From Candidatus Saccharimonadota bacterium (GTDB lineage: Bacteria; Patescibacteriota; Patescibacteriia; 2-12-FULL-60-25): a stretch of 32,000 nt of DNA. Positions 1 to 32,000 of this stretch are shown here, one piece after another. Positions within the stretch are counted from its first letter, which is position 1. Each line of letters begins with the position of its first letter. The notes under the pieces are model-generated. The model searched no databases. It saw nothing but the letters and a program-made list of their open reading frames with translations, and was not told where the DNA came from. Where the stretch lies: the NCBI GenBank assembly GCA_023898425.1, contig CP060222.1, forward strand, positions 600,001 through 632,000, in the 5' to 3' direction. The translations under genes and the position numbers were made by a program.

Positions 1-531
1 GATAGGAAAAACGGACTGTCTAAGCGCTTCTTGTGAAACTCGGTGTAAAAAATAGGTTTGATCTTTGTTTTCATCCGCGCCTTTTAGGAGATACGTTTGA
101 CCGTCTTCATCTTCACGTAAACGCGCATAGTGGCCGGTGGCGATATAATCAAAACCAAGCTCTTTTGCCTTTTCAAAAAAGAGTCCGAATTTTATTTCTT
201 CATTGCATAAGACATCTGGATTTGGCGTGATGCCATCAGCGTATTCTGCAAACATGCGATCAATCACGCGTGCGCGATAGGTCTCTTCAAAATCAAATGT
301 ATGTAATGGAATACCGAGTTTTGCAGCAACACGAATAGCGTCACGTCTTTCGCCGCGCCACTGACACTCACCTGTCCAAAGATCTACGGAGTCAGACCAG
401 TTTTTGATAAAGCCACCTTCAACAATACAACCATGCTCAACGAGTAATGCCGCTGAGACACTCGAATCCACCCCGCCGGACATCCCGACGAGGACGCGAG
501 CACCTTTTGGCGGTAAACGATTTTCGAGCAT
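1..531 (-). CDS. mnmA: tRNA 2-thiouridine(34) synthase MnmA, N-terminal 177 codons (gene runs off the left edge)
   Basis: Own translation of the minus strand from ATG at 531-529: MLENRLPPKGARVLVGMSGGVDSSVSAALLVEHGC...NPDVLCNEEIKFG...YIATGHYAR...DQTYFL. It has the PP-loop SGGxDS and typical MnmA blocks. It is absent from the ORF track because no stop lies in the window. Confidence 0.85.
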   Translation of the reverse strand, partial: MLENRLPPKGARVLVGMSGGVDSSVSAALLVEHGCIVEGGFIKNWSDSVDLWTGECQWRGERRDAIRVAAKLGIPLHTFDFEETYRARVIDRMFAEYADGITPNPDVLCNEEIKFGLFFEKAKELGFDYIATGHYARLREDEDGQTYLLKGADENKDQTYFLHRVSQEALRQSVFPI

Positions 532-532
532 A

Positions 533-1630
533 TTACTTACTTAAGACCTTGTGTTGTTTTTTGGCGCGATTGATACGCGTTGCTTCGAGGCCTTGATGCG
601 TAACGCCTTCGGATTCTTCTACGGCAAGCTGACCGCAGGCAGCGTCAATGTCTTCGCCAAATGTCACGCGATGCGTTGCAGGTACGCCACGATCATGGAG
701 CCATCGAACAAACTCAATACGATTTTCTTTATTGGTCGCATCAAATGATTCGGTTGGATGAAACTTGATAACATTTACATGGACTAGACGATAATCTGGA
801 CCTAAAATATCTGCCAATGCATTTGCCTCCTCGAACGAATCATTAATCCCTTTTAAGAGAAGATACTCAAACATGACTTTGCGATTTGTCTTTTCCATAT
901 AGGTATGGACTGCTGCAAGAAGTTTTTCGAGATTATACGGTGTATTGACCGGCATAAACTTATTACGCGTCTCATCTGTACCAGCATGAATTGAGATCGC
1001 AAGGTTTACTTGAAGATTTTCTTCGGCTAATTTCAAAATAGCAGGCACGATCCCACACGTAGAAATACTCATATGACGAGCGCCGAGGTTAAAGCCTTCG
1101 CCATCATTTAAGACGCGTAATGCCTTCATGACATTATCGTAGTTATGAAACGGTTCACCCATTCCCATTAATACAAGATTGGTGACTCTCTCGCCCTTAT
1201 CTTCTTGTTTGAGCCAACGAGCAAAGTAAATCACTTGCTCGTAAATTTCTGCCGCTGACAGATTGCGCGTAAGTCCCATAGTACCGGTCGCACAAAAAGC
1301 GCAAGCCATCGCGCAACCAACCTGTGAAGAAACACAAACCGTATTACGCCCATCTTCGTGACGCATGAGTACGGCTTCGATTTTTTGACCATCATGACAT
1401 TCAAATAATGTTTTTACCGTATCACCATGTGGTGCTGTAAGCGTTTTAACGAGCTTTAACGTGTCCCAGGGAGCTGCAGTCACACAAGCCTCACGCAAAG
1501 ACTTACCGTAGGTTGTGACATCGTCCCAATTGGCGGCAAGTTCCACAAAATATGCCTGCTTCGCTTGCTTTAAGCGAAAGGCTGGTTCTTTGCGTTCTTT
1601 AAGTAATTCTTCGAGGGCGTGGATGTCCAT
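533..1630 (-). CDS. rlmN: 23S rRNA/tRNA adenine-C2 methyltransferase RlmN (radical SAM)
   Basis: ORF 533..1672. Radical-SAM cluster motif CAMACAFCATG and a C-terminal ACGQL block are present. I prefer ATG at 1630 (MDIHALEELL...) because the TTG at 1672 is itself the -35 hexamer of a near-consensus promoter. Confidence 0.9.
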   Translation of the reverse strand: MDIHALEELLKERKEPAFRLKQAKQAYFVELAANWDDVTTYGKSLREACVTAAPWDTLKLVKTLTAPHGDTVKTLFECHDGQKIEAVLMRHEDGRNTVCVSSQVGCAMACAFCATGTMGLTRNLSAAEIYEQVIYFARWLKQEDKGERVTNLVLMGMGEPFHNYDNVMKALRVLNDGEGFNLGARHMSISTCGIVPAILKLAEENLQVNLAISIHAGTDETRNKFMPVNTPYNLEKLLAAVHTYMEKTNRKVMFEYLLLKGINDSFEEANALADILGPDYRLVHVNVIKFHPTESFDATNKENRIEFVRWLHDRGVPATHRVTFGEDIDAACGQLAVEESEGVTHQGLEATRINRAKKQHKVLSK

Positions 1631-1643
1631 AAAAATGGCTTTG

Positions 1644-1672
1644 TTTATAACAAAATACAACCACGATGTCAA
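1644..1672 (-). promoter_or_regulatory. Sigma70-type promoter for rlmN (TTGACA, 17 nt spacer, TATAAA)
   Basis: Minus strand reads TTGACA tcgtggttgtattttgt TATAAA caaagccattttt ATG. The -10 ends 13 nt before the ATG and there is no Shine-Dalgarno, so the mRNA would have a very short leader. Confidence 0.5.
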
Positions 1673-1690
1673 TGCGCAGAATCCTCATTT

Positions 1691-1719
1691 TTGACAAATA
1701 TTATATTGACAAATATTAC
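1691..1719 (+). promoter_or_regulatory. Candidate promoter containing a tandem 13-bp direct repeat TTGACAAATATTA (1691-1703 and 1706-1718)
   Basis: The first TTGACA is followed after 17 nt by TATTAC (1714-1719), upstream of the AGGAG ribosome-binding site and ATG at 1774. The duplicated -35-like box was seen directly. Confidence 0.35.
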
Positions 1720-1773
1720 ATTTTATGATAACTCCTTGGATGGATTCACTCTCAGTTAAAAAAGGAGATACGC

Positions 1774-2787
1774 ATGAGTACGAACCAACGTAAACGTTCT
1801 TTAGCAAAGTCAAAACATCGAAAGAGCGATCGGCCCCGTTTGAATACGGAACCTTTGAATCAGATACCTCAGAAACGTTTGTTCTCATACAAAGTATTGT
1901 TGGTACTGATCGTTGTCATTTTTGGCGTGATCATCTGGAAGAAGCAAAGCTCTGCTGAGTGGCAATCGCAACACGCCGTTAATCAAACACTTACTGCGAA
2001 TGATCGACGAGAACAAATCTTTGCGGAACGCTTCGCCAGAATGGCTCAACTTCACCAAACGCATACTCGACATATCGATATTCTTAAACCTCTCGCCGAG
2101 AATGACATGTTTGGATATCAGATCGTGCGCATGCTAGAAGATCGTGCCTACTACACGATCTTTGTTGGCAGCGGCGTGACAACGCGGTTGGCCGAGTCTC
2201 AAGAAGACTCGTTCAACAACCCTACTGCCAGGATCCTTGAGATCACTGTCTCGAATCCAGAAGAGCTTCGAGCGAACAGGTTCTTCGTACCCGCTACAAT
2301 GCAGTACGCACGAGATCGTCAGCAGCTAATCCTGCCTGAAGAGGATCTTTTTACCGAACTGTGGTTTGGTTTGGGGATTGCTCATGAGTTGTCACATGCG
2401 CATGACCACCTTATCAGCGGGATCGAGCCCACTGTCGGCACCGAGTCCACCTATGCCTCCGGTGAACGTCGAGCCTATGAATTTGAAATCCGTCTACTGA
2501 AAAGAGCTCTGACTCAATCTGGTATGGCGAGGCTCATAGAGACAACAGCGGACGCCTTAGGACCAAATGCCCAGCCCTTGGTCATCACCAATCCGCCCCC
2601 ACCTGTTTGGCGTGACCTTGTCGGGTTTCCTGCTCCTAGTCGATCAGATACCGAACTAGGAATTCGATGCGGGCTTGCCATCGTGGCGGTGAATTTCTAT
2701 CTCATCGAACAGAGGGGTGGCGGAGATAGGGAGAAAGAGGAGTTTCTCACTACGCTTCATCAAACTCTAGGCATGCCAACGAACTAG
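1774..2787 (+). CDS. Membrane-anchored hypothetical protein with HExxH motif (putative Zn-metallopeptidase-like)
   Basis: AGGAG lies 7 nt before the ATG. One N-terminal TM helix (LFSYKVLLVLIVVIFGVIIW) and the motif GIAHELSHAHDH are present. G+C is locally higher than in neighbours (37/60 at 2401-2460 by hand count). Confidence 0.6.
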   Translation: MSTNQRKRSLAKSKHRKSDRPRLNTEPLNQIPQKRLFSYKVLLVLIVVIFGVIIWKKQSSAEWQSQHAVNQTLTANDRREQIFAERFARMAQLHQTHTRHIDILKPLAENDMFGYQIVRMLEDRAYYTIFVGSGVTTRLAESQEDSFNNPTARILEITVSNPEELRANRFFVPATMQYARDRQQLILPEEDLFTELWFGLGIAHELSHAHDHLISGIEPTVGTESTYASGERRAYEFEIRLLKRALTQSGMARLIETTADALGPNAQPLVITNPPPPVWRDLVGFPAPSRSDTELGIRCGLAIVAVNFYLIEQRGGGDREKEEFLTTLHQTLGMPTN

Positions 2788-2807
2788 TCACATACTATCT
2801 TTGCTTT

Positions 2808-2835
2808 AGCCATCACCTCGCGTGATGGCTTTTTA
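2808..2835. terminator. Bidirectional intrinsic terminator between convergent genes
   Basis: agccatcac ctcgc gtgatggct followed by ttttaatt; 9-bp perfect stem. Confidence 0.7.
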
Positions 2836-2854
2836 ATTAAGTGCTGCCTTATTC

Positions 2855-3958
2855 TTATTCTATCTCTACTAATTTTGCCCAGGTATTTGGACCGACTTGG
2901 CCATAGCCCAATACGCCAGGTTTTGCGATGCCGTATTTTTCTTGAAATTTTTTGACTGCTGCGAGGGTGAGTGGGCCAAAATACCCTGTAACACGCCCAT
3001 CGGCGTAGACAGATTTGTCACGTGCAAGAATCGTCTGAACGCGAGTCACATCGGCATTCGTCATACCATAAACAACTCGATTGCCTGGAAGTGCTTTTGT
3101 TGCTTTAAAGGCTTCTTCTTGAGTCCACGCCCATAATGCCATGCGTTTTGCACTATCAAATGACCCTTGTTTTGTTGGAGCGCCTAAAACAACAACGATC
3201 ACTTTCTTTTTTGGATCATGACTTCCGTCTGGATAGTAAGGCTCAAGTTCGGTTACAAGATTGTACTCTGACTCATGAAGATATCCTGTTTTAGCGCCAC
3301 TCATCCATACTTGTGAATCGTCATAAAAACTCACATTTGTGGTGTTGTAATAACGCGATGCTCCAGCGAGCGTATAGTAATGCCCTCTTGCAACAGAGGC
3401 TGACTGAATTTCTGACCGATCAAAAGCAGCCTTGGCGATCTTTACCATATCAGCCGCGGACGTCATGTTATGCTCATTCATCCCCGTTGGTTCATAAAAA
3501 ACGGATTGGGTTGTGCCTAAGGACTTTACCTTGCTATTCATGCGTTGTGCAAAAGCACTCTCGCTCAATCCAGTAGAACGCGCAATAACATTCATCGCGT
3601 TATTTACGCTGGCACCAATGGCGGCGTTCCACCAATCACGCAATGCGAGGCGTGTACCAACATCAACCCTAAGTCTTCCACCTCCAACTTCATCTTTTTG
3701 AATACTCCTCATCGAGGTATTCCAATTTGGTCGAGTATCAAGAAAAACAAGACCAGCGACCAACTTACTTAAGCTTGCTGCCGCATGTGGCTTATCAGGC
3801 TTAAAGCTATAGATCATCTTATTGGTTGACGGTACATAAATAGCCGCCGCCGCAAACTCATTTGGGATGGGTCGATACGAAGCAGAAACGGTAGCAGGAA
3901 AAGAAAGGGTGCTAACGAAAGCTGCAGTAACAATGGTTGTTAATACACTTCGTTTCAT
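2855..3958 (-). CDS. D-alanyl-D-alanine carboxypeptidase (peptidase S11, PBP5-like) with C-terminal peptidoglycan-binding domain
   Basis: Signal peptide present. Motifs SxxK (ASLSK), SxN (SVNNA) and KTG (AKTGY) are present. The C-terminus ADVTRVQTILA...GYFGPLTLAAVKKFQEKYGI resembles a PG_binding_1 fold. Confidence 0.85.
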   Translation of the reverse strand: MKRSVLTTIVTAAFVSTLSFPATVSASYRPIPNEFAAAAIYVPSTNKMIYSFKPDKPHAAASLSKLVAGLVFLDTRPNWNTSMRSIQKDEVGGGRLRVDVGTRLALRDWWNAAIGASVNNAMNVIARSTGLSESAFAQRMNSKVKSLGTTQSVFYEPTGMNEHNMTSAADMVKIAKAAFDRSEIQSASVARGHYYTLAGASRYYNTTNVSFYDDSQVWMSGAKTGYLHESEYNLVTELEPYYPDGSHDPKKKVIVVVLGAPTKQGSFDSAKRMALWAWTQEEAFKATKALPGNRVVYGMTNADVTRVQTILARDKSVYADGRVTGYFGPLTLAAVKKFQEKYGIAKPGVLGYGQVGPNTWAKLVEIE

Positions 3959-3961
3959 AGA

Positions 3962-4603
3962 CTATTGCTTAATGATAACGGGCGTACCAATTTCTGACCA
4001 TTCGTAAAGTCTTTTTGCTGCACCGATACCGAGACGTATACAACCATGACTCACAGGCTTACCTAAATGATCTTCGCCTTCTTTTTTACCACCAGGCCAT
4101 TCTGGTAACTCGTGTAATCCGTGGCCACGCGTTGTAAAGGCCATCCAATACGGCATCCATAATTTTGCAGATCTGGACCATGCTCGTGGGTGCTTATTAA
4201 GAATCTTAAACGTGCCTGTTGGTGTTCTCATTCCTGGCTTACCTGTTGAAACCGTAAATTCTGAAATCACAACACCACTCAATTGTTGCTGAAGCTTTTG
4301 CTCACTTAAATCAACATTGATCGTTTTTATCAAACGAATTGGCTCAGTACTTGTTGGTGAAAATGCCGCCCAAATCTCTTGACCATCGGTAAATGAATCA
4401 CCGTCTGTATCTGGATTGTGTGGATCAGTTCCAAAGCGTAACTCTACTGCGTCTGAAATACCATCACCATCTGCATCGGCAATCGCCTCAGCAGAAGGTG
4501 CGGTTACCGAAAGCACGAATGCACTAAAAACAATTAAGCCTAGACTAGGCAGCAAATAGGATAATGAGCGCGAGCGCATAGCGGTAAATGACAAATGGGA
4601 CAT
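3962..4603 (-). CDS. L,D-transpeptidase (YkuD domain) with N-terminal Asp-rich thrombospondin-type-3-like Ca-binding repeats
   Basis: Catalytic block HGLHELP...SHGCIRL is present, as are DADGDGISD...DPHNPDTDGDSFTDGQE and a signal/TM segment. AAGGA lies 6 nt upstream of ATG 4603. The gene overlaps the uppP 3' end by 59 nt. Confidence 0.85.
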   Translation of the reverse strand: MSHLSFTAMRSRSLSYLLPSLGLIVFSAFVLSVTAPSAEAIADADGDGISDAVELRFGTDPHNPDTDGDSFTDGQEIWAAFSPTSTEPIRLIKTINVDLSEQKLQQQLSGVVISEFTVSTGKPGMRTPTGTFKILNKHPRAWSRSAKLWMPYWMAFTTRGHGLHELPEWPGGKKEGEDHLGKPVSHGCIRLGIGAAKRLYEWSEIGTPVIIKQ

Positions 4604-5366
4604 AAGATTCCTTTACAACATACCTTAAAAGCAGACGGATGGCGAAAATACCGGTAATTGCCGCCGTCAAGAATCCTGAAAGCAGCTTTAGTGGATGTTC
4701 CATTCCGCCTTCAAGAAAAAGCTTTAGCAAACCATAACCGCCTGCCGCCATCATAACAGGGATACTGACAAAAAAAGAAAAGCGCGCCGCTAAAGCACGG
4801 GACATTCCGGATAATAGTCCAGCGGTAATCGTAATTCCTGAACGACTCGTTCCTGGGAGTAGTGCGAGTGGTTGCGCAAAAGCAATACTCAAAACCTGTT
4901 TCCAGCTGATTTTTGCTTCTAGAAGCGAGATGTTTTCTTTTGATGTTGCACGCGAATCTGCGTACCAAAGTAAACTACCCCAAACAACTAAATCAAACGC
5001 GACGAGCTGCACATTTCGAGCATGGGTTTCGAGCCAGCTATTTAACACATAGCCGATCAATAACGCTGGTGTTGCAGCGACAGCGATTTTAACAATTACA
5101 TCTCTCGCATGTAATTGTTCGTTCTTATTTGTAGCAGGATGTAAAGCGTTTTTTGCAAGTCCAATAATATCTGACCAAAAACACCAAAAAATAGCGATCA
5201 ATGTACCGAGATGAAGAACAACATCAAAAGAAAGACCTTGATCCTCCCAACCAAAAAGCACCGGAACAAGGAGCAAATGCCCACTTGATGAAACAGGCAA
5301 AAACTCGGCGAGGCCCTGTACCGCACCCAAAACAACGCCCTGTGCTATTTGCGTAAATAGAATCAT
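4545..5366 (-). CDS. uppP: Undecaprenyl-diphosphate phosphatase UppP/BacA
   Basis: Polytopic membrane protein with LAEFLPVSSSGHL and PGTSRSGITI signature blocks. ATGA start/stop overlap with the upstream ATPase gene (5363-5366). Confidence 0.9.
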   Translation of the reverse strand: MILFTQIAQGVVLGAVQGLAEFLPVSSSGHLLLVPVLFGWEDQGLSFDVVLHLGTLIAIFWCFWSDIIGLAKNALHPATNKNEQLHARDVIVKIAVAATPALLIGYVLNSWLETHARNVQLVAFDLVVWGSLLWYADSRATSKENISLLEAKISWKQVLSIAFAQPLALLPGTSRSGITITAGLLSGMSRALAARFSFFVSIPVMMAAGGYGLLKLFLEGGMEHPLKLLSGFLTAAITGIFAIRLLLRYVVKESYVPFVIYRYALALIILFAA

Positions 5367-7627
5367 AGATCAATGTCATCAAACCTTACTCTATCCCCTT
5401 GCGTAAGCGTATGAGTCTTGGTTGGCTCTACTTCTCGTTTTACTGGATCACTTTTTTGCCCTGCATAAGCTGAGCTAGATGTTTGCTGAGCTTGTTCTTG
5501 TGGTTTTTTATTGCGACTACGACGTCTCTTTTTCTTTGCGTTCATTGCAGGCTTAGTAATCAACTCAGAAATAGCCTCGGTCATACCGGCGCGATCTTCG
5601 AGGGCGCTTTTACTCGTAACAATATCTTCACCTTTTGCTTTTTTAATAGCTGCTAAAAGATCGAGATCTTCATCTTCTTGATCAGCTTTTGGCACGATTT
5701 TTACTTGCGGCGCTGGTTGCTCTGAACGAATAATCCGTGGACGATTTGGTTGAGCTGATGCTGATGAGAACCCAGGTCGAACCTCATCTTCTTTGCGAAC
5801 AATTGCTGCGACTTTTTCGTCTGGCACTGCTGTACGTTTTACACTACGAATCATCCCCTGCTTTGACTTGCGTTCTTCGGCTACGATTGGACGGCAGTCC
5901 GTACAATAGATTGGGCGCGATGTATCAAGTTGAATAGCGAGATTAAAGACCTTGCCACAACGCGAACAGGTATGCGGAAAGTCAGGACGTTGTTTTTTGC
6001 CTTGTGCCTGTGGGATCGAGGCTTTAATTGCCTCTAATCGTTCTGGGCGAATCTTAAGGTATTCTGTTGTATCAACGTCACCAAGGTCTAGTGAACTCTC
6101 TTTTATTGATTGGGCGGGTACAAGCACTGCTCTATCGCTAACATTTGCATCATTAAGCGTTGGCTCTTCTGATGCGGTAACTGGTGGTAAAATAGATGTT
6201 GTATCCCCTGAAGGAATAATATCTGCTTGTTCGCCTTGTTTTTTCTTTTCTTCAAATTCGCGCACTGCTTGCTCTAGGGCAGCAGGGATAGGCGCCGCTT
6301 TAACAGGCGCATCTGGAGCCTGAGTATTTGCCTCCATGCCACTCCACTGAAGAACTTTCGCTTCAATAATATGACGCGGCTCTGCATAGCGCTCACGCGA
6401 AACAGCGATAACCTTTTCTTGATTGTCTGTTTTTGTTGCGATTGGCGCTAATGTATTTGCCGAAAAAGGTGGTGTTGCGACACCATCAACCATGAGCTTG
6501 AGATAGATCTGATATTTGGCCAAATTTACGAGATCTTCTGGCGTAAAGGTAGGTGCAAATTCTGTTTCCATGGCTGTTGCATCAGCGCCACCGACACGCA
6601 TCGCGATAATCGTACCGACGTTACCAAAAATAGCGGCAGCGACTTTTTCGTCGAGCTGCTCAATATACTGATGCGCAACCGTTAAATTTAAATGAAACTT
6701 ACGTGCCTCTGAAAGAATGCTCGCAAAAGACTCGTTCGCAAAATTCTGAAACTCATCTACGTAAAGATAAAAGTCTCGACGATCTTTTTCTGGTACATTT
6801 TGTCGTTCTTGTGCGGCGAGTTGGATTTTTGTCACCAACATCCCACCAAGTAAGCGCATATTATCTTCGCCAATACGGCCTTTGGCGAGGTTTACAATCA
6901 AAATCTTTCCGTCATCCATTACACGACGTAAATTTATTGTAGATTTTACCTGTGCAACAATATTACGAATAATTGATGAAGAAAGAAATTGTCCTACCTT
7001 GTTTTGTACCGGTGCAATTGCTTCTGTTGCGTATTTTTCTGACCATTGCGTAAACTCGGCTACCCAAAATGTTTTTACAATAGGATCTTTGATTTTTGTA
7101 ATAACACGAGCGCGGTAATCTTTATCGACAAGTAAACGGTTAATACCGAGTAATGTAGCACCTGGATAATCCAAAAGAGCGTGAATACAGTTGATAAGAA
7201 TGTATTCCATGCGAGGACTCCAAACATCAGGCCAAATCTTTTTAAAGACGCCCATTAAACCAGAAGCAATAAGATGCTTTTGGTCATCGTTTTCTGTTTC
7301 TAGAATATTAAATCCAATCGGAAAATCAACGTCCGCTGGATTAAAATAGATCACATCGTTAATGCGATGAGCCGGAATATAGTCTAAAAGCTTTTCTGCT
7401 GTATCGCCGTGCGGATCCACATAGCAACAACCATGACCGGCCATAATATCAGCTAAGACAAAGTTCTCTTGAAGCGTTGTCTTACCCATACCGGTTTTAC
7501 CGATAATATAAATATGACGACGTCTGTCGTCGGTTTTTATACCGAATTTGCGTTTTTGGTTACGAAAATTTGTCTCTGCAAAGAGCGTAATTTCGTTTTC
7601 GTGATCGTGGTTATATTCAGGTGCCAT
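5363..7627 (-). CDS. VirD4/TraG/TraD-like (FtsK-HerA superfamily) P-loop ATPase with C-terminal CxxC-x17-CxxC zinc ribbon and K/R-rich tail
   Basis: Walker A is IIGKTGMGKTT (about 7478-7507) and Walker B is FYLYVDEFQNF. No TM helix. CSRCGKVFNLAIQLDTSRPIYCTDC lies at about 5893-5972. The tail contains NAKKKRRRSRNKK. Confidence 0.75.
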   Translation of the reverse strand: MAPEYNHDHENEITLFAETNFRNQKRKFGIKTDDRRRHIYIIGKTGMGKTTLQENFVLADIMAGHGCCYVDPHGDTAEKLLDYIPAHRINDVIYFNPADVDFPIGFNILETENDDQKHLIASGLMGVFKKIWPDVWSPRMEYILINCIHALLDYPGATLLGINRLLVDKDYRARVITKIKDPIVKTFWVAEFTQWSEKYATEAIAPVQNKVGQFLSSSIIRNIVAQVKSTINLRRVMDDGKILIVNLAKGRIGEDNMRLLGGMLVTKIQLAAQERQNVPEKDRRDFYLYVDEFQNFANESFASILSEARKFHLNLTVAHQYIEQLDEKVAAAIFGNVGTIIAMRVGGADATAMETEFAPTFTPEDLVNLAKYQIYLKLMVDGVATPPFSANTLAPIATKTDNQEKVIAVSRERYAEPRHIIEAKVLQWSGMEANTQAPDAPVKAAPIPAALEQAVREFEEKKKQGEQADIIPSGDTTSILPPVTASEEPTLNDANVSDRAVLVPAQSIKESSLDLGDVDTTEYLKIRPERLEAIKASIPQAQGKKQRPDFPHTCSRCGKVFNLAIQLDTSRPIYCTDCRPIVAEERKSKQGMIRSVKRTAVPDEKVAAIVRKEDEVRPGFSSASAQPNRPRIIRSEQPAPQVKIVPKADQEDEDLDLLAAIKKAKGEDIVTSKSALEDRAGMTEAISELITKPAMNAKKKRRRSRNKKPQEQAQQTSSSAYAGQKSDPVKREVEPTKTHTLTQGDRVRFDDIDL

Positions 7628-7699
7628 AGTGGGTCAGCAACAACGCCGCGTTGTTTTGCGACGTGCGATAAAGTGCATAACAAGATACTACCATGAAGC

Positions 7700-9025
7700 T
7701 TACTCAAACGGAATATACGAAGGTGCTTCTTGCTTTTTAGACTCTGTAATACGCAATGCAGGTGATTTTGCCTGTAGAAGAATAGGAAAATGCCATAATG
7801 TTGCTAACTCCTCAGTCGACATAAAGAAACGCGCTAAACCAACGCCCGCCGAACGTGCACGATACGCTCTTATAAGCGCCGTTTTACGTTCGTTGTTTCG
7901 TTTATCTTTAAACAAGATAATGGAACCAGAGATACCCGTCTTCTTAAAGTCTGGCTTTAATGACTGCATATTATAGGTATTAAACTGCTTGATAGCACCA
8001 ATAAATGCCGCTGCTACCTTACCTTTGTTAAATGCCGTTCTTTTGCCTGTATAGACAAAACGTATTTTGCACTCAAAGCCGATTTTGGATGTTTTGCGCT
8101 CTATAGACTCTAAAACAGTCTTTTCACCAGATGTGAGCCCTGTCATTTTTTTATCAAGCTCGGGCTTACTACCCGCGCTTGGTGTCGGTAGCACACCTAA
8201 TAAGCGCAACGGAAACAGCACTATCGTGTCCAACATGCTCTCCTTTTCTACCTTTGGAATACCTTTGATCTTTTCGATCTCAGCTTTTGCACGTGCAAGC
8301 GGCTCTTTTTGATCGGTTGGATATAAAATATATTGCAACCATAATTGCTCATCTTTACCTAAGCGTGCCATCACCTCAAAGAGCGCTGCCAAAGGATCTT
8401 TAAACTCACCTGATACCATGTCTTCAAAATCACGGTAGGTTTTGAGCGGGTATGGATCAGGACGTACGTTGGTAAGCTCCGCTCCCCAGACATCCCATTC
8501 TGCGTCAGGGTAGCTTGTAGGAGGGACTTTCGCGTAGTCAGCCGCTGATACGTCTTCGATTTCTGCGTCTGGATATTGAGCAAAAATAGAAGACTCGATG
8601 AGATCACGCAAGCCGCTTAATGCATAAACATAAAAACTTGTTACACCATCGATGGATACGATTTCTACTGAAATTGGCGCTTGCGTTATACCATCAATCC
8701 ATTTTTCTTTTGTACTAGGCGAAGAGTGTGCACCGGCAAGATGTGCAAAGAGGTTTTCTACCGCTTTAACCGTCTGTTCATGCATTTTTGGGACAGTGAT
8801 TCTTAACAGTGTCCATTGTCGTTTTGCGCCTGCCTTATTCTGAATATAGTTGAGATACGACTCCTTTAAAATATACCAAATGACTGGAATGAAAATGATC
8901 CATCCCCCGTTAATAAAAAGATACCCCATACCCGATATCGGATCTGAGCCAGCGATATTTAAGGTCTCATTGATAACAAGGATTGCTCGCGCCTGAATAT
9001 CGACAAGCCATTGCATGATGTCCAT
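7700..9025 (-). CDS. Hypothetical membrane protein (two N-terminal TM helices plus large soluble domain), partner of the VirD4-like ATPase
   Basis: 441-aa ORF with TM region GMGYLFINGGWIIFIPVIWYIL and a C-terminal EELATLWHFP motif. It lies immediately upstream of, and co-directional with, the ATPase gene (72-nt gap). Confidence 0.6.
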   Translation of the reverse strand: MDIMQWLVDIQARAILVINETLNIAGSDPISGMGYLFINGGWIIFIPVIWYILKESYLNYIQNKAGAKRQWTLLRITVPKMHEQTVKAVENLFAHLAGAHSSPSTKEKWIDGITQAPISVEIVSIDGVTSFYVYALSGLRDLIESSIFAQYPDAEIEDVSAADYAKVPPTSYPDAEWDVWGAELTNVRPDPYPLKTYRDFEDMVSGEFKDPLAALFEVMARLGKDEQLWLQYILYPTDQKEPLARAKAEIEKIKGIPKVEKESMLDTIVLFPLRLLGVLPTPSAGSKPELDKKMTGLTSGEKTVLESIERKTSKIGFECKIRFVYTGKRTAFNKGKVAAAFIGAIKQFNTYNMQSLKPDFKKTGISGSIILFKDKRNNERKTALIRAYRARSAGVGLARFFMSTEELATLWHFPILLQAKSPALRITESKKQEAPSYIPFE

Positions 9026-9088
9026 AGACGAAATGATAACACGCCCAGCGACATTGCGTCACGGGGCGCGTTATTTGTGGGTGTTTTG

Positions 9089-9988
9089 TTATTTTTTTCG
9101 ACGAGAGAACTTGTCCATCGTTACCAATAATGGGGATGCGATGAAGATCGATGAATACGTACCTGCTGCAATACCGATAATCAATGTGAGGGTGAAGTCA
9201 TGAAGACTTGATCCGCCAAAAAGATAGATAGCGACTAAGGCCAACAAGGTTGTGACCGATGTATTAAACGAACGCAACATTGTTTGTTGAATGGATGCTT
9301 CGACAATTTCTGCAAAACTTCCTTCGCGAGTACGGAGATTTTCACGTACACGATCAAGAACAACAATTGTATCTGTGATCGAATAACCGAGAATCGTAAG
9401 AATCGCTGCCACAAACGGTGTGCCGATTTCTACTCCATAGTAGTGACCCAAGAAGGCAAAGACACCAAGCGGGATAATGATATCGTGAAAGGCAGCAATA
9501 ATAGTAACCGCACCGTACTGCCAAGACTTTACAACGCCCGAAACCTTACGAAAGGCCCAAGCAACATAAGCTAGAATCAAGAGCAAGGTCACAATAAGAC
9601 CCTGAAGAGACTTTGTGCGAAGCTCTTTACCAATGACAGGGCCGATGGCATCGAAGCGTAGCTCGGTTGAAGTACCAAATGATTGGCTGAGCTTTTCGAT
9701 AACAGCCGCATGTTCATCTTCATTAAGGGCTTTTGTACGAATCTGGATATCGCTCTCCCCTGCTGGTTGAATAACAACGGAACCAAGATCTTGTACCGCT
9801 TCACGAAGTGCTGCATCAGTATCAGCGATAGAAGGTCTTTGCTCAAAACGCACAGCAAGAATAGAGCCACCGGTAAAGTCGATACCTTGTTTAATGCCGT
9901 AACCACCAATACCGATAAGAGAAGCAAGGATAAGTACCGCAGAGAACGAGTACCAAATGTGACGATATTTAACAACGAATGATTTCAT
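9089..9988 (-). CDS. secF: Protein translocase subunit SecF
   Basis: 299 aa and six-TM architecture. Blocks GIDFTGGS and ...DTIVVLDRVRENL are typical of SecF. It follows secD with an 11-nt gap. Confidence 0.9.
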   Translation of the reverse strand: MKSFVVKYRHIWYSFSAVLILASLIGIGGYGIKQGIDFTGGSILAVRFEQRPSIADTDAALREAVQDLGSVVIQPAGESDIQIRTKALNEDEHAAVIEKLSQSFGTSTELRFDAIGPVIGKELRTKSLQGLIVTLLLILAYVAWAFRKVSGVVKSWQYGAVTIIAAFHDIIIPLGVFAFLGHYYGVEIGTPFVAAILTILGYSITDTIVVLDRVRENLRTREGSFAEIVEASIQQTMLRSFNTSVTTLLALVAIYLFGGSSLHDFTLTLIIGIAAGTYSSIFIASPLLVTMDKFSRRKK

Positions 9989-9999
9989 AGTCGTAGAGA

Positions 10000-12045
10000 T
10001 TAGGAACGCTTGTCGAGAAACAAGGCCGGATACTTCTTAAGTTTGGTGCTAATAGCATAGCGCATCAAGGTTCGTGTAACGACAACGGCCGTAAATAACG
10101 ACAAACCAATACCGATAGCAAGCGTAAACGCAAAGCCCTTGATGATAGATGATGAGAAGCCAAAGAGCACAACACAAGAAATAAGCACCGTTACATGACC
10201 ATCACGAATGGATGGCCAAGCACGACGAAACGCTTCTTCGAGCGCTTGAGGTAATGCCTTGCCAAGCTTTAATTCTTCTTTTAGACGTTCGAATTGCAAA
10301 ATGTTTGCATCTACCGCGATACCAATCGAGAGAATAAACCCAGCGATACCAGCGAGCGTCAACGTTACAGGAATTGCTTTAAAGGCGGTTGCATTGAGCG
10401 CTGCATAAAGTGCAAGCGCAATAACAGCCACAAGACCAGGGATGCGATACATCAAGATCATAAAGATTGCGACCAAGATAAAGCCCCAAAGGCCTGCGAT
10501 CAACGAAGCATTTACAGAATCGGCGCCTAGTGTCGCGCCAACGCTTTGCTGTGATACAAGCTCAACCGGTACTGGCAAGGCGCCCGCCTGCAAACGACGA
10601 GCAAGTGTTTTGGATTCTTCGATAGACATGCTGCCAGAAATAACCGCTCTACCACCAAAAATCTCCTGATTAACAACTGGCGTTGAAATTGGCTGACCAT
10701 CCAAGAAGATCGCGATTGGCTTACCAATATTAGCCTTTGTGAGCTCACCAAAAAGTTTTGCGCCTTCGTCATCAAACTGAAGCGCTACTTGTGGTTGACC
10801 TGTTTGCTGATCAAAGTCCACAACAGCAGACTGCAATTGCTTACCTGTGAGCTGTGTTGTCTTCCACTCTTCTGGTGCAGGCACAATATCTGTTGATTGT
10901 GATTTTTTTACCGAAATGATACGTACATTTGCCTTTTTCGAAGCACGCTCATCTTGCTTTAAGATAAGGTGAAAGCCAAAAGGAGACTCGACGACATCAG
11001 AAACGGTTCCTACCTCTTGTGAGAAGACCGTATTTTCGAAAGCTTCTACCATATCTCCTTTCGCAAACCATCCAAGCTCACCAGCGGTGCTTGAAGCGTT
11101 TGGTTCTACGGAGTTTTGACGTACAAGATCAGCAAAATTCTCTGGTGTAGCCTGAGATTTTAATTCATCGATCTTTTTACGTGCGTCTTCTTTTGAAACC
11201 GTTGATGTAAGACCGCCTTCATTACCTTGGTAGGTGATAAGAAGATGGCTTGCTTTTACTTCAGTGCCATTATCTGTAATGGACTCTACTTTAGCAATCG
11301 TATAAGAATCCTGTTGTTCAAAAACACGATCAATAACCGTACCAGGTTCTGCCGCGATAGCAGCAACACGGATCGCTTCATTAGGACCATCATTATAGTC
11401 AAAAGAAAGCTCGCCAAGATCCCCTGCCTTAGACTTAAGTGCAGCGGTTGTATTGTTTTCGCGAGCAAGCGCCTCAAAACTTGTTGGATCAGCTTTTGCT
11501 TTTACCAAGAGTTCGTCAATGCTTTTTCGTTCTTCTCCATTTTTTTGTATAAGCTGTTGCTTTTCTTCTTCGGTTAAATCACGAGGCTTTTCTGTGCTTT
11601 GCTCTTTAAACTCTAAAATCGGTGTCTCACCAATAAGTTTAATGGCATCGCGTACGTTATTTACGCCAGCGAGTTCAACTTGAACGCGCCAAGCGTCCCC
11701 TGCTTGTGTTACCTGAACCACTGGCTCAGAAACACCGAGGGTATTTACACGACGTTCGATAACGTCACGAACACCTGCCATTGCATCGCGGTGTTCACTT
11801 GGAGCGATTCTTGAAAGGTCTGCCTCATATTCGAGACTGGTACCACCTTGCAAATCAAGACCAAGCGCAAATTTTGAGCTAATCGTTGGTATCTTTGCAT
11901 GCGTTGCTTGATTAAAAGCAGTGATAAGTGAGTTCGCTGGGCCTGGATAGGCGTATGAGCCAGCGAGAACAAACAGCAAGACGAGCCAAAGCGTGCGTTG
12001 CACGATGGTCTTGCGAGAAAGGGTGTTATTTTTTGAGTGTTTCAT
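10000..12045 (-). CDS. secD: Protein translocase subunit SecD carrying an inserted tandem parvulin-type PPIase module in the periplasmic P1 domain
   Basis: SecD blocks LGLDLQGGT, IGETPILEFK, ...FLDGQPISTPVVNQEIFGGRAVISG...LQAGALPVP and the C-terminal TM bundle are present. Between LEFK and TQLTG there are about 230 extra residues, including ASHLLITY...GELGWFAKGDMVEAFENTVF...SPFGFHLILK (PpiC/parvulin signature). Confidence 0.85.
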   Translation of the reverse strand: MKHSKNNTLSRKTIVQRTLWLVLLFVLAGSYAYPGPANSLITAFNQATHAKIPTISSKFALGLDLQGGTSLEYEADLSRIAPSEHRDAMAGVRDVIERRVNTLGVSEPVVQVTQAGDAWRVQVELAGVNNVRDAIKLIGETPILEFKEQSTEKPRDLTEEEKQQLIQKNGEERKSIDELLVKAKADPTSFEALARENNTTAALKSKAGDLGELSFDYNDGPNEAIRVAAIAAEPGTVIDRVFEQQDSYTIAKVESITDNGTEVKASHLLITYQGNEGGLTSTVSKEDARKKIDELKSQATPENFADLVRQNSVEPNASSTAGELGWFAKGDMVEAFENTVFSQEVGTVSDVVESPFGFHLILKQDERASKKANVRIISVKKSQSTDIVPAPEEWKTTQLTGKQLQSAVVDFDQQTGQPQVALQFDDEGAKLFGELTKANIGKPIAIFLDGQPISTPVVNQEIFGGRAVISGSMSIEESKTLARRLQAGALPVPVELVSQQSVGATLGADSVNASLIAGLWGFILVAIFMILMYRIPGLVAVIALALYAALNATAFKAIPVTLTLAGIAGFILSIGIAVDANILQFERLKEELKLGKALPQALEEAFRRAWPSIRDGHVTVLISCVVLFGFSSSIIKGFAFTLAIGIGLSLFTAVVVTRTLMRYAISTKLKKYPALFLDKRS

Positions 12046-12083
12046 AATCTGTGGATAAACGCGTGAAGCTTAGCGGAACATCA

Positions 12084-12848
12084 TTAACCCTTCAACTGTG
12101 GTTCGATTTTCGGCGGCATGCGACGAAGAACGTAAACCTGTTGAAGAAGCGTAAGACCGCTCATCACCAACCAATAAAGAGTAAGCCCACCTGGCAAAGA
12201 GATACCGATAAAGACCGTCATCACCGGCATGATGTACATCATTTGCTTGTTCATCATGGCTGCCATGCTTTCGTCTTTGGCGCCTTTTGTTTCTGCAACA
12301 ATAACAGGAGGCTGTGAGATTGTTGCTGCAGGTGGTTTAAGGATATGTCTTGTTTGCAAGAACTGAATCAATCCAGCTAGTACCGCCAAAACATAGTTTG
12401 GCTTTGTTAGATCAAAAAGCCCGATAAAGATTGTCTGTATAGATGTTGGTGTTGGGACGAAGGCATACAAGTCGCCGTAACCACCTGCCTTTAATCCGAC
12501 ATTAAGCGCCTGGTAAAGCGCGATGAAAATCGGGATCTGAACCAAGAGCGGCCAGCAACCGGCGGCTGGATTCACTTTTTCTTTTTTATAAAGCTCCATG
12601 AGCTCTTTTGCTTGCTCGTCTTGATTGTCTTTGAGACGTTTGCGAATTTCTTCAATTTTTGGTTGAAGTTCTTGCATGTCGCGCTGTTGCTTGATTTGCA
12701 AAAGTGCCAGTGGATACGTAATCACCTTCACGATCAAGGTCATGAGGATGATAGAAATACCGATATCTTTGTACGGCAAAATACCGTAGAGCCAAATCAA
12801 AAGATTAAAGATCGGCTGAAAAAAGATGCTGTGAAAGAGTGCTGTCAT
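12084..12848 (-). CDS. yidC: Membrane protein insertase YidC (short Oxa1-like form)
   Basis: 254 aa. Motifs KVITYPL..Q..S...MQELQPK, ...YKKEKVNPAAGCWPLLVQIPIFIALY and the C-terminal LPGGLTLYW are characteristic. Confidence 0.9.
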   Translation of the reverse strand: MTALFHSIFFQPIFNLLIWLYGILPYKDIGISIILMTLIVKVITYPLALLQIKQQRDMQELQPKIEEIRKRLKDNQDEQAKELMELYKKEKVNPAAGCWPLLVQIPIFIALYQALNVGLKAGGYGDLYAFVPTPTSIQTIFIGLFDLTKPNYVLAVLAGLIQFLQTRHILKPPAATISQPPVIVAETKGAKDESMAAMMNKQMMYIMPVMTVFIGISLPGGLTLYWLVMSGLTLLQQVYVLRRMPPKIEPQLKG

Positions 12849-12866
12849 AGAATATGAATTGCCGTA

Positions 12867-14216
12867 TTAGCTTTCATCCGACGAAGGAGCAGCTTCTGCA
12901 ATCGTAGGTGTTTGTTCAAGGATCTCTTCTTCGAGTGTTGGCTCTGCATTTTCTTCGTCAGCATCTGCTGCACTTGAAGCGATAGCTGCGATCTCTGTAA
13001 TATCTTCAGCTGCAACAATAACTGGCTCGGTACCATCAAAGGCTTTGCCACCTTCTTCTTGAACCGTGATCTTCCAGCCGGTGAGCTTGGCTGCAAGACG
13101 TACATTTTGTCCGCCTTTACCGATGGCAAGTGAAAGTTGGTCCGATGGAACCAAAACCGTAGCAAGATGCTCGTCCTCATCCAAAGAAACAGAAATAACA
13201 CGAGCCGGTGAAAGAGATGATTCGATATATTCTTTTGCATCTTCGTGCCAAAGAACAACGTCTACTTTTTCGCCACCAAGTTCGCGGATAACCGCCTGGA
13301 TACGCATACCACGTTGACCGATACAAGAACCGATTGGATCAACGGAGTCATCTGGTGACATAACCGCTACCTTGGCACGAGAACCTGGCTCACGAACAAT
13401 ATTACGAATCTCTACAGTCCCGTTTAAAACCTCAGGGATTTCTTGACCAAATAATGCCGAAATAAGCGTAGGAGATGTACGTGACAAACGAATTTCTGGA
13501 CCACGACCCGTCATCTCAACAGAACGTAAGAGAGCTTTAAGACGTGTACCTGGGTAGTAACGCTCGGATTCGATTTGATCTTCTGGAAGAAGAACACCTG
13601 TTGCACGACCAAGATCAATAAGCACAATACGACCTTCGCGGCGTTGCACGGTCACATTCATCAATTCACCTTCACGTCCTTTGAAATCAGAATAGATAAC
13701 GGTACGCTCTGCTTCACGAAGTTTTTGCAAAATCACTTGCTTTGCGGTTTGCGCTGCCATGCGACCAAAAGCTGCAGGTACGGACAATTCAACACGCATC
13801 TCTTCGTTAAGAACAGCGTCTGGCTTAAGATCACGAGCGTCAGAAATCATGATCATTGTTTTTGGATTAAAACGGAACTCTTCTTGAAGAGCGACGTCGG
13901 TAATCTCTTCTTGGTTGCGGATGAAGCGACCTTTCTCATCTTTTTTTGGAGCTTGCGCTGCCTCTAGACGAGCAAAGTATTCATCGTCGAGCTCCATGTC
14001 TTCGACAACCGTTTTGACATCAAAAACACGAATACCACCGGTAAGACCGTCGTATTTTTCTGGATCAAACTCAACCACAATATTTTGGTTCTTATTACCA
14101 AAATCTTTGCGATAGGCAGCCGCAAGCGCGGTTTGCACCGTATCAAGTACGGATTCGTAGGAAATGTTCTTTTCGTCAGCGATTTGTTTCATCGCAAGCG
14201 TAATTGGTGAGGCCAT
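12867..14216 (-). CDS. nusA: Transcription termination/antitermination factor NusA
   Basis: 449 aa. The S1 and KH region (...CIGQRGMRIQAVIRELGGEKVDVV..., ...LAIGKGGQNVRLAAKLTGWKI...) is present, with an acidic C-terminal tail. Confidence 0.92.
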   Translation of the reverse strand: MASPITLAMKQIADEKNISYESVLDTVQTALAAAYRKDFGNKNQNIVVEFDPEKYDGLTGGIRVFDVKTVVEDMELDDEYFARLEAAQAPKKDEKGRFIRNQEEITDVALQEEFRFNPKTMIMISDARDLKPDAVLNEEMRVELSVPAAFGRMAAQTAKQVILQKLREAERTVIYSDFKGREGELMNVTVQRREGRIVLIDLGRATGVLLPEDQIESERYYPGTRLKALLRSVEMTGRGPEIRLSRTSPTLISALFGQEIPEVLNGTVEIRNIVREPGSRAKVAVMSPDDSVDPIGSCIGQRGMRIQAVIRELGGEKVDVVLWHEDAKEYIESSLSPARVISVSLDEDEHLATVLVPSDQLSLAIGKGGQNVRLAAKLTGWKITVQEEGGKAFDGTEPVIVAAEDITEIAAIASSAADADEENAEPTLEEEILEQTPTIAEAAPSSDES

Positions 14217-14263
14217 AGTGTAGTGCTAGTCATCTCAAATGATTAAGTTCTGAGCGACATGTA

Positions 14264-14293
14264 GTAAAAAAGCCCGATCGTCGGATCAGGCTT
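14264..14293 (-). terminator. Hairpin plus U-run in the nusA 5' region (leader attenuator or end of an upstream transcript)
   Basis: Minus strand reads aagcctgatc cgac gatcgggctt followed by ttttt, one mismatch in the stem. It lies 50-75 nt upstream of the nusA ATG. Confidence 0.45.
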
Positions 14294-14488
14294 ATGGTCA
14301 AGAGGATACTCCCCTGTCACTGAATCGTCAAACACATACAAACCCCCTGACAGACGTGACCCCCCTGCCCCCACGCTTGTGGAGGTTCTGAGTTTTGACC
14401 TATATATAGGACGATGCGTTGACAAATCTTATAATATAGTGTTTTCTACGTTCGCTGATGCTTTTGTCAGCGAAAGGACAGTGAATTC

Positions 14489-15295
14489 GTGCAACTCGTT
14501 TCTTCGCAATTTTCGATCGTCGAGAAGAAGGGTGACATCCCTCAACTCATCAAGCATATCGCTGATGCCGTCAGACGACGTAGGTTATACGATAAGTCCC
14601 CGATGGTTTCTGTCGTCTCTCCGTGGATCGAAGAAGCCTGTCTATTGCCCTGCGCAATCAAGATGATCTGTGACACGATCACCGAGTACGACTCACAAGA
14701 GAACACCGAAGACCGACTACGGAAAAGCGATGAACTGCTCGTCATTCAGGCACTGCATGATTGCAGTAAGCTTGATGAACATATTGGGCCAGTGCTCGTA
14801 AATGTACCCGATATTCTCGTTGCTGATATCAAAAATGGCACAGATGACTGGGGAGTGATTCAACAGCACCTCATGGAGAATTCCTCGGCTCGCTTCATCG
14901 TCTTGGCGAGCGGCAAAGAGATCGGAGTCCTTATGGAGATACATAATCGATTCTTGCCAATTCTACCAAGCAAGATCTACCGGGTATTTCATTGGCCTGA
15001 TCCTTTTCAACGCTCTGCTAGCGTAAAGCGTGATTATTTCATCCACTTTGTGAGCGAAAAGTCACCCGCCATTGCAGAAGTGATCCAAATGGATCCAGAA
15101 GCCTGTGCCTTGTTGCGCAGATCATTCAAGCAGCTTTCACTCGACGATACCTGGATCGAGTGTCTGCGAGCTCATGCTCACCGCTACGTAGAACGTGTCG
15201 AGCTCTTCAATGATGAGCATCCAACAAAGGTGCTCGAATCATATATGAAAGAACTTTGCAGAAAAAACCTGCGCAAAAAGACTAACGCTGCCTAG
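14489..15295 (+). CDS. Hypothetical protein (no family recognised)
   Basis: 268-aa ORF with a GTG start and AAAGGA 11 nt upstream. It has its own terminator. G+C is higher than the neighbours (32/60 at 14521-14580). Confidence 0.55.
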   Translation: MQLVSSQFSIVEKKGDIPQLIKHIADAVRRRRLYDKSPMVSVVSPWIEEACLLPCAIKMICDTITEYDSQENTEDRLRKSDELLVIQALHDCSKLDEHIGPVLVNVPDILVADIKNGTDDWGVIQQHLMENSSARFIVLASGKEIGVLMEIHNRFLPILPSKIYRVFHWPDPFQRSASVKRDYFIHFVSEKSPAIAEVIQMDPEACALLRRSFKQLSLDDTWIECLRAHAHRYVERVELFNDEHPTKVLESYMKELCRKNLRKKTNAA

Positions 15296-15303
15296 CGTTG
15301 GCC

Positions 15304-15340
15304 ACACCCGCCCTCATGACTACACAGGGGGCGGGTGTTT
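15304..15340. terminator. Bidirectional intrinsic terminator between convergent genes
   Basis: acacccgccc (15304-15313) pairs with gggcgggtgt (15329-15338), a 10-bp GC-rich stem followed by tt. Confidence 0.65.
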
Positions 15341-15353
15341 CGATTAGTAAAAA

Positions 15354-16277
15354 TTAGATTACAGGCTTCGCGATGTAATACAAATTTTTATCCTTTTTTA
15401 TCTTGTGGGGCGACTTAGGAAAGAGTAGCATCCCTTGCTCTGGCGCGCATTCATTTTCTCCATTGAGATAATGCCCGATGATTTGGCCTTTTTGCACAAG
15501 CTGCCATCCAGAATCCATCCCTTGAACATACTTAAAATAGCTATCTTTAGCCTGGATCGAATGCGTAAGTGTATAAAGTTGCTGAGAAACAGCCTCATGT
15601 ATTTTTATAGCCTCCCGCTCAAAGATACCGACGTGCTGTAAAGCGCGATTCATTTCTTGAACGATATCTATTACGCGACTAAGATCATCTTCTTTTCCTG
15701 TTTCATATCCAATAGCTACTCCTCCACATTGCTCTACATAAGCGTCTGTTGTTGCCCGATGTTTCAACCCTTCATCCATAGCGAGAACATTATATAAATC
15801 CATCAAAATATACTCTACGGGAAATATCTGAAAGATTTCTCTGTGCTTTGATGAATCATTTCCACAAACGATAAACGGAGGTGACTCAGCACTCGTCGCA
15901 TGGATATCAAAAACAAAATCTGCGCTAGCAAGTAATGGTGCCAACTCACGAGCACGCACCAAATCATATGGATCTTCTGTTGATGGTTCACGTTGAAGAT
16001 CTTCGTCAATAAAATAACGATTTAAATCACGTCCTTCTGTCGTTCCTCGTTGGCGTAATGCAATTGCTTTAGGATTTCCGAATATCAACAGAAGCTCACC
16101 TTTTATCTCTTTTGATACTTCGATACCTCGAGAACAATCCTCTATACCAAACGTATGTAAAAAATGTTTTACAACCTCAATACCCGTTAATTCATCTCCG
16201 TGAGTGCCACCGAGTATAGCTACCGATGGGCCTGGCTGAGTACCGATTATACGGCAACAAAATGATGGTATTTTCAT
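15354..16277 (-). CDS. Succinylglutamate desuccinylase/aspartoacylase (AstE/AspA) family Zn-amidohydrolase
   Basis: N-terminal VAILGGTHGDELTG (HxxE metal site) and a later FVFDIHAT histidine; 307 aa, the typical length for this family. Confidence 0.75.
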   Translation of the reverse strand: MKIPSFCCRIIGTQPGPSVAILGGTHGDELTGIEVVKHFLHTFGIEDCSRGIEVSKEIKGELLLIFGNPKAIALRQRGTTEGRDLNRYFIDEDLQREPSTEDPYDLVRARELAPLLASADFVFDIHATSAESPPFIVCGNDSSKHREIFQIFPVEYILMDLYNVLAMDEGLKHRATTDAYVEQCGGVAIGYETGKEDDLSRVIDIVQEMNRALQHVGIFEREAIKIHEAVSQQLYTLTHSIQAKDSYFKYVQGMDSGWQLVQKGQIIGHYLNGENECAPEQGMLLFPKSPHKIKKDKNLYYIAKPVI

Positions 16278-16285
16278 AAAAGAAT

Positions 16286-16315
16286 CTGAGAGTTAGAGAT
16301 TACTCTAACTCTCAG
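16286..16315 (-). other. 13-bp perfect intercistronic hairpin between the ligase and amidohydrolase genes
   Basis: ctgagagttagag atta ctctaactctcag. On the minus strand it is followed by auucuuuuAUG of the downstream gene. Confidence 0.6.
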
Positions 16316-16326
16316 TAGATAGCGAC

Positions 16327-17085
16327 TTAATACTTAAGAACAACCCTGTCGATTACAGATATCCATTGATGGATGCGCGACAAATCGTTAGTCATTCCAA
16401 ACATACGCAGTTCAACTGTACCGTGTTGGCTTATTCTTACTAGATGCCAACAGTTGCGTGGATTATTAACAAATCCCTGCTCGCACGCGACCTCAAAAAA
16501 GTGGTCTCGAGAAGTATATTGCGGTGGACTCCAATTTGGAGCCATCTGCCGATATAACCTCAATCGTTCACCTTGGCTATGATCTCCCATCTTAATAAAG
16601 TCTTCAAGACATTTAACGATGTTGTTATACATAGAGATAGCGTCATCTAGGTCTTTTGCGCCACGATGGATATGTATCCCCGCAACACGACAAGCGGCAC
16701 GAAGCATCTCTTTTGGTAGATGCTTTACGAGCTTTTTATATCGATTGTTATCCGGATAGATTTCAATAGACATATCCTCTTGTGCGACTTCTAAGGCTAC
16801 AATATCCGCACCCATTAACATAGCAGTACGGCGCGCCTGGGCATCAGCGATTTGAAGATTACTCAAAATCTTTGTGATCGAATGTTCAGGAGCTGTGCGA
16901 TGTTCTACCTGACATGCTGAGAGTTCATATGTCCACGCAGGATCCTGAACTCGTGCAAGAAATTCTTGCGAACGAGGCACCGGTATTCCATGAGCATCCG
17001 TTAGGAAAAACTCACGTTCTACGCCATATGCACCTGCAAGAACAGGATTGAACCGAAACTGAGAAAAGAACGATTGCTTATCCAT
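16327..17085 (-). CDS. Glutamate-cysteine ligase family 2 (GCS2/YbdK-like) carboxylate-amine ligase, short form
   Basis: YGVEREFFLTD, ELSACQVEHRT, AGIHIHRG and CWHLVRISQHGTVELRMFG match the GCS2 signature blocks. I prefer ATG at 17085 (GAGG ribosome-binding site 6 nt upstream). The longer ORF to 17199 would read through the T-box terminator. Confidence 0.7.
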   Translation of the reverse strand: MDKQSFFSQFRFNPVLAGAYGVEREFFLTDAHGIPVPRSQEFLARVQDPAWTYELSACQVEHRTAPEHSITKILSNLQIADAQARRTAMLMGADIVALEVAQEDMSIEIYPDNNRYKKLVKHLPKEMLRAACRVAGIHIHRGAKDLDDAISMYNNIVKCLEDFIKMGDHSQGERLRLYRQMAPNWSPPQYTSRDHFFEVACEQGFVNNPRNCWHLVRISQHGTVELRMFGMTNDLSRIHQWISVIDRVVLKY

Positions 17086-17120
17086 AGTAACCTCGCTGTA
17101 GTAAACCTCGGGTGTCCAAT

Positions 17121-17410
17121 AAAAACATCCCGTCCTCATGACGCCAAAAATATGACGTACATGAGGACGGGATGTTTTTAGCCCGTGGTACCACCTCAAT
17201 TATTTTTTAACTCAAAAAGAATTAAAACTTTTTAGAGACCTTTGATCTCATTCCCTGTGATGACGGTGGGTTTCCGGATTGTCACAAGAAGCAACAATCA
17301 CCTCTTCAAAGTCCAATTTCGTTTATCGCTATAATGGGGCTCACACTATCCCCCACTCGCTCGCCAGGGAGCGATAAATTACTACTTCTTTGAATTCAAA
17401 CGGTTTTCGT
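17121..17410 (-). promoter_or_regulatory. T-box riboswitch leader (tRNA-sensing transcription attenuator)
   Basis: On the minus strand, the Stem I lower helix is UUCAAAG (17394-17388) with CUUUGAA (17311-17305). The 5' loop is AAGUAGUA. The distal region AGCGAGUGGGGGAUAGUGUGAGCCCC resembles the glyQS Stem I distal motifs. The specifier loop is CGAAAUUGGA (17321-17312). The T-box sequence is AAUUGAGGUGGUACCACGGG (17201-17181). The terminator has 20-nt perfectly complementary arms (17179-17160 and 17140-17121) ending in U5. The T-box ACGGG and GAG can pair alternatively with CCCGU and CUC of the terminator 5' arm, forming the antiterminator. Confidence 0.8.
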
Positions 17411-17434
17411 TAAGATGGAAAGAACAATGTCTTG

Positions 17435-17463
17435 ATCATATTCAAACATACGAAACATGTCAA
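17435..17463 (-). promoter_or_regulatory. Sigma70-type promoter driving the T-box leader (TTGACA, 17 nt spacer, TATGAT)
   Basis: Minus strand reads TTGACA (17463-17458), tgtttcgtatgtttgaa, TATGAT (17440-17435). Confidence 0.6.
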
Positions 17464-17518
17464 AGTGACATATAGTTTTGTTTTCTTGACTCCCCTCTAT
17501 TACACTGCTCATTATCCT

Positions 17519-17926
17519 ATGAGCATCGTCCTAAAAGCCGGCATGGTCATCTATCGTAATAAAAACAATGTTAGAGAATTTTTGTTGATTTACAGAAAAA
17601 AGCATAGCGATTGGTCTTTTCCGAAAGGACATCTTGAAGACGGTGAAACAACACTACAAACAGCCATTAGAGAAGTCCGAGAAGAAACAGGCCTAGCTCC
17701 GATTATCATAAAGCGTTTAGAACCCCTACATTATACGAGTAGAAAACAAAAAGAGATCGCATTAGAAATGTTTTTAGCCATGTGTGACAGCGATGATTTC
17801 TCTGCCAAAACCGAAAGCGATGAAACACCTTCGTGGATACCAGAAAAAGATGTTTTCGCACGATTAACGCATGAGAATTTGAAACGCTATTTTCTAAATA
17901 CGATACTACCGAGCATAGACAGATAA
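17519..17926 (+). CDS. Nudix hydrolase
   Basis: Nudix box GHLEDGETTLQTAIREVREETGL is present. I prefer ATG at 17519, because the TTG-initiated extension from 17432 overlaps the divergent promoter. Confidence 0.8.
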   Translation: MSIVLKAGMVIYRNKNNVREFLLIYRKKHSDWSFPKGHLEDGETTLQTAIREVREETGLAPIIIKRLEPLHYTSRKQKEIALEMFLAMCDSDDFSAKTESDETPSWIPEKDVFARLTHENLKRYFLNTILPSIDR

Positions 17927-17988
17927 CGTTGACGATAAACAAATAATTTGATATAGAAAAAGTAGCTCCCTTCAAATCGAGGTAACTG

Positions 17989-18567
17989 ATGTCAAAAAAG
18001 CCTAAAGAAACTACATCTGCACCTTTTCTTGTGGGTAAACGCCTCTACCTAAGAGCGCCCGAACCTGAAGATGCTGCGCTCTTTCAACGCGCCATCAGCG
18101 ACCCGTTCACTCGCCAATGGCTTTTGAACCGTTTTCCGATCAGTTTCAAGCAAGAGATCGAATTCATCGAGCGAATGAATCCCCCAGGCCAACCGCCAAC
18201 GCAGACCATCTTCTCGATCGTAATCAAGAAGAACCATCAGCTAATCGGTAATATGGGCCTCTTCCGTATCAATTGGCTGGATCGCAAAGCTGAAACCGCT
18301 GCTCTCATTATTTCGGACAAGTACCGAAGCAAGGGCTACGGCGTCGAAGCCAAAGAGCTCTTACTCGAATACGCATTCAACACGCTCGGCTTGCACCGCA
18401 TCGAGTCATGCGCGATGGCAGACAATATCCGCTCACTCGCCTACCTTCGTAAAAGCGGGTATGTAGAAGAAGGTGTGCAACGCGAAGCTATATTCAAAAA
18501 TGGCAGATGGACAGACCTCATCTGCTTCTCGATACTCAAAGAGGAGTGGAGGAGACGTCACCACTGA
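17989..18567 (+). CDS. GNAT family N-acetyltransferase (RimJ/RimL-like)
   Basis: 192 aa. IGNMGLFRINWLDRKAETAALI...YRSKGYGVEAKELLLEYAFNTLGLHRIES...N..S....RKSGYVEEG fits the Acetyltransf_3 pattern. Confidence 0.8.
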   Translation: MSKKPKETTSAPFLVGKRLYLRAPEPEDAALFQRAISDPFTRQWLLNRFPISFKQEIEFIERMNPPGQPPTQTIFSIVIKKNHQLIGNMGLFRINWLDRKAETAALIISDKYRSKGYGVEAKELLLEYAFNTLGLHRIESCAMADNIRSLAYLRKSGYVEEGVQREAIFKNGRWTDLICFSILKEEWRRRHH

Positions 18568-18568
18568 A

Positions 18569-18602
18569 ATTCTCAAACCCTCCCTGCGGAGGGTTTTAGA
18601 AT
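18569..18602 (+). terminator. Intrinsic terminator after the GNAT gene
   Basis: attctcaaaccctcc ctgc ggagggttttagaat; 15-bp stem with one mismatch and a GC core followed by uuuu. Confidence 0.7.
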
Positions 18603-18607
18603 TCAAA

Positions 18608-18651
18608 AATCTCTCACGGATGTTGGTTCTTGACCGCATACGTGAGAGATT
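18608..18651 (-). terminator. Intrinsic terminator closing the methyltransferase / CYTH / GreA-like / Tmk-like operon
   Basis: Minus strand reads aatctctcacg, a 22-nt loop, then cgtgagagatt followed by ttttg. Confidence 0.5.
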
Positions 18652-18725
18652 TGATAGCTCCCGATTATTCGGGTTTGCAGATAGTGGCAACAAGGTACGT
18701 ACCTCGATGAGAAGGACCTATATGT

Positions 18726-19277
18726 TTAGGCCGAGATCCTTTTCGAGATTAACTCCACTAACTCATTGGGGCTTAACAAATCCGTGTTGAACCGAATAAT
18801 TTCTCCATTCATTCTTAGATGAAGGTGCTCGTCATAGTACGATCGAATGTCATTCTGCTTTGAGAGTATCCTTACATCGCCTGCCGACATACCTCTTACC
18901 TCTAACCGCCTCATCTGTACATCGTGCGAAACGTCGAGATAGACAGTGTAGTCTGGCATGAGTAAGTTGAGAAAATCGTCACGGTCAACAGACATACCCA
19001 TAGCGCGGTGATAGACATAGGTAGTAAGCCAATATCGATCTACCACCACCAATGCAGTCGGATCAAATAACGCCATCTCTCTAGATGCAACTTTCACAGC
19101 TTCCAGATAAAATGAGTAATGATCTTCGTTTGAGGCGCTCCTATCAACAGCATCTCTCAGCGCTTTCAAACTAGGTGGTGGAGTGGGGTAATATACACCC
19201 CTAGAGTGCAAGCTTGCGAGCTGCTTACCGACAGTGGTCTTGCCGGATGCGTCTACACCTTCGAAAACAAGTATCAT
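18726..19277 (-). CDS. Thymidylate kinase family P-loop kinase (Tmk-like, short)
   Basis: MILVFEGVDASGKTT P-loop and a VVVDRYWLTTYVY (DRY) block are present. ATG 19277 overlaps the stop of the upstream gene (ATGA), so the 5' extension to 19316 is rejected. Confidence 0.7.
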   Translation of the reverse strand: MILVFEGVDASGKTTVGKQLASLHSRGVYYPTPPPSLKALRDAVDRSASNEDHYSFYLEAVKVASREMALFDPTALVVVDRYWLTTYVYHRAMGMSVDRDDFLNLLMPDYTVYLDVSHDVQMRRLEVRGMSAGDVRILSKQNDIRSYYDEHLHLRMNGEIIRFNTDLLSPNELVELISKRISA

Positions 19278-19753
19278 TTCACACCTCGAATTCCGATGAG
19301 GGTAACTGTTTTGCAAGAACCCGCAACAAATACTTCGGCTTCGGCTCCGATACTCATGCCGATAAACGGCTTAACCATCGGAGCTAAATACGAGACTACT
19401 TGCGGAAACGTTTTCATATCAGAATCGCCGTACCCACCAACAAAAAACTCCTTCCGAGTCCCGTCAACGTCGAGCACAGCTATCTGTCCAATCGAAAGAT
19501 GAGTAAGGTCTTCTGAAACCTCTTCAAAAACAAGAGCATTTTTAATCAACTCGCCAATCTTACCCAGTTGATTATTTAGCTGGTCTTCTTGGCGACACAG
19601 ATCTTCAAAGGCAAAATTATCGTGCCATTGGTTGCCGCCAGTTTCCGAAGCTTCGCCTTTTTGAAATTGAGCGTCTCTCAATTTCTTTATAACCCGCTCA
19701 CGCTCGTCCAGGATTCGTGCGAACCCCTCCTTTGTGAAGTAGAATTTCTCCAT
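19274..19753 (-). CDS. GreA/GreB-family (Gre-factor-like) protein
   Basis: About 160 aa. The N-terminal coiled coil FTKEGFARILDERERVIKKL...GGNQWHDNFAFEDLCRQEDQLNNQL parallels GreA GDLSENAEYHAAKEEQ. The C-terminal part is a beta domain. Start is ATG 19753, with AGAGG 8 nt upstream. Confidence 0.6.
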   Translation of the reverse strand: MEKFYFTKEGFARILDERERVIKKLRDAQFQKGEASETGGNQWHDNFAFEDLCRQEDQLNNQLGKIGELIKNALVFEEVSEDLTHLSIGQIAVLDVDGTRKEFFVGGYGDSDMKTFPQVVSYLAPMVKPFIGMSIGAEAEVFVAGSCKTVTLIGIRGVK

Positions 19754-19790
19754 GATAAAACCTCTTGCCACTGAAGGCAACAAAACGTTA

Positions 19791-20339
19791 CTAACAATTC
19801 TCGTGTTGGCATTCCCAGACAATATCTCGATACGGCATGCGCTCAAGTATATCATCTGTGAACCCTAAAATGTTTGCACATTTATTTATTTTCGTCAACG
19901 CATCAACCTCGTCTTGACCCTCTACTTCAATCTCCACAAAAATACCAGCGCTTCGGATTTCATCAAAACATACCGTACAGTCTTCAAATTCAAAGTACTG
20001 CCGATTCTTTTCAACTTCTACCAGGACAGTATTTCCAAGGCTTTGTAATAACTTTTTTGCCACAATAGCGTCTTGAATTCTCATATTCGTTTCCTCTTTG
20101 GCAAAATATCCTAATTGATCATCACCAATCGTTGGTGGCTTATAGGTTATTTCATGAAATTCATCCCCGCGACTTCTAATTCGAAGACACTCTTTCGTGG
20201 TATATGAGTCACGGCTACCAACATTGAAGTACGTGTCAGTCTCGGTATCAGACCCTTTAAACACCCCTCTCTCTTTGAGAGTACGTAGGACGGTTGCAGC
20301 CTGTTCGTGACTTAAGCGATATTTCTTTTCAATTTCCAT
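19791..20339 (-). CDS. CYTH domain protein (CyaB class IV adenylyl cyclase / triphosphatase family)
   Basis: N-terminal ExExK (MEIEKKYRL), LRIR, ITYKPP and FVEIEVE blocks are present. Confidence 0.75.
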   Translation of the reverse strand: MEIEKKYRLSHEQAATVLRTLKERGVFKGSDTETDTYFNVGSRDSYTTKECLRIRSRGDEFHEITYKPPTIGDDQLGYFAKEETNMRIQDAIVAKKLLQSLGNTVLVEVEKNRQYFEFEDCTVCFDEIRSAGIFVEIEVEGQDEVDALTKINKCANILGFTDDILERMPYRDIVWECQHENC

Positions 20340-20348
20340 ATATCAATT

Positions 20349-21029
20349 TTATCTACAATTAATAACTGTGAGATAGTGTCTTTGAATCTCTCTGTGTAAA
20401 CCAATCGGACATTCAATCGCTAATCCGTCATCCACATCATTGATTCGAATTGGGTCTGAACTGTATTGCTCTTTTCCCTTTGGATGGTATAGCTCCAGAA
20501 ATTTTCTGGTAAAAGATATCCAAGACGCACGTTCATATATTACGCACTTCATCAAATTCATACCGTCCGGACAGAGAACATCCCTATAGAACAGCTTACC
20601 TCCTGGCATTAAAACCCTATCGATCTCGCGAAACGCCTTTGACAGCGCTGCGCGAGACGTCATTCCAACCGTCTGAGAGTATGAGAACACTTCATGAAAA
20701 ACAGCTGATGCGTTTATTGCGCTAACCGATTCATCATCAAATGGTAAACTTGTTGCTGAGCCATGTATAGCTACTAAATCTTTTTGCTTCGCTAGCTCAA
20801 CCAAAGCAATTTCATTGTCGACACCAATCACGTCTATCGATTCAAGAATTTTTGCAGCTCTTGTTAGATGATTCAACCCTTCTCCACCGCCGATACCCAG
20901 CTCCAAAATCAAAGCCCTTCCACGCCTTCGTGGAATATCTCCTGATTGAATACAGTCGACAATGTCCCCAACCTTCTCGTCCATATTTTTCGAAATTTGC
21001 TCTAGATAACCTTTATGTATTTTTTCCAT
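20349..21029 (-). CDS. Class I SAM-dependent methyltransferase
   Basis: Motif I is ILELGIGGGEG. The post-I acidic residue VIGVDN and PGGKLFYRD are present. 226 aa. Confidence 0.75.
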   Translation of the reverse strand: MEKIHKGYLEQISKNMDEKVGDIVDCIQSGDIPRRRGRALILELGIGGGEGLNHLTRAAKILESIDVIGVDNEIALVELAKQKDLVAIHGSATSLPFDDESVSAINASAVFHEVFSYSQTVGMTSRAALSKAFREIDRVLMPGGKLFYRDVLCPDGMNLMKCVIYERASWISFTRKFLELYHPKGKEQYSSDPIRINDVDDGLAIECPIGLHREIQRHYLTVINCR

Positions 21030-21396
21030 GATCTCTAAATAGGTAAAGTTAGTCTTTGGTTTCTAAGTTAGATTAATTGTATGCCCTCATACCTCTTATT
21101 GGAAAGATCGACAAATAAATACAAATCCATAACAAAATTTCTCCACGTGGGATCTTTTAATAGGAGAAACACCCAACAAACCAAAAGTAAATCTCAACTA
21201 TCCGTCCACACAAACCTTGACAAAATCTTAAAATATTGTTAGCGTCCAATATTGTACAGACGCGGGCATATTTTCATGATATCCTTTAGTCACGTACCTT
21301 CTTAACTTTCCTTGCTTAAGAGCAGTCAACATGGTGTTGACCGCCTTTGGCTAGGGCCACAGAAAATGCCGGAACAGCCGGCGAAAGGACAGTGTC

Positions 21397-22098
21397 ATGA
21401 TCACAAACATGCGCTCGGCCCTACTTTGGGCTGGTCTCATCTCGACTCTCTTCATCTTCACCCTCGGCTGCGGCGACGGCATCGACCACATCGTGGACGG
21501 CGGCCCCTGCCAGAACACACCGTGGGTGTGCCCGGACGACTCCGGGATGGGTGGAGACAACAGCATCGATGGCGGAGACGTCGGCAACTGCACCCCAGTC
21601 GCCGAAGACACGTTCTCCTGTCTCACCGGAGTCGACAACGACTGCGATCAGCTGACCGGAGTCAACGACACCGACTGCGACGCACCGATGTGTCACCCGG
21701 GTGGTGCCTACGGTCCAGACATCCTTGATGGGATTCACGGGAACACCATGGACTACTGCTTCGACTTCTCGTGGTCGAACGATCTCACCACCGACATGAG
21801 TGGGACGATGGCCCAAGTGCTCAATCGACCGCAGATGTTCACCTGCTGTCGCGTAAGCGACGGTTTCTGCCCTGCAAGGTCGCTGTCTTACAGCAGTCCG
21901 ATTGAGCCAGGCCTAGAGCCCGGCGTAGAGTGGAATGATCAGACGGATTGTCCTCTTGGAGCCGAGGTTGGGCCCAATGGCGAACGCCTACTCGTCAATC
22001 GAGTTTGCGGGGTCTTCACCCGACTTCTCGATAGCGGGCTCATCGAGCGCGGCACCATCTCGGGCGATGCCCGCACGGTCACCGATAATTGTCAGTAA
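21397..22098 (+). CDS. Cys/Asp-rich lipoprotein encoded on a high-G+C islet
   Basis: Signal peptide with lipobox LFIFTLGC. There are 16 Cys after the lipobox and DNDCDQLTGVNDTDCD-type acidic Cys repeats. AAAGGA ribosome-binding site. Third codon positions are G/C-rich, unlike all neighbouring genes. Confidence 0.7.
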   Translation: MITNMRSALLWAGLISTLFIFTLGCGDGIDHIVDGGPCQNTPWVCPDDSGMGGDNSIDGGDVGNCTPVAEDTFSCLTGVDNDCDQLTGVNDTDCDAPMCHPGGAYGPDILDGIHGNTMDYCFDFSWSNDLTTDMSGTMAQVLNRPQMFTCCRVSDGFCPARSLSYSSPIEPGLEPGVEWNDQTDCPLGAEVGPNGERLLVNRVCGVFTRLLDSGLIERGTISGDARTVTDNCQ

Positions 22099-22120
22099 CC
22101 GACTACTGACGTCTATATGC

Positions 22121-22156
22121 AAGCCTCTGAACGCTCTACGTTCGGAGGCTTTTTTC
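22121..22156 (+). terminator. Intrinsic terminator after the lipoprotein gene
   Basis: aagcctctgaacg ctcta cgttcggaggctt followed by ttttt; 13-bp stem including one G-U pair. Confidence 0.8.
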
Positions 22157-22246
22157 ATACTGTTGGTTTTTATCCTACACTTCTCAAAGCCTTCCTTCAC
22201 CCTTCGCTCATACGGAGGAAGAAGGAGAGTTCAGTGCAACTAAAAA

Positions 22247-22270
22247 GAAGCCCTTACGGGCTTCTTTTTT
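22247..22270 (-). terminator. Intrinsic terminator immediately after the last giant-protein ORF
   Basis: gaagccc ttac gggcttc flanked by A5 and T6. It starts directly after the TAA at 22269-22271. Confidence 0.75.
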
Positions 22271-22664
22271 AGTTACCTGGCCTTAATTGTACAGCGCCTG
22301 GGTAAACAACCCACGGTCTAGCGGTTGGAGAGCCTGACACTATAGAACACTCGTTTCTAATAAATGCCGGCCCATCTTCATTTACATCGAGCAGTTCCCT
22401 TGTAAGATTGGTATTTAGTCGAACCTCACCCGTATCACTGACCTCCTCAGGATCTGGATTCGCACCAGCATAACAGCCGCCGTATGGATGCAGGATTTTA
22501 CTTGAAGAAACATCCCCAAGAACGCCATTAGTGTTATCAGCGCGACACTCACCCGTACACCATCCCCAATTATCCATTACCTGTAGACGAGGAGTGAAGT
22601 AACAGGAATTGGTGGTTGTATCGAAACATCCAGAGATATCCGTTACACCTGTTACCGATGCCAT
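22269..22664 (-). CDS. Cys-rich secreted protein gene, fragment 4 of 4 (frame-disrupted)
   Basis: The frame is open upstream to 22732, reading SFKTCTADSGCAAGDTCIAER before the listed Met. It continues fragment 3 after a +1 shift at the A4 run 22718-22721. Confidence 0.6.
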   Translation of the reverse strand: MASVTGVTDISGCFDTTTNSCYFTPRLQVMDNWGWCTGECRADNTNGVLGDVSSSKILHPYGGCYAGANPDPEEVSDTGEVRLNTNLTRELLDVNEDGPAFIRNECSIVSGSPTARPWVVYPGAVQLRPGN

Positions 22665-22701
22665 ACGCTCTGCGATACAAGTATCACCAGCGGCGCAGCC
22701 G

Positions 22702-22974
22702 CTATCTGCGGTACAAGTTTTGAAGGATTACGTGAGCAATATCCCCAGCTGCTATCTGACAAACCGGTAATTCATTAGGCTTTCTAGGCTCTCCAACCGG
22801 TGCCGGTCTCATGCTCTCATTACAGACATAGACATGCTGGAAGTCAAAGTAGTTTGAGTCACAGGCGTCTCGGCTATTGCCAAACATGGTACGCACGATA
22901 CATTTGTCATTTGGATAATCAGCACTCCCACATTCTGCATCGGCTGAACAGGTTTTTGTGGTTGATTTTGACAC
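22702..22974 (-). CDS. Cys-rich secreted protein gene, fragment 3 of 4 (frame-disrupted)
   Basis: Nominal start is GTG. The frame is open upstream (VNGCV...). It joins fragment 2 by a -1 shift at a coding-strand A4 (22966-22969) or A5 (22953-22957). Confidence 0.6.
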   Translation of the reverse strand: MSKSTTKTCSADAECGSADYPNDKCIVRTMFGNSRDACDSNYFDFQHVYVCNESMRPAPVGEPRKPNELPVCQIAAGDIAHVILQNLYRR

Positions 22975-23201
22975 ACACCCGTTGACTTACAAAGACCGGC
23001 ACCGGCAGGGCAGTCGCCGTCAGAATTACAGGTAAGACCAGAGGCGCGAACCTGATCTGAACATTCACTTTGAACGTTACAGTATGGCTTATGGTTTTTG
23101 AGTTTTGTGTCTGCGAGCTTGGTGCTTTGACCATCACCCCAATCAATATAGATACGTTTGAGTGGCATTTGATTGTGTGTTGCCCAAGCATAGAAACGCA
23201 T
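22809..23201 (-). CDS. Cys-rich secreted protein gene, fragment 2 of 4 (frame-disrupted)
   Basis: The frame is open upstream of its Met (AVKHQGPLNAGVGQFVAS-MRFYAWATHNQ...). It joins fragment 1 by a +1 shift at a coding-strand G4 (23238-23241). Confidence 0.6.
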   Translation of the reverse strand: MRFYAWATHNQMPLKRIYIDWGDGQSTKLADTKLKNHKPYCNVQSECSDQVRASGLTCNSDGDCPAGAGLCKSTGVCQNQPQKPVQPMQNVGVLIIQMTNVSCVPCLAIAETPVTQTTLTSSMSMSVMRA

Positions 23202-24294
23202 ACTTGCGACAAACTGTCCGACACCTGCATTGAGTGGCCCCTGATGTTTGACCGCTTAAGTTAAACGCATTAGTTTGTGCAACTTCGCATTGTCCAGGAA
23301 CAGCACAATTGCGTGTATCTGGGGCTGCAACCATTGGAGGTCTAGGCGTGTAATAGGTGATGTAGTTGAAGTTTTGGCTAGCAATAGCAGTAAAGCCCAA
23401 AAAGGATGGTGTGTAATGACCGAGTGTTACATCCGTAGGTAGCGGGACTGATGATCGTGGGTCAAGCGAAACGACTTTACCTGTGCCACCAATCTTATAG
23501 GAGACGAGCCCACAATATTCATCCGCTGGATTTGGACAGAGGTCGAGACGAGGATAATAGCCAATACCATGGGTACAGATATTATTGTCTTTGTCTGGAT
23601 CTGTAGAATTTGGGTCTCCGATAAGCGCATTATCTGGCGGTTTACAGTCTGAACTTGCTGCGCTGCTACCCGCTACGACACAATTAGCTGCCTCTCCTGA
23701 GCCTGAATAGGGGTTATTAAGAACGGCGCAACTATCGCCACCGACTTGGCAAAGGCTACCTTCTTGTAATCCACCCACGCATCTACCAAAATTTGAATCA
23801 CTTTGAGAGATTTGAGCGCATCTTTGGTTGCTTACTATATCTTCAACCGTGACCTGACAATCTGCAACTTCGTTACAAGAGACGTAATTACCATTGAGTG
23901 TACTTGGTCTCCCAGCTACCGGTTCTGCAATCGTGATGCCACTGTCACGAAATGCCTGAGTTAAGAGCGCGGTCCCCTCTGCGTCTCCTAATGTCCATCG
24001 ACAGAATTTTTCATTCACTAAAGGGTCTCTGCGTACACACGATGCAACAGGTCCTGGTATTGTAGCTGGATCTAGTGGGACATTCGCTACAGTCACACGT
24101 GTCACTATTAAACAATCATCTGATCCCCTCGTAGTAGGCTTACTACAATTGATCTGATAAGAACCTGCTCCATCACAGACAAAAGCTTTTTCATCTGACG
24201 CTGCACTCAATGTTAGTTGTTGAAGGCTTGATCCAGCATTTATTTTTGAATATCTACCGTTACCGTCTACCCTCCACTCTGAGAGATGATACAT
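23143..24294 (-). CDS. Cys-rich secreted protein gene, fragment 1 of 4 (true ATG start at 24294)
   Basis: The ATG is preceded in frame by TGA TAA ... TAG ... TAA. 383 aa, of which the last roughly 30 (ATQCRCRTVCRKYAFLCLGNTQS...) look out of frame. Confidence 0.65.
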   Translation of the reverse strand: MYHLSEWRVDGNGRYSKINAGSSLQQLTLSAASDEKAFVCDGAGSYQINCSKPTTRGSDDCLIVTRVTVANVPLDPATIPGPVASCVRRDPLVNEKFCRWTLGDAEGTALLTQAFRDSGITIAEPVAGRPSTLNGNYVSCNEVADCQVTVEDIVSNQRCAQISQSDSNFGRCVGGLQEGSLCQVGGDSCAVLNNPYSGSGEAANCVVAGSSAASSDCKPPDNALIGDPNSTDPDKDNNICTHGIGYYPRLDLCPNPADEYCGLVSYKIGGTGKVVSLDPRSSVPLPTDVTLGHYTPSFLGFTAIASQNFNYITYYTPRPPMVAAPDTRNCAVPGQCEVAQTNAFNLSGQTSGATQCRCRTVCRKYAFLCLGNTQSNATQTYLY

Positions 24295-24318
24295 TTATTT
24301 TTTGCGCTAAGGAGTTTA

Positions 24319-24984
24319 TCAGTCGTGACTGATTTTGCTACAAAAGCCTTTACACTCAAGGTCGTTAGAACAGCTTTGACCAGCGCCTGGCCCAACATAA
24401 CAGACCTTGTTACTTGCACGATCCGATGCTGTAAGCCCATTAGGGTCACATCGTCCATTAACGTCACAGTTATGACTACCTGTATTACAGTTTTTACCCT
24501 TAAATGGACCACTCAAACAGACTTTATCCGTAAGTGACACTTGAGCGCGGTGGAACTGATACACACGATAGACACGTGCAAACATATTGCTCAAGTACGC
24601 GTATTTATCTCGAGGAAACTGTGCATTTGAGTAATACGTTCTTAGACCAGACCGTAAGAAGGTTGGCGTTTTTAAGCCAGTAAAACCTGCCTCTTCGCCA
24701 CCATTTTGAAAGAGTGGCTCGATACCAGCAACGCCTGTATTGAGCGCGCTCGAGAATGGGGCATTCGTTTCTGAATAGGTAGCACCTGTAGCTGGATCAC
24801 GATAACCGGATTGTTTCCAAACACGATCTGTAAAGGCGGCATCAGAATTAGTATCTTTACTTTTTACTTCTGCTAACTCTCGGCAAATATCTGATGTGCC
24901 TACTTCTACATTCATATACATGTAGCGGTGATCGCCACCAGATTTACCGGCGCACGCAGAGGTCCAAAACCAACAAATGTCCAT
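24319..24984 (-). CDS. Giant Cys-rich surface protein, fragment 6 of 6 (C-terminal, frame-disrupted)
   Basis: Ends with the Cys knot-like GKNCNTGSHNCDVNGRCDPNG...CYVGPGAGQSCSNDLECKGFC, then TGA. It joins fragment 5 by a -1 shift, probably at a coding-strand T4 (24966-24969). Confidence 0.6.
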   Translation of the reverse strand: MDICWFWTSACAGKSGGDHRYMYMNVEVGTSDICRELAEVKSKDTNSDAAFTDRVWKQSGYRDPATGATYSETNAPFSSALNTGVAGIEPLFQNGGEEAGFTGLKTPTFLRSGLRTYYSNAQFPRDKYAYLSNMFARVYRVYQFHRAQVSLTDKVCLSGPFKGKNCNTGSHNCDVNGRCDPNGLTASDRASNKVCYVGPGAGQSCSNDLECKGFCSKISHD

Positions 24985-25277
24985 GTTCCATCAGGTTCAC
25001 CATTATTAATAATATTGCCTGTGACTGGATCTTTTGCTTGAGGTGATTGGAATACAGCACGAACCGTAAACCAAGGAGCTGAGCTATTTGTACAAGTATC
25101 ATCACTCGACAATGGATACTTGCGGATAAAGTCTAGTGATAGACCTTCGTTAAACGCATTAAACCCTGCTTTGCTATTATTTTGATAGTTTAGATCCCAT
25201 GATTTAAAGGCACATAAGCTATTTTCAAACTTTTCAATCGTTACTGGACCTATAGCATCTCTTTCATCACCACCCAC
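24912..25277 (-). CDS. Giant Cys-rich surface protein, fragment 5 of 6 (frame-disrupted)
   Basis: Nominal start is GTG. The frame is open upstream to the TAA at 25338-25340 (KLPTNLRENVYNYLYTTYDNV...). It is reached by a -1 shift at a coding-strand A5 (25335-25339) or A4 (25312-25315). Confidence 0.6.
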   Translation of the reverse strand: MGGDERDAIGPVTIEKFENSLCAFKSWDLNYQNNSKAGFNAFNEGLSLDFIRKYPLSSDDTCTNSSAPWFTVRAVFQSPQAKDPVTGNIINNGEPDGTWTFVGFGPLRAPVNLVAITATCI

Positions 25278-25915
25278 ATTATCATAAGTTGTATAAAGAT
25301 AATTGTAGACGTTTTCTCGTAAATTTGTTGGTAGTTTTTACCGCTAATTCTCTCTGGCTGTCTTTCTGCAAGACAATCTGAGAATTTCCATTGGTCTGTA
25401 ACAGAATCTCTTATCTCAACTTCATTTGCTCTCGTTAAGAAAGGATCAAAACGAGAATTCACATCGGTTCTCCATATGGATTCGCCAGCACTTAGAGAAG
25501 ACTGATCCTTATAATCAACTGATGGCACGTTATTGGCCCACTCGGCATTATAACCACAAGCCAAACGACCCACCTCACCGTTTACCGTAGGTTCAATCTT
25601 AAAGTACGAAATCGTATTATCTGTTATAGATGTCCTCATCGTATCAAGTGTTGGCGTATAACCAAGATCTCTCATTAATAGAGGTGTATGGATACGATAG
25701 AACGTTTCACGATAACCATCTCCCGCATCAACAAGACGCAATGATTCTGGTGATGTACCGCGTTCTTCTGGCACGGTGTAAGCGTCACTATAATCACATA
25801 ACTCATAGGATGGGTAGTCGAGCGTGCCATCAATAGAGATATATGGCGTTTTCTTTTTTTGCGACATTACGATAACCGCCTCTGCCTTTATCAACCCAGA
25901 TAGGGTCAAGATCAA
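25250..25915 (-). CDS. Giant Cys-rich surface protein, fragment 4 of 6 (frame-disrupted)
   Basis: Nominal start is TTG. The first roughly 17 residues are out-of-frame read of fragment 3. The plausible protein starts at ...KKKTPYISIDGTLDYPSYELC, after a +1 shift in a coding-strand A7 (25854-25860). Confidence 0.6.
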   Translation of the reverse strand: MILTLSGLIKAEAVIVMSQKKKTPYISIDGTLDYPSYELCDYSDAYTVPEERGTSPESLRLVDAGDGYRETFYRIHTPLLMRDLGYTPTLDTMRTSITDNTISYFKIEPTVNGEVGRLACGYNAEWANNVPSVDYKDQSSLSAGESIWRTDVNSRFDPFLTRANEVEIRDSVTDQWKFSDCLAERQPERISGKNYQQIYEKTSTIIFIQLMIMWVVMKEML

Positions 25916-26198
25916 TACGTTGCATCTTACCTACATAACTCGGCTTATCATCACCATCAAATTGATTCGCAAAGTGTACATCAGCTTCATTTTTATCACG
26001 ACTATCGTTACCACGACAATCACCAATATTTGCTTCGGTAAGCCCCACAGAAAATACACCAGTACCAGGAAAGAAGAAGTCCGTAATACCTGCCAACAAT
26101 CCTCCTGAGCATTCATTAGCAAACTTATCACGATAGGTCATCGGATCATTAGCTACAGCCCCATCGTTTTCATACCTTCTAAGGTGCTGAAAGGTCAA
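25830..26198 (-). CDS. Giant Cys-rich surface protein, fragment 3 of 6 (frame-disrupted)
   Basis: A nominal TTG start overlaps the TGA of fragment 2 (TTGA). The frame is open far upstream. It is reached by a -1 shift at a coding-strand A6 (26214-26219). Confidence 0.6.
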   Translation of the reverse strand: MTFQHLRRYENDGAVANDPMTYRDKFANECSGGLLAGITDFFFPGTGVFSVGLTEANIGDCRGNDSRDKNEADVHFANQFDGDDKPSYVGKMQRIDLDPIWVDKGRGGYRNVAKKENAIYLY

Positions 26199-27151
26199 AA
26201 TGGCTTTTGTTGGTTTTTTGCTGCAGAAGTACAGTAATATTGCCCAGAGTTTTGCGGAGGCACATATCCTGCCGTTGGCTGATAATGGAACGGATCCTTG
26301 TCACCAAAGAGAATTGGGTTTGGATTCCAGGTAAGACAAGGACGATTTGATTGATCTGTGCCAGCAAACTGCGTCGAATCACGTTCTAAACATTGACCAA
26401 AAACGCCCTTAATGATTTCGAGTTTTGAATAGGCAACGCATTGACTATTCGCTCCGCAGCTAAAGGCTGATTGCGCAGAAACAATACGGTTTGTAATATC
26501 TGACGCTCCCTCACCTTCGCTCACTGAGCCTTCGTTAAGACTGCTTGGGATACAAGCTTGTCCATCACGTTGACCTCCGCTACAAACGCCAGGAGGAACA
26601 TTTTGTGCACCAGGACCAAAGAAGCTTGATTTTGAACTATAGGTTACACGTTTATACGTACAACTACAGTCTTCACCGTATTCGCAAATATTGGCGTTTT
26701 CAAAACCAGACGCAATGAGCTTTGGCTGTGGTGGTTTATTCGAAAAATCCCACTCTTCTACATAGCTCGTGCCAAATGGCGAATCTGCTTCTGGATTAGA
26801 GCGACATTCAGCTGGAGGATAAGCGGTAGAAAGATTAGCATCTGACTTTGGATCATCTAATCTGAATTTATCAGCCACTTTTTCAAAGTTTGTAGAATCA
26901 TTTGTCGATTGAACAGGAAGATAGCAGTAGAACGTTGCGTTTATCTGACATTCACTCTTGTTATAAAAACCTGTAATCGTTCTACCTTCTTTTGTTGTGT
27001 ATCCACAAAGACTTAATAGCGGATTTGCAATCCCAATAGCGTCACCATCCAAAGGACGTGCAAATGAAATTGATGATGATGACGGCGCAACACAGCGGGT
27101 ACCTGCGGCATTTGGGCCGGTGCCTGCGACCATCTTCACCTTAGCTGCCAA
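26195..27151 (-). CDS. Giant Cys-rich surface protein, fragment 2 of 6 (frame-disrupted)
   Basis: Nominal start is TTG. The frame is open upstream to the TGA at 27203-27205 (TTAFYPDSANRFGLDYRL-AAKVKMVAGTG...). It is reached by a +1 shift somewhere in 27144-27202. Confidence 0.6.
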   Translation of the reverse strand: MAAKVKMVAGTGPNAAGTRCVAPSSSSISFARPLDGDAIGIANPLLSLCGYTTKEGRTITGFYNKSECQINATFYCYLPVQSTNDSTNFEKVADKFRLDDPKSDANLSTAYPPAECRSNPEADSPFGTSYVEEWDFSNKPPQPKLIASGFENANICEYGEDCSCTYKRVTYSSKSSFFGPGAQNVPPGVCSGGQRDGQACIPSSLNEGSVSEGEGASDITNRIVSAQSAFSCGANSQCVAYSKLEIIKGVFGQCLERDSTQFAGTDQSNRPCLTWNPNPILFGDKDPFHYQPTAGYVPPQNSGQYYCTSAAKNQQKPF

Positions 27152-30100
27152 ACGATAATCTAAACCAAAACGATTTGCTGAGTCTGGATAGAATGCGGTT
27201 GTTCAATCCGTCCTTACCTACTCGCAAGGTCTTCGTATCAGAAATCTGAAAGGCGTTAGGCAAGGCATAACCTGAATAATCTTTTGCACCGAGGCCGACT
27301 TCACGTGATGCGTATACGGCTGAATCAAAGAAGACGCCTTCGCTTAAGACCTGCTCTTTTGCTGTATCAGCTCGATCAACGTAATTTGCACAGAAGATAT
27401 CTCCTGGTTTACCGGTAGATTTATCACAAAGAGCAAGGTCAATACAGACATCCTTATACGAACGTGTTGCTTGATCAAAGACCGTTTCTGAACTACGGCA
27501 ACCAAGCCACTGCGCACAATCACGATCAAGATTTACCTTTACGACTAAGTTTGCATCATTTTTACCCTGATCAGCTGCTGGTAACTGCTGACAGAATTCA
27601 TTCGTGCTATTTGTTACACAATCGATAGGTGATGTTGGGTTATAACCACTTCTTTCGTAGGCGAGAGCCGTTGCTTTTGCATTATAACGAAGCGTATTGT
27701 CTGCAAGATCGCGCAATAAGACACAGCCATTTGCTGGGTCGATTTTGCCACCACAGGAAGACTTATCAATATTATCATCATTGATAAAGAAATAAGGCTT
27801 ACCAGCGGTGTGATCTGGATCAGTAAGGTCGTTTACATCACGGAACTCTGTACAGCTATTCTCTGATGCAGGGCACATTGCCGTCCAACCAGAATAGGCA
27901 GGATCCCCCGATTGAGCCATGCCAAAGACACTGCCATTTTCTAAAATCTCTGGGTAACAAGGCATGTTTGTATTTTGCACAAACCAACCACTGTAATTAC
28001 CTTCTGGCAACCCAGCTAACACCGAAGTTGCGGATGCATTAGGGAAGTCGCTTGAAGACAAACGGATCCCCTCTTTGTATTCACACGCTTTTTCTTGTGG
28101 AGCTCTGAAATATTCTTTGCCTGCCTGGTAGTTAAATTCTTCACAGAACTCTTCTGAAGGCTTACAGAGCGCCTCACCATATTTTGTAATATCGTCTTTG
28201 AGGTAGACCGTTGAAACGGTATCAACCGTATTACGATCCGGTGAGTATTTTGGCTTACCAAAAGCACGACACGAAGCGTTTTCTGGCTTACAAAGTTTGG
28301 TTGTATCGTAAACCAAGTACAACATGCGATCAGCAGGACGTACGGTGGTATTACTTGGGTATGTTGGCGCAGGTGTAACGCCGTTCTCGATCTGAACAGG
28401 TGTTTGATCTGCTTGAACAAACGTTTGTGAATAGGCTGAGTCGCTATTGCGTGTATCTACAAAGGCACGACAACCGATTGCCTCTTGCTTACATAAGCGC
28501 GTAAAGCGATGGGCATAAACCGTGTTATTAAAGGTGTCTTTATATTCACGACAACCCAACATCGCTTGTGGTTCTGGTGCACCTGCATAGGACGTATCAC
28601 ACTGAATTGGGGTATTCCATGATTGATTTACGGCATAGACCGTATCTTGCACGCGTTCAACACGAACTTCATCAATAAAGACAGAGCGTCCTGCAGCGAT
28701 CTGCGCGCTAAATTCTAACTGAGCAATTGTTGCATCTGGACCCTGGTAAAGACCTAGGCTATAGCGTTGCCAGTCAGACCCTACTGAAGTGGTACCGATC
28801 TCTTTTGTTGGGTTTGATCCTGCGAGTGCCGTTAACCGAAGTACAGACGGAACATCTCCAGGTGACTTAGCCCAGAAGCTCACGCGATAGTAAGCGTCTT
28901 TTTCGTTCGCATAATTTGCTACGGTTGTATTTGCACTTGCAGTAAGACGAAGGGACTTATCGCCTACGAGCACAGATTCATCAGAACTCTCACCAACAGA
29001 GAAGCTCCCGATACCTGTTTTAAAGGATTCTGTTAAGACTGTTTGTACGCTTCCTGCCGATACACCCTTAAAGGCGCGACAACCTGCAACCGTTGATTGA
29101 CAGCTGCGACTTTCGCCGAGATAAGCATTGTAAAGACACTCCCCTGTTTGAGGGTAAAAATCTCCACCTGTTTTACGACAGTCATCCGCTTGACCTGAGC
29201 GTGAGATACGCAAAGCTACACATTGATCCGTAGATAAAACCGTTTGAGAATAATAACGATAGAAGGTATTACCTGCTTGATCGTAGAATTGACGACAGTC
29301 TGGATCAACACCCGTTCTCCAAAGATCTTCGTTACATGATGTTGGTTCTTTTACCATGCCATCGGTACCGCGTTTCGCTAAAATATCAGGACCTACAGCA
29401 GTCTCGTTAGGCAAGATATCTGCACCTGCAATCAAACTAAAAGTACGAAGTTGGTAACCAGCTTCAGCAGAACCCTCCCATACATAGAAAGATTTTGTTC
29501 GAAGTGGGTCTGGTTTTTGACAAGCACGTAGATAGCTAAATGATTGAGCTGTTTCTCCGCCTTGTGCTGCTTGCTCAACATTTGTAAATGTCTCACAACC
29601 AACATCTTCTTGTTTACAGCTATTTGCTGTTGAAGGGATGAAATAACTTGGCGCGATGTCTGCTTCATCGCTAAAGTCAATATTCACATCTTTTACAAGA
29701 TCAAAAGCTGAAGCTTGTTTGCGGAATTCTGCATACCCAACACATTGTTGAGGACAAAGATCATTTTGCGAAAGAATCGCCGGGATCTTATCTGTACTAT
29801 TTGTTTCTGAATATTCTTGACAGCCCGCATCTACTTGCTTACAAACACGAGCAAATTTCTTACATTGCTCAGGATCAGAATCAAGCCCTTGGCAATTAAG
29901 CTCTTCTGGCGCGACCTTCATATGCGTAACCGGCAAAGATCTGTTTACTCCGTCAACAAAAGCCGTGGCATATTCGTTTTCTTCAAACTGTACGGCATCT
30001 ACAAGAGCATTTGAACCTGTGAGAGCAACTCTTGTCGCCGTAGCACCTGGTGGGATAACAAAGGAACATTCAAAACGTTGCCAATTTGTACCAAAGCTCT

Positions 30101-32000
30101 GTGTTGAGATTGCTGGCTCTCCTGTAGCAACACAGCCCGAAGAACGGTAAATAGCCGTTAAATCAGAAGCTGCAGCATTTGTACTCGCTTCCATTTGGAA
30201 GCTCGCTGCACCAGCGTCAAGAGCACGAACATTTGCAGAAATAGTAACGATATTACCAGGTAGCGTTGCGACCGTCTGCGAAAGCGGTTGACTGGTAGCC
30301 TCATAAGCACGCGTTCCAACGAGAGCGGAGTCACCGTCCGCGGCTACTGGTTCTGAGTATTCATATCCAGACTGCGCACTTGTCCAACCGTCGAGCGCCG
30401 TTGGACTGCTTTCAGATGATTCAAATGAAGCATTTTCTAAGTAATTCAATGCCGTACCACCCACCTCTGCTGCAAGCAATTTTGTACAACCGTCATCGTT
30501 TGCTGCACACGCGGTAAGCGCTTTGTCAGCGTAGAATTTTGGACCATTTTCGTTCCAGGTGCCATCTTGGTTGAGTTCGCTGAAGTACGCAGAACAACCG
30601 ACATTGTCGGCACTACAGACACTGCTTTCAATCGTGTTACGTAGATAAGAAACATTTTGGCCTGTACGCGTTGTGTAAGAACGGCAACTCGCATTACGTT
30701 CTAAACATTGTGTTGAGTTAAAGCGATACGTTGTTTTTTCTGCAACACAATATCCATAACCACCTACACATTGACCGTTTTCGTCACGCTGTAAACATGT
30801 TTGGATATCACGGCATTCTTCACGACGTTCAGGAGCGGTACGCGATGAGATAAGTGACTCACCAAAACCCGTTAGCTTACATTGTTGAGGAAAAGAGGTT
30901 AGCACCCAGTTTTTATCAATAAGTTTACACCAAGGAAATTGAGCATCTCTCTCGCCTTGAGCGTTACATTGCGAAAAACCATCAACCACTTCTTTTAACG
31001 TAACGCAACCCGCTGGATTCTGACAGCGAATGATGTTCTCTTGCGAATTTGCTGCAAATTCAAAACCAATCGGAATAATACGCATGGCACGTAATTTTGC
31101 GAGATTACCTGCACAATAGCCATAGGTATAACATTGTGAATCTTGATTACGTTTTGCATCCGTAACAGGGATGAGTTGCCAAGAACCCTTAAGGAGATCT
31201 TGTTCGAGTGCTTTTTCGATCGTTAAATTACCCTCACCATCTTGACCGGTTACCGTTTGTGCCAATGATTCATCCATCGCACAGTTCCAAATATTTCTAC
31301 CCGAATCAGGACATGAGTAAAGATCAGATAATACCTCTACATCACTTGTTCGTAATAAACTAAAATCACGCAACTCAATATTGGCTAAACGATTATCTGT
31401 GGCATTTTTTACAAAGGCTGCATCCGGTGATGAAACACCGCCTTTTTTCTTATTGTCTTTAAATGCATCAACAAGGCCTTTGATGAGGCCTTTTTGCATT
31501 ACTTTGTTTAGGACTTTTGAAGAGAGTGTATTCAAAAAGACAGAAGCCGTATAAATACCGAGCTGAGCGGCACCAGCTTTATAAGCATTTCCAATAATAC
31601 CCTGCTGTTTTGTTACCTCACCTGTTTTTGGATCTTTAACAACCGCTTGATCAAAAGTGCTTTGTATCACAGCTGCTGGCGTGCGCACATTACCACTCAC
31701 AATATCCTCAAGGTTTTGAAAAGCTCCAGTTTCTTTGCGGTTTTCACGCGCTGTGTCTACGTCTTGCTCAATTAATGTATAAGACCTGCCAAGAATACGT
31801 AAGCTCGCACCAAGATCACTACCGTTATAAGAGATACCTTCGGAGATATAGTCTAATACCTCGGTATTAGAAAGCGTTGTATAAAGATTGCGGTAATTAC
31901 TAATGACCTGTTTAAAGTCACAACGAGGTTGCGTATTAAAATTACCCTGTCCTAAGCCAGGAAACTGACCGCCAATCGTTAACTGCAACTGCAATAACTG
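27141..32000 (-). CDS. Giant Cys-rich surface protein, fragment 1 of 6 (N-terminus beyond the right edge; more than 1617 codons in one frame)
   Basis: The ORF is open to the window edge; the listed Met is a TTG artefact. It has at least 10 copies of a C-x6-C-x2-[FY] motif and two jelly-roll/CBM-like modules (about 29970-30450 and 28650-29040). The last roughly 15 residues (RILSRLSKSFWFRLSFGS) look out of frame. Confidence 0.8.
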   Translation of the reverse strand, partial: QLLQLQLTIGGQFPGLGQGNFNTQPRCDFKQVISNYRNLYTTLSNTEVLDYISEGISYNGSDLGASLRILGRSYTLIEQDVDTARENRKETGAFQNLEDIVSGNVRTPAAVIQSTFDQAVVKDPKTGEVTKQQGIIGNAYKAGAAQLGIYTASVFLNTLSSKVLNKVMQKGLIKGLVDAFKDNKKKGGVSSPDAAFVKNATDNRLANIELRDFSLLRTSDVEVLSDLYSCPDSGRNIWNCAMDESLAQTVTGQDGEGNLTIEKALEQDLLKGSWQLIPVTDAKRNQDSQCYTYGYCAGNLAKLRAMRIIPIGFEFAANSQENIIRCQNPAGCVTLKEVVDGFSQCNAQGERDAQFPWCKLIDKNWVLTSFPQQCKLTGFGESLISSRTAPERREECRDIQTCLQRDENGQCVGGYGYCVAEKTTYRFNSTQCLERNASCRSYTTRTGQNVSYLRNTIESSVCSADNVGCSAYFSELNQDGTWNENGPKFYADKALTACAANDDGCTKLLAAEVGGTALNYLENASFESSESSPTALDGWTSAQSGYEYSEPVAADGDSALVGTRAYEATSQPLSQTVATLPGNIVTISANVRALDAGAASFQMEASTNAAASDLTAIYRSSGCVATGEPAISTQSFGTNWQRFECSFVIPPGATATRVALTGSNALVDAVQFEENEYATAFVDGVNRSLPVTHMKVAPEELNCQGLDSDPEQCKKFARVCKQVDAGCQEYSETNSTDKIPAILSQNDLCPQQCVGYAEFRKQASAFDLVKDVNIDFSDEADIAPSYFIPSTANSCKQEDVGCETFTNVEQAAQGGETAQSFSYLRACQKPDPLRTKSFYVWEGSAEAGYQLRTFSLIAGADILPNETAVGPDILAKRGTDGMVKEPTSCNEDLWRTGVDPDCRQFYDQAGNTFYRYYSQTVLSTDQCVALRISRSGQADDCRKTGGDFYPQTGECLYNAYLGESRSCQSTVAGCRAFKGVSAGSVQTVLTESFKTGIGSFSVGESSDESVLVGDKSLRLTASANTTVANYANEKDAYYRVSFWAKSPGDVPSVLRLTALAGSNPTKEIGTTSVGSDWQRYSLGLYQGPDATIAQLEFSAQIAAGRSVFIDEVRVERVQDTVYAVNQSWNTPIQCDTSYAGAPEPQAMLGCREYKDTFNNTVYAHRFTRLCKQEAIGCRAFVDTRNSDSAYSQTFVQADQTPVQIENGVTPAPTYPSNTTVRPADRMLYLVYDTTKLCKPENASCRAFGKPKYSPDRNTVDTVSTVYLKDDITKYGEALCKPSEEFCEEFNYQAGKEYFRAPQEKACEYKEGIRLSSSDFPNASATSVLAGLPEGNYSGWFVQNTNMPCYPEILENGSVFGMAQSGDPAYSGWTAMCPASENSCTEFRDVNDLTDPDHTAGKPYFFINDDNIDKSSCGGKIDPANGCVLLRDLADNTLRYNAKATALAYERSGYNPTSPIDCVTNSTNEFCQQLPAADQGKNDANLVVKVNLDRDCAQWLGCRSSETVFDQATRSYKDVCIDLALCDKSTGKPGDIFCANYVDRADTAKEQVLSEGVFFDSAVYASREVGLGAKDYSGYALPNAFQISDTKTLRVGKDGLNNRILSRLSKSFWFRLSFGS

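Follow-up and report, generated by a model that had tools for sequence, protein, structure and literature searches.

The question raised by this locus is why a leader RNA resembling a T-box should stand in front of two genes that encode a ligase and a hydrolase, and which tRNA it would read. The initial annotation of the window (the whole 32,000-nt stretch of DNA that was analysed) had claimed a complete transcriptional T-box before a GCS2-type ligase and an AstE/AspA-type hydrolase, with no tRNA synthetase, and the full-length match to RF00230 together with the Pfam and Foldseek matches described below agree with that description. The answer proposed here is that a transcription-attenuating tRNA-Trp T-box controls a two-gene operon in a Ca. 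Magasanikbacteria (Patescibacteria) genome, and we put the probability of this at about 0.8. That figure belongs to the regulatory statement, for which anatomy, covariation and tRNA complementarity were worked out in this study and the switching itself is taken from established knowledge of the T-box family. The locus is reproducible: six contigs, drawn from four sources (NCBI, JGI, Logan), carry it. On the minus strand, positions 17463-17116 carry a promoter, a full-length T-box leader and a mutually exclusive antiterminator and terminator, made up of the following parts:

17435..17463, minus: sigma-70-type promoter, TTGACA-17-TATGAT, with 11/12 consensus matches; the sole strong site close to the leader
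17305..17394, minus: Stem I, with lower helix UUCAAAG/CUUUGAA, S-turn AGUA/GAA, AG bulge AGCGA and distal loop GGGGGAUAGUGUGAGCCCC (Rfam alignment and fold)
17386-17380, minus: AGUAGUA in Stem I (sequence reading)
17361-17357, minus: AGCGA bulge of Stem I (sequence reading)
ending at 17336, minus: distal loop GGGGGAUAGUGUGAGCCCC of Stem I (sequence reading)
17312..17315, minus: specifier codon UGG (17315-17313) and 3' purine A (17312), in the loop CGAAAUUGGA that abuts the CUUUG helix
17299-17277, minus: Stem II (Rfam alignment)
17276-17253, minus: Stem IIA/B pseudoknot region (Rfam alignment)
17235..17249, minus: linker hairpin GAGAUC-AAA-GGUCUC between IIA/B and Stem III (fold)
17205..17227, minus: Stem III hairpin, 5' flank AAAAG and 3' flank AA (Rfam alignment and fold)
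17201-17182, minus: T-box sequence AAUUGAGGUGGUACCACGGG (sequence reading)
17162..17201, minus: T-box/antiterminator, with helix A1 UGAGG/CCUCA, 7-nt bulge UGGUACC (17193-17187) and helix A2 ACGGG/CCCGU
17121..17179, minus: intrinsic terminator, with 20-nt perfect arms, one bulged U and 6 more pairs; the 3' arm ends in U5

With one exception, the anatomy that had been read from the letters was recovered. The promoter, the AGUAGUA, AGCGA and distal motifs of Stem I and the Stem III-like hairpin are at the coordinates listed, the specifier loop abuts the lower helix, and the flanks of Stem III agree with the RRRxG...AA motif (PMC7583486). The terminator had been described as 20-nt perfectly complementary arms plus U5; both are there, with the U5 forming the last part of the 3' arm. 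The proposed K-turn-like base of Stem I was not confirmed: the Rfam alignment deletes the six K-turn positions, and the candidate UGA is UGU in the nearest relative, L007. The T-box sequence and the alternative antiterminator with its UGGU bulge were upheld by folding, which gave -10.3 kcal/mol for the antiterminator with its 7-nt bulge and -44.8 kcal/mol (z -10.6) for the terminator. The 5' arm of the terminator overlaps the 3' strand of the antiterminator, the common segment being CCCGUCCUCA. The whole leader folds at -105.1 kcal/mol (z -6.97), and no shuffle folded equally well.

The search with RF00230 gave a significant match at 17399..17160 (minus strand) that covers model positions 1-219 of 219 at 73.2 bits, with an E-value of 7.5e-16 when 801 nt were searched and of 6.1e-14 when 65 kb were. 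The default Rfam scan was silent at the leader, as 73.2 bits lies under the Rfam 15 gathering score of 93. This score is a curated annotation cut-off and no structural feature; the silence of the default scan says only that the leader falls below that cut-off, and a permissive scan reports it at E 6e-14. Another departure lies in the antiterminator, where a G.U wobble at the terminal A2 pair acts as a steric sensor in studied T-boxes (PMC7583486). This pair is A-U in the window, and among 23 relatives it is A-U in 12, G-C in 8 and G.U in 3, the uridine being retained in 15/23; the G.U pair is a conserved feature of the studied T-boxes and no requirement for membership.

The arrangement of leader and gene recurs in related genomes: a homologous T-box was found upstream of the orthologous ligase gene in 31/80 Patescibacteria species-level genomes. 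A simple exact core motif missed four of these leaders (L068, L074, L079 and L084), of which L079 was recovered with a looser motif and the other three with nhmmer profiles. One relative, L068, has lost the UGGN core. All relatives with a leader have a terminator and a U-run, and about 27/31 of their leaders are without the distal platform of Stem I. The window leader is a long form, in which the AG bulge and distal loop that would make up the platform for the tRNA elbow are present: AGCGA and GGGGAYAGUGKRAGCCC are unchanged in the window, L007, L009 and L013 and align to the AGAGA and distal loop of the model. The short-form leaders score 38-44 bits against RF00230.

Covariation was scored in the leaders of 23 relatives, where 35/53 pairs had double changes and 94.1% of cells were paired, compared with 39-52% for slid partners; shuffles reached the observed values in 0/500 cases. 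Double changes were found in 5/9 pairs of Stem II and 4/4 pairs of the pseudoknot, and the equivalent of the linker hairpin (helix 8) and antiterminator pairs A1 and A2 (helices 9 and 10) covary as well. In these 23 diverged relatives compensatory changes have kept up every helix, that of the antiterminator included, which requires purifying selection on the switch. The covariation that the initial annotation had looked to for Stem I and the antiterminator is thus there for the antiterminator and the short form of Stem I, and for the long Stem I of the window it is limited to the lower helix in four sequences (window, L007, L009, L013).

The identity of the tRNA can be read from the specifier, the discriminator pairing and the gene neighbourhood. 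UGG followed by a purine is invariant in 28 leaders, and the base before UGG differs (U in 22, C in 4, A in 2). The helix-adjacent specifier rule, which is in standard use (PMC7778990), makes this a tryptophan codon. The bulge is UGGC in 19/28 leaders and UGGU in 9/28, with the window among the latter; UGGU by itself is also compatible with an A73 tRNA. All tRNA-Trp genes near ligase loci (n=10) have the anticodon CCA and G73, and of other local tRNAs, tRNA-Leu (6/6) and tRNA-Met have A73 and tRNA-Gly (3/3) has U73. Since UGGC pairs only with G73, the Leu, Met and Gly tRNAs are excluded. Six related genomes hold both the leader and a matching tRNA-Trp(CCA, G73), three with a C:G73 pair and three with U.G73; the fit of one tRNA to both specifier and bulge was therefore found in these relatives, there being no tRNA gene within the 32,000-nt window. 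Tryptophan had been the first choice of the initial annotation and is upheld by the invariant UGG plus purine and by the G73 that UGGC needs, and a reading of the specifier as Ile (AUU), Leu (UUG/CUG) or Gly (GGR) was ruled out by the variable preceding base and the discriminator pairing. On these grounds the window T-box is predicted to be specific for tRNA-Trp, and we regard the choice of amino acid as closed.

Two other readings of the leader itself have to be weighed against a working tRNA-Trp switch. The leader could read a different tRNA: Leu, through a UUG located by a constant spacing from the GAA S-turn as in the Rfam consensus register, Ile through AUU or Gly through GGA/GGG. In the Rfam alignment the A that precedes the helix counts as inserted, so that UUG falls into the consensus codon slot, but the helix-adjacent rule is the standard one. 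A change of U to C ahead of UGG is synonymous for Leu (UUG/CUG), but two leaders have A there, which gives AUG, and AUU is not conserved. The window's UGGU bulge could pair with A73; however, the UGGC of 19/28 leaders, including that of the long-form L013, can pair with neither the A73 of tRNA-Leu nor the U73 of tRNA-Gly. Although four Uhrbacteria loci have tRNA-Leu(UAA) genes directly behind the ligase, these are one lineage with conserved synteny, and the neighbourhood at large is Trp-themed (trpS, tRNA-Trp, TrpR), so that a different tRNA is hardly credible. A decaying or non-switching relic, either a constitutive terminator or a mere 5' UTR, would explain the sub-threshold Rfam score (73.2 bits against 93), and it would suit the replacement of the G.U sensor pair by A-U, the loss of the UGGN core in L068 and a terminator far stronger than the antiterminator. 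However, a strong terminator facing a tRNA-stabilised antiterminator is normal in T-boxes, the functional elements are all intact, and the helices, including the antiterminator, have been kept by compensatory changes in 23 diverged relatives. We consider a relic very improbable.

Downstream of the tRNA-Trp T-box lie the two genes and the end of the operon:

16327..17085, minus: 252-aa carboxylate-amine ligase with a GCS2/YbdK/glutamine-synthetase fold (Pfam GCS2 and Amidoligase_2)
16286..16315, minus: 13-bp hairpin followed by AUUCUUUUAU in the gap between ligase and hydrolase; candidate partial terminator or mRNA stabiliser (terminator-like scan)
15354..16277, minus: 307-aa AstE/AspA-family zinc amidohydrolase (PF24827, 74.7 bits, cut-off 25)
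15258..15299, minus: two terminator-like hairpins 3' of the hydrolase gene; probable operon end (terminator-like scan)

Translation of the ligase starts at an ATG at 17085 behind the ribosome-binding site GAGG at 17094-17091 (minus strand), both of which had been noticed before. The protein scores 31.5 bits against Pfam GCS2 (cut-off 21), its AF2 model has a pLDDT of 96.8, and the best Foldseek match of that model is YbdK (TM 0.78, E 2e-10). Residues E23, E25, E54, E61, R63, H140, E225 and R227 are invariant in 33 homologs and form ExE, E, H and ExR motifs. The model and the alignment together predict a GS/GCS fold with acidic, His and Arg motifs that would bind Mg-ATP. The ligase falls far below the NCBIfam cut-offs for YbdK (TIGR02050, 55 vs 176.4 bits) and for the GCL equivalogs (about 50 vs 330-410 bits), and when its profile was run against PDB sequences YbdK alone came back (E 2e-4), with no characterised close relative. 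Judged from sequence, the ligase is a separate subfamily and no ortholog of YbdK or glutamate-cysteine ligase. The subfamily is compact (171 clusters at 50% identity), its named members are exclusively Patescibacteria, and one member carries a fused GNAT acetyltransferase. What looked like ligase-hydrolase fusions in L010 and L050 proved to be artefacts of overlapping ORFs in another frame, and the neighbouring c5 and c4 proteins were not accepted as ligase paralogs given weak profile support (E 0.003 and 0.03). A shortage of Trp in the induced proteins, as a signature of starvation, was uninformative: with 4 W among its 252 aa the ligase is not Trp-poor.

The nearest solved relatives of the hydrolase are aspartoacylase (ASPA, E 2e-13) and aspartoacylase-2, which is aminoacylase 3 (AA3, E 2e-6). 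Its motifs GGTHGDE, DLNR, DIHAT and GYETG align with ASPA, and in the alignment the H-E-H zinc ligands and the catalytic Glu match as well. It remains under the NCBIfam equivalog cut-offs for aspartoacylase and AstE (NF002601, 57.1 vs 180; TIGR03242, 33.6 vs 305). Members of the AstE/AspA family cleave N-acyl-Asp/Glu, N-acetyl aromatic amino acids and beta-Asp-Arg isopeptides (PMC9974463). The hairpin and U-run between the two genes may uncouple expression of the ligase from that of the hydrolase.

The genes around the ligase in other Patescibacteria point to tryptophan as well. A trpS gene (TIGR00233, 267.6 bits, over cut-off) lies within 4 kb of the ligase in 24 loci, tRNA-Trp genes are nearby in 10 and tryptophan 2,3-dioxygenase in 4. 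A TrpR-family repressor is found in 5 loci, all of them without a T-box, and stands immediately upstream of the ligase in 3. None of the 19 trpS genes has a T-box ahead of it (0/19), and trpS was dropped as a co-regulated T-box target. The downstream partner of the ligase is AstE-like in 24 loci, GGCT in 6, GATase1/C26 in 3 and M20 in 1. These four partner types are interchangeable, and all are N-acyl or gamma-glutamyl amide hydrolases. About 38/80 loci have no Trp-linked feature; the majority are operons of the Parcubacteria type, in which c5 and GATase1 accompany the ligase and a 460-aa GCS2 protein.

If the T-box works like the rest of its family, the sequence of events can be outlined. Transcription would start at the TTGACA/TATGAT promoter, and the specifier UGG (17315-17313) in Stem I would pair with the anticodon CCA of tRNA-Trp. 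If that tRNA is uncharged, its 3' GCCA end would pair with the bulge UGGU through a U-G73 wobble and stabilise the antiterminator, and RNA polymerase would continue into the ligase and hydrolase genes. With charged tRNA, the terminator (-44.8 kcal/mol) would form instead. Patescibacteria lack amino-acid biosynthesis (PMC11665869), and the purpose of the operon would be to bring more tryptophan to TrpRS in an organism unable to make amino acids. The earlier reading of the enzymes as a salvage or release module is plausible from their family assignments and is strengthened by the Trp-themed neighbourhood and the interchangeable hydrolase partners. That reading gives no reason for the co-induction of ligase and hydrolase, which resembles a futile cycle. 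There is no intermediate-modifying enzyme in the operon. As for the specific chemistry, in the likeliest scheme the ligase would form an ATP-dependent amide conjugate of the type gamma-glutamyl-Trp, N-acyl-Trp or Trp-Glu/Asp and the hydrolase would free Trp from it, in a cycle of capture, buffering and release; this is a tentative assignment to which we give a rather low probability. The broader form of the idea is doubtful. It would make an ATP-driven "conjugate and release" cycle the way in which Patescibacteria capture Trp, with a minimal ligase trapping scarce Trp as a charged amide such as gamma-glutamyl-Trp and an interchangeable hydrolase (AstE-like, GGCT, C26, M20) feeding TrpRS. The phylum would then respond to uncharged tRNA-Trp through this T-box/TrpR-controlled module, and neither through trpS nor by way of a transporter or biosynthetic operon.

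The purpose of the operon could also lie elsewhere. The Trp T-box might serve as a proxy for general amino-acid starvation, with enzymes whose substrates are unrelated to Trp, for example in a gamma-glutamyl peptide or thiol pathway. Known GCS2 chemistry joins Glu and Cys, and in the half or so of loci without a Trp-linked feature the ligase sits beside two GCS2-like paralogs and GATase1, which has the look of a small-peptide pathway. Against this, four independent Trp features (T-box, TrpR, trpS and tRNA-Trp) gather at the ligase in varied lineages and arrangements, and by a rough estimate for genomes of about 1000 genes trpS would fall within 4 kb by chance in fewer than 1/80 loci, so we consider a mere proxy improbable. 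T-box-induced resistance genes against TrpRS inhibitors are known in other bacteria, and the induction logic would also fit a defence against tryptophan analogues or TrpRS inhibitors, since these act like starvation in raising the level of uncharged tRNA-Trp; in that case the ligase would modify the compound and the hydrolase process it or reverse the modification. The fusion of one family member to GNAT acetyltransferase, a common drug-modifying fold, would suit this. However, a hydrolase partner that reverses the modification is hard to reconcile with defence, no resistance-type genes or transporters are conserved alongside, and a broad, vertical distribution in an auxotrophic phylum suits nutrition better, so that defence deserves very little weight. 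The nutritional reading of a Trp-responsive operon is thus preferred.

Compared with the class I T-boxes of Firmicutes, such as those of B. subtilis trpS, tyrS and rtpA-ycbK, the window leader has a like long Stem I, which carries an S-turn, a specifier followed by a purine, an AG bulge and a distal loop, the same Stem II, IIA/B, Stem III and bulge UGGNACC, and the same competition between terminator and antiterminator with an ON-when-uncharged logic, and its UGG is that of known Trp T-boxes. It differs in its Patescibacteria/CPR host, a score under the cut-off, the terminal A-U of A2 and a K-turn that is not evident. Its cargo is no aminoacyl-tRNA synthetase, biosynthetic enzyme or transporter, and trpS in related genomes is without the leader. 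Most of the CPR relatives are instead like the short-Stem-I T-boxes of Actinobacteria, whose structures have been reviewed (PMC7583486): there is no distal platform, and the specifier sits in a small 3' bulge, with Stem II, the IIA/B pseudoknot and the discriminator after it. They differ from actinobacterial ileS leaders in their intrinsic terminators with U-runs, which make them transcriptional and not RBS sequestrators, and also in an extra closing helix and an extra hairpin after Stem I. The short-Stem-I ileS T-boxes of Actinobacteria (Sherwood, 2015) are reportedly translational.

The enzymes likewise have known counterparts. E. coli YbdK (PDB 1r8g), the GCS2 ligases and the glutamate-cysteine ligases have the same fold and the same acidic, His and Arg motifs that serve Mg-ATP and acyl-phosphate chemistry, but the window ligase is 16% identical to YbdK and about 120 residues shorter (252 vs 372 aa). 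The hydrolase has the M14-like catalytic domain (PF24827) of ASPA, aminoacylase 3, AstE and CphZ; unlike these, it is paired with a ligase and replaced by GGCT, GATase1 or M20 in other genomes. Pairs of a gamma-glutamyl ligase and hydrolase include PuuA/PuuD, gamma-glutamylanilide synthetase/hydrolase, BtrJ/BtrG and Meister's gamma-glutamyl cycle. These also place a GS/GCS-type ATP-dependent ligase beside a gamma-glutamyl-amide hydrolase or cyclotransferase, but they serve catabolic or antibiotic pathways with intervening modifying enzymes, whereas the window pair stands alone under a predicted uncharged-tRNA-Trp switch. Full-text searches of the literature turned up no account of a T-box in Patescibacteria, CPR or Parcubacteria and none of a T-box with a GCS2-ligase/hydrolase cargo, in line with the initial annotation, which knew of no such cargo.

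The data presented here extend the T-box family into the Candidate Phyla Radiation, where its members fall under the Rfam cut-off and standard annotation misses them. Long and platform-less forms of Stem I coexist in one orthologous context, both with predicted transcriptional read-outs. For a widespread protein family labelled "hypothetical" or "glutamate-cysteine ligase family", the link to tryptophan is a first functional handle. With regard to amino-acid supply and budgeting in the ultrasmall, auxotrophic CPR bacteria, an RNA sensor whose input is known (uncharged tRNA-Trp) points to an uncharacterised enzyme pair. If the conjugate-release cycle is true, bacteria would have in it a working analogue of the gamma-glutamyl cycle that has long been debated for amino-acid uptake, and about 170 protein clusters would gain a new enzyme function. 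Together these observations point to an undescribed route by which amino-acid-dependent Patescibacteria respond to tryptophan shortage.

The T-box leader, the ligase gene and the hydrolase gene follow one another on the minus strand of the window, and the promoter and leader elements all lie within 17463-17116. The features are as follows.

17463-17435, minus strand: near-consensus promoter TTGACA-17-TATGAT (promoter scan)
17394-17305, minus strand: Stem I (read from sequence)
17386-17380, minus strand: AGUAGUA of Stem I (read from sequence)
17361-17357, minus strand: AG bulge AGCGA (read from sequence)
Minus strand: Stem I distal loop GGGGGAUAGUGUGAGCCCC (read from sequence)
Minus strand: specifier loop CGAAAUUGGA, with UGG at 17315-17313 and A at 17312, adjoining the helix (read from sequence)
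17299-17253, minus strand: Stem II and IIA/B region
17249-17235, minus strand: linker hairpin
17227-17205, minus strand: Stem III, with flanks AAAAG and AA
17201-17182, minus strand: T-box sequence AAUUGAGGUGGUACCACGGG
17085, minus strand: ATG of the ligase (252-aa protein), preceded by the ribosome-binding site GAGG
16286-16315, minus strand: ligase-hydrolase spacer (49 nt), a 13-bp hairpin and then AUUCUUUUAU (U-run)

The leader elements described in the initial annotation can be read on the minus strand, except for the K-turn at the base of Stem I, and the whole leader folds with a z of -6.97. A search with the T-box model RF00230 gave a significant match at 17399-17160 of 73.2 bits (E = 7.5e-16 when 801 nt were searched, 6.1e-14 for 65 kb) covering model positions 1-219 of 219, which upholds the earlier claim of a complete leader, though under the gathering score. 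An Rfam scan of the window at the default cut-off did not report the leader because the gathering score for RF00230 in Rfam release 15 is 93 bits. The antiterminator with its 7-nt bulge UGGUACC (-10.3 kcal/mol) overlaps a terminator at 17179-17121 (-44.8 kcal/mol, z -10.6) whose arms have 20 perfectly paired nt plus six further pairs, with U5 at the end; both of the competing structures that had been proposed around the UGGU bulge do fold. In studied T-boxes the G.U terminal pair of the antiterminator helix A2 is a steric sensor (PMC7583486), whereas this pair in the window (17186/17167; alignment columns 276/315) is A-U, and in 23 related CPR leaders it is A-U in 12, G-C in 8 and G.U in 3. 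Judged from sequence and predicted folding, the window RNA belongs to the class I transcriptional T-boxes and would work like them, although it scores under the curated Rfam cut-off.

An identical ligase protein is encoded on the Ca. Magasanikbacteria MAG GCA_020429715.1 and on contigs of further assemblies (NCBI, JGI, Logan), and the locus is therefore no assembly artefact. Homologs of the ligase number more than 300, at about 250 aa each, and wherever a source is named it is Patescibacteria. Its subfamily is a compact one: searching 1.84 billion library representatives at E<=1e-30 gave 171 clusters. The initial annotation proposed looking for the same arrangement in related genomes, and motif and nhmmer-profile searches of 80 loci, obtained from a scan of GTDB species representatives, found a homologous leader immediately before the ligase in 31. 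RNAalifold on the 23 related leaders recovered Stem I, Stem II, IIA, the linker hairpin and the antiterminator with its bulge. When covariation was counted for the named structure including the IIA/B pseudoknot (53 pairs, the same 23 leaders), 94.1% of cells were paired, 35 pairs had changes on both sides, and 0 of 500 shuffles reached any of five covariation measures; sliding the 3' partner by 1-3 columns as a control gave 39-52% pairing. The covariation sought is thus present in the antiterminator and in Stem I of the short-form leaders described below.

The long Stem I of the window is common to L007, L009 and L013 (L numbers denote loci of related genomes with the orthologous ligase gene, and coordinates after them are within the locus). 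Among these four leaders the lower helix covaries (CAAAG/CUUUG, CCAGG/CCUGG, GCAGG/CCUGU), with no variation in the AGUA, AGCGA, distal-loop and GAAAUUGGR motifs. The Stem I distal platform is missing from about 27 of the 31 related leaders (L051-L086, e.g. L056:3713-3958, L076:3721-3958). In these short forms a 5-nt 3' bulge bearing UGG lies below a 6-bp hairpin, and there is an additional closing helix and an additional hairpin. The short Stem I is like that of the translational ileS T-boxes of Actinobacteria, but the CPR leaders retain intrinsic terminators at their ends. They score only 38-44 bits against the RF00230 cut-off of 93, and threshold-based annotation would therefore miss them. 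One leader (L068:3762-3975) keeps Stem I with a UUGGGG specifier, Stem II and IIA/B, lacks the UGGN T-box core and continues with a plain terminator-like hairpin; this is a T-box in decay or else one whose 3' domain has changed. It should also be noted that many TPA MAG records with a Patescibacteria-type locus (L008, L010, L011, L014, L017 and others) are titled 'uncultured Gammaproteobacteria' or 'Candidatus Saccharibacteria', labels that look unreliable.

The initial annotation had left tryptophan, isoleucine and leucine open as the amino acid read. UGG followed by a purine is invariant at the specifier in 28/28 leaders, and the preceding base is U in 22, C in 4 and A in 2, which rules out the AUU (Ile) register. 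UUG and CUG are both Leu codons and the Rfam register puts UUG in the codon slot of the window leader, so an independent test using the discriminator base was needed. The bulge is UGGC in 19 and UGGU in 9 of the 28 leaders. Discriminators in the same Patescibacteria loci are A73 for tRNA-Leu (6/6) and tRNA-Met, U73 for tRNA-Gly (3/3) and G73 for tRNA-Trp (10/10); among these, UGGC pairs only with G73. Its inability to pair with the A73 of local tRNA-Leu rules out the Leu register. A leader and a tRNA-Trp gene are both seen in six genomes, with UGGC facing G73 in L052, L059 and L070 and UGGU pairing with G73 by wobble in L058, L072 and L077, the group that the window's UGGU bulge resembles. These pairs come from related genomes, as a search of the 32,000-nt window found no tRNA gene. 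The invariant UGG, the G73-only pairing of UGGC and the same-genome pairs together give tryptophan as the specifier, and on this comparative evidence the predicted amino acid can be regarded as settled. Four Uhrbacteria loci have a tRNA-Leu(UAA) gene closely following the ligase (L021:4857-4944, L023:822-908, L026:1923-2009, L030:4873-4959); this is probably lineage synteny and is the only context evidence leaning to the rejected Leu reading.

Neighbours in the 80 loci were clustered and the clusters named with Pfam and NCBIfam. Genes for trpS (TIGR00233, 267.6 bits, above cut-off) lie near the ligase in 24 loci, tRNA-Trp genes in 10 and tryptophan 2,3-dioxygenase in 4, and at least one Trp-linked feature is present in 42. 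Five T-box-less loci have a TrpR-family repressor, directly upstream of the ligase in three of them; a T-box and a TrpR-type repressor both turn genes on at Trp scarcity. Three loci have trpS as the next gene after the ligase, in the same orientation. A T-box precedes 0 of the 19 trpS genes with sufficient upstream sequence, so it is the ligase operon and not the synthetase that has the Trp T-box in these genomes. Trp-linked features are absent from roughly half of the loci, most of which are Parcubacteria operons containing two additional GCS2-like genes and a GATase1.

Several individual loci add to this picture of the neighbourhood. In T-box-less Parcubacteria loci (L017, L022, L024, L027-L029, L031, L032, L034-L036, L038, L039, L041, L042, L048) a 460-aa GCS2 protein follows the ligase, a class I GATase precedes it in most, and a GCS-like protein of about 310 aa without a Pfam match also precedes it in eight. 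They contain up to three putatively paralogous ligases with one amidotransferase or hydrolase, and only L034 has a Trp-linked feature nearby. At L077:3499-3937 a tRNA-Trp gene is immediately upstream of the T-box predicted to sense tRNA-Trp, and at L008:3793-4001 such a gene is directly upstream of the ligase, with the T-box absent, and may be co-transcribed with it. A second T-box at L076:5847-5950 precedes a class II aaRS-like protein (N-terminal sequence read by eye); if it is such an enzyme, Patescibacteria would also have T-boxes with conventional cargo.

The GCS2-type and AstE/AspA-type assignments made earlier for the two enzymes were correct. The ligase matches Pfam GCS2 and Amidoligase_2 and scores far under the NCBIfam cut-offs for YbdK and glutamate-cysteine ligase. 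Its AlphaFold model (33 homologs as input, pLDDT 96.8) has E. coli YbdK as best solved structural relative (TM 0.78, 16% identity), followed by plant GCL and glutamine synthetases, and the acidic, His and Arg motifs of the ATP-dependent ligase fold are invariant among homologs. The 307-aa hydrolase matches PF24827 (AstE/AspA family, 74.7 bits); among solved structures it is closest to mammalian aspartoacylase (E 2e-13) and aspartoacylase-2, or aminoacylase 3 (E 2e-6), with which its zinc ligands and catalytic Glu align. By sequence comparison, neither is orthologous to a characterised enzyme. The spacer hairpin may be a partial terminator that reduces hydrolase relative to ligase expression, or may stabilise the mRNA. 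One ligase-subfamily member (P0165, 432 aa) has a C-terminal GNAT acetyltransferase fusion (PF00583, E 3e-15), which may be a clue to ligase chemistry.

Elsewhere in the window, a NUDIX gene (17432-17926, plus strand) and a GNAT gene (17989-18567, plus strand) lie upstream, divergent from the T-box promoter. A SecD at 10000-12045 (minus strand) has an internal PpiC-type peptidyl-prolyl isomerase domain (Rotamase_3, E 3e-31), and this 720-aa architecture is also found in four related loci (neighbour cluster c14). A Pfam search of the eight-ORF run at 21397-31994 gave no significant match, the sole match of its 1617-aa protein (27141-31994, minus strand) being a sub-threshold carbohydrate-binding one; a TrwB-like coupling protein of 754 aa is encoded outside this run, at 5363-7627.

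The gene after the ligase is AstE/AspA-like in 24 loci, GGCT/AIG2-like in 6, a class I GATase/peptidase C26 in 3 and an M20 ArgE/DapE-type deacylase in 1; in four more loci an M20 gene is nearby. Hydrolysis of N-acyl or gamma-glutamyl amide bonds is common to all four families. Isopeptide dipeptides are cleaved as well by AstE/AspA members such as CphZ (PMC9974463). The interchangeability of the partners argues that the second step would be a simple one that frees an amine or amino acid from an amide within reach of the ligase chemistry. Amino-acid biosynthesis is lacking in Patescibacteria (PMC11665869), and from this and the induction at low Trp by T-box or TrpR we infer that the module makes more Trp available. 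Of the possible readings, the least strained is a cycle in which Trp would be captured, buffered and released via gamma-glutamyl-Trp, N-acyl-Trp or a Trp-Glu/Asp conjugate, though co-induced synthesis and hydrolysis are not fully explained by such a cycle.

The full-text literature search found no account of T-boxes in Patescibacteria, CPR or Parcubacteria and no T-box before a carboxylate-amine ligase or AstE/AspA enzyme; this agrees with the remark in the initial annotation that the cargo was undescribed, though absence is no proof of novelty. The observation made there is confirmed and its interpretation supported. The interest of the finding lies in the cargo and the phylum, as an uncharacterised enzyme pair found across the CPR now has a defined regulatory input, which makes its role in tryptophan economy directly testable.

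What the first reader, a model, noticed from the sequence alone, without database searches (positions are those of the whole stretch)
22269..32000. Ten consecutive ORFs are really two giant Cys-rich protein genes, broken by eight 1-nt frame changes with no in-frame stop
**How the ORFs join**
At every junction the next reading frame is already open upstream of the previous frame's stop. The nominal TTG, GTG or ATG N-termini, and the last 15-30 residues of each ORF, read as out-of-frame junk, while the spliced sequence reads smoothly.

**Break points** (plus-strand coordinates, run given on the coding strand, shift needed)

| Region | Run on coding strand | Shift |
|---|---|---|
| 27144-27202 | only run of 4 or more is T4 at 27167-27170 | +1 |
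| 26214-26219 | A6 | -1 |
| 25854-25860 | A7 | +1 |
| 25335-25339 or 25312-25315 | A5 or A4 | -1 |
| 24966-24969 | T4 | -1 |
| 23238-23241 | G4 | +1 |
| 22966-22969 or 22953-22957 | A4 or A5 | -1 |
| 22718-22721 | A4 | +1 |

**Reconstructed genes**
- Gene 1 covers more than 7.6 kb (32000 to 24319), over 2560 codons, with its N-terminus outside the window.
- Gene 2 covers 24294 to 22269, about 675 codons.

**Why it is unusual**
All eight breaks fall in the 3' 4.5 kb. The 5' 4.85 kb of gene 1 and the other 22 kb of the window show no detectable frame breaks.

**Competing explanations (inference)**
- (a) Homopolymer indel errors or strain-mixture consensus, localised to a hard-to-assemble region.
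- (b) Very recent decay after a first truncating shift, with an indel-biased mutation spectrum.
- (c) Slipped-strand phase variation or transcriptional/translational slippage used to vary a surface protein.

Runs of 4-7 nt are short for efficient slippage, so (a) or (b) should be assumed until reads are inspected.
Basis: partly seen in the sequence, partly recalled or inferred. Interest (0 to 1): 0.75.

Follow-up and report, generated by a model that had tools for sequence, protein, structure and literature searches.

The report
Giant gene split by assembly errors
The ten short reading frames are one 3,370-codon surface-protein gene of a tiny wastewater bacterium. It is chopped up by eleven small insertion/deletion mistakes that almost certainly arose during long-read genome assembly, so this is a data-quality problem, not new biology.

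Summary

**What is there**
- Window 32000-22269 (minus strand) is ONE gene, not two.
- It carries 11 frame-breaking events (ten of 1 nt, one of 2 nt), not 8.
- Undoing the 11 events (12 nt) gives a single ORF of 3,243 codons. It is 95.7% identical, in one alignment, to an intact 3,384-aa protein (P0037) in a same-species short-read MAG.

**Why the breaks look like errors**
- Over 3.1 kb (25965-22852) the window has zero substitutions against that relative, yet 7 single-base indels.
- At the 10 sites where an exact-flank check was possible, every independent assembly covering the site (1-6 per site) has the in-frame length.
- The other 27 kb has about 100 substitutions and no coding frameshift.
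- The substitutions that do occur in the gene are overwhelmingly synonymous.
- The source is a single 1.03-Mb contig. It is probably HK-STAS-PATE-2, from a Nanopore+Illumina Unicycler workflow.
- Short-read assemblies of this species all break inside this strain-variable gene.

**Verdict**
These are uncorrected long-read indel errors in a patch that short reads could not assemble or polish. Real decay, phase variation and recoding are each contradicted. Interest is low.

The parts
22269..32000 (-). One giant Cys-rich (4.0% Cys) secreted or surface protein gene. The window holds 3,243 codons plus the stop once the frame is corrected. About 125 to 143 further N-terminal codons lie beyond 32000.
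   Evidence: After 11 edits it reads as a single ORF, 95.7% identical to P0037 residues 144-3384 in one HSP. P0035, the N-terminal fragment annotated in the source genome, is 1,745 aa. Homologues of 2,455-3,384 aa occur in Patescibacteria. No Pfam or NCBIfam family matches apart from a sub-threshold CBM_4_9 hit.
27202..27204 (-). Event 1: one extra base (A or G) in TTGAACA, not a homopolymer. It lies exactly where a window-specific allele meets an L011-like allele.
   Evidence: Four-way alignment. Deleting 27203 restores ...GKDGLTTAFYPDS.... No same-allele reference covers this site.
26214..26219 (-). Event 2: A6 in the window, A7 in intact relatives (1-nt deletion).
   Evidence: L013 and L015 both have A7.
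25854..25860 (-). Event 3: A7 in the window, A6 in intact relatives (1-nt insertion).
   Evidence: L013 and L015 both have A6.
25335..25339 (-). Event 4: A5 in the window, A6 in the intact relative (1-nt deletion).
   Evidence: L013 has A6. P0037 reads ISGKKLPTNLRENVY.
24966..24969 (-). Event 5: T4 in the window, T5 in intact relatives (1-nt deletion).
   Evidence: L013 and L014 have T5.
24342..24345 (-).
   Evidence: L013 and L014 have T3.
24281..24281 (-).
   Evidence: L013 and L014 have CC.
24292..24321 (-). False 'gene 1 stop / gene 2 ATG start'. Four stops in 13 codons arise because the 64 nt between events 6 and 7 are read out of frame.
   Evidence: Window frame 0 here reads KSVTTDKLLSAKNKCIIS, identical to P0037 and P0034.
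23242..23242 (-). Event 8: an extra A before a G4 run. The G4 itself is the same length in intact relatives.
   Evidence: L001, L003, L004, L013 and L014 have ATCGGGGCC where the window has ATCAGGGGCC. L012 is also one base shorter.
22953..22957 (-). Event 9: A5 in the window, A6 in intact relatives (1-nt deletion).
   Evidence: Six assemblies have A6: L001, L003, L004, L012, L013 and L014.
22743..22744 (-).
   Evidence: L003, L012, L013 and L014 all lack it. Removing it restores ...CQIAAGYCSRNPSK....
22718..22721 (-). Event 11: one base missing in or next to an A4 run.
   Evidence: All six other assemblies are one base longer here.
26880..27383 (-). Hypervariable segment 1 of the gene. It is a mosaic: 27383-27206 is window-specific, and 27203 to about 26880 is identical to L011 but 20-25% different from L013 and L015.
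   Evidence: 74 of 120 differences from L013 are at third codon positions.
21450..22830 (.). Hypervariable segment 2. It covers the C-terminal ~190 codons of the giant gene, the intergenic spacer and most of the convergent small gene. The window allele here resembles L003, then L012, and not L013.

Best explanation
The ten ORFs are fragments of one intact gene for a giant (about 3,370 aa) Cys-rich extracellular protein of a Patescibacteria (ABY1-class) bacterium from activated sludge. The eleven frame breaks are not in the organism.

**Proposed origin of the errors**
- They are residual insertion/deletion errors of an error-prone long-read consensus.
- The 3' half of this gene differs between co-existing strains, so short-read assembly graphs break there.
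- In a hybrid (Unicycler-type) assembly such a gap is bridged with Nanopore consensus sequence.
- Short-read polishing then fails, because reads from several alleles map poorly.
- This leaves a patch of about 4.5-6 kb with an indel density more than 100-fold above the rest of the genome, while the rest of the contig keeps Illumina accuracy.

**Shown versus inferred**
- Shown: one gene; 11 events; an indel-only difference from near-identical intact alleles; localisation; strain variability and contig breaks at this locus.
- Inferred: that the patch derives from Nanopore reads, and that the source is HK-STAS-PATE-2.
For: 1. **Indel-only difference.** Against L013 (GCA_020429715.1, intact 3,384-aa ORF), window 25965-22852 (3,113 nt) has 0 substitutions and 7 single-base indels. 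The same-species comparisons elsewhere show 98 substitutions (34 in the gene's 5' part against L013, 64 in the rest of the window against L001) and no coding frameshift. Fisher p = 4e-11.
2. **Other assemblies are in frame.** At the 10 sites where an exact-flank check was possible, every other assembly covering the site has the in-frame length: 1-6 per site, from 4 NCBI MAGs and 2 ENA assemblies. Site 25339 rests on L013 alone. For site 27202-27204 the evidence is a multiple alignment with diverged alleles.
3. **Clean restoration.** Reversing the 11 events gives one stop-free ORF of 3,243 codons, 100% identical to P0037 over most 100-aa windows.
4. **No sign of decay.** There are no nonsense substitutions. 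Real substitutions are synonymous or third-position (31 of 34 in the 5' part, 23 of 27 in the core), so selection is not relaxed.
5. **Error spectrum.** Six events are length changes in runs of three or more bases, and a seventh sits in or next to an A4 run. Six are deletions and five insertions, and four are not in runs. This is the residual homopolymer-length error type described for long-read assemblies (abstracts of PMC8812927 and PMC9262707, shown).
6. **Source assembly.** The window proteins are USN52094-USN52103 (H6759_03605-03650) on a single 1,032,900-bp contig. Short-read contigs of the same species are 3-49 kb. Liu et al. 2021 (PMC8518188) list HK-STAS-PATE-2 as 1 contig, 1,032,800 bp, GC 0.444. 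It comes from a Unicycler-based Nanopore+Illumina workflow at the Shatin plant. The closest contigs here (WANG18_SAMN0838...) probably come from that group's time series, judging by the sample label.
7. **Local excess.** That workflow's mock indel rate is 0.2-1.8 per 100 kb. Here the rate is 11 per 4.5 kb.
8. **Assembly breaks at this locus.** Short-read contigs L003/L004, L011, L012, L014 and L015 all start or end inside this gene.
Against: - No reads were inspected, so the errors are inferred, not seen.
- The link to HK-STAS-PATE-2 is by size (100 bp off), GC, contig number and sampling site, not by accession.
- Four events (27202-27204, 24281, 23242, 22743-22744) are not in classical homopolymers, and one is 2 nt.
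- For events 1, 10 and 11 no identical-allele reference exists, so their exact nature is less certain.
- The window also carries allele segments seen in no other contig (27383-27206). The strain itself is therefore distinct and could in principle differ at the indel sites too.
Confidence: 0.88

Rival explanations
1. Real, very recent pseudogenisation. The dominant strain at the time of long-read sampling lost this gene through a first frameshift, then accumulated ten more indels neutrally.
For: The breaks are in the deposited sequence. The gene is large and strain-variable, so its loss might be tolerated. Many Patescibacteria are thought to lack mismatch repair, which would raise homopolymer indel rates (own knowledge, not tested here).
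Against: - There are 0 substitutions against 7 indels in 3.1 kb. Even in mismatch-repair-deficient bacteria base substitutions outnumber indels several-fold (own knowledge of mutation-accumulation studies).
- No nonsense codon is present, and no indel is larger than 2 nt.
- 152 homopolymers of five or more bases elsewhere in the window show no length change against relatives.
- Substitutions in the gene remain synonymous-biased.
- Every other assembly compared is intact.
Confidence: 0.06
2. Chimeric consensus of several strains, independent of sequencing chemistry. The assembler switched between co-existing alleles and introduced indels at or near the switch points.
For: The window is a mosaic of alleles seen separately in L011, L013, L003 and L012. 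Event 1 sits exactly at an allele switch. Events 10 and 11 sit in another switch zone.
Against: Seven events lie inside a 3.1-kb stretch that is otherwise base-for-base identical to a single allele (L013), with no switch nearby. The relatives are themselves mosaics of each other, so the mosaic can be real recombination. This rival overlaps the best explanation rather than excluding it.
Confidence: 0.04
3. Functional frame changes: slipped-strand phase variation, transcriptional slippage or programmed ribosomal frameshifting that modulates a surface protein.
For: Several sites are A or T runs. The product is probably a surface protein with strain-variable ends. One site (GCAAAAAAAG, 25854-25860) superficially resembles an A-rich slippery sequence.
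Against: - Eleven sites would each need efficient recoding, in both directions and including a 2-nt event.
- The runs are 1-7 nt and four sites are not runs.
- The frameshifts are not conserved. Orthologues at 35-63% identity (P0001, P0002, P0004) and same-species strains are all in frame at these positions.
- No tract-length polymorphism exists among the other assemblies.
Confidence: 0.02

Closest known systems
Residual homopolymer-length indel errors in Nanopore or hybrid bacterial assemblies that fragment ORFs (abstracts of PMC8812927 Polypolish, PMC9262707 R10.4 evaluation and PMC12007338 Kastor, shown)
   Same: - Single-base indels, mostly in A or T runs.
- They split one gene into consecutive overlapping ORFs with no substitutions.
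- They persist where short-read alignment is unreliable.
- The fragments were annotated as separate hypothetical proteins (USN52095-USN52103).
   Different: The unreliable region here is not a repeat. It is a strain-hypervariable gene in a metagenome. Some events are outside homopolymers, and one is 2 nt.
Phase-variable contingency genes with homopolymeric tracts (own knowledge, e.g. Neisseria, Haemophilus, Campylobacter)
   Same: A surface-protein gene with frame changes at mononucleotide runs.
   Different: Contingency loci have one or two long tracts (usually 7 nt or more) whose length varies between isolates. Here there are 11 sites, the tracts are 1-7 nt, and all other assemblies agree on one in-frame length.
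Poly(A) transcriptional slippage rescuing frameshifted genes in endosymbionts (own knowledge: Tamas et al. 2008, Buchnera/Blochmannia)
   Same: A reduced-genome bacterium with frameshifts at A runs and no nonsense codons.
   Different: Those tracts are typically 9 A or longer and the frameshifts are conserved features of the genome. Here the runs are short, mixed A/T/none, and absent from sister strains.
Giant genes of ultra-small or predatory uncultivated bacteria (bioRxiv 10.1101/2023.11.21.568195; homologues P0013-P0028 of 2,455-2,828 aa)
   Same: A protein of more than 3,000 aa and unknown function from an uncultivated lineage. Its recovery is hampered by assembly fragmentation.
   Different: This concerns the underlying gene, not the frameshifts. 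At 3,384 aa it is modest compared with the proteins highlighted in that work (its abstract compares them with the ~40,000-aa titin), and no catalytic domain was detected.

Membership tests
Long-read assembly indel artefact | Differences from near-identical independent sequences are indels only, with no excess of substitutions | tested here: met
   0 substitutions and 7 indels in 3,113 nt against L013. Elsewhere there are 98 substitutions and 0 coding frameshifts. Fisher p = 4e-11.
Long-read assembly indel artefact | Independent (short-read) assemblies of the same allele carry the in-frame length at every site | tested here: met
   For 10 of 11 sites an exact-flank match gave 1-6 assemblies per site, all in frame. 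Site 25339 rests on L013 alone. Site 27202-27204 is supported by alignment to diverged alleles only.
Long-read assembly indel artefact | Events biased to homopolymer runs | tested here: inconclusive
   Six of 11 are length changes in runs of three or more bases, and a seventh sits in or next to an A4 run. Four are not in runs: CC->C, +A, +A/G and +GA.
Long-read assembly indel artefact | The source assembly used error-prone long reads | tested here: inconclusive
   The source is a single 1,032,900-bp contig. HK-STAS-PATE-2 is 1 contig of 1,032,800 bp, GC 0.444, from a Unicycler Nanopore+Illumina workflow at the same plant. No accession-level link was obtained.
Long-read assembly indel artefact | Raw short reads contradict the consensus at the sites | not testable with these tools
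   No read data are available.
Decaying pseudogene | Nonsense substitutions, larger deletions and relaxed selection accompany the frameshifts | tested here: not met
   There are no nonsense codons after frame correction, and no indel exceeds 2 nt among the frame-breaking events. 23 of 27 core substitutions and 33 of 34 5'-part substitutions are synonymous.
Phase-variable contingency locus | A long simple-sequence tract whose length is polymorphic among strains | tested here: not met
   The longest tract is A7. At each site every other assembly found shares a single in-frame length.
Programmed frameshifting or transcriptional slippage | The frameshift site is conserved in orthologues and a slippery motif is present | tested here: not met
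   Orthologues P0001, P0002 and P0004 and the same-species P0037, P0034 and P0036 are continuous ORFs across the sites. Downstream stimulatory structures were not examined.
Patescibacteria giant Cys-rich protein family (uncharacterised) | Full-length homology to proteins of 2,400-3,400 aa in Patescibacteria | tested here: met
   24 homologues, with E from 0 to 6e-81 and lengths up to 3,384 aa. No Pfam or NCBIfam model matches. CBM_4_9 scores 21.1 bits, below the 25.9 cut-off.

The most novel reading that the evidence does not exclude
The frameshifts are real in the strain that dominated the long-read sample. A giant surface protein would have been switched off, or be expressed only through polymerase or ribosome slippage at many short runs, by an indel-only mutational process acting on a hypervariable locus of a mismatch-repair-poor ultra-small bacterium.
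Probability: 0.04. Interest if true: 0.55.

Novelty: not a real feature. Interest (0 to 1): 0.1.

Why it matters
**Data quality**
- The deposited genome annotates nine fragments of one gene as separate hypothetical proteins (H6759_03610-03650, USN52095-USN52103). These fragments have entered protein databases and clusters. The P0005 cluster mixes fragments of 122 and 383 aa with the 3,384-aa protein.
- Anyone counting pseudogenes, gene numbers or 'giant genes' in complete CPR genomes from hybrid assemblies will be misled at strain-variable loci like this one.
- The case gives a practical signature for flagging such patches without reads: indel-only differences from near-identical contigs, at a place where short-read contigs break.

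**Biology**
- What remains is ordinary for the group. It is a 3,384-aa secreted Cys-rich protein whose C-terminal part, together with the adjacent small gene, is hypervariable between co-existing strains.

Tried and rejected
**Searches that found nothing**
- Exact-protein look-ups of the window's fragments in the contig index found nothing. The source contig itself could not be fetched, and no second assembly with the same frameshifts was found.
- Pattern scans tolerant of run length found no match in GTDB representative genomes or JGI metagenomes. No extra independent copies came from there.
- tRNA and Rfam scans of the window found nothing.
- Pfam and NCBIfam gave no family for the giant protein or the small neighbour.

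**Search limitation**
- The first homologue search used the broken region. It missed the near-identical intact protein because that protein is hidden in a 90% cluster whose representative (P0005) covers only the N-terminal part. It was recovered through the listing of cluster members.

**Ideas considered and rejected**
- An alternative genetic code: the 5' 1,620 codons are open under code 11, and the breaks are frame changes, not stop codons.
- Diversity-generating retroelement mutagenesis: that gives A-specific substitutions in a short variable region, not indels over 4.5 kb.

**Self-corrections**
- The aligner's indel pair at 27355/27345 is an artefact of clustered substitutions (GAG CAG GTC TTA against GAA CCA GTG CTT), not two more frameshifts.
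- My first placement of event 1 at 27206 produced a TGA stop. It was corrected to 27202-27204.
Full report
**Observation**

On the minus strand, ten ORFs tile 32000-22269:
- 27141-31994
- 26195-27151
- 25830-26198
- 25250-25915
- 24912-25277
- 24319-24984
- 23143-24294
- 22809-23201
- 22702-22974
- 22269-22664

At every junction the next frame is already open upstream of the previous stop.

**Homologues read through the junctions**

I searched with a hand-spliced C-terminal part and found four Patescibacteria proteins. tblastn of these against the window gave the following:
- P0001 (1,315 aa, partial, 63% identical) runs as one continuous protein through frames -2/-1/-2/-1/-3/-1.
- It also runs straight across the supposed gene 1/gene 2 boundary.
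- At that boundary the window's frame 2 has four stops in 13 codons, but frame 0 reads KSVTTDKLLSAKNKCIIS.

**Same-species relatives**

- The window's NusA protein is encoded identically on 18 public contigs. Ten of these were fetched. Their housekeeping flanks are 99.0-99.8% identical to the window, with no coding frameshifts.
- One of them, GCA_020429715.1 contig JAGQLA010000005.1, carries a single 3,384-aa gene at this position.
- That protein (P0037) was hidden inside the 90% cluster of P0005. I recovered it with the listing of cluster members and fetched its DNA as L013.
- P0037 reads ECKGFVAKSVTTDKLLSAKNKCIISPEWRVDGNG across the false boundary.

**Anatomy of the breaks**

Nucleotide alignment of the window to L013, L011, L012, L014, L015 and L003 defines eleven events on the coding strand:

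| Site (window coordinates) | Window | Intact relatives | Change in window |
|---|---|---|---|
| 27202-27204 | TTGAACA | one base fewer | +1 |
| 26214-26219 | A6 | A7 | -1 |
| 25854-25860 | A7 | A6 | +1 |
| 25335-25339 | A5 | A6 | -1 |
| 24966-24969 | T4 | T5 | -1 |
| 24342-24345 | T4 | T3 | +1 |
| 24281 | C | CC | -1 |
| 23242 | extra A before an unchanged G4 | no A | +1 |
| 22953-22957 | A5 | A6 | -1 |
| 22743-22744 | extra GA | no GA | +2 |
| 22718-22721 | A4 | one base more | -1 |

- The net change is zero.
- Reversing all eleven gives one ORF of 3,243 codons plus a stop. It is 95.7% identical to P0037 residues 144-3384 in a single alignment.
- Identity is 100% over most 100-residue windows.
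- With the roughly 125 codons upstream of the window (P0035, 1,745 aa), the gene is about 3,370 codons.

**Why the breaks are artefacts**

1. Between 25965 and 22852 (3,113 nt) the window has no substitution against L013, yet seven single-base indels. The rest of the comparison has about 98 substitutions and no coding frameshift (Fisher p = 4e-11).
2. At the 10 sites where an exact-flank check was possible, every other assembly covering the site has the in-frame length (1-6 per site, from four NCBI MAGs and two ENA assemblies). Site 25339 rests on L013 alone. For site 27202-27204 the evidence is alignment to diverged alleles. The window is the only outlier.
3. There are no nonsense substitutions. 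The substitutions that do exist are third-position or synonymous: 31 of 34 at third positions in the 5' part, and 23 of 27 in the core. This is the opposite of relaxed selection.
4. In the affected 4.5 kb, 4 of the 18 runs of five or more bases have a wrong length. None of the 152 such runs elsewhere in the window shows a length change against relatives.

**Why the errors are localised**

- The 3' half of the gene is strain-hypervariable and mosaic.
  - 27383-27206 is window-specific.
  - 27203 to about 26880 equals L011.
  - About 26880-22830 equals L013, apart from two short patches of third-position differences (26285-26396 and 25965-25995).
  - 22830-22770 equals L003.
  - 22770 onward resembles L012.
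- Short-read contigs of this species start or end inside the gene: L003/L004, L011, L012, L014 and L015.
- The window's proteins are USN52094-USN52103 (H6759_03605-03650) of a 'Candidatus Nomurabacteria bacterium' MAG consisting of one 1,032,900-bp contig.
- Liu et al. 2021 (PMC8518188) describe a Unicycler-based Nanopore+Illumina workflow on Shatin activated sludge. They list HK-STAS-PATE-2 as one contig of 1,032,800 bp, GC 0.444, class ABY1.
- The nearest relatives found here carry the label WANG18_SAMN0838..., which probably marks that group's Shatin time series (inferred from the label and BioProject PRJNA432264, not checked).
- The attribution is probable, not proven, because the size differs by 100 bp.
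- Unicycler bridges gaps in the short-read graph with long-read consensus (own knowledge of the tool). Short-read polishers leave homopolymer errors where read alignment is unreliable (abstract of PMC8812927, shown).
- The workflow's mock-community indel rate was 0.2-1.8 per 100 kb. This patch has 11 events in 4.5 kb.

**Rivals**

- Real pseudogenisation fails on four counts: the indel-only spectrum, the absence of nonsense codons, the intact homopolymers elsewhere, and the intact sister strains.
- Phase variation and recoding fail on the number of sites, their mixed directions, the short or absent runs, and the absence of the frameshifts in all orthologues.
- A purely chimeric strain consensus could contribute to events 1, 10 and 11, which lie at allele switches. 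It cannot explain the seven events inside a stretch otherwise identical to one allele.

**The gene itself**

- P0037 starts with a signal-peptide-like hydrophobic N-terminus (MKNHFHKKRALSALIVAMTFWIAIGPMAAEVVNAQG).
- It is 4% Cys and has no Pfam or NCBIfam family, apart from a sub-threshold CBM_4_9 match at residues 1131-1242.
- Homologues of 2,455-2,828 aa occur across Patescibacteria.
- Its function is unknown. By inference it is a secreted or surface protein with strain-variable C-terminal modules.

**Verdict**

The gene model should be one gene with 11 errors. Interest is low.

Noticed in passing
window 21397-22098 (+), with L013:12260-12883 and L003:1363-2001: The small convergent gene just downstream of the giant gene is a 233-aa Cys/Asp-rich protein with a hydrophobic N-terminus (USN52094.1). 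It is only about 30% identical in protein sequence between strains whose housekeeping flanks are 99.5% identical. Together with the last ~190 codons of the giant gene it forms a hypervariable island (about 21450-22830).
   Followed up: partly
window 27383-26880, 26285-26396, 25965-25995, 22830-22400: The giant gene's 3' half is a mosaic of alleles that occur separately in other assemblies (L011, L013, L003, L012). Short patches consist almost purely of third-position differences. This looks like recombination between co-existing strains, or partly a chimeric consensus.
   Followed up: partly
source-genome annotation (H6759_03610-03650; USN52095-USN52103) and the P0005 cluster: GenBank annotates the fragments as separate hypothetical proteins. 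They sit in the same 90% protein cluster as the intact 3,384-aa protein, and the cluster representative covers only the N-terminal part. The first homologue search therefore missed the intact relative.
   Followed up: yes
records behind L001/L013, L011/L012, L015, L014 and the window: Taxonomic labels conflict. The window's genome is named 'Candidatus Nomurabacteria bacterium', while contigs 99.5% identical to it are 'Candidatus Magasanikbacteria bacterium'. One 3-kb fragment of the same gene is binned in a 'Halioglobus sp.' MAG (GCA_020443355.1), which is probably a mis-binning. The probable source is GTDB class ABY1, order SG8-24.
   Followed up: partly
window 5415-5422, inside the ORF 5363-7627 (-): There is a 12-nt in-frame length difference between strains in the TrwB/TraG-like coupling-protein gene (754 aa here, 758 aa in L002). 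This is the only coding indel outside the giant gene, and it preserves the frame.
   Followed up: no
L011:2916-3629 and L013:1283-1996, just beyond window coordinate 32000: Immediately upstream of the giant gene and on the same strand, relatives encode a 237-aa protein with a faint TSP3_bac (thrombospondin type 3 repeat) hit, ending 4 nt before the giant gene's start. It may be co-transcribed with the giant gene.
   Followed up: no
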